In this document: piece by piece, positions 1 to 64,000 of the stretch | Layout: every line of letters starts with the position of its first letter | Numbering within the stretch: position 1 is the first letter of the stretch | Assembly: GCA_963575745.1 (NCBI GenBank) | Contig: CAUYUJ010000088.1 | Span: 1-64,000, forward strand | Direction: 5' to 3' | Origin: Prorocentrum cordatum | Taxonomy: Eukaryota | Length of the DNA: 64,000 nucleotides | The notes under the pieces: generated by a model | What the model was told of the DNA's origin: nothing | Database searches by the model: none | What the model saw: only the letters and a program-made list of their open reading frames with translations | Made by a program: the position numbers and the translations under genes

Positions 1-48
<48 letters not shown>

Positions 49-115
49 ATAGTAGTAGTAGTAGTAATAGTAGTAGTAGTAGTAGTAGTAGTAGCAGCGG
101 TGGTAGTCGTAGTAG
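1..115. repeat. (TAG)n/(CTA)n microsatellite
   Basis: Near-perfect gta repeat from the window start. Confidence 0.97.
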
Positions 116-195
116 TGCGGCGCTGACGACGCCGAAGCTGAAGCCGACGACGCCGATGAGGACGACACCGACGGCGACGCCTACGACGCAGCAGA

Positions 196-375
196 ACCAC
201 AGCAAAACCAAAGGAAACCATTCTGGAAACCACAACAAAATCACAGCAAAGCCACGGCAAACCACAGCAGACAAAGCCACAGCAACAACACAACAAACTC
301 ACAGAATACTCACAGCAACCCACAGCGAACCACAGCAAAACCACAGCACAACCACAGCACAACCACGGCAAGAGA
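196..375. repeat. Degenerate ~11-bp tandem repeat (AACCACAGCAA)
   Basis: Recurrent accacagc/accacggc units. Confidence 0.8.
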
Positions 376-479
376 AACCAGGAGGCAGAGACCCCAGGAT
401 GCCCCAGGAGGAGAACCAGTGGAATCCGGAGGTCCAGATCGGTAATTTCCGGAGATTACCGATCTAACTTCCGGATTTC

Positions 480-735
480 AGTCTCTTCCTTTCTCTCCTT
501 TCCTCCTTTTCTCTCCTCTCCTTCGTTTCTCTTCTCTCATCCTTTTCTCTCCTCTCCTCCTTTTCTCTCCTCTCCTCCGTTTCTCTCCTCTCCTCATTTC
601 TGTTCCTCTCCTCCTTTTCGCTCCTCTCCTCCTTTTCTCTCCTCTCCTCCTTTGCTCTGCTCTCCTCCGTTTCGCTCCTCTCCTCCTTTTCTCTCCTCTC
701 CCCCTTTTCTCTCCTCCCCTCCTTTTCTCTCCAGG
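480..735. repeat. 18-bp pyrimidine-rich tandem repeat (TTTCTCTCCTCTCCTCCT)
   Basis: Periodic units; translate as a 6-aa periodic repeat (REKEER) on the minus strand. Confidence 0.85.
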
Positions 736-736
736 C

Positions 737-1110
737 CTTCAAGAGGCTTCAAAACGACCCAAGAAGCCTCCAAGAGCCAAAGAGGCCCCCAAACGACCCG
801 CCAAGAGGCCCCCAAGAGGCCCCAAACCGAAACGACTGCAAAGCAGCCTCCAAAACAGCTTCCCAAACCGCCTCCGAAAGATATTCCGAAACCGCTCCGA
901 AACATGTCCGAAACGGTTCCGAAGCAGCTCCGAAACGGCATCCGAAACGGTTTCCAAACAGCCTCCGAAGCGGTTCCGAACTAGTTCCAAAACGGTTCCG
1001 AAACAGTTTCCGAAACAGCCTCCGAGACAGCCTCCGAAACGGCTTCCGAAATAGCCTCCGAAAGAGATTCTGAAATTGTTCCGACACGGCTTCCGAAACA
1101 GTTTCCGAGG
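737..1110. repeat. CCAAGA 11-bp repeat followed by 12-bp CCGAAACGGTTT-type repeat
   Basis: ccaagaggccc units at 737-830, then ccgaaac units every 12 bp to ~1110. Confidence 0.8.
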
Positions 1111-1234
1111 CTACCATACCGAACCGAGGAGGAGGAGGAGGAGGAGGAGGAGGAGGAGGAGGGGGTTTGAATCCGAAAACTTGGACTTTCAAAAGTCCAG
1201 GTTTCAATTTTTTGATGTCGGGGTCTACCCAGGG

Positions 1235-1400
1235 CCCCCCGTGTCCACGGCTCCCGAGCAGCGAACCCCCCCCGGCTCCCGTGCACTGAATGGCGACGGG
1301 AATGGCGTTCCACCCTCCCCCCCCATGTCCACGGCTCCCGAGCAGCGACCCCCCCCGGCTCCCAAGCATTGAATGGCGTCGGAAATGGCGTCCCCCCTCC
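1235..1400. repeat. Direct duplication of ~85 bp
   Basis: tgtccacggctcccgagcagcga...gcactgaatggcg occurs twice in tandem. Confidence 0.85.
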
Positions 1401-2199
1401 CCCTTGCAGAGCGAAGCGTGAGCGAGCTCAAGTCCACGCACTCAGAAACTCACATTCCAGATCGGCGGATTGTTGGACCACTTTTGAAGAATTTTGTTTG
1501 TGTATTTTTGTTTCGTCCAAAATCCGCCTCCAGGGGGACACGCCCGACATAAATCCAGGTGCATTTGGATGCATCCGACGAGTTGCTGTGGTGACGTGCG
1601 TGTGGCAATTCGCCGTGAGGCCAGAAAGGAGGCACAGCGGCCCTCTCGAATGAGAACAAAGAGAGAGAGGAAGAAGAGGGGGAATATGAGGAGGGAGGAG
1701 GATGAGGAGGAGCACCAGAAGCAACATCAGGGAGGAGGGCGATCAGAAGGAAGAGAAGTCGTGAACCGCGCTGAGGCCTCAGAGTAGACGAGAAGGATGG
1801 TGATGGGGATGATGAGCAGGGAAAGGAGGTGGGAGTATGACATCAAGGATGAGGTGGACATGCAGGCGCCCACATTGTTGTTGGTGGCCAGTCTCTCTCG
1901 GGATGTGTTACCACTCGGTTGCTTCGAGTATGTCCTATGATATTTTTGCTCAGGCTCGCTTCAGAGTTCTGACACACGCGTGTCAAACTCATGTCTTCTC
2001 ATTTGGGGGGTCCCAGCAGCACCCGGACAGTTCTTGGACGGCTATTGGAACGGTTGCCGCCGTTGTTGCAAGGAGGAAGTCTCGGGCGGGAGCCTCGCTG
2101 TCGAGTAAGATGCCAGAACGTCTCGAGCTGGAGCCTCGTTTGCTGGGGTTAAACCCATGACGCTGTCAGCGCCCTCTCCCAGACCCGTGCAGGACCCTT

Positions 2200-4230
2200 C
2201 CCATTTCCAACAGCCTCTCAGGGGCGGCGTCAGTTCAACTGCAGGTTCCCGAAGCTGTCTCGTAGTCTGGCGTTGTCTTAGACCAGGCCCCTCCCCAAGC
2301 TGACTGAGACAGGTTCTTGGTCCCGCTCCCTCTCCTGCGAAGCACCATCCATTGGACAAGGCCCCTCCCAACACTGACTCTGTGGTGCTAGACGTGCTCC
2401 TCCCCCCTACACAGGCCACCTCTGCTGCACAGCGCCCTCTGTTAGGCAAGGCCCCTCCCCAAGTTGATGAGTCAAACTCCTTGGTGCTAGATGTGCCACT
2501 CCCCCCGCTGCTGCGCAGCACCCTCAATTAGACATGGCCCCTCCCAAAGCTGGCCAAAACAAACTGATTGGTGCTAGACGCCTCCACCCCCTCCTCCTTC
2601 TACACCGGCCCCCTCTTTTTGCACCCAATTCTCTGCTAGGCAAGCCCCTCCCGAAGCTGTTTCAAAAACCCTTTTGGTATTTGCTTGACGTGCCCCTGCT
2701 CCTACACTCGCCCCCTGTATCAGACCAGTCCCCTCCCCGAGTTGATTCGAACAAATCCTTGGTGCTAGACGTGCCCCTCCCCCTTCACCGGGCCACTCTG
2801 CTGCATTGTGCCCTCTCTTAGGCAAGGCCTTTCCCCAAGCTGGTGCAAAAGAACTCCTCGGCGCTAGACGTGCCCTTTCTCCTGCGCAGTACCCGCCTCG
2901 GTTAGACAAGGACCCTTCCCAAGATGATAGAAAAAACTTGGTGGTGCTAGACGCGCCACATCTCCTACGCAGGCCCCCTCTGCTGCACAGCACCTTCTGC
3001 TAGGCAAGCCCCACCTCAAGCTGTTTCCCAAATCCCTTTGGTACTAGACGTGCCCCTTCCGTGCACAGCACCCTCTATTGGACAAGGCGCTCTCCGAAGC
3101 CGAGTAAAACACACACGCACACATTTCTTGGTGCTAGACGTGTCCTCCCCCTTCACATGCTCTTAATCCTACACGGCGCCCTCTGTTAGACAAGGCCACT
3201 CCCCCAGTTGATTCAATCAAGTCCTGGGTACTAGACGTGCCTCTCCCACGGCACAGCACCCTCTATTGGACCAGGGCCCTCCCCCTTCTGATTACAAGGA
3301 ACTCCTTGGTGCTAGACGCGCCCATCCTCCGACACAGGCCCCCTCTGCTGCAGCACTCTCTGCTGGGCAAGCCTCTCCCAAAGCTGATTGAACACGCTCC
3401 ATCGAAAATATGCGTGTCTTTCCATCTGCACACCACCCTCTATGAGACAAGGCCTTTCCCCGTTAAAAAAGCCCCTTGGTGCTAGATGTGTCCCTCTCCC
3501 TCTACAGGCCCGCTGTGTTGCGCAGTACACTCTATTTGATAGGCCCCTTCCGAAGCTGCTTAAACACAACTCCCCTGTGGTAGACGTGCCCTTCTTACTA
3601 CGCTGGCCCCCTCTATTCCCCTGCTTGCGCACGGATTCATACATCAGACAAGGACTCCAAGAACATTGATTCAAACAATTCCTTGGTGCTAGACGTGCCG
3701 ATCCACATTCACAGGCCCCCTCTGCTGCACATCACACTCCGTTGGACAAAGAGCTGATTAAACAGTATCTGCTTTGATCTAGACGTGCCCTCCCTCCTGC
3801 ACAACACCCACTATAGGACAAGGCCCCGTGCAGAGGCTGAGTATAACCGAAACCCCTTGGTGCTAGACGTGCCGCTCCTCCTTCACAGACCCCCTCTGCT
3901 GCACAGCGTCCCCTATTGGACAAGGCCTCCCCACACGCTGATTAAAGCAACAACTTCTTAGTGCTAGGCGCGCCATTGTTCCTTACACAGGCCCCTGCCG
4001 CTTCACACCACGCATTGCTAGGAGAACCCTTCCTCAAGCCGATTAAACAAACATGTCATGTGATACTACACGTGCTCCTCCTCCTGAATAGCACCCTCTG
4101 TTGCGCAGCACCCTCTGTGAGGCAAACCCCCGTGCCAAGCTGAAGTCTGAACAAGCTCCTTGGTTATAGACGCGCCCCTCTCATTGTGCAGGCCTTCTCT
4201 GTTGTCCAGCACCCTTCATTAGACAAGGCC
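2200..4230. repeat. Diverged satellite, ~70-100-bp unit (TTGGTGCTAGACGTGCCC...CTGCACAGCACCCTC...AGACAAGGCCCCTCCCCAAGCTG)
   Basis: The core gctagacg(t/c)gcc motif recurs roughly 20 times with conserved downstream blocks. Confidence 0.85.
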
Positions 4231-4669
4231 GCCACTGCAGCAGCAGCAGCGCGGACAGACACGGACAGGATGCAACTGGCAGAGGCTGCGGAGGCGGCGA
4301 GGGCAGCGGCTCCAACCCTTCACCTTGCGGCGCGGCGGCGTGGGCGGCTTCGGCAGCTAGCGCGGCGGCGTCGGCGGTGCAGCCCCATGATGTTCGCTTA
4401 CGCGATCGGCACTGGCTACCTCCGGTGGCGTTTGGTGCTACAGCTCTCCGACGGGTCGCTGTGGTTCGCACATAGTGCTTGTTATTGAATCGCTTCGCTC
4501 ATTCCGCCGGCCCGTGATATGGCATCGCTGGTTTTTGTCTGTGTGTTCGTTGCCCATGTTGCGCTCTTGGGGGCGGGTGTCGTTCGGACGCGTTGCATGG
4601 GGAGTTTTGATGGTGAAGCAGTTCCCTGGGGGTCGTCTCTCGATTGGGCGAAATAGAGTCGTCGTCAAG

Positions 4670-5315
4670 ATGCTTCTTTGGGGGGCCTCTTGGGGTCTGT
4701 TGAGAGGCCGTTCGGGGGCGCCTGGGAGACATGTTTGAAGCCTTCTGGGGTTTCTTTTGGGCCTCCTGGGAGTCTCCTGGGGCCTCTTGGCGACATCTTG
4801 GGGCCTCTTGGAGGCCTCTTGGGGCCTCTTTTGGACCTCCTGGGCGCCTTCTGGGACGGAGGGCTCCATTTTTGAGTTCTCGGTATCCCTCCTGAGTCCC
4901 TCTTGGGCCCGTCTTGGGGCCTCTTGGTCCGTCTTGGGCGGCACTTGGGCCGTCTTGAGGGCTCTCTTGGTCGTTTCGGCGCCGTCTTGGGAGCTTCGTG
5001 GGCCGTCTTGAGCGGTCTTGGGGGCTCTGGTCCGTCTTGTAGCGTCCTGAAGCCGAAAAAAAGCCAGAACAACATAAAACATATCAAAACAAACGAAAAA
5101 TCACGATTTATTTGGCCTCTTGGGGCTCTCTTCGGAGGCCTCTTGGAAGGCTCTTGGGGCGTCTTGGAGGCCTCTTGGGCTGTCTTGGGGGCCTTTTGGG
5201 CCGTCTTGGGGTCATCTTCGGCGTCTTCGAGCGCTCTTTGGGCGTCTCGGGGGCCTCTTGGGCAGTCTTGGGGGCTCTTGGGGCACTCTGAGCGCGCTCT
5301 GGGGAGCCTGAGAGG
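4670..5315. repeat. TCTTGG-core 11/12-bp repeat family block
   Basis: gggcctcttgg / ccgtcttgg units; same family at 56230, 58520 and (reverse) 737, 61370. Confidence 0.85.
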
Positions 5316-5569
5316 CCGCACCCAGAAGGAAAACCATCTCTGAGTAGACTTGGTCGGGCGGCGGTCGGGCGGCGGACCGGGCGTTGGTCGGGGTACTTTT
5401 CGCCGGGGGACCCCCAGGGGCCGCCCCGCGCGCGCGAACTAGAAATACTGTTAATACTGTTAACCAGTTACCGGAGATCTTAGCACGCCCTGGCCCGTTG
5501 GGCCGGCGAATTTTCATTGCCGCGCAGTGTTGTCATGATTCTGATTGTCCGGCTGCTACAGTTACACAT

Positions 5570-6220
5570 CTTCTTTTCTCCTTCATTCGACGAGGCCTTT
5601 CCCTAAGCAGATCAAGCCAGATTTGTCCGTGCTCGACGCACCCCTCTTCCACACCAGCCCGCTCTGTGACATAGCACCCTCTGCTAGATAAGCCCGTCCC
5701 CATGGTGATTCAAAGTGCTTCGTGATAAGTACTAGACGCGCCCCTTCTCATGCACGCCCTCCTCTGTTAGACAAGGCCCCTGCTGGAGATGATTAGAACA
5801 ACAACTCTTGGTCGTAGACGTGCCCATCCCCCTGCAGAGGCCCCTTCTGCTGCACAGCACCTTCTATGAGACAGGGCCCCTCCCCAAGCTGATGAAAAAA
5901 CAGCTCCTTGATGCTAGACGTGTCTTTTCCGTTGCACAGGACTCTTCTTCTGCGAAACACCCTCTGCTGGGCAAGCCCCTCCCCAAGCTGATCAAAATAA
6001 CCGTTTGACGCTAGACGTGCCCTTGTTTCCTGCGTTAGACGATGCTCCTCGCCAAGCTGACTTTGAAACAACTCCTGGGTGCTAGACGCACCCATCCCCC
6101 TTCACCGGCCCCCTTCTGCTGCGCAAGGTACTCTTTCAGACAAGACCCCTCCCCGACCCTGTTTGTCGAAACTCCGTTGTGCTGGCGTGTCCCTCCTCCT
6201 GCACAGCACCTTCTGCTGAA
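5570..6220. repeat. Continuation of the GCTAGACGTGCCC satellite
   Basis: Same unit and orientation as 2200-4230. Confidence 0.8.
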
Positions 6221-6810
6221 CATGCAAAAATCAGGAAGGACAAAAACACAGACGCAAATAATCGCCGATGCCCCGGAAAATGTAGGAAAACATGCGCGCC
6301 TGACTCCGGGCTGGGCGCGCGGGCCACAGACGGGCGGCCTCTCGCGGTCGGCGCTGACGCTCCGGCCGGCGCCTCCGAGGCCCCCCCCCCATGGCCGTCG
6401 GCAGAAATGGAGCCCGCTACCTGGAGAGTCTCGGGGCGTTGTCACACCTGGATGAGGGCGAGGCCCAGCGGCGCCTCGCTGCGACTCCGCCCGCCGCCGC
6501 CCCCGGCGCGCTCGAAGCTTCCTCGCGGGGGAACAACGGACCCGCCTGCCAGCTGGTCAGTAAAAGCCCCTGCGCGCCCATTCGCCCCCCTTCCCCGGGC
6601 AGCGATTCCGCCCGAGCGGGCAGCGAACCGCCGCCCCTCCCTCTCGAAACCTGGGCCTCGCCGGGGAAGCCGGCATCACCCAGAGGCTTTTTGGGTCACT
6701 ATTAGTGTTCCGATCGATTTCGCTGCGTCTGATTATCTATGTTCAACAAACTGATCCGATACAAGTAACATCAATGTAAAGTGATCGGATCCACGCTCCA
6801 AAAATTATGA

Positions 6811-6846
<36 letters not shown>

Positions 6847-7407
6847 ATGCGCAGTTTAAAACATGAAAGCAATGATTTGTCATGCGCTGCGCGAGTATGA
6901 AGCCAACACGGCCACGGAGGAATGGGGCAAGAGGAGGAAGGAAGGGGGGAGGCAGTCATTGAGCAAATTGAAGGGAGTCTCAAGCCAGAGCTGTTATTGA
7001 GAAGAGCTGCCGCCTATATAGTTCACATTGCACAGTAGTTACATGATTGCCTTGAAATTCAGAGGAAATCTCAATCGAAAGCTTCATTTTGAAAAGGACA
7101 CGCCGCACCAGACCGAGCCACCGTTCCAGACCGAATCGACCACACGCTGCCCATGCCCTACCATGGGCCCACCGCCCTGTCACCCAAAAGCGTCGTCACC
7201 AGAGTCTTGCATGGGCTATGGTCGGGCGTGCGCGGTCTGCGGTCGGCTCGTTCCGCAGCGGGTTTCTGCCTTCTCCACCTGCCCCGCCTGCTTTTGCCTC
7301 TGCTGCCCTCCCTCGCGGAGCCGGTTCGGTTCTGATATGGGCAGGGCTTGCTTTCGCGGAGCTCCAGTGCCCAGAAAATGCTGGATCGCGCCAGTGGGCA
7401 GGGCACT

Positions 7408-8565
7408 CATGGCGGGCCGCGGCGAGGGCGCCGCCACGGCCAGGGCCGCCAGGGCGGGCGACGAGGGAGCTGATTCGGAGAGAGCGATCGAGAGCTTGCG
7501 CCAGCAGCTGACCGAGCTGCAGCAGCAGAACCGCGCTCTGGCCGTCGAGAACAACACGCTGCGCGCGCAGAGCGACGTTGGTTCCGCCACCGAGCAGGAG
7601 AGCGAGATCCCAGCTTCACAGCCGGGGTCGAGGTCGAGGACGCCGCCGAGGAACAGCCAGGGGGCCAAGCGGGACACGTTGGTCGACGCCTTGGAGCCAG
7701 GCACCGCAGGTTCGCCAGCGGCTGCGGCGTCAGCGGCAGGAGATGGCGCCATCGACGTTGGCAGTTCGAGCGCGGCGACTGCGGAGCCAGAGATGCCAGA
7801 GACGATGCCAGCGGCCGTCCCCTCGTCCAAGGAGATCCAGGTGATTGACATTCCCGACGTCGACGACACTCCCGTCTCGGGCGCGATGGCGCAGGAGATC
7901 GCCCTCGATGAGCTCGAGCTGGCGACCAACAAGGACAGGCAGAGGCCGCAGCAGGAAGGAGGTGGCGGCGACGAGTCCAAGGAGGAGAACCTTGGCGACA
8001 TGGCGAAGGCGATAGAGGAGTCGAAGAAGGCCGAGGAGGCCGCAGAGAGCAGGAAGCGCCTCGAGGAGCAGCAGTTGCAGCGGGCGCTCGAGGCCAGCCA
8101 GAAGCCGACGCGTCAGGAGCAGGAGCTGCAGCGGGCGCTGGGCGACAGCAGGATGACAGCACCGCCAGAGGCCGTCGCTCACATGAAGGATGGGGCGAGC
8201 GCTGGCTGGAGTGCGACTTCGCGTTCAGCCGGGCCTCTGACGTCCAAGCCCACCGAGGGCGCCTGGGTGGCGCCTGGAGTGGCCAGAAGCAGCATCAGCA
8301 GTGCTGCGCCCGCAGCGGCCGCAGAGGCCAAGCCCGCGGCGGGCCCGAGCGACTGCAGCGGCGCCGCGCCCGCAGCGGCCGCAGGCGGCAGCGGCGAAGG
8401 CAGCGGCGCCGCCCAGGATCAACCAGAGGACGGAGGTTCGTCCAATGAGCCATTGAGTTCGCTCGGGCGTCAGGACCGCTACGCGAATTCGGCCGAGGAG
8501 GAGTGGTACGAGCAGGAGAAGCTGCGAGCTCGCCGCAGCGAGGCTCCGCGGGACTCGAAGACGGC
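7408..8565 (+). CDS. Exon(s) of an unknown low-complexity protein with a coiled coil and ubiquitin-interacting-motif-like helices
   Basis: GC3-rich open frame within ORF 7028..9229; IESLRQQLTELQQQNRALAVENNTLRAQ coiled coil; EEQQLQRALEAS and QEQELQRALGDS resemble the UIM consensus. Exon limits uncertain. Confidence 0.5.
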
Positions 8566-11500
8566 GGCGACGACGACGACGATGACGACGACGACGACGA
8601 CGACGACCACGAACACGACCAAGAACGCGACGACGACGACAACGACGACGACGACGACGACGCCCCAGCGCCCAGGCTTTCGACACGTCGGGGCACCAGG
8701 CGCAGCAGCGCTCGGGGCTCGCGGCGCAGACGGCCGCTGGGGACACGCCGCCGACGCCGCAGACCCTGGGCAGCAATGGCCAGCAGGATTTCCCCGCTGC
8801 CTTTGCATGCTGCTATTCGCGTTTCGTCGGCCCCACTCCACCCCTACGTTAGTCCGCACCTCGCCATCTCAGTGGGTGGCTGTATCCAGTGTCCTCCACC
8901 ACCTCCACCTCTACCCTCGTTCTCACCATCATCGTCGTACTCTTCCTCGTCCTTCCTCACCTGGTGACCCTCCGCGCTCCTCGCCTCGTGATTCTCTGCG
9001 GGTTCCTCCTCTCCTCTGCTCGTTCTCCTCCGCACTCCTCCTTTTTTTGATCTTATGCGTCCTCGGGGATCTCTACTCGCGGATGCGCTGCTGTCTCAGT
9101 CGCTTAGCGCCGCGCCGCAGGAGACGCCCAAGAAGGAGGTGCGCCCCGTGGCTCGCATGGCGCAGCTGGCGGTCGACGCGACCCGGGGCCGCGGCCGCTC
9201 CGCTCCGCGATCAGTCGAACGAGCAGTAGCATAGGGGGCCGCCGAAATCCCATGCGAAATCCCGCGCATGGAATTTCGCATGGGATTTCAGCTGCTCTCT
9301 ACGAGGCTGACAGAGCTTCTGGTGGGACCCCCGAAACGAACACGACAACGACGACGACGACGACGACTACGACGACGACTACGACTACGACGACGACGAC
9401 AACAACCGCGACCACGCCTCGCCCAGAGCGTTCCACGCCCTGAGCGACTACGACCACGACTACGACGACCGAGCATCCGCGCCTCGCTCAGAGCGTTCCA
9501 CGAGCGCCCGAATCGCCCCGAACGGCAGCGGGACACGCCTGAGCTGGGGCACCAGAACCTTTCGCCTTTCAGACATTGGCTGTGCCAGCCAAGTGCAATC
9601 CCATGCTAGATCACTTGCGTGTGATCTCGCATGGGCATTCGGTTGCCCCCTCCTCCTCCTCCTCCTCCTCCTCCTCCTCCTCCTCCTCCTCTTCCTCCTC
9701 CTCCTCCTCCTCCGCTCGCTCCTCCTCCTCCCCCTCCCCCCCCTCCTCCCCCCCCTCTCCTCCCCCCCCCCCCTCCCCCTCCCCTCATCGGTCGCATGCC
9801 CGCCCCTGGATGTTGTATCTTTCCTCGAAGCGCGTTCTGTTCTCCTTGGGATTCGGGGCCTCGGATGCCGCGTCGATCCGCGGGCCCGCCACGGACGCCA
9901 AGCGTGTCCTTCGGTGGACTAGCTTCTCCTTTGTCTTTCGCCCTCCTCATCCGTCTCCGCCTTCTCCTCCTCGTCTCCTCGCCTTCCTCCTCCGACTCCC
10001 GCTTCTGCCGGCGCGTCTTTGTCAAGCGAGCCTTACTGCGGGGGGGCAGTGGCTGGCGCGCCCGCGCGAGCGCCGCGGAGATGGACAGCAGATAGGAGCT
10101 CGACAAGGACATGCTCCGAGCTGTCTGGCAGCTCCACATTCCGACGGCCCGTTGCGTTCATCTTTAACCCATTTCATTCATATCCTCCTCATTCCCCTTA
10201 TTATCATCGCCCCCCCCCCCCCCACGCCGAGCAAGGCCGACTCGGCGCGGTGCGCCGCCCAGGACCTCCAGAAAGCCAAGATGAAGAAGTCTGGCATCCT
10301 GGCCCGCGCGAAGCTGCTGGTGAACGCTCGCAAGGTCTGCGTCGGGATCGCTCGGAAGTCCGCAGAGGCTGCGCAGGAAGTGGAAGACAGCGAGGAGACA
10401 TACGGGCACGAGGTTTATGGGGGGGCGGGAGAGGAGAGGGATGAGGAAGACGAGGAGAAGTTAGTTCAACCCAGTCGCATCACCGCCACCATCCCGCCCC
10501 CCTCCTCCTACTGCCCGTCGGGGATGAGGAGGCGGGGGGGGGCGGGCGAGGGGGCGGGGGAAGAGGTGGGAGGCAGGGGCGGAGGAGGGGAATGAGGATG
10601 AGAATAGGGGAGTGGAGGAGGACGAGGCGGAGGAGCAGGAGGACGAGGAGGAGGGGGAGGAGGTGAGCGGCGGGGGAGGAGGATTGAGGGGTGAGCGAGA
10701 ATATTTAGGAATCCCCAGGCTGTGCCGAAAAAGGTCGGGAAGTCAAGCGAGTCGAAGTGGCGCCTATCGACGGATCTGGGCGACTGGGCCTGCGACGCCG
10801 CGCGGTCGCTGCGCTGCGTGATCCGCCATGCGCGGCAAGCTCTCTGCAAGACCTTTGGGCGAGAAGAGGGGGCGGGGTGGGCGGCCTGGCGGTTCTCGGC
10901 GACAGCCGCAGTGATGGCAAGATGTTGGGGTCGATCCTCGCCCCCCCCCCCCCCCCTCCCCCCCGCGCGGCCATCGAGGGTGAAAGTTTTTTCGGGGGGG
11001 GGGATGGGGGGGGGGGGGGGGGGGGGGGGGGTGGGGGGGGGGGGGGGGGTCTGGAGGAGGAGCTAGAAGAGGAGGAAGCTGAGAAGCCTGAGGAAGGGTA
11101 AATGGGGTGAGGAGATGAGGGAGGCGAGAGAAGGGTCGTGGAAGGGCAAGGGATTGCCGATGATAGGGAGGCCGAGGCCGAGGGGGTTCGGGGGTAGGGT
11201 AGGTAGGGGAGGAAGGAGAGGAGGGGAGGAGGAGTGAGGCGGAGGAGGATGAGGATGGGGGAGAAGAGGGGATGTGTAATGAGGCGGGGTCCCGCCGACT
11301 GCGCGAAACGCCGACGACGACCGAACGACGGCGACTGCGACGGCAAGGGAGAGCATCGTATATATAATCAACGAGGACAGCAAGAAAGAAAGGGTGACAG
11401 AAACGCCCAGCAAGGACTCCTAGCTTCGCGCTTCGCGTCTTCCTCGAGGGTAGCGACGCCGCCGCGGAGGAGGATGACGACCCCGCGGGGGAGAGCGAGA

Positions 11501-12229
11501 AACTCTCGGAGGACGAGGGCGAGGACGACTCCGCGGAGGAGGGCGAGCCCGCGCCCGTCGTCGTCAGACCTTCGCACAGGAAGTCGGAGACGCAGAAGAA
11601 GGTCGACATGCCTCCTTTTCCTCGTCCCGAATCCTCCTCCTCCTCCCCCTCCACCTCCTCCTCTTTCTCCCCCTGCATCCTCCTGCGTGCTTCCCACTCC
11701 ACATGGCTCTCATCATCGTCGCCCTTCTCCTCCTCCCCCTCCTTTTCATGATTCCCCATCTCCGCCCCTTCCTGATCCCCCGCGGTCCTCTCCGCACCCC
11801 CCCTTTCCCGTGCTTCCTCCTCTTCTTCCTCCGCACCCATCCTGATTCATCTCGTGTTTGATTGTTTGCGCTAGGGCTTATCGGCGTCGGCTGCGGGCGT
11901 CGGCGACAAGGGCGCGCGGGCCGCGCTGAGCTTGACGGCCATCGCGCGCAGGGGCGGGTGGGACTTGGGCTACGACAGCCAGATGCAGGTTTGAGCGTGG
12001 GGAACCCCCGCCCTGTCGAGCCCCCATGTCGCGCCCGCCGCGACGTCGTCGCTGCAGGGGTATGAACACAAGAGGGAACACGTGGAACCTATGGGCCGAT
12101 GGACATGGGACAGATTGACCGATTTGTGTCCATATGTGTGTACATATATTTTTCTATATTTATATATATGTGCAGTATGTTCATCTATCCATACAGTCAT
12201 CTATATATGTCCACAGACACAAGGGGGGG

Positions 12230-13309
12230 AGGGGCTCGACAGGGCTTCGCTGGGATCGCACGGAGGTGGCGTGGAGGGCCGGCGTCAAGGACTCGAGCAA
12301 GTTGAAGCAGGTTGTCCCAGGGTGCGCCATGGCGAGGAAGCATGACGGCGAGACGCGCCCCGTGGCAACGTTCTCCGACGGCGCGGCGCGGGCCGCGCCG
12401 AACGCGAGCGAGGTGGGCTTGGACAAGCCGCTCTCCAGCAACGAGGAGTATCGCGGCACCAAGGACAACAAGGACGTCGCGGTCGCTTGGGTGAACCACG
12501 CGACGCGCGGGGTCTGGCTGCAGATCAAGGAGGGCAAGGAGCAGAGGATCGAGGACAAGAGCTTCCGCGATGAGCGCAAGAAGGAGGCGACGGCGTTCGC
12601 CATCGATATTGCCAAGTTGTTCATCGAGGGCAAGGTGGGCAAACCAGAGATGGAATCTCGGAAGTTCGACTTCCCGAAGTTCGGCAACGACAGCTGCAGG
12701 GCCGCTGGCTAGGCAAAGGAAAAGGCCACGGCGAAGGGCAAGGCAAAGGCGAAGAGCAAATCGATGGCCAAGACGCTCGCGCTGGCGGCCTCCGAGATGC
12801 CAGATGATGACGACAGCTCGAACGACGACCCGAATGAGTCCACTGACAGCGCTCATAATAAGGACGACGAGGAGTCGGAGGACGGCAACGAGGACGAGGA
12901 GCTGGAGGCCTCTGAGGGCGAGAAGTCGGACGGCCAGGACGTCGACGAGCCTGCTCTTGCGAGGAAGCGCCCGGCTGCTGCTACCAACGGCGACGGCAGG
13001 GGCGGGGGCGGCCGCGAGCTGAGGAGGCGACCAGCGGCAGCTGCTCCACCCGCGGACGCAGGCGCACGCCAGGCCGCGGACGGCGGAGGCAAGGGCTTCG
13101 AGAAGATCGCCAAGGGCATCGCCAGGGACGCAGAGAAGATCGCCAAGGGCATCGAGCTAGTGACGCCCGAGGCGATGGAGAAGAAGCCGCCCGAGGCGTC
13201 CCCGTCGCCAGCGGCGCCTGCCCCGAAGGCGCCGAACAAGGTCGTGGTGCCGCGGGGGACTGTGCCGTCGTACTTCGACAGTTTCATCGACGAAGACAGC
13301 CCGTTCTGA
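12230..13309 (+). pseudogene. Unknown protein-coding remnant (globular part, Lys/Ala-rich linker, acidic tract)
   Basis: ORFs 12134..12712 and 12764..13309 are in the same frame, separated by one TAG at 12710; codon usage looks coding. Confidence 0.45.
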
Positions 13310-13683
13310 ACGCCGCGATAAGACTGCTGAAAAGACAAATCATCCATCCTCATCCTCGCCCACCTCCCTGATGCGCAGACAGCTCCTCCATCCGCGCCCA
13401 CCCCCATGAGTCGGATACCTCATCCATATTCGGACAACTCCGCCATCGCTCATCCTCGCCCCCCTCATCCATCCTCGCTCGCCGCTCGAGGGGGGGGGGG
13501 GGCGCTGCGGAGAAGCAGTGTCCAAGGGCCATTGGCGCCCTCGATTCCACGCTCGGACGCGCTTGCCACACTGGCCCTGCACCCCATCGGTCCTTGGGCG
13601 TCACAGAGCTGGTGCGCGATGTAGCCGCTGACCCCGCTAGCGAGGTAAGATGCTTCAGGCCTGATATGTCCCTCCCGCTTTTT

Positions 13684-13687
<4 letters not shown>

Positions 13688-13766
<79 letters not shown>

Positions 13767-13857
13767 CCAAAAAAAACCCACACAAAAAAAACACCACAAA
13801 AAAAAAAAAAAAAAAAACAAAAAAAAAAAACCACACCCACACAAAAAAAACACCACA

Positions 13858-13893
<36 letters not shown>

Positions 13894-13899
13894 ACACTG

Positions 13900-13958
<59 letters not shown>

Positions 13959-13963
13959 TCTCT
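13688..13963. repeat. (TC)n microsatellite, 5' flank of the retrotransposon (with an internal A-rich stretch)
   Basis: Direct observation. Confidence 0.95.
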
Positions 13964-14088
13964 AGTCTCGGCTCGAGAGTGCCCAGCACTCAGACCGCAG
14001 CCGCGACGCGAAGCGCCCCGCCTCGGAGTCAGACTCCCAGGCCTCGCGAGACCGGAGGGGTCCCAGCAGGACCCTACTGATTCGCGTC
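13964..14088 (+). ncRNA. Candidate HDV-like self-cleaving ribozyme (nested double pseudoknot) at the element 5' end
   Basis: Hand-folded: P1 13964-69/14048-53, P2 14005-12/14081-88, P3 14013-15/14045-47, GG 14054-55, P4 14057-63/14069-75, J4/2 A-CUGA 14076-80. L3 is atypically long. Confidence 0.55.
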
Positions 14089-14115
14089 ACCTCTCCTCAC
14101 CAGAGCGCCCGCGCA

Positions 14116-16716
14116 ATGGCCCCCAAGAAGCCGGAGCGCCGTCGCTCTTCTAAGCAGCCTCCGAGTTCCCGTCCCGCGCGCCCTGCTGCCGAAGGGTCTC
14201 TCCTTCAACGCAAGCAGGACTGCGTCGCAGCGTTCAAGCAAGCGGGGTCTGACCGCCCCACGGCCGCATACAACGGGCTTGCCGAACTGAACGCAGACGA
14301 GCTCCAGGCAACGTACGACATGCACAAGTCCAACACGAAGAAGCTTGGCAGCGCCCTGATCCGCATGTGCGCCGCCAACCAGATCAGCTACACGCTTGAT
14401 CACCACCAGCGCAGCAAGCCTAAGCGCAGTGGCGGTGACACATCACACCCACCAGCTGGGTCCGCACGTCTTCAGGCTGCGGACGCCCAATTCATCGCCT
14501 TGGACCCGACCTTTTGGAAGGTCCCTGTCCTCGCCGAACCCACATCTCCTGACGACGGCAAGACGTACAAGCCCAGTATCAGCCTCCACGACTACGAGAG
14601 CGGTGAACGGCTGCTGCAACACCACCTCGAGCAGGGTAAGCGTACCACGGGTCAGCTTGCGATTGCTGTCATGGGCCCAAAAAACGATCACTACGTCGGT
14701 ACCGAGCTCGCCGTCCCCGTGCTGAAGCGTCACCCCAAGGCGCCCAAAGTGGTCCACACGCACGTCCCCGTGACCGTGTACCAGCTGGGCACCAAGGAAG
14801 TCGCCTGCACGGAAAAAGTATCCGTCGCCACCATCGATCCTGCCGACCACGTATGCTGGATTCGGGTGACCATACATGAAACCGAAGCCATTCCAACGAA
14901 CTGCATGAACATCAGGCCTTCGGAGGACCAGTTCTCGGGACGTGCCCCCGGAGGTGCCCCCGTGAACCGTGGTCCACGCGCCAAGGTCCTTTTCCGAGGG
15001 GAACTCCGCTCCCAGGCCAAGGCGGACAAGGCGCGCAAAACCAAAAAGCACACGGAGTCCCAGAAAGACGCCGCCGCCAGTAAGCCTCGATATTCTCTCC
15101 ATACACCTTTCAAGGCCCTCTTCCACGGCAACTTTAAAGCCGTCACCATCCTCGAACCCTGCAAAAGCCTAGGCAGGTATGGATCGGGCGTCGGAAAGAG
15201 GTCACTGGCTGCCACCTTCGGCGTCAGTCTTCAAGCGGTTGACAAGGTCTTGGCGGGTTCAGGGCAACTCGGCGCCACCTACGACCTCAGCAACGTAGGT
15301 GCAGACGAGCCCACTGCAGATAAGTACCAGACCGTGTGGTTCCCTGAGGACCAGCCCATCACGATGGCAGATGCGTTCCAGAAGTCGGTGGATTTCAAGG
15401 CCCTGGGAGTCGTCAGGCACGGCAAGTCAGGCTTATTGGGGATCCGTGTTTCACGGGGGTCAGACGCCGCCAAGGCCGCTGCCGTCAGCATCCGCGGCTG
15501 CGAGGCCACCCTCGCCAAGACGCGCTACCGCATCACTGGCATTGCGGCACGCCACGCCACGCTGACCCAGCTCGCCAAGACTCTCACGGGCCCGTCCGTT
15601 AAATGGGACTGTGAGGTCTACCACACCGCCTGGGACCCAGCCACTTCGGCTCAGTTTGCCTTAGTGCGCGCCCATCGTCCCCCACTCACATATACGGTAC
15701 GGGTCGCAGGGTGCCACATCCCGTGGAGCATCACCGAGGCCCCGCTGGCTGAGGTGGTGCCGAAGAGGGACAACGTTACCATCGTCACGCCTACCACCAT
15801 CACAGAGCCTGTGACGCCGCCAGCCCGTGGTGGCGGCTTCAGCCCCGCCACTGGCACACTCCTCACCAAAGCGGCCCAGAGCCCTAACCTCCACGACCTC
15901 ATGACTGCCACGCCCAAAGGCAAGGGCGTCGCACCGCTCCTGATCCCCAAGGAGGAGCCTTTAGCCAATCGCCACCGATCCTCCAGCGGGAAACGCGACG
16001 CCACGCCGCACGCAAGATCACACGGCGCCCCAGGCCGCAGCTCCTCTGCACCCCCGCACGGCACGGACGGAGCCGCTGAACAGACGGCCGTCCCAGGATC
16101 AGGTGGTCATGACTCTCGGCTTGGCACGGTGGCGGCTGAAGGTGGGGGCCACACCGAAGGGGACGCTGCCACAGCCGCCGAAGTACCAGGCGACGCTGAC
16201 GACGTCGAGATCCTCTCATCAGGCGATGAATACAGCGTGGCTTCCCACGAACTCAACACCTTCGGCGAACGCTTCGCATCGGCCTCTAAACTGCCAGATG
16301 CCGCCACGACCCGCATCCAACACATGGAACAACAGCACGAGCTGCTTGCCAACACGGTGGATAACATGCAGGTTCAGCTTGCGGGCGTTCTCTCCTCCCA
16401 GGCCATACTTACGGAGCACGTCTCAGGTTTGGAACGGGGGCTTGCCACCGTCGTCACCCAGCAACAGACGGCAACCGCCGAAGCCGCTGCACTGCGTGGC
16501 GACATCCAGGCCCTCCTCGGGCACCTCACGGGGGGCACCATCCACCTGCCACAAGTGGCCACTCTGGAAACTAAGAAGGAGGAAGCTGCAGCGGCCGCTG
16601 AACCCGTGGCTGTCTGCGGGTGGATCGACCAGCCAGGCCAGGTCACCCCAGGGACGGGGCCCCCAGGGGCTGACAAAGGCAAAGACAAGGGTCGGGCCAC
16701 CCAGGAACCCTATTGA
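14116..16716 (+). CDS. Retrotransposon ORF1 (866 aa; putative RNA-binding protein with C-terminal coiled coil)
   Basis: Intact ATG-to-TGA ORF ~150 nt inside the element 5' end; basic N-terminus; alpha/beta RRM-like segment RYRITGI...KWDCEV...FALVRA; heptad-like segment RIQHMEQQHELLANTVDNMQVQL...LRGDIQALL. Confidence 0.8.
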   Translation: MAPKKPERRRSSKQPPSSRPARPAAEGSLLQRKQDCVAAFKQAGSDRPTAAYNGLAELNADELQATYDMHKSNTKKLGSALIRMCAANQISYTLDHHQRSKPKRSGGDTSHPPAGSARLQAADAQFIALDPTFWKVPVLAEPTSPDDGKTYKPSISLHDYESGERLLQHHLEQGKRTTGQLAIAVMGPKNDHYVGTELAVPVLKRHPKAPKVVHTHVPVTVYQLGTKEVACTEKVSVATIDPADHVCWIRVTIHETEAIPTNCMNIRPSEDQFSGRAPGGAPVNRGPRAKVLFRGELRSQAKADKARKTKKHTESQKDAAASKPRYSLHTPFKALFHGNFKAVTILEPCKSLGRYGSGVGKRSLAATFGVSLQAVDKVLAGSGQLGATYDLSNVGADEPTADKYQTVWFPEDQPITMADAFQKSVDFKALGVVRHGKSGLLGIRVSRGSDAAKAAAVSIRGCEATLAKTRYRITGIAARHATLTQLAKTLTGPSVKWDCEVYHTAWDPATSAQFALVRAHRPPLTYTVRVAGCHIPWSITEAPLAEVVPKRDNVTIVTPTTITEPVTPPARGGGFSPATGTLLTKAAQSPNLHDLMTATPKGKGVAPLLIPKEEPLANRHRSSSGKRDATPHARSHGAPGRSSSAPPHGTDGAAEQTAVPGSGGHDSRLGTVAAEGGGHTEGDAATAAEVPGDADDVEILSSGDEYSVASHELNTFGERFASASKLPDAATTRIQHMEQQHELLANTVDNMQVQLAGVLSSQAILTEHVSGLERGLATVVTQQQTATAEAAALRGDIQALLGHLTGGTIHLPQVATLETKKEEAAAAAEPVAVCGWIDQPGQVTPGTGPPGADKGKDKGRATQEPY

Positions 16717-16875
16717 AGGTGCCTCAGAGAGCCTGCCTCAGCCCTCCGAGGAAGCGCCTTCAGAGGCATCTCTTCCCTCTCCGCGTCGTATCTCTTTCTT
16801 GTCACCTCATGTCTGTTTTGGCAGCAGTACGCGCAAGCTATCTGGTGTAGGGACACCCGTCATCTTGCAGGGGGC

Positions 16876-19800
16876 GTGATTGTTGCAATGTACGTGAGCA
16901 TGCAGGGGTATTTGAGGATGCGTGCTGACATGCAGCTTTTGGCTTATCGCTCGCGCCGCCCGCCAGGCCTCGCCATCATGTGGCGCCTTGCCTGCAGCCT
17001 GGCCCTCCCCTCGATCGCTGGAGCACACCCGTCTTCAGGCGGTGCGCCCCAGCATGGAGGAGAGTTTTTCCTGCGACACGCTGAACGTGGGACTTTCTTC
17101 TACCTTAACGATGACAGCATCAACAAGCACGATCACTGCACCATTTTGGACCCGATCATGAACAGCACCGCCGCCGCGGGTCCGTGCGGCAACGGAGCGC
17201 TGGGCGCCATCGCAAGCGCATCCACGCCCTCGTCAACTACGACACATGCTTCGCAGTCCACCCCCAGCGTGGCTTCGACCGTTGTGCAGCATATCCTTGA
17301 CGGGGACGTTGACAAAGGCCAGGCACGCAGTGGCGGCTTCAGCCCCGCTGGCGTGCCCCGCTATAGCCCCACGGGTTTCATTACCCCTCTGTGCGCTAGG
17401 GGCGAACCCGAGGAGGACCCCGCTTTCTGGCACCTGATGATGATCCGAGCCCGGCTCATACCGTGCGCTGCGGCGTGGGCACCAGGTGAGGACCACCAGG
17501 ACGTGTTCTGGGCATGGCTCGAGGACTGCGTCCCGTACATCCTGGCGACGCTCCATCTGCCACAGTACGACCACCTTTTCCAGGAGGACTCCGAGGAGAC
17601 AACCGACGCCCTGCGCCAGCGCACCGCGATCGACATGTGCGAGGACATCTGGTATAGAGCGGGCCCCGACAGACAGCGCACAAACCGCAACCTCACTCGT
17701 ATCCAGGGTAGCCGCGAGTATTCCACCCGCTACTTTGGCCTCCTTCTGGAATACCAGGGTGCACGTGCCCAGCTTGTCGGCCCTGAGGCTTTCGCGGCAC
17801 CTTTGCCGCCATACCTCTCACGGGCCCACGCCTTACTACCAAGAGGCCTTCCTCCACCCGACCAAGACGCCCTGGCGTACCTCGCGGATGCGATCCTGCA
17901 CCACCCGACAGACATGCAGCCGCTTGTCGAGGCGGAGCTCGCCGCGGCACCGATTGAACCGCTTAACCCACCACCGCCAGCTGGCCTCGCCCAGCACGCC
18001 ACGGGCGATCAGGCCGCAGACGACCCCGTATCACGGCTGCTCCAGCACATCGCGGCCAGCGACATCAGCGACACACCCCTGGACTCGTTCCACGCGTCGG
18101 ACGATATCAGCAACATATCCCTGGGCTCGGTCCATGTGGACGATAGCCAGGACGACATGGAAACCCAGGATCGCGACGGCACGACACCACCAGGCGACAC
18201 GGCCCAGCGTGACCGTGACAGTGTACCCCACCTAGGGCACACCTCGTCGCACAGCAGTCCGCCTAACAACTCGGCCCAGGCCGACCCCTGCGCACAGCTC
18301 AACGACGCTGAAGGCGCCACTGCCGCCGACGCGACAAGCCATGCCACTGCATCGCCAGCTCATGCCAGCCCGCGCAGTGGCGGCTTCAGCCCCGCTGCAG
18401 CACTGGCTGGACCTGGACATCCCCAGACCGCCATCGACGACGACCCCATCGACGACGAGTACCCAGATGCCAGCGGTTCCCACGAGGCCCAGCACAGCGC
18501 AGCGGCATCACGACACTGTGGCTGCCTCATTTGCCTCTTGGTGGCCACGTACGCCATCGTGATAGCAATGCCGTACAAGGACCAGATCGATGGGTACTTG
18601 CCGACACCGAGCCGAGACCCCAGCTACCGACAACGACGACGACGTGAAGCGGCGGCACCAGGCCCATCTGTGCCCACTACACCCCGACGCACAACGGCAT
18701 ACAACGTCAAGTCCGCATTGTGGGCTACTCTCAAGTGTACCAGCGCCAAACTCAGAGATTTCGTCTCGGGCGGAGCCAGCGCAGTCGGGGTCGGCCTCGG
18801 GGGTTGTCCTGAAATGGGCCAGCGGCAAACTCGGAGCTATTGCCACCTGGCGGAGTGGCGTGCGGTCTTCTACTCGTCGGCGCCAAACTCCTCGCTCAAG
18901 GAGCCGTCGGACACGTAGGAGCCCGCATCTGTGCGCGTGCCCTGGACTCATCCACGGCCCAGTGGTGCCTCCGCTGTTGCCAACCGAGCAGGAGGCCGCG
19001 TGATGAGGCCACATACAAAATGCCGCGCACGCTTGCCGACGAACACGAGGACCAGCACGTGCACTCACTCCGACATCCGCTGCTACAGGAACACTACGCC
19101 GCAGCAGTTGCCGCCGCAGTCGCCGATGTCACCACCGCCACCACCGCCGCCATCGTCGAAGTCACTGCCGCCGTATCGCGAGCCTCGTCTGTCACACCAC
19201 GATCGACCAGCCCGTCCCCGCGAGACGGCTCCAAGAGCGGAGCGGCCTACGGTAACCTACCGACAAACGAAGATGCCACAGCCCACGGCAGTGACACCGA
19301 GGCAAGGGAAACACGTGAGCACACCCATGTTAGCCCGTGGTCCATCTTTCGACATGTTGATGCTCGTGGTTCCTCTACCGACACGGACACCCAACCACCA
19401 CGACGGCGAGCACGCTATGCATCACCCGCCAGGCCCCAGGCGCCTTCAGGCCCTGGTATGCCCTACGCAGCCCTCAAGCCACCGACGCGCAACTTACGCA
19501 ACACTATCCAGCGCGACCCAGCGGTCCCCGTGCCGCCGACGAGCATCCTCAACGCCCTGTACCAAAACGGCTTTGCGCTGGGTAACAGTGGCGTGTCTAC
19601 AGAGGACATCAAAGACGCTCTGCGACTCCACGACCATCCTCGATTCACCCATGATCCAACACTCCAAGCGCTGGTGCCGTGGACTGACATCATGCAGAGG
19701 CCCCCGAACCGCCTCACTTGGGTGCTGGAAGACTCGGGCGGGAACTCAGGCGAGACGATCTTCCCCTACCTCACGTGGGACCTCCGCCAACCCACCACCG

Positions 19801-22800
19801 ACGCGCCCACTGTCTTCTGGCATGGGACCCGCGGCGACCTTGCGGCCCGTCTTGCTGCCAGCGGAGGGCACCTCTTGCCAGGCCCCCGCCGTGAAGCGAA
19901 GGGCCGAACTGGCACCAACGTTGGCCGCACGTACGCGAGCGTGCACCCTTCGCTGGCCGCGTGGTACGCAATGCCGCCCCACCCGCCCTACAGTCTTGAA
20001 GACGACACCCTCGCGTGGGACCCATCGCACTCTGGATGTGCGAGGCCACCCAACCACCGCGCGGGGAAAACAGGCACAACTACGTGAAAGGGGAGGCCCA
20101 CGGAGCGCGCCTCATCTACCCTCGGGTCCTGAGCCTCCTCATCCGCATGGACTGGTGCGCCCCCACAGAAGCTGCCTCCAGGTGCCGTGCCCTACCACAT
20201 GCCTATGGCATGGGCGACTGTGCGCACGCCCTCCACATCGCTGGCTACGATCATCCAGATCTCCGTGAGGCGGCTGAAGCTCACGACCAAGAAGCTAGCA
20301 CCAGGCGCAGGCTGGACATCGCGGCAGCGTGGCCACCGCCGCAGGCACTATACTCGCCAGAGGCAGCGCGAGTATGGGCCAAACAGCACTACGACACTGA
20401 AGCAGCCACCAGGGACGACCCTAACCAGCCCCGCCCACGCGTCTCGCTTCGCAAGCTCCAGCTGGACCCGAAACCACTCATCGACCTGGTGTACACCGGC
20501 TTGCAAGCCGTCCCCGTGCGGGGGCATCCTGACGCACGCGAGTCGCGCCCCAGCGGCTCCAGCCCTGGGGCCGCGTCTGGCCCACCGCGCACTCACAAGT
20601 CAGGCACAGCCCTGGCGCACAGTCCATACCGCTCATCGACGACATCAGGAGCCGACGAACGCCGTACGCCTTCCCTCATCAGCGCGGCCGCCGCCCTCGC
20701 CCGAGGCCACGCCCGCCCACGGCGATCCGCCTCCCGTTCGTCACGGCAGAGTGGCGGACACTCCACCTCGGACAACAGCGACATCGAGACGTGGGAGCAC
20801 ATCGAGACGGAAGAGGAGCCGACTGCCTACCACGTCCTCGCCTACCACGTCCGCGATGTGCGGGCCCGTGTCAATGCCCCTGGCATCGAGGTCTGGCTTG
20901 ACCCTGGCGATCACCACGACGGCGCCTACTTACCGTGGGGGACGACCGTCATGTGCCATCGCGTTATCGACCCTGCGGTGGCGGGGCGCGACGGCTGGGT
21001 CATCCTCCACCACGACCACGGCGACACCACTACCAAGCTCTGGGTACCGACCCAAGTCCACGTCAAAGCGGACGACACTTGGCGCACGGTCATGGTACCA
21101 GCGGACATGGGGCCCCAGTGGATCGAGCGCCATGCCGAGGACGCTCGCCTCCCCGCCGAGGTTGTCCGCACTACAGGCCAATCCTGGTTTGCCGACGTCT
21201 GGCCCTTGTGGGATCGCCCCCGACCTCACCCAGACGACCCAGGCACAAACGAGCATGCGCTCCCGCCTCTACCAGGACGCTGGTCTTGCCTACAGTGTCG
21301 TTTCCAATGCTGTCAGTACTGCGCGGCTCGCCGCAACACGCAGCTCGGCACCTCGGGCCAACCAACGTGCCCAGACTGTGCCCGCAGCGGACTGCGTGCA
21401 CTTATGGACTGGTCCACGGACTACTCTTGCAACAGCTGGACGTGTGCATACAGCACCGACAACAGGGACTCCGACACATGCTGCCTGTCCAGCAGGTGCC
21501 CCCATCCGCCCAGTCCACACAGCCTGCTCGACGTCCGTGCCACAGGGATGCCGCCGCACATCCTTGCCCGCCAATACGGCAACGCGCCAGCCCACCACGA
21601 CATCAAGGAACCCCCCCGAGCGCCTTCAGGCCCCGGGGGGGAACCTCCACAACCAGGCCAAGCAGGTTACCAGGGTCAATGGTACTTCCCACCGAGGCCG
21701 CGGCGCGTCCCCAGGCAGGGACTGCCTGACGGCACGAGGCGGCCACCTGGGTTCACAGGAACGGGGATGCCCGAAGAACCGTCCCCCGACCAACCTCTCT
21801 GGAGGGAAGGCGACGTGCTCTTCGGCCCCCACCAGGCCCTCAAGGAGGAATTCACCTTCAACAAGACGGTCCGCCGACCCTACTCCCTAGCCATCACCAA
21901 CATGTACAGGGACCGTGTCACGGTCAGGACCGTCTGCGAGTCTATCGCCGAGCGCATCCACACTACCCGCACCCGCTGGCGCGATGTGGTACTGTACTGG
22001 GACGCCGAGGGTGGCCCTGGGCCTCAAGCTCTCGACTATGACATGCGACTCTGCGACGCCATGGTGAGCCGTGCCACGACCGAAGCCGAGCTGAACCACG
22101 ACCGCAGCAACCGTGGTAGTTTCTGTCTTTATGGACCAGCGCACCAGCGAGCTGTAAACATCACGGCGCTCTCCGAGCCGCAGAACATCGACTACACGGA
22201 GCATGCGCGGCGATTCTCACCCGTAGGGGAGACCTACCCAGACCATGCCTTCGAGCACGTCTATCGGGGCTGGCAGCGGCCCGACGTGCCCACCATCCTA
22301 CCCGACACCCGCCCCCTCTCGAGAGCTGACCAGCAGCGATATCAACAGCACCAGCAGCGCATTCAGCAGCGCGACCAACGCGACGCAGGTCAGCCGAGCA
22401 CGCCACGCTACCGCTCCCCCGCGCGCGTCCCGACAGGCGGCAGCACGGTGTACGGCGGGGCTGCCGCCTATCACCGTGGCCCCATTGGCGCCAGGCCCGC
22501 GGCGGCTGGAGCAGCCGCCTCCAGCTACGGCCATGCCCCTCACGCCAGGGCGCACCCAGCTGTCATCGGCTACCCGCGTGCACTCGTGCAGGCCCCCCCA
22601 CGGGCCACTTCGCCCGTGCCAGGGTCCACGCGTGCCTGGGGCCACTACCCAGGCCGCCATGACAGCACCCACAGCAACCAGCCCGCAGTGGTAACCCCTG
22701 CGGCTTCAGCCCAGGGGGCTGCAACAAACCGTGGCAGGACAGGGCGCCCTGAAGGATGGCGTGATGCGAACGTGCGTGCTTGGCAACCGCGCCAGCACAC

Positions 22801-23680
22801 GCCCCCGCCAAACGCGGCCGCAGCGCTGCGCCCTGCCCAGGCAAAACCTGCCCCACCTGAGCGGGAGAGGCAGCCGCTCGTCCCGCTCGTCCTCACGTAC
22901 ACTCAGGCGCATCACAGCGCCTCCCCGCGGCACAGCGAGGGAAGCGCCCATCACGTCAGCCCCCGCCCCGACGCTGTCGACCCTGACCAGGCCACAGCCA
23001 CGGCGGAGGGCGGCACAAGCGCCTCCCGCCAGCCCAGACATCACCCTGCGCGGCGCCGATCCGATCCCCGAGCAGGGCGGATTCCGAGCGCGCTAATGCC
23101 CAGGCGACCTCGCCACGCGACCGCCACACGGGCGGGCGCGTCCCGCGCCGCAGGTCCTGCAGCCGCCACAGCCCACGCAAGGCCCCAGGGAGCTCCACGA
23201 GCTCGCCGCCTCGCGAGACTCAGGCTGATGGCCGAGCCCCCGAAGTGGTGCCACGCTTCGGTGCCAGCGTCATCGAACCTGGCCAGGTCGACCTCGAGCC
23301 GACGCCGTCCACGGACCACGAGCTGCCGCTGCCCACCCGCGTGGTCGTCCCCATCGACGAGGCGCCGACCTTCGACCCGTTCAAGAACAAGTACCGCGTC
23401 AAGGACCTTGCGGCGGGTTTCGGCGGCGGCTCACCGCTCTCACCCCAGAGTCGGGGCGGAGCCCCCGCCACCTCAGCCGCTGCCGCGGCAGCGGCGGCCC
23501 CGCGGGGAATCAGCCCTGTCCGCAACGTGGGCCTCACGGCAGCGGGCATGGACGAGGCCCAGCGCCAGGCCTACGACCGTGCTGCTGGAGCTGTTCCACC
23601 AGATGCTGCTCATCAAGATACTGACGGGGCGGGCGCGCCACCGCAGGACGGACCAGCGGTGTCGCGTGCGCAGTATATGT
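16876..23680 (+). pseudogene. Accessory ORF2 of the retrotransposon, broken by frameshifts (pieces 16876..18918, 18840..20087, 20015..~23200, 23245..~23680)
   Basis: Overlapping long + strand ORFs tile the region; they contain hydrophobic segments, an HGT...YAS...WYA ADP-ribosyltransferase-like motif and a Cys cluster. Joining them into one protein is inference. Confidence 0.55.
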
Positions 23681-23955
23681 GCGTGCGTTGTGCCGCTGCC
23701 GCGCCGAGCCGCCGCCGCTGGTTCGCTTTTGCTTTTGTGTGCGGCAGGACGGATCGAGGAGTCGCCTCCCTCTCCCTCTGCTGCCGTCTCACCTCTCCTC
23801 CCCTCGTCCCCTATGGTACTGAAGTGAGGAGGAGTTTTCGAGACAGTTTTACTGACGTTTATGACCCCCCCCTGGCGCAGTGCCGACCATGTCTCGCCTA
23901 TACTTCTGGCCTGACGGCGGCTTCAGCCCCGGCCAAGCTAATCCATAGGAACGCC

Positions 23956-24974
23956 ATGAGCTCCTACTGTGGCCAAGCCTTCTACCTGGGCGAGGGCCAG
24001 GCTGCCCTCCACCGTGCGGGGCGTGCCAACCCCAGCTCCACCGACGGAGACGGGCCAGGTCGCTCCATCCACCTCGTCAGCCTCAACATCACGAGTCTCC
24101 CAGCAAATTGGCCAACTATCACCGCTCTAGGTGTCGACCACAACGCCGCAGTCATAGCACTGCAGGAGACCCGACATGCCAAGCCTACCAGACAAGCCAT
24201 CGCTACCAACGCCGCCAATCCACACCACGGGGGATACCACGCCAGTCTGGGACCTGACCTGGATCTGGCGCGAGCCCAGCGCAGAGCTGCCCACGGCGGC
24301 ACTGACCACACCGTCGTGGGCAACACTGGCGCCTCGGGAGGGGTCGCCATCCTCTCCAAGGATGCCATCGTCGACTCCACTGTCGACGACACTGCGCCCT
24401 GTATCGTCACCCTCAAGGCCAAGAAAAGATGGCACGAGGCCTTCCTCCCGCTCTGCACTCAGCACCGCCGCAGGCGGCGACGAAACAACCACGGGCCCGC
24501 TGGGATCTACATAGCGAGCCTCTACGGGGTTGCTGGAGGAGACAGCACAGATCTTTTTCGGCTCGCTGACTGCGCCGCCGCAAGGGTCGGCTCAGCCCCG
24601 TATTTCATCTGCTGGACGCCAACACGAATATCGACGACAATCCACACCTGCTGCACATGATGCAGCACGGATGGTTTAACGTCGCTGAGGGCACACCAGA
24701 CCACACCATGCACACATACGGCAATATCCCTGACTGGGACCGCGTCACCAAGTGCCCCCGCACTTCGCGCATCGATTACATCATCGCCAACCAAGCGGCG
24801 CGATCCCTTGTCACCGACTTCTGCTATCTGCGAGACTTGCCAGCGAAGTCCCATGTTGGCCTGCAGGTCACGCTCGACCTCAGTCGCCTCGACCATACGG
24901 CCCGACGCCTTCTTGCCCCCACGCCCTACCCCCTAACGATGGAGCTCATGAGGGCCACGAACTGCAGGCATTAG
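23956..24974 (+). pseudogene. Apurinic-like endonuclease (APE/EEP) domain of the retrotransposon, frameshifted
   Basis: LVSLNITSL, VIALQETRH, SGGVAIL, IASLYG, FIC/(G)DAN split by a frameshift at ~24612, SRIDYIIAN, SHVGLQVTL. Confidence 0.88.
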
Positions 24975-25341
24975 GGACCCTCATCGCAGGGCGATACCAG
25001 GACCGCATGGAGCAGGCCGACACACGCGACGATGTGGAACGCATGTTCGCCCTGGCAAACGAGGCCAGCCATGAATGCCATCTCGCCCGTCTGCGCGACC
25101 TGCCACCTCCACCGCCAGACCACCCAAAAAAGAAGCCCCCCACCATGCACGGGCTCACGCCCACGTTCGAGGAGCGACCCGTTGTCCCCCGCGCCTTTCC
25201 CACCTACGGAGCTTCCACGATACACATGAACCGCCTGCGCAAGCTCCATCGGCAACTTTGTGAGCTTCGCTTCATCGGACAGCACCATCATTTAGACTGC
25301 CGTGCCATCCCGCCGTACCTGGCGCAGCGCATCGACTGCAC

Positions 25342-28300
25342 GTGGACCGCGGCCCGCCTCCTCTGTCACAGCTGCGCCCCACGGTTCTCCTGGCCTTTCC
25401 CGAGGCCTGGACCCCCGACGAGCCAGCACCTCACGGAGAGCACCTTGACTGTCTGATCCAAAACCTCGACCCAGAGCTGGCGCGACGTGCAAACCGTGCC
25501 AAAGCTGAACGCATCAAGATATGGGCTGAGGGCGTCCGCGAGCCAAGCGGGCGAAAGGCGGCCATATACGCACGGGCTGCTGACAGCTCGCCCACGGCGT
25601 ATCTCCGCACGCCTACCACTCCCGACGATACACAACTCCACTGCGACACCAACGCCTTTAAACCTGACAAAGCTAGCACGGACGATAGTGACGCCGACAC
25701 CGAAGCTGGCGGCTTCAGCCCCAGCGACGGTAGTTCGCCCGACACGGACAACGACGAAGACCACACTTGTGAACCACCACCTGCACAGGTCCCCGACACC
25801 CTCCCTGCCAACGCCATTGTTGCTAATACCAAAGACATGCTTAAGCTCATGGTCGACACCTGGGAGCCCATCCTGGGCAGGTACCGCGCCCGTGCAGGGC
25901 ATGACGCCGAAGCCATGCCGACGTGGGCTGACTTTTACGACGAGTACCGACAAGAGCTGCCTACGCCATCACCAGCAGCCCCTTTCCACCTCACCGACGA
26001 CCAACTCATCCACTTCATTCGCACCCGTTCACCGCGCCGTGCGGGGGGACTTGACGGCTGGACAACTAAGGAGGCTAAGGAGTTACCCGACAACATCCTT
26101 CGCCTCTTCGCCAGCGTCTTACGCGCTACGCAACGCACTGGCACCATCCCAGAACCCCTCCTTCACGTGCCAAACCCGTGCCTCCGAAAAGGCCGAGGGG
26201 AACTCCCGACGGACCAACGACTTCTCTCGGTGCTTTCCGTTTGGATGTACGCGTGGGAAGCGCCAGCTTACCGCAGCCTCACGGACTGGCGGAAAGGATG
26301 GACCCACGCCACGAGTTTTGGCGCTGTTCCCAAAGCTACCATTGGGGACGTCAGCACCTCTCTCGCCCTGCGCATCGAGCACGCCAGGGCTTTACTCCTG
26401 CCCTTATCTGGGGCTGCCCTTGACCGACAGAAGTGTTTCGACTACCTCATCACGGACATCTGCCTTAACCTTGCGCTCCACGCGGGGTGCCCCCAAGACA
26501 TCGTAACTGTCCGCAGAAACTTCTACAGTCGCCACAAACGCTACATCCGCATGAACGGAGCGTACTCTAAGGAATTGGCCAGGACCAACGGTCACCTCCA
26601 GGGACGCTCATGGTCCCTGGACGACATCAAGCTGCTCATGTGTGTGTGGACAAAGAGACAGCATCGATACGTTCCTCGATCACTCAGCACTACCTTTGTT
26701 GACGACAGCAACTCCACTACCCACACCGCGTCTGAGTTGCAGAAATCTCTTGACGAAACCGCCAAGTTTGATCGATTCTCAGGTCAACGCATTCACCCTG
26801 GCAAAGTGGCGGGGTGGGCGCTCACCGACGAGCTTCACGCCGCCGTTACCCAGTTCACTCTAGCGGAACGGCCCTTACGCGTGGTCGACTCCTTCAAGCT
26901 CGTCGGGAGTTACATCAACGCCGAGGCAGCGCCGTCTCCAGCCGCGCTTAACCTCACGGCCATCGCTGACGCCCGTGTACGGAGGGCGACCAGTCGCCTG
27001 CCGCGCATTGGCAAGCTCCCATCGCCGATGCTTATTAAGGCGCGGCACGCCCGTTCCCTTGCTGCCAGCGTCTGTACCACGGGCACCGACATTCAAGCCC
27101 CATCAGGCCCTGCCAAAATTGCCTACAACCACGCCCTCAAGGCGGCTATCCGCCCCAAGGGGAACAAGCGGGTCGAGTTTTGGACTCTCATGGCCGTGTG
27201 CGTCCCAGGACACGCCCTGGAGATTGACGCCATCACGCAGCGTGAAGCTTTCCTGTGCCTGCGGCGACAGGTTAACCGCGACGTTACACTCTGCGGTCTC
27301 GTCAGGGATCTCCAACACCACGTCCAGACCCTGTTTGGTGGAGGACCTGTCGGACGACTCGTCCAGTCGCTCCAGCAGCTCCGGTGGACCTGGCCCACAT
27401 TTGGCATCATGTACGACGACTGGGGCTGCCAGATCAGCTGGCTGAACTTACCCCAAAACGCCTTCCTTCACATGCTGCGGGCCTCACAACGCAGAGCCTT
27501 TCTACGGAGGATCAAGCCACGGCGTCACGACCTTGGATACCTTGCCTCTGTCAGACAGGGCCTCGACCTCTTCGCCAGCACGTGGCTCGCCCGAACTAGA
27601 GGAGCAGCCAAATGCACTGCCTGGCAGCTGGCGCTCCACCTGAACTACCTGTCGGGCGGGGACCACACCCAACAGCGACGATCCCGATCAAACACGTCAG
27701 CTGACCCCAGCCCCATCTGCCGATACTGCGACGAGGAAGAGGGAACTCAGGAGCACACTGTCCGCGACTGCAAGTGCTGGGCCCGAGAAAGACTCCCTCT
27801 CACCACCCTCATCAGTGACGACCAGTGGGCCCGTCTCCCGCCGCACACAAGACACTGCGGGCTCTTCGACGAAGACCCAGCCCTCCTCGACCTGCAGGCC
27901 GACCTCGCGAGGGACCCGCTACCTCAGCCCATACCGCGGCCCCCCCCTGAGGGAGATCCTGCGGCTTCAGCCCAGGACTCCTACACCACCTACCTTGACC
28001 ACGACACTGGTTGGACATGGGTCTACGCTGCCACGGACGGTGCATGCACCAACCAAGCCATCCCATTGCTAGCACGAGCGGGATACGGCGTCTACTACGG
28101 CATCGACCACCGCATGAACTACAGTGCACGCGTTCACGGCATTACGCAGAACGCACAGCTTGCGGAGACCCTCGCCATTGTTCACCTCACGGCATGTGCT
28201 GAACGGCCCGTACACGTTTTCGTGGACAACCAGGCGGTGGTCGATGGGTTCCAAAGTATCATCGACGGACACTCACCACCGCAGGGCACGCACGTGGAGC

Positions 28301-28490
28301 TCTGGGAAAAGATTCACCGATGCGTCATGGCCAAGCCCAACATGTTCCGCGTCGAGAAAATCGCAAGCCACCTGGGAGACATGGGCATCGACCTCGGGCT
28401 CATCGGGCCCATCGCGGAGGAGTTCAAATCGTCAGGCTGACGCCCTCGCCACAACGGCGGCACGTACTCACAACCTTCCAGACGACATCG
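25342..28490 (+). CDS. Reverse transcriptase + CCHC zinc knuckle + RNase H of the retrotransposon
   Basis: AGGLDGW, LRKG, RLLSVLS, LDRQKCFD (26419), GHLQGRSWS, FVDD (26695-26706), SGQRIHPGK; CRYC-x8-H-x4-C (27718-27771); RNase H TDGAC, AETLA, VDNQ, with the final NRQADALA in the next frame after ~28425. Confidence 0.93.
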
Positions 28491-28623
28491 TCGAAGCTGC
28501 CAAAACACGACATCGCCAAGCGACCGTGCTTCATGGGGTCGCTGTCGCCATCTACGAGCGCAGACACCGCACACTCCCGCTCCCACACCGCAGGGCTGGT
28601 TTACAGCTGCGGAACTCAACAAA

Positions 28624-29784
28624 ATGGAACCAAACCCCCTGCTGTCGGACCAGGCACCACCCGCGGCTGGACCAGACATCCCACAGAACCCGGACGAGCT
28701 CTGGGCCGAGGCCCAATGGGCGATATTCGACGAACAGGAGGACGACCCTTTCGGCTTCGGCGGGGGACTTGACTTCCTAGGCGACGGGCCAGCCAGCGCC
28801 AACCTTGCCCCGTCGGGCATCCGCACGACGCCCTCGACTCCGCCACCGAGAGCGGCACCGCACCCACATGACGACGCCGCTCACCTCCAAGACGCTGACG
28901 AACAGGAAGACGACCCGTTCAGCCTCGGTGGGGGATTGGACGTCCTGGACGACGGCCCAGCCAGCGACAACCCTGCCCCGTCGGGCAACCTCTCGACGCC
29001 TACCGCGACTCCGTCTCCGAGAGCGACATCGCTCCCATATGATGATATCGGTCACCGCCAAGACGCCGACGACGACCTGGGTGACCCCCGCGGACTGAGT
29101 GGCATAGACGACGCACCGCCGACACCCCACGCTGCCGACCATGCCGCCCTTTCGAGACGCCACCCTACTACGCGGATGACCTCAGGGCCCTCGCACGGCA
29201 TCATGATTGGTCCCACCGCGCAAACCACTCCGCCCCCCCACCAGCGGCAGCCCGCGGGGGCGGCTTCAGCCCCCCCGCAGGGCACTGAACCAGGCAGGCC
29301 CTCGCACCCCGTCCACGCTTCCATCGTTGCTGAGCGAGAGGATGCGGCTCTTCCGACCTCTCGGGGCGTGGCCCTAGCGGCTCCAGCCCTGGGGCCGCGT
29401 GCTCCCCTCCAGTCACCTTGCAAGAGTGACGGACGACAGCGTACAGGGTGCCGTACTACGCTAGTCCACCACCTGGACAGGCGTACCGAGGACCTCGCCC
29501 CTGTCACGAGGCCCGCGGCTGCTGGCACTGAACAGCCACCCCGCACCGACCGCGAAACCGAGCTGTCCCAGGCTATGGCCGCTCTCCAGCAGAGGTGTGC
29601 TGCTCTCGCCGCGGACCTCGCTGCCGCTCAAGCCCGCCAAGGCCCTCTACTCCAGCGCCTCCACAGCGCCGGGCGAGCCTTCGCCGAGCTGCTTACGCCC
29701 TCGTCCGATGGTGCCGTGCCGTCACTCACCATCCAAGCTATGCTGTCATCGTTCCGCGGCGCTCCACCTGGTGCCCCGCGCTAA
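28624..29784 (+). CDS. Acidic/proline-rich C-terminal extension (or separate ORF) with terminal coiled coil
   Basis: 386-aa open frame; the homologous frame is also open in the second copy (43212-44036, -). Confidence 0.6.
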   Translation: MEPNPLLSDQAPPAAGPDIPQNPDELWAEAQWAIFDEQEDDPFGFGGGLDFLGDGPASANLAPSGIRTTPSTPPPRAAPHPHDDAAHLQDADEQEDDPFSLGGGLDVLDDGPASDNPAPSGNLSTPTATPSPRATSLPYDDIGHRQDADDDLGDPRGLSGIDDAPPTPHAADHAALSRRHPTTRMTSGPSHGIMIGPTAQTTPPPHQRQPAGAASAPPQGTEPGRPSHPVHASIVAEREDAALPTSRGVALAAPALGPRAPLQSPCKSDGRQRTGCRTTLVHHLDRRTEDLAPVTRPAAAGTEQPPRTDRETELSQAMAALQQRCAALAADLAAAQARQGPLLQRLHSAGRAFAELLTPSSDGAVPSLTIQAMLSSFRGAPPGAPR

Positions 29785-30148
29785 TCTCCTCCTTCCTGCC
29801 TGCCCGTGAGTACGCGTGGCTCCGCGTCCACGGTGCCAGGGCGCGGGGGCGGGGGGTGCCCCGTCACTGCGCGCCGCATTGCGGCCAAGCGCCCAACTGG
29901 CGGTCTGCCAAGCCGCCTAGCCACGTGTCAGCACGTCGCCTTTCTTGTTGGGGCCTCTTTCTTCACGCGGTCTGACAGGTGAGATCATCACCGTCTGTCC
30001 GCCGTCTGTAGCGTCTGTCGCACTGCGCCGGGGGAGGGGTTTTTTGTTGCCCGCCCTCGTATCTAAAGGCTGCACCGCCGCAAATAGTGTTTAGCGAGTT
30101 GTCGCACCGCAGTGCGCTTCGCGGACGGACCCTGGTCCGCCTACTTGT

Positions 30149-30152
<4 letters not shown>

Positions 30153-30205
<53 letters not shown>

Positions 30206-30288
30206 TTTTATTTCTCTCTCTCTCTCTCTTTCTTTCTTTCTCTCTCTCTCTCTCTCTCTCTTTATTTCTCTCTCTCTCTCTCTCTCTT

Positions 30289-30323
<35 letters not shown>

Positions 30324-30335
30324 CTTTTTCTATTT
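30153..30335. repeat. (TC)n microsatellite, 3' flank of the retrotransposon
   Basis: Direct observation. Confidence 0.95.
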
Positions 30336-32894
30336 CTCTATGTCCCTCCCTCCCTCTCTCTCCTACCCTCATCTTTCTCGCTCGCCTCCGTGCCCATCCC
30401 CCCCCCCCCCCCCCCCCCCCCCCCCCGCGCATCCACCCTCGCCCCATGTATCCCTCGCAAGAGACCTCTCAGTTGCATCAGATAAGCTTCACATATGCTT
30501 GACAATCGGGGGCCGTCCTTGTCGCCGCGGCTGGGCGCAGCTCGACTTGCAGACGCGCGTGGGCCCCTCTCTCTGCCGCTCGATAGTCTTGCTTCCCCCA
30601 GCATAACGCCCCTTCGGCCCGCGCGCCGCCGGGGCCTCTTGCCGTCGGGGGACGAGGAGCAGCAATCATTACCTCCACTCCCTCGGCCTCGTCCTATGAG
30701 AGGTCATGGGGTCGCTCTACAAGAGCGCCGAGCTGAAGGCGCTGTTCAAGGCCAAGGGCATTCCAGAGAGCACATCGCGAAGGGCGGGTGGAACGTGCCG
30801 ACGGGCGCCAAGGTGTCGTCGGCGGCGGGGGGGGGGAGGGCGCGCGAGACCTCGGCCGAGCCGCAGGGGAAGTACGACGCCATCGCAGGCGACGCCAAGA
30901 GGTCGAAGCGCGCCACCTTCAGGTCGCCAAAGCGCAGGGCGGGAGGAGGGAGGCAGGCGAAAAAGAGGAGGAGGACGGGGAGCAGGATGAGGAGAGGGGG
31001 GAGGAGGAGGCGGAGGAGGAGGCGGAGGAGAAGGAGGAGGAGAGGGGGGGGAGGGGAAGAAGGAGGAGGGGGAAGGGGGGGGAGGAGGAGGATGAGGAGG
31101 AGGAGGAGGAGGCGGAGGAGGAGAAGGAGGAGGAGGACGGCGACGACGAGGGGGGGATAACGACGGGGATGGAGAGGAGAGGAGGAGGACAGGGGGAGGA
31201 GAAGGAGGAGGAGGAGATGAGAAGGGAGTTGAGGAGGAAGGATGAGGAGGGGTAGAAGGGGGGGGGAGGAAGGGGTCGAGAGAGGAGAGCAAGAAGAAGA
31301 GCCGTGCGACCACGTACGAGGTGAAGGATTACACCGACGGCCAGTACTTACCCATCGGCCGCATCGCTTGGAAAGAGGAGGGATCTCGATTTGGATTCAC
31401 TCCCGCGGGGCCTCGACGAAAATGACGAGGATGAATGGTGAGGTGGGAGAGAAGGAGGAGGAGGGGGAGGAGGAGGAGGAGGGGGAGGAGGAGTGGGACA
31501 TGAATGATGATGAGGAGGGGGGTGTCGTCGCCGTCGTTGCAGACGATGTTGAGTTTGTGATCCCCAGGCGGTAAAATACGCGTCCAAGTGCATGCTGCTC
31601 GGGCCACCTTGGATCATCTTCGATCCGAGGACAGAGGCCCGGAAGGCGTTGTACCTTGCCCGCGCGGGAGCCCCGGTTGCCTGCGCCGCCCTAGAGCAGC
31701 GGGGCCGATGATGGTGACCTGGCCGATCTTATTTTGGGAGCCGTCGATCTGCATGGGCGCCCTCCGATATGCCCTCCGCAACCATGTTCCACCAACCTCG
31801 TGCCCTCCGATATGTGCCGCCACGCTGTGCCCTCCGTGTCGTGCGGGCCTATCCCTCCATGTTCCACCGCCCTCGTGCCCTCCGGTTTGCCCCCCCGCAA
31901 CCATTTGGCCACTGCCTGCGAGCTCAGGGCGTCGGCAAGGTCTTCACGGAGGCCTGGCCCCTGCACGTCGAGTGGGCCGAGGGCGCGACGAGCGCGCCGA
32001 GCGCGCAGGAGCTCAGCAGCACAACGAGGGGGGGCGACGAGGAAGAAGAGGGGGGGATGGAGGCTCGAGGAGGAGGGGGAGGGGGAGGAGGAGTAGAAGG
32101 AGGAGGAGGAGGACGAGGGGGATTAGGGGGAGAGGGGGTGGGTGGGGGGTGGGGGGGGAGAAAGGTGGAAGAGGGAAATAGGGGTGGGGGGGGGTATGAG
32201 GAGAGGATGAAGGAGTAGTATATCACCCCTGATGCATGGTTGCATTTTCAGTGAGGGAGGAGGAGGACCAAGGAGGAGGATTGGGGGGGGGGGGAGGAAG
32301 AGGGTAAGGGGAGGGGGAGGGGGGGCAGGAGGATGGTGAGGAGGGAGAATTTTGGGTGTGAAGGAATGAGGAGGAGAGGAGAGGAGGAGGGGAGGAGGAG
32401 GGAAGGAGAGGGGAATGAAGATGAGGTGGCATTTCATATGAGGACGAAGGCAAGCGAGTGGAGCCGCGCCCGCAGGGTGCCGATGAGGGCAAGGCAGAGG
32501 CGGCAGCGGACGGCCCCGACGGCGCGGGCAAGACGAAGCGCAGGCTGAAGGCGAAGACGCCGAGCGAGGAGGGCGCGGCGACGGGCAAGCCCGAGGCGGA
32601 GCCGTCAGCGGAGCCGAACGCCGCCGCGCCGATGGTCCGTAAGTCCACTGGCAAGGATCTGTATCGGGTCAATTTAGCGGCATTTCCAACACTCAGTCAA
32701 ACCTCATCCCTTCCTCCTTCTCCTAGCCCGTCTCCCCTCTCGTCCTCTGCCTCCTCTTCGTCTTCCTCCCATCTGGAGGGGCCTTAAGGGTTCTGGAACT
32801 TTGCAGGCATCTGGAGGGTCCACAAGGGTTCTGGAATGTTGGAGGCATAGGGGGGATCCACGAGGCATCTGGGGGGTCCTCGAATGTCTGCGCT

Positions 32895-33335
32895 GACTGT
32901 CCAGCGCAGGAGAAGTCGTCAGAGAAGGTCGCTCTGCTGGCGTCCGCCAAGAAGAACCTCACGCGCAACGGGGCCTCGATCGCGAGCGCCGCCCGCATCG
33001 CGGGCTGCGTGGAGACGAACCAGCCGCAGTGGGGATGGGCGAAGGGCGACGGCGACTTCAAGGTACTGGTCAACAAGATGGAGGAGCTCGCGGCCGCGGC
33101 GGTAGCCCAGCCCGCGCTGGACAAGGTGCTCAGCATGGCTTTCGCAAAGCTCAAGCCGAAGCTGAAGGGCGACCTCAACCGCGCCGTCGCCGGCCCCCAC
33201 GGACTCACGAAGATACTTGGCGAGGTCGACACGCGCGCGAAGCAGCTCATCCGCTGCCGCGACGCGAAGACCACGAGGCGCCTCGACGGGGGGGCGCCGA
33301 AGCCCAAGAAGCAGAAGAAGAAGAGGGTGCCGTAG
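32895..33335 (+). CDS. Probable terminal exon of an unknown helical protein ending in an NLS-like basic tail
   Basis: GC3-rich open frame ...PQWGWAKGDGDF...PKPKKQKKKRVP*; further exon-like fragments upstream at ~30706-30950, ~31920-32040 and ~32460-32660. Confidence 0.5.
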   Translation, partial: DCPAQEKSSEKVALLASAKKNLTRNGASIASAARIAGCVETNQPQWGWAKGDGDFKVLVNKMEELAAAAVAQPALDKVLSMAFAKLKPKLKGDLNRAVAGPHGLTKILGEVDTRAKQLIRCRDAKTTRRLDGGAPKPKKQKKKRVP

Positions 33336-34759
33336 GCGCGCGGGGCCCCCGCTCGATTGCCCCCCCCACCCCATCCCCCTCGTTTCTGCCTGCGGGGTTC
33401 AGGGCGGCAGCTGCGATGGCGCAGCTAGATATTTTCGGCGCCCGCCGCGCTCGCGAGGCGCGCGGGGGCCGTCGGAGCCGTCTGCGCGATGATTTTTCGC
33501 GCTCGGCCTCGCAAGTGCGCCCGCAGGGCCGAAAACCAGACTCGAGGGATAAAGCGCGAGGGCCTGGGGCAAAATCTGAGCGCACGTACGCGTGGGATTT
33601 CGCGAATCCCTCGCAATGAAGACGCGTGGGATCGCTGCTAAATCAACATAATGTATCCGGCACAGTGCGTGGGATTTCAGTCTCCCATGCGACTTCCCTT
33701 GCATGGGAAATTGCATGGGATTTCGGGGGGGGGCTCGAAATTCCATGAAACACTAGAGAAAAACAGCTCATCTCGACGGCCTTGGGGTGCTCTGACACGC
33801 GCGCTCTGCTCATGGAGGGCATGCCCTGGCGAGCCAGGGCAGCGCTGGCTCAGCATTACTTTCGCTTGCGCGCAGCAGGTCATTCGTGGGGGTCGAGTGC
33901 GAGCGCACTGGCCATGCGCGCGTCCCTTTCCCAAAATCACCGCCTGTCCCCTCTCGCTCGCCCTTCTGGCGCCGTGCTCGCCCCGGCAAGTGCAACGCGC
34001 GAGGTCGCAGCACGCGGTGGCTCACGGCTGCGCAGTTTCAGCGCCCCAGAGGGGCCGAAGTGGGAGCAGATTCTCTGGGGCTGCTTCGGGGCCCGAACAT
34101 GTCCTCCTCCTCCTCCGCTTCCTGCTGCAACTGCTCCCCCCTCTGGTTATCCTCTCCCTTCTCCTCCTCATCCACCGCCTCGCCCTCCTGCCCCCCCCCC
34201 CTCCTCGCGCCGGGCTCTACCGTCGCCCTCATAACATTCGAGCAGGTGCAGGGGTCGGGCAATCCTTAATCTCCTCCCCATGTCGTGCTCCCCCCAATCG
34301 CCCTCGCTGATCCCTCGAGCTCGCCCGCCGCTAAATCAGGGCGGCGCTGCCTGTGCGGAGGGGGCCCCAGGGCAGAGCGTCGCTGAGCGGAAACCTCCTT
34401 TGTCGCCACGCGGACTCGCCGAATGATGCCTTCAACGTCGGATTGACAATTCGGGATATCACCCCTCGCTGGCCCGCGACCAATCGCAAACGAAATGCAA
34501 GATCGCATGGGAACAGATGCACGGGCCCGATGGGATGGCGGAGGAGTAAGGCCGAGAAGAGCGCATCATGATAGCAAAAATGATGGGGATGAAAATGAAA
34601 CAAGGTGCGCATTGCAATGATCTGCGTGAAAACAAGATAGTGCACTGATGTATGTATATATGTACACTGACGTGCGCGTATGTATAGGTCAGTATGTTTA
34701 CATGTCCGCATGCGTGTATACGCACGAGCTTAGATGCATGTGTTTTTTTAGCTCTGGCA

Positions 34760-37045
34760 GCTTTGCGGCACAGGCGCGCTGGAGTCACTCGCGCGCGCCT
34801 GCCGTGGAACAGCCCCGCGAGCGGTCGCCCAGACGATTGCAGTCCAGAACGCACGAGCAGAGAGAAGCCGGTGCAAACCTGATGAAAGAATTGCTGGGTC
34901 TTTACGCGAGCTGCCTGCCAAATGCAAAAGAGCTGTGCGCGGCCTGCTGGCGCATAGACCGCGCTGGGGTTCAAGGAGCAGCATTTCCTCAATATGCAGT
35001 CAGGCCAGACTCCGCGACATGAGCCCTCCAAAAACTCTTGGACTCCGTGCTGCCCGACCCTGGCAAACTCCACTATATAGACATTCCTGTATTTGGTAAA
35101 TGGCAGAACCGAAGGTCTGCGTGGAAACTTCCCGCGCGCGCGCTCTGGGACCCCGTCAACTGCGAACTTGCTTCGGAGCCTTCCACCAATCAACACCTCG
35201 ACGGGGAATTGAATGATGGATCGCCGACGGTGCTTGATGTCCCGGCCTACCGTGACCATCCACATGTTGTGGCTGCTCGCGCAGCAGGGGAGCGTTTGCC
35301 GCTTCCTCTAGCGGTGCACATGGATTCTGTTAGGTACGTCACCCAAGCGGCGGGCAGATCACAGTCGGTGTTGGGCGTCTGGCTCATTAGCATGATAACG
35401 CAGAAGCGTCACTTCTTCAGCGCCCTGAAGTCGGGTGACACGTGTGATTGTGGATGCCGGAATTGGTGTTCAGCATGGCCGATCATGCAAACTCTCGAGT
35501 GGCAATTGGAGGCCATGTCTAGAGGGGTTGTACCAGAAAAGCAGCACGATGGATCAGATTGGCCAGCTGGCCACGAAGCTCGCAACGCAGGCGCCTTAGG
35601 ATACAAACCAACGCTTCTTTACACAAAAAGGGGACTGGGGGGAACACTGTCACAGTCTCGGTATCACCAGCCACCAAAACTTACACTCCCCGCGCCAGTT
35701 CTGTAGCCTTGCAAAACATGAGATCAGCAGCTTGGATTGCCAATTGTGTGACCCAGATGGCCCCGCTCTGCCCCTCCGAACCCATGAAGATTACGAAGTG
35801 GATTGCGGGCGGTGCCAGGTGACAGTTCAGCTCCGCTCGCAAGAGGATGTTGCCACACTCAAAGCAGCGTTGAAGTGGACTAGGAATTCGGACAGAATAG
35901 GGGGGCGCGTCGTTCACCGGGAGTGCGTGGTCAACGGGTCGGGCCTCAAAGTTGGGGACCGCTTGGGGCCGTCGCAACACCTCTTGGACATCGGGGCATT
36001 GGAAAAAAAACCTTGTTCAACCACGGTGGTCTTGTGCAGGCCGCGGCTCAACGGCAATGGCAAGAGAATTGATTCTGTTAACCATAAGTGCCCATTGTTC
36101 AGCCAACGGTTGCATTCCAGTCCAGCGAGTACGCTGGCAATTGACGCGCTGCGCACGCTGTGCCTGGGCCCTGTCATCAGGTGCGCGTCGGCCACTTTGT
36201 GGCGCACAATGTTATCGAACCCTTGGTCATTACCAGGGGGGCGTCGAGGTGGTGGTTGACCAAGCTGCGCAATTCCTCGCGGCAGATTTGCATCGGTGGC
36301 AAGACATGGCTGCAGTCCCCTAGGATCGGCGCGCGCAGTATATCAAGGCTGGGATGCTTGGCAATCGCAAGCAGCACAACTTGCAGGATTCCATTTTGTT
36401 TTTTTGGATTCTCGCCAATGGCGGGGATGATGATAATGGCAAGGACGAGGTATGGAGGGAAAGGGTTGAGGATCGGAGTAGGCGGAAACTGGGAAGGACG
36501 GCGGAAGTTAACATCACCACACATTGGGTTGGGCGACGTGGGGGGGACGGAGGAGGGGGGTTGGAGGAGCAATCGAGGGTGACGGTACTGACTTGGACAT
36601 GTGCATGATAATATGTGCACGTATGTACATGTGAGCACGCAACGTTATAGTTACACATATAGAGACAAGGGTGGGCAAAGCCTCTGGCGAGCGCGCGTGC
36701 GAGGCGGGGGGGTCTGGAGACAACGGAGAGATACGCTAGCCAACATGGATGAATGATTACTCCCAGCGGCGGGACCACCCGGGGGGGGCACATGAGCTTC
36801 AAAGCTGGCGGGTGCTCGACTCTGTTGGATGTTCGGTGCAGCTCGTATTGAAGCATGGCGGTGCTGACGTTTACGGAGGGGCCTTCATCGGCGCAGGCCG
36901 CGCCCTGCAACAGCTCATCCATGAGATACACTCGCGCGATGTGCTTGTTGGGGAAGATGGGCCCCGACGAATGTTGGCGCATCTGGAGTCTTTAACGCGC
37001 GCTCAAGAGCAACTGGCATCGCGCGCACCCCCAAGTTCCACCTGA
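34760..37045 (+). pseudogene. Decayed DNA-transposon transposase, CACTA/EnSpm-Plavaka-like
   Basis: PLAVHMDSVRY (D 35323), CDCGCRNW, KGDWGEHCHSLG after a frameshift in the A-run at 35625-29, LAIDALRTLCLG (D 36143), resembling the D..GD..(D)xxHxxxLG pattern; multiple frameshifts and stops. Confidence 0.55.
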
Positions 37046-37214
37046 TGGGCCACTTCGCGTCGAGGATTTGTGCACGGGGGGACATGCGGGGGTGGACATT
37101 TGGCGAGCGGGGGGGGGGGGGCGGTGGCGGCGGCAAGCCGAACCCATGATCAGGGGGCTTCTGGGGGTCGACAGGCCGAGGTCCGACCTGCGCAGCGGGT
37201 CCGACTCGTTCTCT

Positions 37215-37247
<33 letters not shown>

Positions 37248-37770
37248 TCTCTGCCTCGCCCTTCACTTGCCCCCAGGAGGAGAGCGCAGGGAAGAGGAAG
37301 GCAAACGGGGGCGCGAGACAAGAGGGGGGTGGCGGAGGAGGGGGGGGGGGGGAGGAGGAAGAGGAGGAAGGGGGAGGAGGAAGAGGAGGAGGAGGGGGGG
37401 GGAGGTGGTCGCAATCTCAACGTAATTCGACACTGCGAAAACGCGCATACACAACACTCGCCATCGCAATTCGCATCGACCGACATTGGGCGGAGGACAA
37501 ATGAGAAAAGGGGGAGGGCTGATGCGCAGGATGGGGTGGAGGAGGGCGAGGAGGAGGAGGAGGAGGAGCTGAGGATGGCGGAGTGATCATGCGAAATCGC
37601 TCGCGAAATCCCATGCATGTGATTTCGCATGGGATTTCCAACTCGTGCGTTGCACCCCTCTCTGGTTGGTCAGGGGGGGCCGACGGTCGGGGCCCGCGGA
37701 CTTGGGCCGGGCGCGCATGCGCTCAAATCCTCACGTCTACAGTGATAGAAAGAGACAGACAGGATAACGA

Positions 37771-37814
<44 letters not shown>

Positions 37815-38049
37815 TAATGATATATACATATATACGGCATACGGCGATGTTTTGACCTTCAAAGTCTCTGCGCAGGATGTTGTGCCAGGGCGCGGCTCGG
37901 CTTTATCATTGTTTCCAATATGAATCATTGAATATGGCTCTCCGTAGCGTAGCAATTTTCAGTCACATGAGAACGCTCCCGGGGCGCTTATTCACCCTTC
38001 TCGATTTGCGGGGGAGGCTGCGCAGTCCCGAGTTGGCCAGCTCGGGTAC

Positions 38050-38876
38050 ATGGCTCCCTTTGGTTGCCTGGCCATGTTTCTTATGATGTGCAGTGCGTCT
38101 TCTTGCGGCGCCGCTCGGGGGCGCCGAGCTACGCCGCCAGTTCGCCCAGAACCGTTGCCGACCCATGGGGCTGCGTTCCTGTGGGCAACGGCGCGCGCTA
38201 CGCTGTTGTCAGAAGATGGAGTCCCGACGCACATCGAAGACGGCGACGGCGGAGGGCCCATGCTTGCTCGCGCTGCAAAGTTGATCACGGATACTGCATT
38301 CTGCATGCCCCGTACAATTGCGTTTGTGGAAGCGTTCTCTGGCATGTCTGGAACCTTGAACTATTGCAATGACTCATCGGGCTGTTTCGTTTGAGCGGGA
38401 GGATTTCGCCTGGCAGGATATCGCTTGCATGGCGGGCTTGCTGTACCTTCTGTACATTTTGGCAGATCGCCCCCAGTGGGACAGCGCTCTTCCCCCCGCA
38501 GCGCAGCACTTGGATCCGGATGTGCGTGTGCCACACGCAGCGCAACGACAATGACCCGCTGGGCCAGGAGTCGCGCCTCGACGTCAGGGAGGCTAACTTT
38601 ACGTCGTCTGCTTTGTCAGGGGGAGGACCAAACAGGAAATGCCCCGACCCCGACCAAGTTGCACCCATTTTACTGACACGGCATGAGGGATACTGAGGGC
38701 CGAGCAGGAGGAGGAGGAGGCGGAGGAGGAGGGCAACGACCACGACGTGACGTGGAACAAAAAACGATGAGGATGTGCGCGGGCTGGGGGCGGCTATCTG
38801 TTCTCCTCCTGATCCTCCTCATCTGCTTCCCCCTCCTTCTCCCCCCCCCTCCTCCTCCTCCTCCTCCTCCTCCTCT

Positions 38877-38907
<31 letters not shown>

Positions 38908-39683
38908 TACCCCCCCCCCCCATTCTTCCTCTCCCCCCCCCCCCCCCCCCCCCCCCCCACTCGTCGCCGCCATCGTGGCACCTTCTAGCCGCAATCCTAT
39001 GCGCCATCAGATGCGCTCTCAGAGGCCCCGTTTGGATCATTAGAATTCCGCATCAATTACCTGATGAGGGGCATGGGGGAACGGAATCCAACGCCACCGC
39101 CCGCCAGGAAATCACCCCGCAACGCGCGCCTCGTCCTCGTTCCCCCTCGCTCCATCATTCCTCCAACTCCTGATCAACATGCAGTCGGTACTGGGCGCGT
39201 GCGTCGGGGCCCCGATCGCAGTTCCCAGGTCGTTCATGGTAATGTTTCTCCGCGGCAGGCATGTGCAGATGGGGGCGGAGCGGCCGCTGAGTAGCCTGTT
39301 GTGCAAAGTGCCGAGCGTGCTGAGCTCTCTCGAAGCTGCAAGCGCCCGTCGGCTCGTGACTTGTTTTGGGCGCGCTCGGTGCCCAAACTCTGAAACCAAT
39401 TGAAATGCACGCAACTTTCAGCGCGGACCAAGCGCGGCAGCTCGTCCGCGCGGCGAAGTCGGCCCGGTCGAGGGCAGGCTGGGCTAGGGGCACGATTACC
39501 CGCCTGGACCGCAGGCGAGAGCCGAGTGAGAGCGCCGGTTGGTCCAGGAACGGCCGGGTAGCTGGCATTGGGTCAAAGCAGAAGAGCAGCCAGACCTATC
39601 CGACCGAGTTTGTGGCATCGCTGGCAAATCTTGTTTTGAATGGGTTGGCAGTGCCTGCTAGGGCAGCGTGTTCTCTGCCGTAG
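38050..39683 (+). pseudogene. Decayed C5-cytosine DNA methyltransferase-like gene with an intron
   Basis: Motifs in order: FVEAFSG (I, 38323-43), FPPQRSTW (IV-like, 38490-513), DPLG...DVREAN, then after a microsatellite-rich intron AERPLSS (VI-like), GAQTLKP (VIII-like), SQTYPTEFVASLA (X-like). Confidence 0.6.
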
Positions 39684-42557
39684 GCGCGCGTTCTCCAGCA
39701 TTGCATGCTCATGCCCCCCCCCCCCCACCCTCCTCCTCCACCCGCCTCCGCCCGCGCATGCTTTCCTGCATCCCTGCAGACCGTGCGAGACGGCGTCGGC
39801 GAAGGGCGCGTTGGCGCCTCGAGCCCTGGACGGTAAAACCTTGGGGGATACAGGGGTATCGAGCGGCGCGGGCTCTCCTCCTCATTTCCCTTTGCCCTTC
39901 CCTCCCTGCCCACGCCCTCGCCTTAATGCGCCGTAGTTTCTCGCCAGTTCCTGAGCCATCCCCTAGCCAAGACATGGCGACGCGCGTTCTGACTAGCATG
40001 TCGAGGCGGATCTGACCGTGGCTCGATTTAAACGGATTCAGCTGGATTCCCATGCGAAATCCCTTGCATGTAATATCTAATGCGAAATCCCATGCGAATC
40101 CCCTCGCGCGTGAACTTGCATGGGAATTGTCACCTGGTTCGCGGGGGCGGCGGCCACGACGAGACACGATGTGCCGTGAGAGAGTCGATGCTGACACCAG
40201 TGGGGCATGGGGCTGAACCGCGGGAGAGTAGGCAAACTTTGCTCGCGGATATGACACAATGTTTCACGTGCTGTGCCGTTTCGGCTGAGGCGCGGGATGC
40301 AAGAGCGCCTTGCAATTTCACTCGGTCGGCGCCAGCATTGGCTGCAGCGATGGACGTCCGCGGCCGTTGGTTGCCCCCTGGGAACCCGCGGGCGCCGCCG
40401 CCAGGCCCAGATCTGGGGGCGTTGGCAGAGGCGCGGGCAAGTCGAGGGATCGGGGAACGAAGAAGGAGACGGGGGGGACGCGGGGGAAACGGAAGGGGGA
40501 ACGGGGGGAACGTGGAGGGCGCAGGAGGGGGAAGGCGAGGATGGCAAGAAAGGTGATGCGGAGGAGGAGGAGGGGAGGGGGGGCGGAGGACGATGGGGCA
40601 GGGGCAGAGACGAGGTCGGGCATTTTCAAGGGATGGGGAACCGCGAGGAGCTGGCAGAATGCTGAACATGGTCACGGGGGGGGGGGGGGGGGGCGCGAGG
40701 AGGTGAAAGCGAAGAGTAAGATGCGGAGAAGGAGGGCGGGGGGTGAGGGCGAAACGCAAGAGAGATGGGGGATGGGGGGGGGGGGGGGGGGGGAGGGGGG
40801 GGCGTGGAGGAGAAGCGGGGGATGAGAAGGAGGAGGACAAGAAGGATGGAGGACGAGGAGGCAGAGGATGGAGAGGAGGAAGGGGAGGGGGAGGAGGAGG
40901 AGGAGGCAGGGGCTGGAAAAACCGAGGACCCAGAGGAGGAGGGAGGAGGAAGGAGGAAGCGCGCCCCCGGTGACGGAAGGTTGTAGGCATTGGGGCCGTG
41001 CACGGCGGCGGGGAGGGGGGGGGGGGGGGGGCGTTGACCCCCCGCTGTCAGGCGCGAGTCTTTTCGGTGTCAGTTCGCAACTTGGCCAGCACCTGCAACG
41101 CGTTTGCAACCTCGGGCGCGGGCAAGATCATCGTGCATCCAATCGACCAGGCGCGGAACTGGAAGCCTAGATCGCGTTCCAGGTATCCCCGCCCATCCGC
41201 TTATACCCTCCTCCTCTTTCTCCTCCGCCTCTCTCCCTCCCCGCCACCCCCTTCTTCGCCCCCCGCTCTGCGCGCCCCCCCCCCCCGGTCCTGGGCCCGC
41301 CCATTCGGGATTCCCGGTGGGCAGTCTGGGCGAGGGGGGGGGGGGGGGGCTGATGCGACGGCGACTGGAAGGGGCTATGGACTGGGGCGGCGGGAACGAG
41401 GGTGAAGACCACGCGGTGATATTTGGGCTAGGAGGCGCGGCGTGGGCTTCCATTTCTGCGCGTGCTCAGGGGTGGCAAGCAATGAATAGTCCTCGCCCAA
41501 CTGAGATGCGTGAGACCCGCCACACGTACACGCGCGATTGGCTGCGCACTCTAGGCCATCATGTCCACCGCTTGTACGACATCTTTGGAAGGCGGGTCGC
41601 CGTGCCCTGGCTGTCGAAATCAGCATGCAACGCCGCGAAGTAGGTGCAGTCATGCTGACTTCGGTCGCCAGAGTATGGCGCTTCGACCTCCGACGACGGG
41701 CTGGCATGGCCCGAACCAGCAACGCGCGTTCGGCGAGGATCCCACGTGGCAAGAAGATATCGAGTTTAGCGTGGGATTCGAAGCGCAGCTGTTCTAAGTG
41801 CATTCTACCGTTGCACGTGCTCGATTTCTGCGTCAGCTTCTCGCGCCTTTCTAACCTCGACACCTCCACCTCTCACATTCTCACATGAATATTCTCCCAC
41901 TCCCCTTCCACATCCTGAGTCTCCGCAATCTCTCCTGTCTCCTGCGCGTTTTGCTGAGCGGCGAGCCCGACAGTTCGTCTTTTGTACTGGGGGCCGCCGT
42001 CGACGAGCTGCCGCTGGGATTCCAGCGTCTGTGAATTGAAAAAGGGGCCCTGCCCCCCTCCGCCTCGCCCCCTTGGTCGGCAACCCGCTCAGCATCGGCG
42101 ATGCTCCTGGCGCAATCCCTGGCAAAATCCCACGCGAGGGAAATCGCGCGGGATTTCGGCGGCGGGTGTATGCGGCAGCAGCTGCGCCTCGCGGAGAACT
42201 TTCTGGAGATGGTCGAATCGTTCGGGGCGACAGTAGGTGGCCAACTTCGCAATCAGTGGCCGTTTGGGGCACTGGGTAACGCATGAGGCAACGTTCTAGA
42301 ATCGTGAAGTGGGGTAGTGAATTGCGGTCGAGGGCGGGCGGATAGGGGGGGGGGGGGGGATTCAGAGGGGGGGGGGGGGGGGGGGGAGGGGGCGAAGGGA
42401 GCGAGGAGGGGGAGGGGGGGGGGGGGGGGGGCGATGGAGGAGGGGGGGGGGGGGGGGGGGGAAAGGGGGGGAGGGAGAGGAGCGGTTGTGGTGGCGCGGC
42501 GTGGGCTTTTGGGGTACATGTTTTCGGGGGGAGAGAGGGAGGGAGGGAGGGGAGGGA

Positions 42558-42558
42558 A

Positions 42559-42621
<63 letters not shown>

Positions 42622-42700
42622 GAGGAGGAGAAGGAGAGAGAGAGAGAGAGATGGAGAGAGAGAGAGAGAGAGAGAGAAAACAGAAGAGAGAAGAGGAGAG

Positions 42701-42732
<32 letters not shown>

Positions 42733-42739
42733 TGAGAGG

Positions 42740-42771
<32 letters not shown>

Positions 42772-42844
42772 CCGGAGAGAGAGAAAGAGAGATGAGAGAG
42801 AGAGAGAAAGAGAGAGACGAGATTAAGGTGACAGGCCGAGAGAG
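42558..42844. repeat. (GA)n tract, 3' flank of the truncated retrotransposon copy
   Basis: Direct observation. Confidence 0.9.
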
Positions 42845-44036
42845 CGGACAAGTAGGCGGACCGGGGTCCGTCCGCGAGGCGCACTGCGGTGCGACAACTC
42901 GCAAAACACTATTTGCGGCGGTGCAGCCTTTAGATACGAGGGCGGGCAACAAAAAACCCCTCCCCCGGCGCAGTGCGACAGACGCTACAGACGGCGGACA
43001 GACGATGATGATCTCACCTGTCAGACCGCGTAAAGAAAGAGGCCCCAACAAGAAAGGCGACGTGCTGACACGTGGCTAGGCGGATTGGCAGACCGCCAGT
43101 TGGGCGCTTGGCCGCTAAGCGGCGCGCAGTGACGGGGCACCCCCCGCCCCCACGCCCTGACACCGTGGACGCGGAGCCACGCGTACACGCGGGCAGGCAG
43201 AAAGGAGGAGATTAGCGCGGGGCACCAGGTGGAGCGCCGCGGAACGATGACAGCATAGCTTGGATGGTGAGTGACGGCACGGCACCATCGGGCGAGGCCG
43301 TGAGCATCTCGGCAAAGGCTCGCCCAGCGCTGTGGAGGCGCTGGAGTAGAGGGCCTTGACGAGCTTGGGCGGCGGCGAGGTCCGCGGCGAGAGCTAAGCA
43401 CCTCTGCTGGAGAGCAGCCATAGCCTGTGACAGCTCGGTTTCGCGGTCGGTGAGGGGCGGCTGCTCAGTGCCAGCAGCCGAGGGCCTCGAGACAGAGGCG
43501 AGGTCCTCGGTACGCCTGTCCAAATGGTGGACTAGCGTAGTGCGGCACCCTGTACGCTGTCGCCCGTCACCCTTGAAGGGTGACTGGAGGGGCCCACGCG
43601 ACCCCAGGGCTGGAGCCGCTAGGGCCACGCCCCGAGAGGTCGGGAGAGCCGCTTCCTCTCGCTCAGCAACGATGGAAGCGTGGATGGGGCACGAGGGCCT
43701 GTCTGGTTTAGTACCCTGCGGGGGGGCTGAAGCCGCCCCCGCGGGCTGCCGGCGGTGGGGGGGCGGAGTGGTTGGCGCGGTGGGACCAGTCATGATGCCG
43801 TGCAAGGGCTCTGAGGTCGGTCGCGTAGAAGGTTGGCGTCTCGGTAGGGCGGCATGGTCGGCAGCGTGTGGCATCGGCGGTGCGTCCTCCATGCCACTCA
43901 GTCCGCGGGGGTCGCCCAGGTCATGGTCGGCGTCTCGGCGGTGGCCGATATCATCGTATGTGGGCGATGTCGCTCTCGGGGACGGAGTCGCAGTAGGGAT
44001 CGAGAGGTGGCCCGACGGGGCGGGGTTTTCGCTGGC
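42845..44036 (-). mobile_element. 5'-truncated copy of the same non-LTR retrotransposon
   Basis: Reverse complement is colinear with ~28960-30151 with scattered substitutions; same 3' terminus (gtccgcctacttgtccg). Confidence 0.95.
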
Positions 44037-44245
<209 letters not shown>

Positions 44246-45174
44246 CCACAAGAGGTCTGGCCCAGGCTACGCGGGCGATTCGTCCGAGGCCCCCCCTCCC
44301 CCGTGGACTTACCGAATGGTGACTATCGAAAGGATGACGTATATCGAGAGGAACCCCTGGGCGCTCGATGGGTGGGTGTGAGCGATGGATGGGGGCACCT
44401 GCCTTAACGGCTGTGGTCAATCGGTGGTCAATGGCTCCTCGTTGCAATTAAGTTCGCGCCTCGTGGCCCTCGATTTCGCGGCCCCCGTTCAGTTCCCCCT
44501 CGATCCGCGCCTCGTGTCCTGAGCTGAGGTCAAAGTACGTCGACTCGCACCTGGCAGCATGCGCATCCGATGAGGGCGATGGCGACTCGAACGACTCGGA
44601 GTCAAACCATGTCGAGTTCGTGCAGGTGGGCGCTTTTGGGAGACGAGTGCACTTGCACGCGCAACGGCCTCGACCGCTCGGTTGATCGGGGCCCGTTGGT
44701 CGGTCGATCGAGGCATTCGCCTGTCGGTCGATCGCGGCCGCGTTCCGTCGCTGCTCGTGGCCCGCGGCCCCGCCGTGGCCTTGGCGCGCGGGGCCGAGGC
44801 CGTCCGCCCCGCGCATCCCGAGCGACGCAGCGACCGTGCACGACACAGAGAGCGACATCGATGACGACGTCGACGCGACGACGAGGCCCAGTCGGACGAG
44901 TGAGCGACGGAGCGGACGCAGCGCAGGCGGGCGGGTCGAGATGGGGGTTCGGACCGAGAGAGCAGCGTGATCTCTTTCACTCCCTCTTGTTCCTTCATCC
45001 CTCCCAAATTACCTTTTTCCTGTTCCTCTTCCTTCCCTCTCTCCTCCCTCCAACCGAACGAATTACAACCGACTAGTCCCAATTCCAACCGTTCGGAGCG
45101 AGTAGCAACCAGAAACGAGACAAATGAGACCAATTCCAACCTGACCAAAAATGACACCAATTGCAACCACGGAT

Positions 45175-45640
45175 GGGATCTTCGGAATTCCTCCGGATCC
45201 CTTCGAATTCTTCTGAATTCCTCCGGATTCTTTAGGACTCCTTCGGAATTCCTTGGGCCCCCTTCGGAATTCCTTAGGATTCCGTCGGAATTCCTCCAGA
45301 TTCTTCAAGACTCCTTCGGAATTTCTTTGGACTCCTTCGGAATTCCTTAGGACTCCTTCGGAATTCCTTAGGACTCCTTCGGAATTCTTGTGGATTCTTT
45401 AGGACTCCTTCGGAGTTCCTTGGGGTTCCTTCTGAATTCCTTCGGATTCCTTCGGGATTCCTCAGGATTCTTTCGGAATTCCTTATGATTCCTGCGGAAT
45501 TCCTTAGGATTCCATCGGAATTCCTCAGGGTCCCTTTGGATTCCTCTTTCGGAATTCCTTTGGATTCCTCCTTCGGAATTCCTCTGGATTCCTCCTTCGG
45601 AATTCCTCGGGATTCCTTCGGATTCTTCGGAATTCCTCAG
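45175..45640. repeat. GGAATTCCTTCGGATTCCT-type 10/11-bp alternating tandem repeat
   Basis: Recurrent ggaattcct / ggattcct units. Confidence 0.9.
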
Positions 45641-45645
45641 CCTTC

Positions 45646-45754
45646 CTACGACGACTACTACTACTACTACTACTACTACTACGACTGCTACTACTACTAT
45701 TACTACGACTACTACTACTATTTCTACTACTACAACTACTACTACTACTACTAT

Positions 45755-45804
<50 letters not shown>

Positions 45805-45899
45805 CTACTACTATCACTGCCACTACTACTACTACTACGACTACTACTACTACTACTACTACCACTTACTACTACTACTACCACCACCACCACCACTAT

Positions 45900-45941
<42 letters not shown>

Positions 45942-45965
45942 GACTACTAACAAGATTACGAATTG

Positions 45966-46018
<53 letters not shown>

Positions 46019-46028
46019 ATACTGCGAA

Positions 46029-46082
<54 letters not shown>

Positions 46083-46085
46083 CGC
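45646..46085. repeat. (CTA)n microsatellite
   Basis: Direct observation. Confidence 0.95.
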
Positions 46086-46139
46086 ATAGACCACCCTTCG
46101 GGTGATAAGGAGGCGAGGGGGGGGGGGGGAACACCGTCG

Positions 46140-46740
46140 CACTCGATCGATCTCACTATCGACCTCGCTATCGATTTCATTCTCGATCTCATTCGATCAA
46201 TCTCACAATCGATATGGCTATCGATCTCGCACTCGATCTCACTAACGATCTCACTATCGATATCACAGTCGATCTCACAATAGAAGTCACAATCGATCTG
46301 GCTATCGATCTCACGATCTATCTCACATTCGGTCTCACGATCGATCTCACTACCGATATCACTATCGAGCTCATTCGATCGATCTCACAATCGATCTCAC
46401 ATTTGGTCTCACTATCGATATCACTATCGACATCACAACCGATCTCACAATCGATCTGACTATCGATCTCACTATCGAACTCACTATCGAAGTCATGATC
46501 GACCTCTCGTTCGACCTCACTATCGATCTCACTATCGATATCACAATCAATATCACAATCGATCTCACATTCGGTCTCACTATCGATCTCACTATCGAAC
46601 TCACTATCGATCTGACTATCGATCTCACTCTGGATCGATCTCACATTGGGTCTCACTATTAACCTCACTATCGATATCACAATCGATCTTACAATCGATC
46701 TCACATTCGGTCTCACTATCGATCTCACTACCGAACTCAC
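46140..46740. repeat. 12-bp tandem repeat ATCGATCTCACT
   Basis: About 50 diverged units. Confidence 0.92.
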
Positions 46741-47114
46741 CATCATCACCACCATCATCATCACCATCATCATCATCGTTGTCAACATCATCATCATCAT
46801 CGTCATCATCATCATCACCGACGGGACACCGGCGTGACACCGCGGGGCCCCGGCCGCCCGGAAGGGAATCATTTGGTCCGGCCGCGCCTCAGCCACACGG
46901 GACACCAGCGGGACACCGGCGGGACACCGCGGGGCCCAGGCCGGCTGGAAGGGAATCGTTTGGTCCGGCCGCGCCTCAGCCACAGGAGACTTTCTCTCGC
47001 CCGCCCACGCAGCTTCGCCTCGCCCGCACGCGCGGCACGCACGAACACGAAACCGAAATGGATTTCCCGGTAGGGGGGCTCTCCGTTCCACTTCGATCTC
47101 ACCCCCTCACCTCC

Positions 47115-47115
47115 G

Positions 47116-47159
<44 letters not shown>

Positions 47160-47182
47160 GACTACTACCACTACTACTACTA

Positions 47183-47248
<66 letters not shown>

Positions 47249-47303
47249 GTACTACGACTCGTACGACTACTTCTACTACTACTACCACTACTACTATTAT
47301 TAT

Positions 47304-47342
<39 letters not shown>

Positions 47343-47390
47343 CACGACTACTGCTACTAGTACTACTATTACAACTACTACTACAACTAT

Positions 47391-47431
<41 letters not shown>

Positions 47432-47761
47432 GTACTACTACTACTACTACTTCTACGATTACCACCACGATTACATCTACGACGCCGACTACGACTACTA
47501 CTATTACTAGTGCGACTACTACTCGTACTACTACTACTACTACTACTATACTACTACTACTACTATCTTCTTACTACTGCACTGCTACTAATGCTACTAC
47601 TACTACTACTATACTACTACTACTATACTACTACTACTACTACTACTTCGAACTCCTACTACTTACTACGACTGACTACTAATACTACTATATTACCACT
47701 ACTACCCTACTAATACTACTATACTACTATACTACTACTACTACTACTTACTTATACTACG

Positions 47762-47792
<31 letters not shown>

Positions 47793-47801
47793 GTTCTACT
47801 A

Positions 47802-47836
<35 letters not shown>

Positions 47837-48695
47837 CTACTACAATTATTATGACTAAGGCTACTACAAGTTCGCCGACGACTTACGACCTACTTCTACC
47901 GCGGCTAATTACTACACCGCTACTCCGACTACTACTACTATACTACTACTACTAATACTACTTTACTACTGCACTACTGCTACTACTACTATATAGTTTC
48001 TACCACTATGACTACTACTACTACTTATTCTTCTACTTTCTATACATACTACTACGACTAGTGCTATTCATTTTCAAGTATTGCACTACTACTATATACT
48101 ACTGACTACTACTACTACTACCTACTACTACTACTACTACTACTACTATGCTATACTAATATACTACTACTACTACTACTACACTACTACTGATAATACT
48201 ACTACTTTCTGCACTACTAATACGATACTACGACTACTACGACTACTACTACTAATACTAACTACTACTGCTGATACTATACTACTACTACTACTACTCC
48301 TACTACTTATACTACTTACTACTATTACTACTTTACGTACATCACACTACTTACTACTTACTACGAATACTCCTTACACTAGCTACTACTGCTGATACTA
48401 CTCCTGCCAATAATTCCACTACGACGGGTTCTACTACGATTACAACAACAACTACTACTACTACTACTACTACTAGTACCACTACTACTACGACTAGTGC
48501 TACGACCAGTACGAGTGCTACTACTACAACTACTACTATTAGTACTACCACGACTACTACTACCACTACTACTACGACTACTACTACGACGACTACTACT
48601 ACTACTGCTACTACTACTACTACTACTACTACTACTAGTACTGGGACGACTACTACTACGATTACGACTACGACACCGACTACGACGACTATTAT

Positions 48696-48728
<33 letters not shown>

Positions 48729-48840
48729 GACTACTGCCACTACTACTACTGCTACTTCGACTACTACTACTACCATTATTCCGACTCAGACTTCTACACT
48801 TACGACTACGGCTACGACTACTTCCATTACGACTACTACT

Positions 48841-48909
<69 letters not shown>

Positions 48910-49099
48910 GCTCGACTACTATAATCCTATTATTTCCATTTAATACGACTACTACTACTTATACCACTTACTACTATTACTACTTACTACTACTACTTTC
49001 TACTTCTACCTGCTCCTACTTATTGCTAATTAGTTTTTTTTTTCTTTTTTTTTATTTTTTTTTTTATTTTTTTGTTTTCTAAAAAAAAAAAACTTCACT

Positions 49100-49158
<59 letters not shown>

Positions 49159-49214
49159 TTACTACTATTATTAATATTGCTACGACTACTACTACTATTA
49201 TTATTTCTACTACG

Positions 49215-49264
<50 letters not shown>

Positions 49265-49271
49265 GACTACG

Positions 49272-49334
<63 letters not shown>

Positions 49335-49543
49335 TTACTACTATTATTAATATTGCTACGACTACTACTACTATTATTATTTCTACTACGACTACTAGTA
49401 CTACCACTACTACTGCTACTACTACTATTACTACTACTACAACTACTACTACTACTGCTATTACTATTGCTACTTATGCCACTACTGCTACGACTACTAC
49501 TACTACTACTACTACTACTACTGCTACTATTACCACTACTACG

Positions 49544-49575
<32 letters not shown>

Positions 49576-49643
49576 GACTACTACGACTACTACGACTACT
49601 ACGACTACGACTACGACTACGACTACGACTGCTACCACCACTA

Positions 49644-49720
<77 letters not shown>

Positions 49721-49783
49721 GCTACTACTACTACTACTACTCCTACTACTACTATTATTCTTACTACTACTTCTACTACTACT
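47115..49783. repeat. Long degenerate (CTA)n microsatellite
   Basis: Direct observation; central part noisy. Confidence 0.95.
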
Positions 49784-50904
49784 GGGAGGATCCATTTTGC
49801 ATATTTTAGAATCGATTCAATTCGGTGCGTCTTTGCTTACGCTTCGGTGCCCTCTTGCTCATCTTAACGTAGTGCTCGTGCGCAGACCAAAAACTGAGAC
49901 CAATTCCAACCCTAGCACGCACGTTGGCTTCCAGATCCTCTGCGTTGACATAAGGGGTGCCACTTGGTCTTCGCAGTCGTCTTGGGCCTCCCTACGCTTA
50001 AAATCTTAATGTGGGGCTAGCCCAAGCTGGTTGGGATTGGGCCCAGTTTGCTTTTCGCACTGGTTGGGATTGGTCCCAGTTGGTTGGGATTGGGCCCAGT
50101 GGGTTGGGATTGGGCCCGCATGCGTTCGGACCGAGAGAGCAGCGTGCTCTCTTTCACTCCCACTTGTTCCTTCATCCCTCCCCAATTACCTTTTCCTGTT
50201 CCTCTTCCTTCCCTCTCTCCTCCCTCTCCCGATTTCTTTCCGAACCCTGGTTTTCCCTCCTCCTCCTCTTTTTTCTTCCCGCTGTCTCCTCCTCCTACTC
50301 CTCCTCATCCTGGTCTTCCTCGTCGTCCTCCTCGTCGTCCTCCTCATCCTTTCCTCGTATTCTCCTCACTCTCCTTTAGAATTCTCCTTCCTTCCTCTAG
50401 CATCCTTCTGGCTCAGGCTCGAATCGCAGTGCTTGCGTTCCGCCTAATGGCGGTCGCAGGTATGCGTTTTTTATTTAGGAAATACAGAAGTACTTGTTAG
50501 TTGAATGTGTTCTGTGCTGCTCGGTGGGGGCGCGCTGGAATCCAGCGACTCACCATCTCTGCTCCGCGCTTGTATTGTGCGACGTGTGGGTGGCGAGTTC
50601 CATGCTCGCGCCTCTGCGTTGCTTCCAAAAGCAAATGTTTACAAAAGAACGCCCCGCCACCCCCTTTCTCCTCCTCTTCCTCCTCCTCCTCCTCCTCCTC
50701 CTCCTCCTCCTCCTCATCCTCCTCCTCCTCCTCCTCCTCCTCCTCCCCTTCTCTCCATTCTCTTCCCCCTGTTCCCTTCCCTCGCCCCTCCTCCCCCCAC
50801 TCGTATACCTTTCTCCACCCTTCTCCCCCTCTACTTCCTCTCCCCCCTTCTTGTCCTGCTCCTCGTCCTCCGCCCCCTTCCCCCCCTGCTCCTCCTCCTC
50901 CTCC

Positions 50905-50939
<35 letters not shown>

Positions 50940-52059
50940 CTCCCCGTCTTCGCGTGGCCATCCTGGCTCGCGCTGTCGTTTCGCCGCGCTGCGCAATGAA
51001 ATGCGTTCGTGGCGCGCGCGTGCGCGTTGTCAACGCACTGTGCGTATCATTTAGTTTCAATGGATCCAACTGATACTTGAAAGCCGATCGGATATAACAT
51101 GGCACATGTTAAAATGATCTGGTCAAACGTGTCATGATGATCAAAATGACCCGGATCGATGATAGTGGTCCAAAGATCCTTTGGGCAGCCCCGAGAGAAG
51201 CGGCGTCTGACAGCGTGCCCGCGCCCGGTGTGACCCGCAGCGCTCCCGCGCCGGACGATGGCCTCGCGGCGGCAGGTGCGGGCGCGCCAGCGAGCGTGGA
51301 CAGGCGCAGGCCTGAAGGCGAACGCCAGCGAGAGGGGCTCGCCCCCACGCGTCACCACGCAGCGCCCCCCTCGCCCAGCTGCCAGAGGCGACCCGGCCCC
51401 TGCCTGGCGGCCAACCGCGCCGCCCGCTCCGGCCCGCATGGCCTCGCCAGGCGCCCCGGCCCCAGTAGCCGCCGTGCCTCGTGAAGCCACGGGCGACTCT
51501 GTCCGCGGTCGCCGGGATGAGTCTGGCGATCATGGGGGCCGGGCGGCATCGCGCGTTTCGTCTGCCCGCGCCGCTCGCCGTGAGCGGCCGGCCTCGCGGC
51601 AGACGATCGTCTGCAGCAGTGTTGCAACCTTGGAGCGGATCGACGCATTAATTTTGGCGACGACCGAGGGTGGATCCTGGATGTCTGCCGTTGGCGGTCG
51701 TTTCAAAGTGGGCAAATCTGCCCTTGCCGATCACTATGATATCAGCGACGCGTCGGTCTACGACGCCTGGGCGTCGGCGCCCGAGCCGCTGGGGCACGGC
51801 GGCCTGCACGTGCTCCTCCCCGACGACGACGCCGGCCAGGCGGAGCACGTGTGCCTGTTGCACGGCGAAATGTCTGCGTTTCTCTGCTGCATCGGCGGCG
51901 CGACCGCCAGGACAGAGCTGCTCTGGCGACGTGCAGGGGCGCCGCCGCTGCACGGATCGCCCAGCGAGGGCTAGCTGCACAGCGCCCGGCATGGATAGTG
52001 CGGCCAGCGATCAGAGAGGCCGTTTGACTAAGCCGCGATCCCACAACTCTGACGGCAGA

Positions 52060-53580
52060 AGGAGGCACCCTTGCTCCCGGACGCCCTTCCGGGCACCCTT
52101 GGCGGCCAGCAGGCCTCGCAAGAAGACGCAGGGCCCGTCGGGCCAGAAGGGAGAGGGACGGTTGCAACGACGCAGTGCGTTCAGACGGCCATCAGCCGCG
52201 ACCCTGGCATGCATCTGGGGCAACCACCAGAATCGACGGCCATCAGCCGTAACCCTGGCGACGAGGGATCCTCGAAATCTGACAGTCAGAAGGAGGCACC
52301 CTTGGTCCCTGACGCCCTTCCGGGCACCCCTGGCGGCCAGCAGACCTTGCAGAAGGCACAGGGCCCGTCAGGCCAGAAGGGAACGGAACGGTTGGAACGT
52401 TGCAGTGCGTTCAGACGGCCAGCAGCCGTGGCCCTGGCACCCACCTGGGGCAACCAGGGTCGACGGGGGCCCCCCCGGGAGCCAAGCGTTCCGTGCTGTG
52501 ACATCTACGACAAAACGGCCATCAGCCGCCCCTGGCTCTTCCGTCCTGACAAATCGCCCATGTGCTGTCCCTGGCCTGGACATCCCCGGCAGTGCGGCGT
52601 CAGCCGCACTTGGTTTCCTCCTCGCTCTCTCCCGCTCTTCCTTTCCCTTCACCAGCGTTTCCCACGTCGCCACGGCTGGGCGCGACCGAGCCCGTTGCAG
52701 GCGCTCCTCTGCCGCAGCACCTCGGGCAGCACCCGCGAGAGGGAAGGGCAAGCGCACTGGCAGACGGCACTGGCGCTGCTGAGCGAGATCCAGGTCGCGA
52801 AGCTGGAGACCCCAGGCGGCCGTCAGCCGCGCCCCTGGTGGACCGAGGCCTTCAAAGCCCAGGCGGCCGTCAGCCGTCGCCCTGCCACTCCCCCCGCGCG
52901 CGGAGTTGATGAGGCCCATGGCCACCCTGGCAATCACTTTGATAGAGGAACACAGGCGGCCGTCAGCCGCGCCCCTGGCACTCCCCTCTCGAGCGGATCC
53001 AGAGGCAGACAGCCACCCTGGCGACCACCCCCTCAGAAGGACGCCGGCAGCCACCTGCCGGGGCAGGAGCGGCCCCCCGAGGAAAGAGCGAGGGTGCTGC
53101 CGGGCAGGCTAACTCTGATCCGGGCAGCACGCTAACGTCTGGAATTGCCCCACGCTTCGCGCGCCCCCACGCCTGGCGCCCTTTCGGGCACCCCTGGCGG
53201 CCAGCAGACTTCGCAAGAAGACGCGGGGCCCGTCAGGCCAGAAGGGAGCGGAGCGGTTGCATCGATGCAGAACGGTCAGACGGCCATCGGCCGTGACCCT
53301 GGCATCCTTCTGGGGCTACCAGAATCGACGGCCATCTGCCGTAACCCTGGCGGCGAGGGATCCGCGAGGGCTCAGGGCGCTCTGCCCTCCTCGCGGCTCC
53401 GGCAGTCCGAACTGGGCCCCCTTGGAGACGCCGGGCCCGTCTGGCCAGGAGGGAACTAAACTGCGCAGTGCGTTCAGGCGGCAGCGCGTTGGGTGGAGGC
53501 GGGGGCGGCCGCGGCAGCCCTCGGCATCTGGCAATGGGAAACGAACTCGTGCAGACGGCCATCTGCCGTATCCCTGGCTC
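52060..53580. repeat. ~230-bp diverged direct repeats (copies near 52080, 52311, 53175) with GCCRTCAGCCG sub-motif
   Basis: cgggcaccc(t/c)tggcggccagcag...gggcccgtc(g/a)ggccagaagg occurs three times. Confidence 0.8.
52712..52815 (+). pseudogene. Single PPR-motif-like exon remnant
   Basis: REREGQAHWQTALALLSEIQVAKLE resembles the dinoflagellate PPR unit CEKxxQWQxALALLSEMxxAKLEP (from recall of the family). Confidence 0.45.
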
Positions 53581-53804
53581 TCCCACGCGACGGCTTCGAC
53601 CCGCCTCGCGTGCCTGGTGGCCTCATGTTCCCCCGCCTGCCCATCCTGAAACGGTGCCCCGATCGATCTGCGCGCTCCGGCGACTGCGGTTCTCGTGGCA
53701 GCCGTCCGCTGCGCCCTGGTTCTCCAAATCTTTGCGCAGCCGTCAGCTGCTCCCTGGCTACATGGAGGAATGTTACAAGAACATCTGGCCGCCCGCCGGA
53801 TGCG

Positions 53805-54450
53805 CAGCATTCTCAGGCAGTGTCACGAGAAGGTGGCGTGGGCGATGCGGACGGTCATCAAGACACCCAGGGTAGTATTTCTCACTGTCGAGTAATTCCA
53901 GCCTCGAGGGCTTCCAGCAGCACGTGCATGCAACGGACAAGCCCTCGGGCGCTTGCCCCGAGCCATGTGCAGCGGCGCAGGCCAAGGACCGACCGTTAGA
54001 GCAGTTGCCAGCGTGACAGAGGAGTGCTGCACCAGTGGCGAGGGCGGAGTGCTACGAGAAGGCGGAGTGGGTGATGCGGACGGGCATCCGAAAACATCCG
54101 GAGTGATCCCTCTGACGAGTAACTCCAGCTTCGATGACTTCCAGCAGCACTTGCACGGCGTGGGCAGGTCTCCGATGTTTGTCCTGAGCCACGTGCGTCG
54201 GCGCAGCCCGAGGAGCGTCCGATAGTGCAGCTAACCGCAGTGCCAGAGGAGCGCCGCACCAGCGTCGAGGGCGACGAGTGCTACGAGAAGGTGGAGTGGG
54301 CGATGCGGGTGGGCATCCACAGCGCCTGGAGTGGCATCTCCCTCAGCCGTGTAACTCCAGCTTCCAGCTTCGAGGACTTCCAGCACCACTTGCACGGCAT
54401 GGGCTGGTTTCCGACGTTGGCCCCAAGCCAGGTGCAGCGGCGCAGTCCGA
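53805..54450 (+). pseudogene. Three decayed copies of a ~75-aa Cys-framed repeat domain
   Basis: C(H/Y)EK(V/A)xW(A/V)MRxxI...SS(F/L)xxFQxH(L/V)H...CPEP at ~225-bp period, with frameshifts and stops. Confidence 0.6.
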
Positions 54451-56229
54451 GGAGCGGATCCGGGCAAGTTTTGGGGGCCCGATGCTTACAGGAGCAAGTT
54501 GGTCGTAATTGCCCGTGTGGTGCATTAAGTTCGTTGGCAGCAGCGTAACAGGTGCACCAGTGCGCAGCAGCACCGATGGCACCTTTCGTAGACGCCTGTG
54601 GCGAACCACCGCCGCCCCCCGCCTGTTTGATTCGCCCGTTCGGCTGTCGTTGTGCCTGCGGTCGGCCCTGCTCTGGGTACGTGGCGCTTCGCGTTTTCTT
54701 GGCAATCCCTTCGGCGAGCAAGGCGCGCCCCCGTCCCCTCCCTTGGCAGCCGTCAGCTGCCCCCTGGCCCTTGTTAAAATATTCCTGGCAGCCGTCTGCT
54801 GCGCCCCTGGTAACATGGGCAAGAGCAGTCAAGAGCCACTAGCTTTCTGGCCAGCCCGCGTGGCGCCCCATCTGGACGGTTCCCTGGCCACTCCCAGTCA
54901 GTGCACGCCGTGAGGGCTAGGTGGGCACACTTCAGTCAGGATGGATGCTGGGGGGGGGTGCCAGCTGCGGCCACAGCACTGCGACGGGAAGTGGCAACTC
55001 CCGAGGCCAGCGCCATCAGAGGCGGTGCCGGTGCTGAGCCAAACTTCCATCGCGGGGACCCGCAGGGCGTAGCAGTGCGAACGCCCGAGGAGAACGCGGC
55101 CCTGATTCGTCTGGTGTTCTGAGAATCTGTTCGCGGTCCAGGCCGCCTGCTTCGGGCCTGAGAGTTCCCATGACGTCCCACCCGCGTTGTACTGGACGTG
55201 GACTTCCATGCGAATCCGCGCGGCCGTCAGCCGCCCCCTGGCCCCCGCCTCCCCCCCCCCCCTTCCCGCGGACGGGATGGCACCGGCTTTTGGTCCGTGG
55301 CGCAAGGACGAGACTGCCCTCGGCCACGCGTTCACGCGGGCTCGCTCCCGCTCGCCGGGCCACCGGCCGCCCTCTGGCACCGGGGGCCCCCGGCTGGCGA
55401 TGTCAGTACCCACCGCCCCCGCCGCGCGAGGGCCCCACATGGGTAGGGCGGCTAGCTACATGACCCCGCGGCCCCGCATCGTCATTTGGGTGGCCGCCTC
55501 CTGGCGCCGACGTCCCCTGGTGTCTACCTCTCCTGCTACGCTGGCGATGTCCAGGGAGTCCATTCCCCCCAGTCTGACATGATGTCCGCACAATACGCGG
55601 TTCTCAACGGCGTTCGCGTCGTGACCCTGGGCCAGGCCCTCCGGTGCAGTCGCCTTCCGGGCCGGGTCCATCCTAGCGCTGTTGCTCGGGACTGGCGTCT
55701 TCCACAGGGTATTCGCGATGCGTCGCGGAGTGGCCCAGCCTTCCAGCAGGCGCCGTGCTTCCCCCTCGACCCGTCCCAGCCTACCAGGCAGGTCTATGCC
55801 GCCGCCGCGGCCCTGGCCCTTGGCGCCCTCTGGCGACATGGTCAGTTTATACTTGGCCTTCTCAGCTACAGTGTTTGTGCGGATCGTGCTTGCAGAGGGT
55901 TCTCAGTACGCGGCATGGCACCTGCATCGCGGTGGACTGGCGCTTCGGCTTTCAGTTCGCAATTCTCTTGCATGTTGCCACAGGCTTGCTCGATGCATCA
56001 GCTTCCCTGGGCGTTGCAGACCAGTCAGTCAGCCCCACCTGCCGCTGCTGCTCCTTAATTGCCGCTTCTGAGTGCTGGCCCAGCCGGCTCGCGTTGCGCC
56101 TAGTAGCTAATTAGGCTGGCCCGTGCCCCGAACCCCCTTTCGCCGCCTGTCCTCTGCTGCGCGGTCGCAACCAAAAAAATATCCCCACCAGCCCATCCAG
56201 GAACGACGCCCATGCGAGTAGAGGGCCGT

Positions 56230-56730
56230 CCTGAGGGGCTTTTCGGCGTCTTGGGTGCCTCGGGTGGGGCCTCTTCTGGCCGCTTGGGATCCTCTTGGGG
56301 GCCTCCTGGGGGCCTCTTGGGGCCTCTCGGGGCCATCTTGGGACCTCTTGGGGCATCCTGGGCGCTTCTTGGGGCCATCTTGGAGGACATCGATCAAAGA
56401 AGAGGGGAGCTTCAATTAGGGTTGCCCCCTCAGGAGGCCAAAATGGGGCCAAAACCACGGGAAATAAACAATGATTCTGGCTTCAAAGAAGAGGGGAGCT
56501 TCAATTAGGGCTGCCCCCTCAGGAGGCCAAAAATTGGGCCACAAGATTAGTAAAATCAATGATTTGGGCTTCAAATGAGAGCGGCGCACAAGTAACCTTG
56601 CCCCCCCAGGAGGCCAAAATGGGGCCAATACCAAAGTAACATCAATGATGTTGGTTTCCTCGCCGAGGCTATTTTGGACGCCCTGACCGCTCGCGGCCCC
56701 CCCCGTCCAGGTCCAGGGGGAGGGGGTAGG
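56230..56730. repeat. TCTTGG-family interspersed element segment
   Basis: Shares ggccatcttggaggacatcgatcaaa and tgaccgctcgcg.cccccc.gtccaggtccaggggaggggg with 58520-59290. Confidence 0.75.
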
Positions 56731-58519
56731 GCAAGCTAGGCGCGCTCGCGTCATATCTGACGTCCTACCCTTCCCTCCCATCCCTTACCATGGCGCTGAT
56801 TTTTTTTATCCGCGGACGCGTGTCGTAGCGGACCTGTGTGGCGTTGTTTTATATATTTCTTTTTTTTTGTGATTTATACCTTTTTGTTGTTATTTTTATT
56901 TCTTTCTTTTGGTCGCGCGCGCGTGCGACGTGGGTGGTGGTTGCGCGTGCGTTGAGTTTGCGTGGTGGTGCTGCGTGGTTGTTGGTGGTGGTGGTTGGTG
57001 ACTGGTGCTGGTGCTGGATGCTGGTGTGGTGCTGGTGGTGGTGCTGGTGTGGGCTGGTGCTGGTGCTGGTGGTGGTTGTGGTGGTGGTAGTGGTGGTTTA
57101 GGTGGTCTGGTGGACTTGGTGGTAGGTGGTGGTTGGTGCGGCGCGGTGGTGGCGGGCAGGTGGTGGCGGGCAGATGGGCGCGCGAGATAGAGGCCCGCGC
57201 TGGGGCGAGAACGCCATCCTGAACGACGGAGGCCAAACACCGATCCGAAAATGAGGCCCACGCTGCAGCGGGAGCACGATTCGGAACGATTCGGGAGTAG
57301 AAATAAGGCCGGCGCCTCAGCGAGAGCAGCATTTTGAAAAAACAACGCAAGCGAAAACCCGTTTCCCGGGAATCCTGTGTGTAAAAAACAGTACGCGGGG
57401 GGGTGTCGGATATCTTCGGGACGCCATCAGGGGAAGTGGGAGAGTATTTTCATATTGTGTAATTGTGGAGGGGTAAACCCTCCCCGAAGGGGAAGAGGGA
57501 GGGGTGGAAGAGGAAACGCTCTAAAGCACCGACGCCCAGAGGGCTGGTGGGATTGAGGTGAGGGAATGGGATGAGAGAGGGCGGATAAGGATGATGAGGC
57601 TGAAAAGAAGGGAAGGATGAGGAGAGTGATGATGATGAGGAAGAGCAGGAAAAGGGGCGAACATAAGAGCCATATGCCTCTTGAGTGACTCTCGGAATCT
57701 CCTCTGGCTCTTCTTGGAAGTGAACGGATGAGGATGAGGTTCATGGGGAGAGGAAGGAGGGGAGGGAGGAGGGAGGAGGACGAGGAATATGCAGATAAGG
57801 GAGAGGATGATGATGAGGAGGAGGAGGAGAAGGAGGAGGAAGAGGAGGCCATCCAGGAACGATGCCCGGGCGAATTGCCCCGATCAAGAAAATGAAGAGA
57901 GGAGGAAACTCAGAGCGAGGAGGGGGAAGGATGATGAGAACGTGGAGAAGGACGAGACAGAGGATTTGGGGGATGGAGAAAAGGACAGGAGGGGGAGAAA
58001 GAACAGGCGGATGAGGATGAGGAGGGGAAGGCTGAGCATGAGAAGGAGCATGATGATTAAGTTGATGAGGATGATGATGACGATGGTGATGAGGATGAGG
58101 AGGAGGAACGTGGCGAGCAGAAGAGCCAGAAACCTCTTGAATGCGATGCCTCTCGGGAAGAGCCAGAAGCCTCTTGAATGCGATGCCTCTCCGTGTCCCT
58201 TCGGATGTCTCTTGGCCGGCTAAGAGCCGTCTTTGCGCGTTTCGCGTTCATCGGAGATCTAGACGGTTCCCGTTTGCCCACTAGCCCATACGATACCCAG
58301 GCGAGTTGGGGTGATTAAGGAAGTGCGGGAGCAAAGAGGTGGACAGCCGATCCGTGCGAGAGAGGAGGAAGAGAAGGAGGAAATTAGATGGATGGATGAG
58401 GAAGTGGCGAGAAGGAAGATGCATAGGCTGAATAGGATGAGGAGGAGGAGGAGGAAGAATAATATGAGTAGGATGAGCAAGGGGGAGCAGGAAGAGGACG
58501 GCGAACAAAAGAGCCAGAA

Positions 58520-59290
58520 ACCTCTTGGATCCCTCTCGGTGCCTCTTGGGATATCTCTTGGGCGCTTCTTGGAGGCCTCGTGGGACGTCTTGGGGGTCTC
58601 CTGGCGTTCCTGGGGAGCTCTTAGGCATCTCGGGCGCCTCGGGGAAACCTCTTGGGGCCGCTTGGGGCCCTCTTGGGGGCCTCTTGGAGGCATCTTGGGT
58701 GCCTCTTGAGGCCATCATGGGGCCATGTTGGAGCCATTTTGGGGTCTCTTGGCGCCTCCTGGGCGCCTTTTTTGGCCATCTTGGAGGACATCGATCAAAA
58801 AGGAGGATAGCTTCAATTACGACCCCCCCTCGGAAGTTCCAACAATCGCCTCTTGGGTTCATCTTGGAGCGCTCTTGGAGCGCTCTTGGAGCGCTCTTGG
58901 GCGCTCTTGGGGCCGTCTTGGGGCTCTCTTGGGCCCCTCTTGGGGCTCTCTGGAGCCATTTTGGAGCCATCTTGGGCCTCGGATGGCCATCGGAAGCGAA
59001 ACAGCGAGAAAGCAAAAACCATTGGTTTTCCTTAGGTACTTGAAGGATGTTTGCCTCTTGGAGGCCTCCTTGGAAAGCTGTTTGGCCTCTTGGAGCCGTC
59101 TTGGGGCGGGCTTGGGGCATCTTGGAGCATCTCCGGAGCCATCTTGAGGCATCTTCGGCTATCTTGAGCCACCTTGGAGCTCATCTTGGGCTCTCCGAGG
59201 CGCTCTTGGAGCCGTCTTGGGCAATCTTGGACGCTCTGACCGCTCGCGCCCCCCCCCGTCCAGGTCCAGGGGAGGGGGTAGGGGGAGGGG
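58520..59290. repeat. TCTTGG-family interspersed element segment
   Basis: 11-bp ctcttggagcg units plus the shared blocks noted at 56230. Confidence 0.8.
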
Positions 59291-59580
59291 TCAAGCTAGC
59301 CAGCTCGACCGAGTCAAGCAGTGCATGCCCATTCCCGCCCGCCCTCCCACAACATAAGAAACAGTGATGGCACAACTGGGGGCTGCGCGGGCATTTCAGT
59401 GCGAGTGGAGGATACCCCAGGACACCGCATTGACGTCCGCGCGGGATGTGCGCCGCGTCCCATCCCCGCCACGCATTTCGCATCGTCGACGACGTGACTG
59501 GCCATGTTGGAAGGAACAACGGACACGTTCCGCCCTCCCACAACATAAGAAACAATGCTGGCGCAACTGGGTGCTGGCGC

Positions 59581-61200
<1,620 letters not shown>

Positions 61201-61369
61201 ACAAAACAACGCCACCGTGCCTCGGGCACGGAGTGGGCGTGTCCTCAGGTCGTGTGCCTCATCCCTCACTCCTGAGGAGTCTTTATGGGACCAGGACCCC
61301 TCGCTTTCAAATCTCCCGGGGCTTGCCGCGTGACCCCTGGGCCCTGGCGAGTCTCCCCGCGTGACCTTT

Positions 61370-61560
61370 TCGGACCCAAGAGAGCCGCAAAACAGGCCAA
61401 AAGAAGGGCCCCAATCAGCCCCCAAGACTGCCCAAGAGGGTCTCAAGTCGCCCAAAAATCGACCCAAGACGCCCAAAATCGCCCCAAGACGGCCCAAGAA
61501 GCTTCCGAGACGGCCCAAGTAGCTTCAAACAGGACTCCCAGGAAGGGCCCAAGAGGCCAA
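61370..61560. repeat. CCAAGA (reverse TCTTGG) family block
   Basis: cccaaga units at ~11/22-bp spacing. Confidence 0.7.
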
Positions 61561-61859
61561 AATCGTCCAATTCCTAAGGGGAAGCGAACATTTCTATCAT
61601 ATGCGACTTGTCGGCCTTCAGACGGCCGTAGCGCCAAGAAACCGCGGGGAGCCTCAGGAGGCCCTCGAAGAGCCTGAACAAGCAAAAACCTCCCAGGCAT
61701 TCGTCACCCCAGGGCCTCCTGGAACGCACCGGCGCCCAATGAATTGGCGAGCTAAGAACGTGCGCCGAGCCAAGGCGGGAGCGCAACTTTGAGAAAATTT
61801 CGCTCGGCGCCCAAACGGGAAGGTCATTTCATTCACATCGAGCGGGGGGGGAGGGGGGT

Positions 61860-62560
61860 GTGCCGCGCCCAATTCTTGCCATGCACTTTTGCGGGGTGGA
61901 CGACAAGTACAGCTATGTGGGCAGGGAAAATCAGCATGGCATTGTTTCTGACAAGTGAGGTGGCCCCCCCCGCCTTGGGGTTGCCCCAGAAGTCCGCGCG
62001 CGATGTGCGCCGCGCCCCATTCCTGCCACGCATTTCGCATCGTCGACGACAAGACAGGCCATGATGAAAGGAAAAACGGCAACTCTGTATTGTTGTTTAC
62101 AGTCAGGATGGGAGGGCCCGCGGCCCGCATGGACGTCCGCGCGCGATGTGCGCCGCGTCCCATTCCTGCCACATATTTCGCACCGTCGGCGACAAGGCAG
62201 GCAACGGTGAGAGGAAAAAACTGAGATTTTTGATTGATTTTGTACAGTCAGGATGGGCGGGCCCGGATTGACGGCCGCGCGCGATGTGCGCCGCGTCCCA
62301 TATGTGCGCCGCGTCCCATTGCTGCCACATATTTCGCACCGTCGGCGACAAGGCAGGCCATGCTGAGAGGACAAAACGAAGACTTTGTATTTATTTTTAA
62401 CAGTCAGGATGGGCGGGCCCAAATTGACTGCCGCGCGCGATGCGCGCCGCGTCCCATTCCTGCCACGTTTTTCGCATCGTCGACGACAAAAAAAAACGAT
62501 GTTGAACAGAAAAACGGCACTTTGTATTGATTTTTTGCAGTCCGGATGGGAGGTCCCGGA
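61860..62560. repeat. ~140-bp diverged tandem repeat (GCGCGCGATGTGCGCCGCGTCCCATTCCTGCCAC...CAGTCAGGATGGG)
   Basis: Four to five copies; related copies at 59325-59580. Confidence 0.85.
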
Positions 62561-63704
62561 TCGGGTTCCTATCGGCCGGAATACGACGTAGGTGGGGGTA
62601 TATAATAATAATTACCCTGCGACGTACCCAACCCACGTGCATCAAATGGCAAGAGGAGTATGCCAACATTAGCAGGAACGACGACAGTGTAGACGCGGCG
62701 ATTTGCTGTGCAAGCTACATGGGATGCGCATGCGCTGCACGATTCACAGGACGACGATCGAAAGAACGAGGCTTGAGGCCCCAGGATCGAAGAAGAACGG
62801 GCACGGGAACGAGGGGCAGGAGAGGGATGGAATGGAGGGCGGGGGGGGCGAAAGGCCATCGCGGAAGCAGCAGCATGCATGGAGAAGGTGAGGCGGGGAA
62901 TAGGACGACGATGAAAGTGGCGGGAGGAGACAGAAGACTGCCGCGTTTTTCAAGTGCGAGCTAAACCCGCAGCGCTGCCTGCGCCATGTCGTCGCAGAGT
63001 TCCACATGATAAAACTTGTTTAGAGTGCAAGGAACGAGCGAGGCGTAGCTCGCCCGCTAGCTTCTCCGCCTCCTTCCCGCGCATTTCAGCGCGGGAGCTG
63101 AACGCTCGCAGGCGCGCCGCCAGGTTTGCGGGCGGCCCGCGGGAAAGAAACTCAAGGCCGGGGTCGCGTATCATCAATCGGTTGTCCATCGTCCAAAGTT
63201 GCACTGGCGACGTACTGGTTGAACGCGGAGCGAGCAGCATCACGCGCGTGCCTGAACGCCACGCAGGTACAGTGCACGCGCGATTGGGACTTCAGGTCGA
63301 TCACGCGCGTCTCCACCAGGCTTGGCAACACCACGCGACTGAGGATCTCACTGCGGTCTGCCATGCTGCTGTCCGCGAATGCAATGCGCTGCCTGCAAGT
63401 AAGGCGGCGGCGTCCACTTGTCTCAGAAGATGTTCCCGCGGGCCCGAAGGGCGACCGCCAGCTCGAGCCGCGGCGCCGGCAGGCCAGATAAGGATCATGC
63501 AACAGCAAAGACGATGACAGAGCAACGAGGTATCGGCGAGTGCATGACCGGCCTCCGTTTCCTGCACTTCTTTCCTGTAGTTCCCCTAGCTCATCGAGCT
63601 CAGCAGATGTTTCTGCGGGTCCGAAGGACGACCGCCAGCTCGAGTCGCGGCGCCACGCGGCACGAACCGTGGGGCAAGGGCACGCGAGCATTGCTCGTGG
63701 TCAG

Positions 63705-64000
63705 AATCTGAGTCCCCGTGGTGCCTCACTCCGCTGGCCACCCACCAGCAGCCCTCGAAAGTGGCGACAGTTTCACAGATCGCAACCGCCCAGGGGTGGC
63801 GAGGTCGAATCTGAGTCCCCGTGGTGCCTCACTCCGCTGGACCCACCAGCAGCCTCGAAAGTGGCGACAGCTTCGCACAGGGATGGCGAGGTCTAATCTG
63901 AGTCCCCGTGGTGCCTCACTCCGCTGGACCCACCAGCAACCCTCGAAAGTGGCGACAGTTTCACAGATCGCAGCCCCCCAGAGACGGCGAGGTCTAATCT
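63705..64000. repeat. ~88-102-bp tandem repeat running off the window end
   Basis: aatctgagtccccgtggtgcctcactccgctgg...ctcgaaagtggcgacag occurs three times and a fourth begins. Confidence 0.9.

What the first reader, a model, noticed from the sequence alone, without database searches (positions are those of the whole stretch)
13964..30152. Giant (~16.2 kb) apparently tri-cistronic LINE with a ~6.8-kb accessory ORF between ORF1 and the APE-RT-RNase H ORF
Seen: one microsatellite-free block holds ORF1 (14116-16716), ~6.8 kb of further + strand coding-like sequence, then APE/RT/CCHC/RNase H and a further tail. The shared hairpin motif occurs in all three parts, which supports one transcription unit rather than nested insertions. 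Established: typical APE-type LINEs are about 3-8 kb with one or two ORFs. Inference: a new, complex non-LTR family carrying cargo functions.
Basis: partly seen in the sequence, partly recalled or inferred. Interest (0 to 1): 0.82.

Follow-up and report, generated by a model that had tools for sequence, protein, structure and literature searches.

The report
Giant 16-kb LINE with hairpin signals
This is a decayed copy of a very abundant, unusually long (about 16.4 kb) jumping gene of the LINE type from a GC-rich marine eukaryote, whose enzyme gene carries a huge extra front part of unknown function and whose RNA is studded with regularly spaced hairpins.

Summary
The block is real and is one repeated unit, not a nest of insertions. 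It runs from 13964 to the end of a (TC)n tail (about 30362-30383). A second, 5'-truncated copy lies at 44036-42607 (-). Both copies sit between (TC)n arrays.

In four public runs every part (ORF1, the 6.8-kb middle, pol, tail) is multi-copy at similar summed depth. No listed joint skips the middle.

The three-cistron reading does not hold. This copy has 1-nt indels at every point where its coding frame switches, and other copies carry the compensating indels. Read that way, only two stops remain in 5,270 codons: the ORF1 stop (TGA 16714, also the end of 5 of 5 full-length relatives) and TAA 29782. The family therefore has ORF1 (866 aa, RRM-like fold plus coiled coil) and one giant ORF2 of about 4,300 codons. 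ORF2 is a roughly 2,350-aa extension of unknown function, then APE, RT, CCHC, RNase H and a tail.

Twelve + strand hairpins with covarying stems lie only inside the element, six intervals being 1.05-1.22 kb.

Verdict: a new variant of an L1-like LINE. Cargo and hairpin functions remain unknown.

The parts
13906..13963 (+). (CT)n array directly upstream of the element: target microsatellite, or a target-site duplication made of it
   Evidence: TRF; sequence
13964..14115 (+). 5' end and 5' UTR of the full-length copy
   Evidence: Sequence. The first bin, 13950-14490, is covered at full summed depth in 4 of 4 runs.
14116..16716 (+). ORF1, 866 aa, ending in TGA at 16714. RRM-like region at 15319-15753; long helix or coiled coil at 16300-16527.
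   Evidence: ORF list. Seven homologues; the 5 full-length ones (37-82% identity) end at the same ...PY. AF2 model and RRM matches up to Z 8.0. Coordinates.
16717..16887 (+). Spacer between the ORF1 stop and the first in-frame ATG (16888). It is pyrimidine-rich and open in the ORF1 frame.
   Evidence: Sequence; codon statistics
16888..24033 (+). N-terminal extension of ORF2, about 2,350 codons, function unknown. In this copy it is broken by 1-nt indels at about 18804, 18847, 20016 and 23038.
   Evidence: Frame path. Compensating indels in other copies (table 4; loose end at 23039). No stop along the path.
20729..22303 (+). Conserved core of the extension: a beta-rich SH3-like part, a Cys-rich zinc-finger-like part and a ubiquitin-like-looking part
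   Evidence: P0004, 59% identity over 526 aa. 26 relatives, 16 of them at E<=1e-10. AF2 residues 21-155 at pLDDT about 90; fold matches are weak.
24034..24935 (+). APE endonuclease domain, broken in this copy by 1-nt indels at 24612 and 24931
   Evidence: Pfam. tblastn with P0002 in frame 1, then in frame 3. Indels.
25792..27450 (+). Reverse transcriptase domain (FVDD at 26695). A further 1-nt indel lies upstream at 25369.
   Evidence: tblastn with P0001, P0002 and P0003; Pfam RVT_1 E 0.09; Atlas 0.98
27718..27780 (+). CCHC zinc knuckle (C-x2-C-x11-H-x4-C)
   Evidence: Read from the translation; kept in P0001
28030..28450 (+). RNase H domain. Its last motif (NRQADALA, 28427-28450) lies in another frame in this copy, which produces the apparent stop at 28438.
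   Evidence: PDB profile hit E 1.1e-4. Indels at 28426 and 28597 in other copies. Coordinates.
28598..29784 (+). C-terminal tail of ORF2. It holds a 170-nt internal duplication (28729-29072) and a coiled-coil-like end (29551-29694). Stop TAA at 29782.
   Evidence: Self-BLAST; copy-number variants of the duplication (table 5); weak ATG16 match
29785..30152 (+). 3' UTR
   Evidence: Sequence. Aligned at about 90% with copy 2. Fold z-score -1.68.
30153..30383 (+). (TC)n 3' tail
   Evidence: TRF; the copy-2 alignment runs to 30383
15821..29403 (+). Span holding 12 hairpins. Cores start at 15835, 17335, 18382, 19442, 20555, 21622, 22702, 23919, 25711, 27963, 29262 and 29379. Each has a variable outer stem, a bulged C, a G(G/C)C stem, a U(U/C)CA loop and the matching G(C/G)C stem.
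42607..44036 (-). Second copy, 5'-truncated: the last 1.1 kb plus the (TC)n tail. Its upstream side adjoins a (CT)n array (44037-44240).
   Evidence: BLASTN 90.2% over 1,436 columns; sequence

Best explanation
The block is a defective copy of a very abundant, roughly 16.4-kb APE-type non-LTR retrotransposon (LINE) with an L1-like layout.

The intact family has two ORFs in the same frame, separated by one conserved TGA:
- ORF1 (866 aa) is an RNA-binding, Gag-like protein with an RRM-like fold and a long coiled coil.
- ORF2 (about 4,300 codons) is one polyprotein-like product: a roughly 2,350-aa N-terminal extension of unknown function, then APE endonuclease, reverse transcriptase, a CCHC knuckle, RNase H, and a roughly 400-aa tail with a coiled-coil-like end.

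The element copies itself by target-primed reverse transcription (inferred from the family type). It ends in (TC)n and lands in (TC)n microsatellites (shown for 2 of 2 copies).

Its RNA carries 12 hairpins with a fixed loop, a fixed bulge and covarying outer stems. They lie in stretches that encode Gly/Ser/Pro/Ala-rich linkers. I infer that they are cis-acting protein-binding sites used to assemble or protect the long RNP, with ORF1p the most likely partner. That step is a guess.

The window copy is dead. It has at least nine 1-nt indels and scattered private substitutions.
For: One unit, multi-copy:
- In 4 of 4 runs all 30 bins of 13950-30160 are covered. 90,333, 7,439, 1,145 and 2,277 contigs were laid from X1, X2, X8 and X3 at 85% likeness or more.
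- My hand means of summed word depth for ORF1 / middle / pol bins are 9.6k / 9.6k / 14.2k in X1, 8.2k / 8.2k / 13.6k in X2, 56 / 89 / 87 in X8 and 314 / 424 / 590 in X3 (from table 2).
- At the variable sites listed, 14 to 76 distinct X1 contigs were counted, in every part (table 3).
- None of the 15 listed joints (of 22) skips the middle. Several listed small variants are in frame: net -123 nt (two forms), -42, -39 and -168 (tables 5 and 5c).

LINE hallmarks:
- A 5'-truncated second copy shares the 3' end and the (TC)n tail.
- (TC)n or (GA)n runs of 20 nt or more in the window adjoin the two copies in 14 of 15 cases.

Fused ORF2:
- Every frame switch found from codon statistics and from tblastn with relatives coincides with a 1-nt indel carried by other copies, at 18804, 18847, 20016, 24612, 24931, 25369, 28426 and 28597 (table 4) and at about 23038 (loose end).
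- In X8 five of these eight are in all the depth at the site.
- Along that path, 5,270 codons hold only TGA 16714 and TAA 29782.

ORF1 as a separate cistron: 5 of 5 full-length relatives end at the same ...PY.

The extension is a real protein: 59% identity over 526 aa with 6 gaps to P0004, and 26 relatives.

Domains. The order RT-CCHC-RNase H is that of L1 elements with RNase H (PMC5348765, passages read).

ORF1 RRM fold: Z 8.0, rmsd 2.2 A, 70 residues aligned of a 78-residue chain, and most of the listed matches over residues 463-551 are RRM domains.

Hairpins:
- 93.3% of cells are paired, against 73.1% in shuffles. 5 of 10 pairs have changes on both sides. 0 of 500 shuffles reach the covariation score.
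- The two best new matches of the covariance model in the whole window are on the + strand inside the element, and both carry a compensatory change in the inner stem.
- Nine of 10 folds have z <= -2.
- Six consecutive intervals are 1047-1217 nt; 1 of 200,000 random placements is as regular.
Against: - No single record spans the element. The laid contigs are mostly 100-500 nt, so contiguity of ORF1, middle and pol in other copies is inferred from even cover and the absence of skipping joints. It was not seen directly, and the tool warns that contig depth is not copy number.
- The compensating indels are a minority of the depth in X1 (about 4-37% by site) and about 27-74% in X2. A large share of copies therefore shares the window's broken frames.
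- The indel near 23038 rests on loose ends only (8 reads in X1, 1 in X8).
- P0002, a relative at 36-53% identity, starts with a Met about 55 aa before its APE. Its lineage may therefore have a separate pol ORF, or the gene call may be cut short.
- RT and APE score below Pfam's cut-offs, also in the relatives.
- The only related DNA locus found (L001, 73% aa identity in RT) lacks a hairpin at the place matching 25711.
- ORF1 relatives below about 50% identity have GHNP where closer ones have GGFSP, so the hairpins are not deeply conserved.
- No binding partner was tested.
Confidence: 0.74

Rival explanations
1. A truly tri-cistronic LINE: ORF1, a separate accessory ORF (about 16.9-23.8 kb), and a separate APE-RT-RNase H ORF starting at an ATG near 23.95 kb.
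For: - In this copy frame 2 stays open to a stop at 23825-23827, and an ATG lies at about 23957 in frame 1.
- Codon statistics are least coding-like at 23.7-24.0 kb.
- P0002 and P0003 begin with a Met and a hydrophobic stretch shortly before APE.
- The indel near 23038 that fuses the frames rests on few loose ends.
Against: - Frame 1 is open from 22987. It reads like protein from about 23.2 kb (for example ...FDPFKNKYRVKDLAAGF...), whereas frame 2 there is Arg/Ser/Pro-rich filler.
- At 23701-24000 frame 1 has 0 stops while frames 2 and 3 have 4 each.
- GC3 is 0.87 in frame 1 at 23101-23400.
- All other frame switches are explained by indels seen in other copies.
Confidence: 0.12
2. Composite locus: a normal-sized LINE into which an unrelated element or a captured host gene (16.7-23.9 kb) was inserted in this copy, or in a subfamily only.
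For: - The middle has no recognisable TE domain.
- No record spans the junctions.
Against: - The middle is covered at the same summed depth as ORF1 in X1 and X2, and higher in X8 and X3.
- No listed joint skips it, and no cluster of loose ends at 16.7 or 23.9 kb is among those listed.
- Strand composition (GC skew -0.06 to -0.20) is uniform from 14 to 30 kb.
- The hairpins continue through it in the same orientation and spacing.
- It has no microsatellites, terminal repeats or internal tail.
- It joins in frame to both neighbours once the indels are allowed for.
Confidence: 0.04
3. Single polyprotein by readthrough. ORF1 and ORF2 are in the same frame, so ORF2 is made as an ORF1-ORF2 fusion by occasional readthrough of TGA 16714, as in gammaretroviral Gag-Pol, rather than by reinitiation at ATG 16888. 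This is a variant of the best explanation, not an exclusive rival.
For: - The frame is the same, and a single stop is kept in 5 of 5 full-length relatives.
- The 57 codons after the TGA are open in frame 1, while the other two frames have 3 stops each in the 100 codons of 16801-17100.
Against: - An open run of 57 codons is expected by chance about one time in five (my estimate from the stop density).
- The stem-loop after the TGA is not better than shuffles (z -0.96; 30 of 200 shuffles fold as well).
- The spacer is the least coding-like stretch.
Confidence: 0.15

Closest known systems
L1-group LINEs with an RNase H domain (plant Ta11-type L1, oomycete L1)
   Same: - Two ORFs.
- ORF2 carries an N-terminal APE, then RT, then a CCHC motif upstream of a C-terminal RNase H. 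According to PMC5348765 (passages read), that order is peculiar to these L1 groups.
- ORF1 has an RRM-like fold and a coiled coil. The L1 ORF1p architecture is recalled, not taken from a call.
   Different: - About 16.4 kb instead of the usual several kb (recalled).
- ORF2 has a roughly 2,350-aa extension in front of APE and a roughly 400-aa tail behind RNase H.
- The coiled coil of ORF1 is C-terminal.
- The RNase H has His before the last Asp motif (IASHLG), so it is not the Arg-type 'archaeal' RNase H described there.
- The tail is (TC)n, not poly(A).
- RT phylogeny was not done.
Kibi elements of fish ((TC)n-specific APE-type LINEs)
   Same: Insertion within TC microsatellites. PMC3812793 (passage read) lists four Kibi elements as targeting TC microsatellites. 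Here 2 of 2 copies are flanked by (TC)n on both sides.
   Different: The host is different (a GC-rich marine eukaryote). The size, the ORF2 extension and the hairpins differ. Relatedness of the RTs was not tested. The clade of Kibi (Tx1) is recalled.
Dispersed protein-binding RNA hairpins such as iron-responsive elements or the packaging-signal hairpins of ssRNA viruses (recalled analogies)
   Same: Several copies on one RNA of a short hairpin with a fixed loop and a bulged C, and stems that keep pairing while changing sequence.
   Different: The loop and bulge are different. The hairpins lie inside coding sequence of a retrotransposon. The spacing is about 1.1 kb. No binding protein is known. 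This is an analogy of design only.
Giant retroelements of other classes (Athena/Terminon Penelope-like elements, Ogre-type LTR elements; recalled)
   Same: Retroelements that grew far beyond the usual size by adding ORFs or domains.
   Different: Those are Penelope-like or LTR elements. This one is an APE-type LINE, and the addition is fused into ORF2.

Membership tests
APE-type non-LTR retrotransposon (LINE) | Reverse transcriptase domain of the non-LTR type | tested here: met
   Pfam RVT_1 is only E 0.09. The ESM Atlas first hit scores 0.98 with 190 shared features, and its cluster has RVT_1 in 52% of members; 27 of 30 hits fall in that set. The relative P0003 has RVT_1 at E 3.1e-5, below the gathering score. 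FVDD motif at 26695. The evidence is moderate, not strong.
APE-type non-LTR retrotransposon (LINE) | Apurinic/apyrimidinic-like endonuclease N-terminal to RT | tested here: inconclusive
   Exo_endo_phos E 5.5e-5, 23.5 bits, against a cut-off of 24.5. Only profile positions 27-86 are matched, because the domain is frameshifted. P0003 scores 4.6e-5, also under the cut-off.
APE-type non-LTR retrotransposon (LINE) | No LTRs, a simple-repeat 3' tail, and 5'-truncated copies sharing the 3' end | tested here: met
   Self-BLAST finds no terminal repeats. Copy 2 holds only the last 1.1 kb plus the (TC)n tail. A loose end at 20515 in X8 fits another truncated copy.
APE-type non-LTR retrotransposon (LINE) | Target-site duplication | not testable with these tools
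   Both flanks are (TC)n, so a duplication cannot be told from the target array.
L1 group (L1/Tx1) of LINEs | RT phylogeny places it in the clade | not tested
   No Repbase or RTclass1 set was available. Only 3 relatives of the RT ORF were found in 5.8 billion proteins.
L1 group (L1/Tx1) of LINEs | ORF2 order APE-RT-CCHC, with RNase H (if present) after the CCHC | tested here: met
   APE 24034-24935, RT 25792-27450, CCHC 27718-27780, RNase H 28030-28450. Criterion taken from PMC5348765 (passages read).
L1 group (L1/Tx1) of LINEs | ORF1p with coiled coil and RRM | tested here: inconclusive
   The AF2 model has mean pLDDT 46.7; residues 400-545 reach 62-81 (10-residue block means). RRM matches reach Z 8.0 to 6.2, which is about the level the tool calls common. 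Long helix at 729-804.
Microsatellite-specific LINEs (Kibi-like, (TC)n) | Copies inserted within (TC)n arrays | tested here: met
   2 of 2 copies in the window have (CT)n upstream and a (TC)n tail downstream. 14 of 15 (TC)n/(GA)n runs of 20 nt or more in the window adjoin these copies. The sample is only two insertions.
LINEs with 2A-like peptides | D(V/I)ExNPGP-like motif | tested here: not met
   No NPGP in any + frame of the element. One HPGP lies in a non-coding frame. The distant relative P0023 has GIDGNPGP after the conserved core.

The most novel reading that the evidence does not exclude
This may be the longest LINE described so far, and one that has converged on a virus-like genome plan. 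It has a 16-kb RNA with a Gag-like ORF1, an in-frame leaky or reinitiated stop, and a 4,300-aa polyprotein whose 2,350-aa front part supplies new activities. About a dozen packaging-signal-like hairpins, spaced roughly every 1.1 kb, would be bound by the element's own RRM protein to build and protect the RNP. This could explain how so long a LINE is copied full-length so often.
Probability: 0.2. Interest if true: 0.85.

Novelty: new variant of a known kind. Interest (0 to 1): 0.68.

Why it matters
LINEs are usually thought to be limited to a few kb and one or two modest ORFs, because long templates are rarely copied to the end. Here a 16.4-kb family with a 4,300-codon ORF2 appears to be among the most abundant repeats of a marine eukaryote, and cover is nearly as high at the 5' end as at the 3' end.

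It offers three things:
- A natural case for asking how processive a LINE RT can be.
- A large set of conserved protein domains with no known family, attached to a retrotransposition machine.
- A simple, testable RNA signal: a hairpin with a fixed loop and bulge, repeated at regular distance inside coding sequence.

It also shows that the apparent multi-ORF structure of a single decayed copy can mislead.

Tried and rejected
- Whole-genome search: no genome is held for this window.
- Earlier findings of the scan: nothing by place, genome, sequence or words.
- RNA evidence: no RNA holder listed, so nothing can be said on expression.
- Related DNA loci:
  - The JGI metagenome scan with the conserved core of the extension found none (335 pattern matches, 0 confirmed).
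  - The scan with the RT alignment found one 1,001-nt locus only.
- Function of the extension:
  - Pfam at E up to 10 gave only chance-level rows.
  - PDB sequence searches of three pieces gave nothing below E 0.17.
  - ESM Atlas gave no usable hit for 18849-20015.
  - The AF2 model of the core has mean pLDDT 56. The SH3b-like match (VIA Z 6.3, Foldseek E 0.02) and the ubiquitin-like match (Z about 3.3) are below the level the tool calls meaningful.
  - My impression that 19.6-20.1 kb resembles an ADP-ribosyltransferase H-Y-E pattern is from memory, found no support in those searches, and is dropped.
- Rfam: 0 families in the whole window.
- Readthrough structure after TGA 16714: not better than shuffles.
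- 2A-like peptide: none in the element.
- A polypyrimidine...CAG acceptor-like stretch at 16770-16825 was noticed but not tested as an intron.
- Selection test: the 40 best-supported differences are private changes of this copy (codon positions 13/11/16; 26 nonsynonymous, 14 synonymous). They show decay of the copy and say nothing on selection in the family.
- Literature: six searches found no description of this family or of any LINE of this size. The phrases 'giant non-LTR' and 'longest non-LTR' had 0 occurrences. Repbase could not be consulted, so an entry there cannot be excluded.

Full report
**What is in the sequence.**

The window is GC-rich (about 0.6-0.69 over most of it) and no genome is held for it. 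Between a (CT)n array (13906-13963) and a (TC)n array (30153-30362) lies a 16.2-kb stretch without microsatellites. Its strand composition is uniform, with GC skew from -0.06 to -0.20 and mostly positive AT skew.

Stop-to-stop ORFs on the + strand tile the whole stretch. Codon-position GC (low GC2, high GC3) marks one coding frame at each place. That frame changes as follows: frame 1 to about 18.8 kb, frame 3 to 20.0 kb, frame 2 to about 23.0 kb, frame 1 to 24.6 kb, frame 3 to 24.93 kb, frame 2 to 25.37 kb, then frame 1 to 29.78 kb.

**It is a LINE with a (TC)n tail in (TC)n targets.**

Self-BLAST finds a second copy at 44036-42607 on the minus strand. It is 90.2% identical over 1,436 columns to 28960-30383, that is, the last 0.8 kb of coding sequence, the 3' UTR and the (TC)n tail. 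It is cut off at its 5' end, and a (CT)n array adjoins that upstream end.

Both copies are therefore flanked by (TC)n on both sides. Of 15 (TC)n/(GA)n runs of 20 nt or more in the window, 14 adjoin these two copies.

The pol domains are present but far from the standard profiles:
- APE: Pfam E 5.5e-5, just under the cut-off.
- RT: Pfam E 0.09. The ESM Atlas first hit scores 0.98 and its cluster carries RVT_1 in 52% of members; 27 of 30 hits fall in that set.
- CCHC: a C-x2-C-x11-H-x4-C knuckle at 27718-27780.
- RNase H: a family profile against PDB finds human RNase H1 at E 1.1e-4.

The order RT-CCHC-RNase H is the order described for L1 elements with RNase H (PMC5348765, passages read). TC-microsatellite-specific LINEs are known from fish as Kibi (PMC3812793, passage read).

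**The middle belongs to the element.**

Twenty public runs hold part of 16000-25999, mostly marine, estuarine or plankton metagenomes plus three labelled organisms. I laid the Logan contigs of four runs (X1, X2, X8, X3) on 13950-30160 at 85% likeness or more.
- 90,333, 7,439, 1,145 and 2,277 contigs were laid. In X1, 29,193 are at least 99% alike, 37,932 are 95-99%, 21,548 are 90-95% and 1,660 are lower.
- All 30 bins are covered in all four runs.
- My hand means of summed word depth for ORF1 / middle (16655-24228) / pol (24229-28556) bins are 9.6k / 9.6k / 14.2k (X1), 8.2k / 8.2k / 13.6k (X2), 56 / 89 / 87 (X8) and 314 / 424 / 590 (X3).
- The tool warns that such depth is not copy number. I use it only to say that the middle is as repeated as its neighbours. 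The 14-76 distinct X1 contigs at the variable sites listed, in every part, say the same.
- Of 22 joints, the 15 best supported are listed, and none skips 16.7-23.9 kb.
- The one long skip (15849 to 29798, one X8 contig, 21 nt on the short side) starts a few bases after the hairpin at 15835, and I discount it.
- No record spans the element, since the listed pieces are 112-498 nt. Contiguity in other copies is therefore inferred, not seen.

**The copy is broken, and the family has two ORFs, not three.**

Table 4 lists 1-nt indels carried by other copies:
- 18804 and 18847 (one base fewer)
- 20016 (+G)
- 24611/24612 (+T or +A)
- 24931 (+T)
- 25369 (+A)
- 28426 (one base fewer)
- 28597 (+G)

These are exactly the places where the coding frame of the window copy switches. 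They are also where tblastn with the relatives P0001 and P0002 jumps frame: APE in frame 1 to 24612, frame 3 to 24935, RT in frame 1 from 25792.

The remaining switch, frame 2 to frame 1 near 23.0 kb, matches loose ends before 23039 in X1 (8 reads) and X8 (1). These read ...CAGCC where the window has ...CAGA, which is one extra base.

Following these nine points, 5,270 codons from 13966 to 29784 contain only two stops: TGA at 16714 and TAA at 29782. The apparent stops at 18916 and 28438 lie in frames that are not the coding frame there. The last RNase H motif (NRQADALA) starts at 28427, right behind the 28426 indel site.

In X8 five of the eight table-4 indels are in all the depth at the site. 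In X1 they make up only about 4-37% of it, so many copies share the window's broken state. The window copy thus belongs to a defective lineage that was itself amplified, or that is simply the commonest variant.

The 40 best-supported single-base differences are private changes of this copy. They are spread evenly over codon positions (13/11/16) and 26 of them are nonsynonymous. The copy is decaying.

**ORF1.**

ORF1 runs from ATG 14116 to TGA 16714 and is 866 aa long. Seven homologues were found (37-89% identity). The five full-length ones (847-937 aa) all end at the same ...PY, so the stop is a conserved feature.

An AF2 model from this shallow alignment is poor overall, with mean pLDDT 46.7. 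It gives three better-defined parts:
- a helical part at residues 30-100;
- two beta-alpha-beta units at 400-545, with 10-residue pLDDT block means of 62-81;
- one long helix at 729-804.

Residues 467-545 match RRM domains, with Z 8.0, rmsd 2.2 A and 70 residues aligned for the best hit. Most of the other listed matches over this part are also RRMs, down to Z 6.2. Foldseek's best rows are tandem-RRM proteins at E 0.02-0.3. These values are at the edge of what the tool calls meaningful, so I take ORF1p to be an RNA-binding, multimerising protein only as a likely reading.

**ORF2.**

After a pyrimidine-rich spacer the first in-frame ATG is at 16888. From there to 29781 is about 4,300 codons.

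The first roughly 2,350 codons, up to the APE start at about 24034-24073, have no named domain. They are nevertheless real protein:
- The core at 20729-22303 is 59% identical over 526 aa, with only 6 gaps, to P0004.
- A profile of the two finds 26 proteins at E<=0.001 (16 at <=1e-10) among 1.84 billion representatives. Nearly all are short fragments from short contigs, at 24-96% identity in the alignment.
- Several length variants of other copies in 17.2-18.2 kb are in frame: net -123 (two forms), -42 and -39 nt. Two are not: net -43 and -40 (tables 5, 5c).

The AF2 model of the core is confident only for residues 21-155, a beta-rich SH3b-like part. A Cys-rich segment and a ubiquitin-like-looking segment follow. 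The fold matches are too weak to name a function.

Behind RNase H comes a roughly 400-aa tail with a 170-nt internal duplication, whose copy number varies between copies, and a coiled-coil-like end.

**The hairpins.**

GGCTTCAGCCC (up to 1 mismatch) occurs 12 times against 2.6 expected. Ten occurrences are on the + strand of the element and two are in copy 2.

Each motif sits in a hairpin of the same design: an outer stem of variable sequence, a bulged C, a 3-bp inner stem and a UUCA or UCCA loop. Nine of 10 fold with z <= -2.

On the 12 aligned sequences, 93.3% of cells pair, against 73.1% in shuffles and 36-59% when the partner columns are slid. Five of 10 pairs change on both sides, and 0 of 500 shuffles reach the covariation score.

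A covariance model built from them finds, as its two best new matches in the whole 64 kb, two more + strand sites inside the element: 21608-21646 (25.7 bits) and 19428-19466 (18.8 bits). Both have the inner stem changed from GGC/GCC to GCC/GGC, a compensatory change.

With these two, the cores lie at 15835, 17335, 18382, 19442, 20555, 21622, 22702, 23919, 25711, 27963, 29262 and 29379. The six intervals from 17335 to 23919 are 1047, 1060, 1113, 1067, 1080 and 1217 nt. One of 200,000 random placements has six consecutive intervals as regular. Note that two of the sites come from the weaker model matches.

The hairpins are read in at least two different frames (GGFSP, AASA, APSGP...). Where models exist they fall in low-confidence, linker-like stretches: ORF1 residue 573 and core residue 298.

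They are not deeply conserved. The one related DNA locus (L001, 73% aa identity in RT) has a shorter linker without a hairpin at the place of 25711. ORF1 relatives below about 50% identity have GHNP in place of GGFSP. Rfam has nothing.

The design (fixed loop and bulge, free stem sequence, many copies on one RNA) is that of a protein-binding site. I propose binding by the element's own RNA-binding protein for RNP assembly, at about one chance in three. RNase H-resistant primers for second-strand synthesis and pause or transfer sites for the RT are alternatives that I could not test.

**Verdict.**

It is a giant, complex LINE family and the middle is part of it. The best reading, however, is ORF1 plus one giant ORF2, and the copy at hand is dead.

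I found no paper that describes such an element. Repbase could not be checked. I rate it a new variant of a known kind.

Noticed in passing
window 13950-30160 (table 1): Differences between the window copy and other copies are strand-asymmetric. In X1, C>T occurs at 302 places and T>C at 294, against G>A at 96 and A>G at 134. This is although the + strand has more A than T (3249 against 2534; C 5971, G 4457). The other three runs show the same pattern.
   Followed up: partly
window 13768-13891: An A-rich stretch with a period of about 14-16 nt and long A runs lies between two (TC)n arrays just upstream of the element. It may be the tail of another retroposon inserted in the same microsatellite.
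   Followed up: no
window 45646-46082, 47116-49783, 59581-60984: Very long trinucleotide arrays: (CTA)145, (ACT)890 (2.7 kb) and, in the opposite orientation, (GTA)468. They account for the low-GC, strongly skewed parts of the window.
   Followed up: no
window 16770-16825: The spacer after the ORF1 stop ends in a polypyrimidine run followed by ...TTTTGGCAG, which looks like a 3' splice site, and AG|GTGCCT follows the TGA directly. A retained intron in a LINE would be odd. Not tested.
   Followed up: no
P0023 (relative of the extension core): A 732-aa relative carries GIDGNPGP, a 2A-like ribosome-skipping motif, about 70 residues behind the ubiquitin-like-looking part. The window element has no such motif.
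   Followed up: partly
P0032: An ORF1 fragment at 89% identity is filed at NCBI as a hypothetical protein of a Myxococcales MAG. It is probably a eukaryotic contig binned into a bacterial genome.
   Followed up: no
window 15002-15109 and 17187-18301 (tables 5 and 7): Other copies carry a different segment before 15109 (loose ends in X1, X2 and X3; a 106-nt skip in X8). They also carry many small length variants in 17.2-18.3 kb. Subfamilies therefore differ mainly in linker regions.
   Followed up: no
window 23690-23800; P0002 and P0003 N-termini: In the window and in two relatives a hydrophobic, Cys/Phe/Leu-rich stretch precedes the APE domain by 50-110 residues. It could be a membrane or signal-like segment, or simply a pyrimidine-rich RNA region.
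   Followed up: no
window 10994-11049, 30398-30426, 42440-42500: Long homopolymer runs are present: G56 at 10994-11049, and C runs just beyond the (TC)n tails of both element copies.
   Followed up: no

What the first reader, a model, noticed from the sequence alone, without database searches (positions are those of the whole stretch)
13964..14088. HDV-like ribozyme topology starting exactly at the (TC)n/element junction, with an unusual hairpin inserted in L3
Seen (hand folding): P1 AGUCUC 13964-69 / GAGACC 14048-53, first pair A-C; structured J1/2 (GGCU/AGCC enclosing GAGUGC/GCACUC); P2 GACGCGAA 14005-12 / UUCGCGUC 14081-88; P3 GCG/CGC; L3 begins CCCC and can pair with GG 14054-55 (P1.1); P4 GGGGUCC/GGACCCU; J4/2 A-CUGA. 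The helix order and the CNRA linker match HDV-family ribozymes, which are established at the 5' ends of R2 and other non-LTR elements. An A+-C pair is isosteric with the usual G-U at the cleavage site. The predicted cut (13963/13964) coincides with the end of the TC tract. Atypical: 6-bp P1 and a 23-nt hairpin (14020-42) inside L3. Inference: a variant ribozyme that frees the element RNA from read-through transcripts.
Basis: partly seen in the sequence, partly recalled or inferred. Interest (0 to 1): 0.78.

Follow-up and report, generated by a model that had tools for sequence, protein, structure and literature searches.

The report
Probable variant HDV-like ribozyme on retrotransposon
The first 125 bases of a 16-kb jumping gene that inserts into TC repeats can fold like the self-cutting RNA of hepatitis delta virus and are unusually well conserved, so they probably trim the element's RNA to its exact start, although one loop of the fold is unlike any known active example and cutting has not been shown.

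Summary
The fold is unlikely to be chance. A deliberately lenient HDV descriptor finds one hit in the element's first 200 nt. It starts at the first element base. Only 1 of 3000 dinucleotide shuffles does the same.

The host is a 16.2-kb APE-RT-RNase H non-LTR retrotransposon (13964-30151) sitting in (TC)n. A 5'-truncated second copy lies in the window. An independent copy (L051) has the same 5' junction.

Against L051, positions 14004-14096 show 0 differences in 93 nt, while ORF1 differs at 9.4%. The 5 changes in the region fall in the J1/2 domain: three in a hairpin loop, one G-C to G.U in P1.2, one in the linker. One contig carries a P4 rebuilt by compensatory changes, with J4/2 unchanged.

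Points against: no Rfam hit. L3 is 29 nt and starts with C, not the conserved U. C with G at these positions was inactive in HDV mutagenesis (PMC3386971). P1, P2 and P3 show no covariation. Cleavage is untested.

Verdict: probably a variant HDV-like ribozyme (about 0.55). The main rival is a non-cleaving structured 5' UTR or promoter (about 0.33).

The parts
13894..13963 (+). (TC)n target tract directly upstream of the element; U13963 is the -1 nucleotide of the predicted cut
   Evidence: Sequence. The same tract/junction is seen in L051.
13964..13969 (+). P1 5' strand (AGUCUC); predicted cleavage 5' of A13964, the first base of the element
   Evidence: Only 122 of 127,990 window 6-mers could pair with the P1' strand under the same rule.
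13970..14004 (+). J1/2 with a P1.2-like peripheral helix (13970-75 with 13996-14002, and 13977-82 with 13986-91)
   Evidence: All 5 differences from L051 lie here: three in the hairpin loop 13983-85, C14002U (G-C to G.U), and G14003A in the linker.
14005..14012 (+). P2 5' strand (GACGCGAA)
   Evidence: It is part of the nested MFE. It is invariant in L051.
14013..14015 (+). P3 5' strand (GCG)
14016..14044 (+). L3, 29 nt: CCCC, then a 23-nt hairpin (14020-42), then CU. Atypical length, and no leading U.
   Evidence: Invariant in L051.
14045..14047 (+). P3 3' strand (CGC)
14048..14053 (+). P1 3' strand (GAGACC)
   Evidence: Positions 14049-52 are unpaired in the nested MFE; G14048 and C14053 are paired there.
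14054..14055 (+). GG that can form P1.1 with CC of L3
   Evidence: In the nested MFE these bases instead pair with U14078 and C14077.
14057..14075 (+). P4 hairpin (7 bp, loop CAGCA)
   Evidence: One contig of run X2 has 5 of the 7 pairs changed (4 on both sides, 1 on one side). All 7 still pair, and the loop is unchanged (table 7).
14076..14080 (+). J4/2 ACUGA; C14077 is the predicted catalytic cytosine (CNRA)
   Evidence: Unchanged in the P4-swapped contig and in L051.
14081..14088 (+). P2 3' strand (UUCGCGUC)
   Evidence: The P4-swapped contig has C14083U, which keeps a G.U pair.
13964..30151 (+). Whole non-LTR retrotransposon (about 16.2 kb). The first ATG is at 14116. This copy has in-frame stops and frame shifts.
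30153..30320 (+). (TC)n tract at the 3' junction
42845..44036 (-). 5'-truncated second copy (last 1192 nt, 92.8% identical), also lying in (TC)n/(GA)n

Best explanation
[quoted passage not shown] They fold into an HDV-like nested double pseudoknot that cuts itself 5' of A13964. Copies sit in TC microsatellites, sometimes head-to-tail, so they can be transcribed as part of longer read-through RNAs. The ribozyme would then release the element RNA with a defined 5' end, as in R2, R4/Dong, Baggins, RTE and L1Tc.

C14077 in J4/2 would be the general acid. The structured J1/2 (P1.2) would hold P1 and P2 together. The first bases after the cut (AG-UCUC) resemble the target repeat. This could help the cDNA end anneal to the target and give uniform 5' junctions.

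Shown: the topology and its statistical rarity, conservation of the core, compensatory change in P4, and an identical junction in a second copy.

Inferred: self-cleavage, the role of C14077, activity despite the atypical L3 and the A.C cleavage-site pair, and co-transcription.
For: 1. All helices are present. The lenient descriptor gives one hit in the first 200 nt, starting at element base 1. Of 3000 shuffles, 48 have any hit and 1 has a hit at position 1. The window has 50 sites per 128,000 positions, and this one ranks first of the 51 hits.
2. Even if the nested fold is taken as given, only 122 of 127,990 window 6-mers could pair with P1'.
3. The nested MFE already holds P1.2, P2, the L3 hairpin and P4, and leaves most of both P1 strands free. 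The HDV-type nested part scores -53.7 against an MFE of -59.1 kcal/mol. The P1 duplex scores -6.0.
4. L051 is an independent copy with the identical ctct|AGTCTC junction. It lies about 90 nt of (TC)n behind the 3' end of another copy, and the descriptor's only hit in L051 is at that junction.
5. Window versus L051 shows 0 differences in 14004-14096 (93 nt) and 5 in 13964-14003. ORF1 differs at 139 of 1475 positions.
6. In three DNA runs, no variant of 10% or more is listed in 13970-14096, while 40 rows are listed for 14097-14730; 20 further rows were not shown.
7. One X2 contig has a P4 rebuilt by compensatory changes, with the loop, J4/2 and flanks unchanged.
8. The host is a non-LTR element. 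The RT profile matches LINE-1 ORF2p at E 1.1e-19, R2 at 3e-17 and RNase H1 at 2.5e-8.
9. Literature: 5'-end HDV-like ribozymes occur in R2, R4, Dong, Baggins, L1Tc and RTE, and P1 of 6-7 bp is normal in R2 (PMC3774820, sections 12, 16 and 18 read). A structured J1/2 activates large HDV-like ribozymes (PMC4908430, passages read). U at -1 is the best HDV leader nucleotide (PMC1874588, abstract start seen only in the listing).
Against: - No Rfam family matches at gathering score in the window. No HDV-clan model matches at E up to 10 in 13850-14250; the 3 matches there are unrelated.
- L3 is 29 nt with an internal hairpin. I know of no active HDV-like ribozyme with this, and one search (listing only) showed none.
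- L3 starts with C where HDV has the U of the U.G trans pair. In antigenomic HDV only 5 of the 16 combinations at these two positions cleaved. C/G was not among them, and the four active mutants were 232- to 528-fold slower (PMC3386971).
- The cleavage-site pair is A.C, not G.U.
- P1, P2 and P3 show no variation, so they have no covariation support. C14083U fits P2 and the competing hairpin (14045-50 with 14081-86) equally well.
- The MFE pairs C14077 with G14055.
If these lie upstream they would span the cut site. The tool masked 13930-13969, and DNA carry-over cannot be excluded.
Confidence: 0.55

Rival explanations
1. A conserved, structured 5' UTR that does not cut itself. The RNA start at A13964 would be set by transcription initiation from an internal promoter. 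The helices would serve translation start, binding of the element's proteins, or protection of the 5' end. The HDV-like look would then be partial convergence, or a ribozyme that has lost activity but kept another role.
For: - The junction sequence CTAGTCT fits the initiator consensus YYANWYY with A13964 as +1. The consensus is recalled; the sequence is.
- Internal 5' UTR promoters are usual in non-LTR elements, and in L1Tc the same 77 nt are both promoter and ribozyme (PMC3383444, abstract start seen in the listing).
- L3 departs from the conserved U.G, and C/G was inactive in HDV.
- There is no Rfam hit.
- Conservation and P4 covariation fit any functional RNA.
- The nested MFE explains most helices without pseudoknots.
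Against: - It does not explain why the first 6 nt of the element are complementary to the 6 nt directly after P3' (about 1 in 1000 per position).
- It does not explain why CNRA sits directly before P2', or why the two bases after P1' can pair with the start of L3. Together these features occur at position 1 in 1 of 3000 shuffles.
- A promoter acting as DNA would not select compensatory changes in P4.
Confidence: 0.33
2. Chance resemblance. A GC-rich 5' UTR happens to allow an HDV-like drawing, and the reader's hand-folding picked it out.
For: - The descriptor had to be widened (L3 up to 35 nt, A.C first pair) to include the candidate.
- That descriptor finds 50 sites in the window.
- The sequence motif pattern alone gave 50 unrelated metagenome matches.
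Against: - One of 3000 shuffles gives a hit at position 1, and 2 of 3000 give a hit anywhere with P2 of 8 bp or more.
- The candidate is the best of the 51 window hits and the only one with a 7-bp P4 together with an 8-bp P2.
- The region is invariant while the ORF diverges by 9.4%.
- P4 shows compensatory change.
Confidence: 0.05

Closest known systems
HDV-like ribozymes at the 5' ends of site-specific non-LTR retrotransposons (R2, R4, and Dong, which Eickbush et al. place in the R4 lineage)
   Same: - It sits at the very 5' end of a target-specific non-LTR element.
- The helix order is the same.
- P1 is 6 bp, within the R2 range of 6-7 bp.
- P3 is 3 bp and P1.1 is 2 bp.
- J1/2 is long and P4 is variable.
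- The catalytic C lies in J4/2.
- Cleavage is predicted at the element junction, as reported for Drosophila R2, R4 and Dong (PMC3774820, sections 12, 16 and 18 and passages read).
   Different: - The host has an APE-type endonuclease plus RNase H. R2 and R4 have a restriction-like endonuclease (recalled).
- The target is (TC)n.
- L3 is 29 nt with a hairpin and lacks the leading U.
- The cleavage-site pair is A.C.
- There is no experimental cleavage.
L1Tc ribozyme (L1TcRz/Pr77) of Trypanosoma cruzi
   Same: - It is an HDV-like fold in the first nucleotides of an APE-RT-RNase H non-LTR element of a protist.
- The region may serve as both internal promoter and ribozyme.
- It releases the element from longer transcripts (PMC3185411 passages read; PMC6765202 passages read).
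   Different: - L1TcRz is 77 nt with a 1-2 bp P1.1 and was shown active in vitro.
- The present fold is 125 nt with a structured J1/2 and an L3 hairpin, and it is untested.
- I detected no sequence similarity between the two (no Rfam hit).
Large HDV-like ribozymes with a P1.2 peripheral domain (for example drz-Agam-2)
   Same: A helix within J1/2 begins right after P1 and ends 2 nt before P2. This is the geometry shown to speed cleavage by pinching P1 and P2 together (PMC4908430, passages read).
   Different: Those ribozymes have a canonical short L3, as I recall; the passages I read do not state this.

Membership tests
HDV-like self-cleaving ribozymes | Nested double-pseudoknot helix order P1-P2-P3-P3'-P1'-P4-P4'-P2', with P3' abutting P1' and P2 abutting P3 | tested here: met
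   Sequence. There is a single descriptor hit in the first 200 nt. The same single hit occurs in L051.
HDV-like self-cleaving ribozymes | P1 of about 6-7 bp whose first nucleotide is the cleavage site, usually with a G.U wobble there | tested here: inconclusive
   P1 has 6 positions: 5 Watson-Crick pairs plus A13964.C14053. The length is within the R2 range (PMC3774820, section 16). G.U is replaced by A.C. That protonated A.C is isosteric with G.U is recalled, not tested here.
HDV-like self-cleaving ribozymes | Short L3 (about 7-8 nt) carrying the conserved U...G trans pair and the C's of P1.1 | tested here: not met
   L3 is 29 nt (14016-44). It begins CCCC-G and holds a 23-nt hairpin. There is no U at the first position. 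In antigenomic HDV, C/G at these two positions was not among the 5 active combinations of 16 (PMC3386971). The C's for P1.1 and a G at the fifth position are present.
HDV-like self-cleaving ribozymes | P1.1 of 1-2 bp between L3 and the bases after P1' | tested here: met
   CC in 14016-19 can pair with G14054 and G14055. This shows pairing potential only. The MFE pairs these G's with U14078 and C14077 instead.
HDV-like self-cleaving ribozymes | Catalytic C in J4/2 (C-N-R-A directly before P2') | tested here: met
   C14077-U-G-A14080 lies directly before U14081. It is unchanged in L051 and in the P4-swapped contig.
HDV-like self-cleaving ribozymes | Match to a curated HDV-family covariance model | tested here: not met
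   There are 0 matches at gathering score in 64 kb. No HDV-clan match appears at E up to 10 in 13850-14250. HDV-like ribozymes are often missed by sequence models, so this is weak evidence.
HDV-like self-cleaving ribozymes | Covariation supporting the helices | tested here: inconclusive
   In P4, 5 of 7 pairs are changed and all 7 still pair, in one contig. In P1.2, one G-C becomes G.U. P1, P2 and P3 show no variation in the window, in L051 or in the listed variants. C14083U keeps a pair in both P2 and the rival hairpin.
HDV-like self-cleaving ribozymes | Mg-dependent self-cleavage leaving a 5'-OH at the first P1 base | not testable with these tools
   The runs were held as contigs only, and contigs cannot show RNA ends.
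Non-LTR (LINE) retrotransposon, APE-RT-RNase H type, target-specific | LINE-type reverse transcriptase | tested here: met
   Pfam RVT_1 is only E 0.092 on the window protein. A 7-sequence family profile hits LINE-1 ORF2p at 1.1e-19 and R2 RT at 3e-17.
Non-LTR (LINE) retrotransposon, APE-RT-RNase H type, target-specific | APE endonuclease upstream of RT, and RNase H downstream | tested here: met
   Exo_endo_phos scores E 5.5e-5 at 23.5 bits, just under the 24.5 cut-off. One relative scores 1.8e-12. RNase H1 scores E 2.5e-8 by profile, and 3 of 7 members match Pfam RNase_H.
Non-LTR (LINE) retrotransposon, APE-RT-RNase H type, target-specific | 5'-truncated copies and a constant target sequence at the junctions | tested here: met
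   The copy at 42845-44036 (-) keeps only the last 1192 nt. (TC)n flanks the 5' and 3' ends of the full copy, the 3' end of the truncated copy, and both element ends in L051.

The most novel reading that the evidence does not exclude
An active ribozyme with the HDV fold but a rebuilt active site. Both wobble pairs that shape the metal pocket in HDV are replaced: the G.U at the cleavage site becomes A.C, and the U of the L3 U.G trans pair becomes C. L3 also carries a 23-nt hairpin. Such a ribozyme would probably depend differently on pH and metal ions. It would show that L3, so far the most rigid part of the family, tolerates a whole inserted domain. Descriptor searches that require a short L3 would then be missing a class of retrotransposon ribozymes in protists.
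Probability: 0.3. Interest if true: 0.75.

Novelty: new variant of a known kind. Interest (0 to 1): 0.55.

Why it matters
HDV-like ribozymes are known to process several non-LTR retrotransposons. Known examples share a short, nearly invariant L3.

If this RNA cleaves, it extends the family in four ways:
- to a very high-copy, 16-kb, microsatellite-targeting LINE of a GC-rich organism whose element turns up in aquatic, mainly marine and estuarine, metagenome runs;
- to an APE-type element;
- to a fold with an L3 domain insertion;
- to an A.C cleavage-site pair.

It would also argue for widening structure descriptors.

If it does not cleave, it is a clean natural case of an HDV-like pseudoknot kept for another purpose. 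That bears on how these folds arise and decay.

Tried and rejected
- **Whole genome:** none is held for this window. Earlier scan notes hold nothing for this genome or sequence.
- **Protein-guided search for related 5' ends:**
  - ORF1 N-terminus in viral contigs: none.
  - ORF1 N-terminus in metagenome contigs: 67 pattern matches, 0 confirmed.
  - Genome contigs: 148 pattern matches, 1 confirmed, which is L051. The MAG behind L051 holds only that one copy.
- **Core-motif DNA pattern:**
  - It gave 50 metagenome loci and 1 viral locus.
  - None of these 51 is similar to the element by blastn. My first script for this check ended in an index error on empty output.
- **Translated 5' UTR in the protein collection:** the 8 ORF1 relatives all start at the ATG. 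No shorter protein shares words with the UTR translation.
- **Canonical short-L3 alternative:** the descriptor allows L3 of 5-35 nt and found only the 29-nt solution.
- **Idea that GGUCUC at the 3' junction (30151-56) pairs with P1' to define the 3' end:** rejected. The base before UCUC differs in all three 3' ends: G, A and C.
- **RNA run X16:** 3 contigs cover 13970-14150, but contigs show neither ends nor transcription.
- **Papers not held:** Webb 2009, Ruminski 2011, and Webb and Luptak 2011. The published descriptor and the full list of LINE ribozymes could therefore not be checked.

Full report
**What is there**

The window is GC-rich eukaryote-like DNA, full of microsatellites. Positions 13964 to 30151 on the + strand form one long element, bounded on both sides by (TC)n.

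Its reading frames carry three relevant domains:
- A weak APE endonuclease match: Pfam Exo_endo_phos, E 5.5e-5, 23.5 bits against a cut-off of 24.5.
- A reverse transcriptase that Pfam barely sees on the single sequence (RVT_1, E 0.092). A profile of the protein with its six database relatives matches it to LINE-1 ORF2p (E 1.1e-19) and R2 RT (E 3e-17).
- An RNase H, matched by the same profile at E 2.5e-8.

Among the 7 aligned proteins, 3 match Pfam RNase_H, 2 match RVT_1, 2 match zf-RVT and 1 matches Exo_endo_phos.

A second copy on the minus strand (42845-44036) keeps only the last 1192 nt at 92.8% identity. It also lies in a TC/GA tract. The host is therefore a (TC)n-targeting APE-RT-RNase H non-LTR retrotransposon that makes 5'-truncated copies.

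The copy in the window has in-frame stops and frame changes, so it may itself be dead. The first ATG is at 14116. No ATG lies in the 152-nt leader.

**The observation**

They are itemised in the observation check.

To ask whether this exceeds chance, I wrote a descriptor wide enough to accept the candidate's oddities:
- P1 of 6-7 bp, with the first pair any pairable combination or A.C;
- a 3-bp P3 directly before P1';
- L3 of 5-35 nt;
- a 2-bp P1.1;
- C-N-R-A directly before P2';
- P2 of at least 5 bp.

Results:
- Over both strands of the window it finds 51 hits at 50 sites in 128,000 positions. Six have P2 of 8 bp or more.
- Of 3000 dinucleotide shuffles of the 200 nt, 48 have any hit, 2 have one with P2 of 8 bp or more, and 1 has a hit at position 1.
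- Among the 51 window hits the candidate ranks first when P2, P4 and a J1/2 helix are summed. It is the only hit with a 7-bp P4 together with an 8-bp P2.
- If the nested helices are taken as given, only 122 of 127,990 window 6-mers could pair with the P1' strand.

**Energetics**

The nested MFE of 13964-14096 is -59.1 kcal/mol. It contains the J1/2 helix, the full 8-bp P2, the L3 hairpin, P4 and a P3 shifted by one base. It leaves 13964-68 and 14049-52, which are most of the two P1 strands, single-stranded.

The HDV-type nested part without P1 scores -53.7 kcal/mol, and the P1 duplex scores -6.0. The pseudoknot is therefore competitive with the best plain fold.

That plain fold differs mainly by a 3-bp extension under P4, which pairs C14077 with G14055. 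On the shorter 13964-14088 stretch, a rival hairpin pairs 14045-50 with 14081-86 (z = -2.5; 3 of 200 shuffles fold as well).

**Relatives**

No genome is held for the window. One scan of prokaryotic genome contigs found a single related contig, L051, 1818 nt, in a MAG. From its content it is eukaryotic DNA.

L051 holds three things in order:
- the last about 130 nt of one element copy;
- about 90 nt of (TC)n;
- the 5' end of another copy, beginning at the identical ctct|AGTCTC junction.

The 5' end is therefore precise in 2 of 2 full 5' ends seen. Head-to-tail copies exist, which makes read-through co-transcripts plausible.

Window and L051 compare as follows:
- ORF1 differs at 139 of 1475 positions (9.4%).
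- 13964-14096 differs at only 5 of 133 positions.
- All five lie in J1/2: three in the hairpin loop 13983-85; C14002U, which turns a G-C pair of the J1/2 helix into G.U; and G14003A in the linker, which breaks a pair found only in the plain MFE.
- From 14004 to 14096 there are 0 differences in 93 nt. About 9 would be expected at the ORF rate.

**Sequencing runs**

Public-run contigs of three DNA runs and one RNA run were laid on 13930-14800.
- The element is very abundant. Summed word depths reach the thousands to tens of thousands in two of the three DNA runs.
- No variant at 10% or more is listed anywhere in 13970-14096.
- 40 rows are listed for 14097-14730, starting with a site (14097) that shows all three other bases plus an insertion. 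Twenty further rows were not shown, so the contrast is strong but not absolute.
- One contig of run X2 leaves the reference after 14056. Its next 30 letters give a P4 in which 5 of the 7 pairs are changed: 4 on both sides, and 1 from G.U to A-U. All 7 still pair.
- In that contig the loop CAGCA and J4/2 ACUGA are unchanged. P2' carries C14083U, which keeps a G.U pair.

This is good evidence that P4 exists as an RNA helix and that the unpaired core bases are under constraint. It rests on a single contig. It does not separate P2 from the rival hairpin.

**What speaks against a true ribozyme**

- Rfam gives nothing at gathering score. At E up to 10 around the site it gives only three unrelated matches.
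- The larger problem is L3. In HDV and its relatives it is short. It carries a U and a G that form a trans pair lining the metal site, and both are present in all 508 natural HDV sequences. In antigenomic HDV, 5 of the 16 combinations at these two positions cleaved: the wild-type U/G plus four mutants that were 232- to 528-fold slower. C/G was not among them (PMC3386971, passages read).
- R2 ribozymes keep a conserved C and G in L3, and a G-to-A change there killed one R2 ribozyme (PMC3774820, section 12).
- Here L3 is 29 nt, starts with C, has G at its fifth position and holds a 23-nt hairpin. Read through the HDV rules, that predicts poor or no activity.
- P1, P2 and P3 never vary in the data I could reach, so they are neither supported nor contradicted by covariation.
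- Two 61-nt contigs from the poly(A) RNA run each carry 15 nt beyond 13970 that the tool masked as repeat. If these lie upstream they span the cut site. The cause could be uncleaved precursor or DNA carry-over, and I cannot tell which.

**Weighing**

Known 5'-end HDV-like ribozymes in non-LTR elements are R2, R4, Dong, Baggins, RTE and L1Tc (PMC3774820; PMC6765202, passages read). They make the hypothesis natural for a target-specific element that sits in tandem.

Three features match what that family shows: P1 of 6 bp, a long structured J1/2, and a variable P4 (PMC3774820, section 16; PMC4908430).

The joint occurrence of five features is hard to get by chance:
- P1 at base 1;
- P3 abutting P1';
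- P1.1 potential;
- CNRA abutting P2';
- a core more conserved than the coding sequence.

A plain promoter or hairpin model does not explain this either. The non-canonical L3 is a serious, tested departure.

My estimates:
- about 0.55 that this RNA self-cleaves as an L3-variant HDV-like ribozyme;
- about 0.33 that it is a conserved pseudoknotted or hairpin leader without cleavage, with the 5' end set by initiation at A13964 (CTAGTCT fits the recalled initiator consensus YYANWYY), possibly a former ribozyme kept for translation or protein binding;
- about 0.05 that it is chance;
- the rest unassigned.

**Comparison and novelty**

In function it would work like the R2/R4/Dong and L1Tc ribozymes. 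As a member of the HDV-like family it meets the topology, P3, P1.1 and catalytic-C criteria. It fails the L3 criterion and the Rfam test.

I file it as a possible new variant of a known kind, not as an established member.

I did not find an L3-insertion precedent in one literature search (listing only). The three key descriptor papers were not held, so I cannot say it is unreported.

Noticed in passing
window 14116-24000: About 10 kb of open reading frame lies upstream of the endonuclease domain. Frame 1 runs 13966-20268 with two in-frame stops (TGA at 16714, TAG at 18916), followed by 20000-23827. None of it has a Pfam match at E below 0.01. At 16.2 kb the element is unusually large for a non-LTR retrotransposon.
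   Followed up: partly
window 13765-13893: An A-rich stretch of about 130 nt (runs of A with scattered C) splits the upstream TC tract into two parts. It looks like the poly(A)-type tail of another retroelement, or a separate microsatellite.
   Followed up: no
window 14097 and 14111-14112: Conservation ends abruptly 8 nt after P2'. Position 14097 shows all three alternative bases plus a CC insertion in the runs. Positions 14111-12 carry single-base insertions, also seen in L051.
   Followed up: partly
window 30148-30153; 42845 (-); L051:128-134: The element's 3' end is ...CUUGUCCG, followed by one variable base (G, C or A in the three copies) and then (TC)n. There is no poly(A) tail. This suggests priming of reverse transcription by annealing of a terminal UC repeat to the target.
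   Followed up: partly
L051 (whole contig): A contig binned in a bacterial MAG consists entirely of this eukaryotic retrotransposon and TC repeats. It is likely a binning contaminant.
   Followed up: partly
window 45500-49800 and 59500-61100: There are long arrays of trinucleotide repeats: CTA/GTA-type and related units of 9-12 nt periodicity. GC content falls to 0.37-0.44 in these arrays.
   Followed up: no
window 28729-29072: A tandem duplication of about 170 nt (81% identical) lies inside the element's last ORF region.
   Followed up: no

What the first reader, a model, noticed from the sequence alone, without database searches (positions are those of the whole stretch)
15827..29399. Ten copies of a covarying bulged-C hairpin (stem-G-[C]-GGC-UYCA-GCC-C-stem) distributed along the retrotransposon sense strand
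Seen: the 13-nt core GCGGCT(T/C)CAGCCC occurs ten times in the element, always on the coding strand. Each time the flanks differ in sequence but are complementary across a single unpaired C: 15827-51 GTGGTGG/CCGCCAC; 17322-57 GGCACG-CAGTGG/CCGCTG-g-CGTGCC; 18374-98 GCAGTGG/CCGCTGC; 20547-71 GCCCCAG/CTGGGGC; 22695-717 CCCCTG/CAGGGG; 23907-35 CGG/CCG (weakest); 25705-25 GCTGG/CCAGC; 27952-81 GGAG-a-TCCTG/CAGGA-CTCC; 29254-78 GCGGGGG/CCCCCGC; 29367-99 CGTGGCCCTAG/CTGGGGCCGCG. Non-Watson-Crick positions in the proximal stems are G-U on this strand, which points to an RNA structure of sense polarity. The core is read in two different frames (GGFSP/SGSSP versus AASA/AAPA) and lies in low-complexity linkers, so it is not a protein motif. 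Both copies covered by the truncated element are retained (43718-42, 43597-629), where one substitution converts a G-C pair to G-U. By eye I found no copy outside these two elements. Inference: a dispersed, multi-copy protein-binding RNA signal, architecturally analogous to MS2/IRE-type bulged hairpins or viral packaging signals. It may nucleate ORF1p coating, cis-preference, export or packaging of a 16-kb RNA. I know of no described equivalent in LINEs.
Basis: partly seen in the sequence, partly recalled or inferred. Interest (0 to 1): 0.92.

Follow-up and report, generated by a model that had tools for sequence, protein, structure and literature searches.

The report
Regularly spaced bulged hairpins in giant LINE
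A 16-kb retrotransposon of a marine green alga carries at least thirteen copies of one small bulged hairpin on its coding strand, about one per kilobase. They look like selected docking sites on its RNA, something not described for this class of element.

Summary
The core GCGGCTYCAGCCC occurs 10 times on the + strand of one element (13964-30150) and twice in a truncated inverted copy, against 0.01 expected.

I found three more copies whose apical helix carries compensating changes:
- GCC/GGC at 19440 and 21620;
- GUC/GGC with an A-U closing pair at 14466.

Evidence for the fold:
- All 13 fold as lower stem, bulged C, 3-bp helix, UYCA loop.
- Flanks pair far above chance: 61 of 72 cells.
- 90% of cells pair against 68% in shuffles, and 7 of 10 pairs change on both sides.

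The core is read in all three frames. The hairpins sit in hydrophobic-poor linkers of ORFs that are under purifying selection. Five consecutive gaps are 1047-1113 nt, with no underlying sequence repeat.

Among family copies from elsewhere, three hairpins are unchanged, one shows a compensatory change, one shows G-C to G-U and one is decayed. ORF1p has RRM-like folds.

Best reading: selected sense-RNA protein-docking hairpins, perhaps seeding RNP assembly. No binding partner or function was shown. I found no published equivalent in LINEs.

The parts
13964..30150 (+). Full-length LINE-like element (16.19 kb): 5'UTR, ORF1, giant ORF2 (broken by frameshifts in this copy), 3'UTR, followed by a (TC)n tail
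   Evidence: The 5' end AGTCTCGGCTCGAG follows (TC)n both here and in L122. The 3' end was set by alignment with the truncated copy. Domains: EEP at 23.5 bits, RVT_1 at E=0.092, RNase H1 at E=1e-4 with a profile.
14116..16716 (+). ORF1 (866 codons + stop); residues about 400-550 have a tandem RRM-like fold; coiled-coil-like C-terminal part
   Evidence: 71 relatives. AF2 pLDDT 89.3. All top 50 VIA-align rows are RRM domains, Z 6.4-8.1. Differences from L122 fall by codon position 17/13/48.
16888..29784 (+). ORF2 region of about 4,300 codons, read in shifting frames in this copy; EEP about 24.1-24.4 kb, RT about 26-27 kb, RNase H about 28.0-28.4 kb
   Evidence: P0074 starts at the Met of 16888. 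L123 differences fall 7/15/43 by codon position in frame 3.
14460..14484 (+). Hairpin 1 (variant): GTCCGCA-[C]-GUC-UUCA-GGC-TGCGGAC. The closing pair is A-U and the middle apical pair is U.G. Read as RLQ, the third frame.
   Evidence: Covariance-model hit of 18 bits, the best non-training hit. Fold. The L122 orthologue has an identical hairpin.
15827..15851 (+). Hairpin 2, core at 15833, stem GTGGTG/CGCCAC with one U.G
17322..17357 (+). Hairpin 3, core at 17333, extended stem
   Evidence: 25 of 25 nt identical to hairpin 4.
18374..18398 (+). Hairpin 4, core at 18380
   Evidence: The peptide PRSGGFSPAAALAG is kept in P0077, which is 70% identical to the query in its best local alignment (44% over the MAFFT alignment).
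19436..19456 (+). Hairpin 5 (variant core GCGCCTTCAGGCC: middle apical pair G-C changed to C-G), stem CCAG/CTGG
   Evidence: The orthologue in L123 is identical.
20547..20571 (+). Hairpin 6, core at 20553 (UCCA loop)
   Evidence: 29 of 30 nt shared with hairpin 13.
21611..21641 (+). Hairpin 7 (variant core GCGCCTTCAGGCC), stem CCCCCCCG/CGGGGGGG with one A.C mismatch next to the core
   Evidence: PSGPG is kept in P0079, 59% identical in its best local alignment (alignment).
22695..22717 (+). Hairpin 8, core at 22700, stem CCCCT/AGGGG
   Evidence: P0080 reads PLRLQPRG, which is this hairpin in the third frame.
23907..23935 (+). Hairpin 9, core at 23917. Weakest lower stem (2 contiguous pairs, then interrupted).
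25705..25725 (+). Hairpin 10, core at 25709, stem GCTG/CAGC, inside an acidic linker of about 60 codons that relatives lack
   Evidence: Orthologues: L124 is compensatory (U-A to C-G). L125 is decayed.
27952..27981 (+). Hairpin 11, core at 27961, in the linker between the RT C-terminal zinc knuckle and RNase H
29254..29278 (+). Hairpin 12, core at 29260, stem GCGGGG/CCCCGC
   Evidence: 0 differences in 25 nt against the truncated copy.
29367..29399 (+). Hairpin 13, core at 29377 (UCCA loop), 11-pair lower stem with U.G pairs
   Evidence: 1 difference in 33 nt against the truncated copy; it keeps pairing.
26920..26956 (+). Weak candidate only: AGCGC-[C]-G(U.C)C-UCCA, inside the RT core. Not counted among the 13.
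   Evidence: 10.5 bits, E about 6 over the whole window
29785..30150 (+). 3'UTR, better conserved than the coding part; contains no hairpin of this kind
42846..44036 (-). 5'-truncated copy of the same family (about 91% identical), also lying between (TC)n arrays
43718..43742 (-). Orthologue of hairpin 12 in the truncated copy, identical
43597..43629 (-). Orthologue of hairpin 13 in the truncated copy, with one G-C to G.U change

Best explanation
The element carries at least 13 copies of one structured module on its sense strand. Each has a lower helix of free sequence (4-11 bp), a closing pair, one unpaired C on the 5' side, a 3-bp helix and a UYCA tetraloop. The apical part is held constant, or changes only by compensating pairs, while the lower stems differ from site to site. 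This is the signature of a hairpin recognised by a protein through its bulge and loop.

I think it folds in the sense RNA. I think it serves as a docking or nucleation site for an RNA-binding protein, most plausibly the element's own ORF1p, which has RRM-like folds. About one site per 1.0-1.5 kb, placed in interdomain linkers where the coding sequence is free to change, would let an unusually long 16-kb transcript be captured in cis and coated along its length.

Shown:
- the motif, its pairing and its covariation;
- strand and family restriction;
- linker placement and regular spacing;
- partial conservation in relatives;
- an RRM-like fold in ORF1p.

Inferred: RNA as opposed to cDNA, protein binding, the identity of the partner, and the RNP-assembly role.

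My odds:
- selected single-strand structure: 0.85;
- sense RNA: 0.7;
- protein-docking site: 0.6;
- RNP assembly or cis-capture by an element protein: 0.35-0.4.
For: Motif and pairing:
- 12 exact cores against 0.01 expected.
- Three further copies whose apical helix keeps pairing through changes on both sides.
- 13 of 13 fold as predicted.
- 61 of 72 flank cells pair; 0 of 200,000 random draws and 0 of 100,000 permutations reach this.
- On 17 sequences, 90.0% of cells pair against 67.9% in shuffles. The covariation score is 0.524 against 0.132 (0 of 500). Slid partners give 34-58%. 7 of 10 pairs change on both sides.

Restriction to the element:
- The covariance model separates the 14 training copies (34-43 bits) from everything else in 64 kb on both strands. 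The next hit, at 18 bits, is the 13th sense-strand copy. No antisense hit exceeds 16.1 bits.
- The core is the only word of 10 or more letters seen 4 or more times in the element.

Not a peptide, and inside real coding sequence:
- Reading frames are 5, 7 and 1.
- The surrounding ORFs are under purifying selection; third-position differences are 48 of 78 and 43 of 65.
- The sites lie in hydrophobic-poor stretches (p = 1e-5).

Orthologues:
- Unchanged at 14466 (L122), 19440 (L123) and 29260 (truncated copy).
- G-C to G.U at 29377.
- U-A to C-G plus a mismatch turned into a pair at 25709 (L124).
- Peptides encoded by hairpins 18380, 21620 and 22700 persist in relatives 59-70% identical in their best local alignments, within otherwise divergent linkers.
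- Relatives of ORF1 have GHNPA, of the same length, where this family has GFSPA. So that hairpin arose by substitution and not by insertion.

Spacing: five consecutive gaps of 1047-1113 nt (0 of 200,000 simulations), with no DNA or protein repeat at that offset.

Possible partner: ORF1p residues about 400-550 have tandem RRM-like folds.
Against: - No binding, probing or expression data were available. No RNA run was listed, and only contigs could be laid.
- Polarity is weakly supported. The sense fold is more stable in 8 of 13 sites, with a mean difference of 1.5 kcal/mol. There are 6 G.U against 1 A.C inside the helices, and three of the G.U share ancestry. The family's own C<->T excess (2.6:1) predicts such a ratio without selection.
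- Substitutions are not depleted over all orthologous hairpins together. By my count from the alignments, there are about 8-9 differences in about 138 nt, near the 5-9% background. This is because hairpin 25709 is variable, and one orthologue (L125) has a loop change and a broken pair.
- A 73%-identical relative (L001) and two 40-45% relatives lack the 25709 hairpin. Relatives at 32-56% lack the 15833 core peptide. So several sites are young.
- Several hairpins share 25-32 nt with each other. The 13 are therefore not 13 independent inventions.
- RRMs usually bind single-stranded RNA, and the fold matches are of middling strength (Z up to 8.1; Foldseek E 6e-3).
- Regular spacing could follow from regularly sized protein domains.
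Confidence: 0.42

Rival explanations
1. The hairpins are docking sites for a host factor and not for an element protein. Possible roles are nuclear export, stabilisation or localisation of a long intronless transcript, or guidance of an RNA modification.
For: The structural evidence is the same as for the best explanation. Nothing ties the hairpin to ORF1p in particular. Multi-copy export and localisation elements inside coding regions are known elsewhere (recalled: ASH1 zipcodes, retroviral CTE).
Against: Within this window the motif is confined to one element family. A host-factor site would be expected in host genes too. That could not be tested, because no genome is held.
Confidence: 0.2
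2. The hairpins are translational pause sites. Stable stems in interdomain linkers slow ribosomes so that each roughly 350-residue domain of a 4,300-residue polyprotein folds before the next emerges. Spacing then mirrors domain size.
For: The sites lie in hydrophobic-poor linkers. Spacing is about 357 codons over six units. Stems are stable, -14 to -31 kcal/mol.
Against: Pausing needs only stability. It does not explain an invariant bulged C, a fixed UYCA loop and a 3-bp helix kept by compensating changes. No similarity between the inter-hairpin segments was found. Two hairpins lie only 117 nt apart.
Confidence: 0.1
3. The module acts at the DNA or cDNA level. It could be a hairpin in single-stranded cDNA used for second-strand priming, a template-switch or recombination point, or a binding site for the element's nuclease.
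For: Antisense folds are nearly as stable: 5 of 13 are more stable than the sense fold. One A.C in the sense strand would be G.U in the antisense. Indel joints in other copies lie directly beside hairpin 3 (17187/17191 to 17316/17317, and 17358 to 17384). One weak joint starts at the 3' edge of hairpin 2 (15849 to 29798, one contig, 21 letters on the short side).
Against: Where the strands differ, the sense strand is usually favoured (8 of 13; 29377: -29.2 against -19.7 kcal/mol). In hairpin 1 the apical helix forms only in the sense strand. No joint removes a hairpin exactly among the 15 joints listed; 7 more were not shown.
Confidence: 0.1
4. It is a selfish or mutational by-product: a small palindromic module copied from site to site within the element by gene conversion or template switching, tolerated in linkers and without function.
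For: Some copies share more than the core: 25 of 25 nt between 17333 and 18380, 29 of 30 between 20553 and 29377, and an upstream CCAGCCCG in three. Hairpin 25709 lies in a lineage-specific insertion. Several sites are absent from relatives.
Against: All 13 have one orientation and none lies outside the family in 64 kb. No target duplications are visible. At 15833 relatives have the same length, so there was no insertion. Compensating changes in apical and lower helices imply selection on pairing. The spacing is far from random.
Confidence: 0.1
5. It is a repeated peptide motif (GGFSP or AASA) required by the protein, and the pairing is incidental.
For: G-[FH]-[SN]-P-A is loosely conserved at one ORF1 site in relatives.
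Against: The same nucleotides are read in three frames: GGFSP/SGSSP 5 times, AASA/AAPA/APSG 7 times, RLQ once. The flanks pair irrespective of frame.
Confidence: 0.02

Closest known systems
Dispersed packaging signals of ssRNA viruses (MS2, STNV, HBV pgRNA, parechovirus, enterovirus-E). Seen as search listing and abstracts only: PMC6281560, PMC4751978, PMC5431903, PMC7612645.
   Same: Many stem-loops spread along one long RNA, partly inside coding sequence. They share a short recognition motif at the top, and their stems differ in sequence.
   Different: Those signals serve a capsid protein in a virion and are degenerate. Here the carrier is a non-LTR retrotransposon with no capsid gene recognised. 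The apical 13 nt are nearly invariant, the spacing is regular, and binding is untested.
Phage coat-protein operators (MS2, Qbeta, PP7). Recalled, not looked up here.
   Same: A hairpin with one unpaired base on the 5' side, 2-4 bp below a small loop.
   Different: The bulge there is a purine (A) and the loops are ANYA or AUAUGG types. Here the bulge is C with a UYCA loop. The resemblance is one of architecture; there is no homology.
Iron-responsive elements, including the five IREs of the transferrin-receptor 3'UTR. Recalled.
   Same: Bulged C on the 5' strand, and several copies in one mRNA.
   Different: An IRE has a 5-bp upper helix and a CAGUGN hexaloop, and lies in UTRs. Here the upper helix is 3 bp with a tetraloop, inside ORFs. 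Rfam, which holds the IRE models, gave no match.
3' stem-loops of stringent-type LINEs recognised by their reverse transcriptase (eel UnaL2, zebrafish ZfL2, R2). Recalled.
   Same: A LINE-encoded protein recognises a specific hairpin in its own RNA.
   Different: Those are single elements in the 3'UTR tail. Here there are 13 copies inside the ORFs and none in the 366-nt 3'UTR.
ASH1 mRNA localisation elements in yeast. Recalled.
   Same: Several stem-loops with a small conserved motif embedded in a coding region, acting independently of the encoded peptide.
   Different: Those are four elements of dissimilar shape in a 1.8-kb host mRNA. Here there are 13 near-identical modules in a mobile element.

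Membership tests
Non-LTR (LINE) retrotransposon | Reverse transcriptase domain | tested here: inconclusive
   Pfam RVT_1 gives E=0.092, 12.9 bits against a cut-off of 29.6. There is no PDB RT match by sequence or by profile. An FVDD box and surrounding RT-like motifs are seen by eye in the translation.
Non-LTR (LINE) retrotransposon | AP-like (EEP) endonuclease upstream of the RT | tested here: inconclusive
   Pfam Exo_endo_phos gives E=5.5e-5, 23.5 bits against a cut-off of 24.5. Relative P0002 has the same N-terminal motifs.
Non-LTR (LINE) retrotransposon | 5'-truncated copies sharing the 3' end, no terminal repeats, simple-repeat tail | tested here: met
   The truncated copy 42846-44036 shares the 3' 1.19 kb. 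The only long repeats found were microsatellites and one 170-bp tandem duplication. (TC)n follows the 3' end in 3 of 3 instances.
Non-LTR (LINE) retrotransposon | ORF1 protein with an RNA-binding (RRM) module | tested here: met
   AF2 model with pLDDT 89.3. All 50 top VIA-align rows are RRM domains (Z 6.4-8.1, rmsd about 2.5 A over about 70 residues). Foldseek's top hits are tandem RRMs at E 6e-3. This is a fold-level match only; there is no Pfam hit.
Non-LTR (LINE) retrotransposon | RNase H domain after the RT (as in some LINE clades) | tested here: met
   A profile of three relatives against the PDB matches RNase H1 at E=1e-4.
Dispersed RNA packaging or assembly signals | Multiple stem-loops with a shared apical motif and variable stems along one RNA | tested here: met
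Dispersed RNA packaging or assembly signals | Sequence-specific binding by the cognate structural protein, and an effect on assembly | not testable with these tools
   Needs EMSA, CLIP or assembly assays.
Iron-responsive element | C bulge 5 bp below a CAGUGN hexaloop | tested here: not met
   The upper helix is 3 bp and the loop is UYCA. No Rfam match up to E=5.
MS2/PP7-type coat-protein operator | Bulged purine and an ANYA or AUAUGG-type loop | tested here: not met
   The bulge is C in 17 of 17 aligned sequences and also in hairpin 1. The loop is UUCA or UCCA.
Any curated RNA family (Rfam 15) | Covariance-model match | tested here: not met
   The only hit in 13900-30400 is a chance-level match on the - strand (mir-8834, 24.1 bits against a threshold of 39, E=2.5).

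The most novel reading that the evidence does not exclude
This is a non-LTR retrotransposon that uses virus-like, multiply dispersed assembly signals. A ruler-like array of one protein-binding hairpin, about every 1.07 kb, is written into the linkers of its own giant ORFs. Through it the element's RRM-bearing ORF1p (or an ORF2p domain) captures and coats a 16-kb RNA in cis. It would be the first sequence-specific, multi-site RNP nucleation code in a LINE.
Probability: 0.3. Interest if true: 0.88.

Novelty: new variant of a known kind. Interest (0 to 1): 0.78.

Why it matters
How LINE proteins choose and coat their own RNA (cis-preference) is a long-standing open question. For L1 no specific internal RNA signal is known.

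An element with 13 near-identical hairpins that can be mutated without changing the protein, together with an RRM-type ORF1p, would make that question directly testable. It would link retrotransposon RNP formation to the packaging-signal logic of RNA viruses.

The module could also become an orthogonal RNA tag with a cognate binding protein. The regular spacing, with no underlying sequence repeat, is unexplained and unusual in itself.

Tried and rejected
Searches that gave nothing useful:
- No whole genome is held for the window. So genome-wide enrichment, strand bias and host-gene occurrences could not be tested.
- Earlier findings of the scan: none.
- Rfam: nothing.
- Sequencing runs: no RNA holder was listed.
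- Read laying gave contigs only and printed 40 of 1,882 differences. None of the 40 lies in a hairpin, but only about 0.7 would be expected there, so this says nothing.
- Metagenome scan: one 1-kb locus (L001), which lacks the 25709 hairpin.
- Viral contigs: no relative.
- Prokaryote genome collection: one contaminant contig. Through its handle I reached four contigs of the family in one MAG.

Protein annotation:
- Pfam found nothing for ORF1, its relatives, the 5' two-thirds of ORF2, or 57 other ORFs of the window.
- PDB by sequence found nothing for ORF1 or the RT.

Looking for a reason for the spacing:
- Internal repeat: none by blastn.
- None by blastp at E<=1.
- No word anchored at a fixed offset from the hairpins.

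Candidates dropped:
- 18036 (GCTGCTCCAGCAC) has a paired apical helix but non-complementary flanks. I rejected it as chance.
- 26920-26956 scores only 10.5 bits and is left as a weak candidate.

Other:
- Literature searches listed no paper describing multi-copy hairpins in a LINE. Only listings and abstracts were read.
- I considered an NSUN6-type CUCCA methylation site and an APOBEC3A-type loop from memory and set both aside. 11 of 13 loops are UUCA, and nothing could be tested.

Full report

The 13-nt core GCGGCTYCAGCCC occurs 12 times in the window: ten on the + strand between 15833 and 29377, and two on the - strand at 43736 and 43619. Dinucleotide shuffles give a mean of 0.01, and 0 of 100 reach 12.

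RNAfold gives the same minimum-energy shape for 12 of the 12 sites then known: lower stem, one unpaired C, three pairs, a four-base loop.

- Allowing two mismatches brings up GCGCCTTCAGGCC at 19440 and 21620. The middle pair of the apical helix is flipped from G-C to C-G. Both have complementary flanks (CCAG/CTGG, and CCCCCCCG/CGGGGGGG with one A.C).
- A covariance model built from 17 sequences found a 13th copy at 14460-14484. It was the best non-training hit, at 18 bits. Its sequence is GTCCGCA-[C]-GUC-UUCA-GGC-TGCGGAC.
- In that copy the closing pair is A-U instead of G-C and the middle apical pair is U.G. The bulged C and the UUCA loop are kept (fold).
- This copy is read as R-L-Q. The core is therefore translated in all three frames:
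  - GGFSP/SGSSP at 5 sites;
  - AASA/AAPA/APSG at 7 sites;
  - RLQ at 1 site.
- That excludes a peptide motif.

3. Chance is excluded.

- At the 12 sites, 61 of 72 flank cells pair. All positions of the element average 2.1 of 6 per site, and only 1.6% of positions have 4 or more contiguous pairs.
- None of 200,000 random draws, and none of 100,000 permutations of the 3' flanks among sites, reach the observed value.
- On the ungapped alignment of 17 hairpins (12 sites of the full copy, 2 of the truncated copy, 3 orthologues from elsewhere):
  - 90.0% of cells form standard pairs, against 67.9% in shuffles (0 of 500);
  - the covariation score is 0.524 against 0.132 (0 of 500);
  - sliding the partners by 1-3 columns gives 34-58% paired;
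  - 7 of 10 pairs show changes on both sides, and 3 never vary.
- As an outside control, 11 of 119 chance occurrences of the 15-mer in viral contigs have 4 or more contiguous flank pairs, the first being imposed by the word. Of the 6 window copies with that word, 5 do.
- The model finds nothing else in 64 kb on either strand. Training copies score 34-43 bits and the best antisense hit 16.1 bits.
- The core is the only word of 10 or more letters present 4 or more times in the element.
- Rfam has no matching family.

4. What carries the hairpins.

- The unit runs from 13964 to 30150, which is 16.19 kb.
- It begins with AGTCTCGGCTCGAG directly after a (TC)n array, both here and in an unrelated contig.
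- It ends before another (TC)n array.
- A 5'-truncated copy (42846-44036, - strand, about 91% identical) shares the 3' end and also lies between (TC)n arrays.

ORF1 (14116-16716) has 71 relatives in the representative library and no Pfam family.
- With an alignment of 27 sequences, AlphaFold2 models residues 370-570 at pLDDT 89.3.
- Foldseek's best hits are tandem RRM proteins such as HuR and Sxl, at E 6e-3.
- All 50 top rows of the wide VIA-align search are RRM domains (Z 6.4-8.1, rmsd about 2.5 A over about 70 residues).

The rest is one very long reading frame of about 4,300 codons, broken in this copy by several frame changes.
- It has a near-threshold EEP endonuclease match (23.5 bits, cut-off 24.5).
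- It has a very weak RVT_1 match (E 0.092).
- It has an RNase H1 match with a three-sequence profile (E 1e-4).

By architecture it is a LINE, but a very divergent one.

The long 5' part is real coding sequence. Differences from family fragments fall on third codon positions in 48 of 78 cases (L122) and 43 of 65 cases (L123, in the frame that is open there).

Source names printed for four near-identical protein fragments read 'Pyramimonas sp.'. The family is very abundant in several runs and occurs in marine, estuarine and freshwater metagenomes.

5. Where the hairpins sit.

- They lie in hydrophobic-poor stretches. The mean hydrophobic fraction within +-15 codons is 0.13, against 0.25 for the whole ORF (p = 1e-5).
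- The gaps between the 13 sites are 1367, 1500, 1047, 1060, 1113, 1067, 1080, 1217, 1792, 2252, 1299 and 117 nt.
- Five consecutive gaps within 6% of each other occurred in 0 of 200,000 random placements. Six consecutive gaps as even as those observed (range/mean 0.155) occurred at a frequency of 5e-6.
- The regularity is not due to a recognisable internal repeat:
  - blastn finds only a 170-bp tandem duplication;
  - blastp at E<=1 finds no match at that offset;
  - no other word recurs at a fixed distance from the hairpins.
- An ancient domain repeat beyond detection remains possible.

6. Evidence from other copies and relatives is favourable on balance but mixed.

DNA orthologues:
- Hairpin 1 is unchanged in L122.
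- Hairpin 5 is unchanged in L123, although its flanks differ.
- Hairpin 12 is unchanged in the truncated copy.
- Hairpin 13 has one change there, G-C to G.U. Together these two give 1 difference in 58 nt, against 8.8% in the surrounding coding sequence.
- Hairpin 10 in L124 has three changes. Two form a compensating pair (U-A to C-G; one synonymous, one Ser to Gly). The third turns an A.G mismatch into C-G.
- Against this, the second orthologue of hairpin 10 (L125) has a loop change (UUCA to GUCA) and a C.C mismatch.
- Taking all six orthologue comparisons together, by my count from the alignments, the hairpins are not poorer in substitutions than their surroundings. There are about 8-9 differences in about 138 nt.
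- Most genomic copies are dead on arrival, so such decay is expected. It does mean that the DNA evidence for purifying selection rests on few sites.

Protein fragments give indirect support:
- P0077 (70% identical in its best local alignment) keeps PRSGGFSPAAALAG across hairpin 4, within a divergent linker.
- P0079 (59%) keeps PSGPG at hairpin 7.
- P0080 reads PLRLQPRG, which is hairpin 8 with its stem, translated in the third frame.

Some sites are young:
- A 73%-identical relative (L001) and two 40-45% relatives lack hairpin 10. It lies in an insertion of about 60 codons specific to this family.
- Relatives of ORF1 at 32-44% identity have GHNPA, with no length difference, where this family has GFSPA.
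- So hairpin 2 arose by point substitution inside an existing linker, not by insertion of a module.

Several hairpins do share 25-32 nt with one another. Some spread by copying or conversion within the element is therefore likely.

7. Polarity.

- All 13 copies have the orientation of the ORFs.
- The sense fold is the more stable in 8 of 13 sites, with a mean difference of 1.5 kcal/mol. The clearest case is hairpin 13, at -29.2 against -19.7 kcal/mol. In hairpin 1 the apical helix forms only in the sense strand.
- Inside the helices there are 6 G.U and 1 A.C.
- Three of the G.U are one shared position, and copies of this family differ by C<->T on the + strand 2.6 times as often as by G<->A.
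- Sense RNA is therefore the better reading, but a cDNA hairpin is not excluded.

8. Mechanism.

An invariant bulge and loop on a short helix that changes only by compensation, above a stem of free sequence, is what a protein-recognised hairpin looks like. The element supplies a candidate partner in its RRM-bearing ORF1p.

I therefore favour docking or nucleation sites on the sense RNA that help capture and coat a 16-kb transcript. They would be placed where the coding sequence can accommodate them.

The rivals are laid out in their own section:
- a host factor (export, stability, localisation, modification);
- ribosome pausing at domain boundaries;
- a role in cDNA (priming, template switching, recombination);
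- a functionless self-copying palindrome.

None is excluded by what I could run. The pausing and by-product readings fit the conserved apical module and the single orientation poorly.

9. Comparison with what is known.

- The closest concept is the set of dispersed packaging signals of ssRNA viruses (abstracts).
- The closest shapes are phage coat-protein operators and IREs, whose defining bulge and loop features are not met.
- LINE 3' stem-loops recognised by the RT are single and lie in the 3'UTR. Here the 3'UTR has none.
- Three literature searches and one on the host group listed no description of multi-copy hairpins in a LINE. I read listings and abstracts only.

10. Limits.

- No genome is held, no RNA reads were available, and only one full-length copy was examined.
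- Only a small part of the variant table from the laid runs was visible.
- The protein-level inferences about hairpins in relatives rest on back-reading codons. Their DNA could not be fetched.

Noticed in passing
13690-13963, 30150-30360, 42530-42845, 44037-44245; L122:131-220: Both window copies lie between (TC)n arrays. In L122 a 3' end, about 90 nt of (TC)n and a full 5' start follow head to tail. The element either carries a (TC)n tail, or targets (TC)n microsatellites, or both.
   Followed up: partly
29785-30150: The 3'UTR differs about 4% between the two window copies, against 8.8% in the adjacent coding part. It may hold the RT recognition element. It has no bulged-C hairpin.
   Followed up: partly
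14116-16716 (ORF1), residues about 400-550: ORF1p has no Pfam family but is modelled with high confidence as two RRM-like domains. It has 71 relatives in the representative library, down to 24% identity.
   Followed up: yes
13900-30400 (laid runs X1, X2, X3, X6): Copies differ by C<->T on the + strand about 2.6 times as often as by G<->A. This is largely a third-codon-position effect in a C-rich coding strand, but strand-specific deamination was not excluded.
   Followed up: partly
17187-17317 and 17358-17384; 15849 to 29798: Indel joints in other copies lie directly on either side of hairpin 3. One weakly supported joint (one contig, 21 letters on the short side) links the 3' edge of hairpin 2 to the start of the 3'UTR.
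   Followed up: no
28729-29072: A 170-bp tandem duplication (81% identical) encodes a repeated acidic EDDPF..GGGLD..DGPAS peptide near the C-terminus of ORF2.
   Followed up: no
13770-13895: An A-rich low-complexity stretch (CACAAAAAA-like) sits between two (TC)n arrays just upstream of the element. It may be the tail of another retroelement.
   Followed up: no
46000-50000: A block of low G+C (0.37-0.44) with strong C-over-G skew (-0.46 to -0.60), unlike the rest of the 60-65% G+C window. Not examined.
   Followed up: no
L002 / L122-L126 (handle G001): A metagenome-assembled genome titled as a Myxococcales bacterium holds at least four short contigs of this eukaryotic retrotransposon (92-95% identical). 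This is contamination of the bin.
   Followed up: partly
ORF1 alignment A5, columns about 623-645: Three relatives of ORF1 at 32-44% identity share GHNPA at the place of hairpin 2's GFSPA, in an otherwise variable linker. They may carry a different hairpin or a peptide motif there. Their DNA could not be fetched.
   Followed up: no
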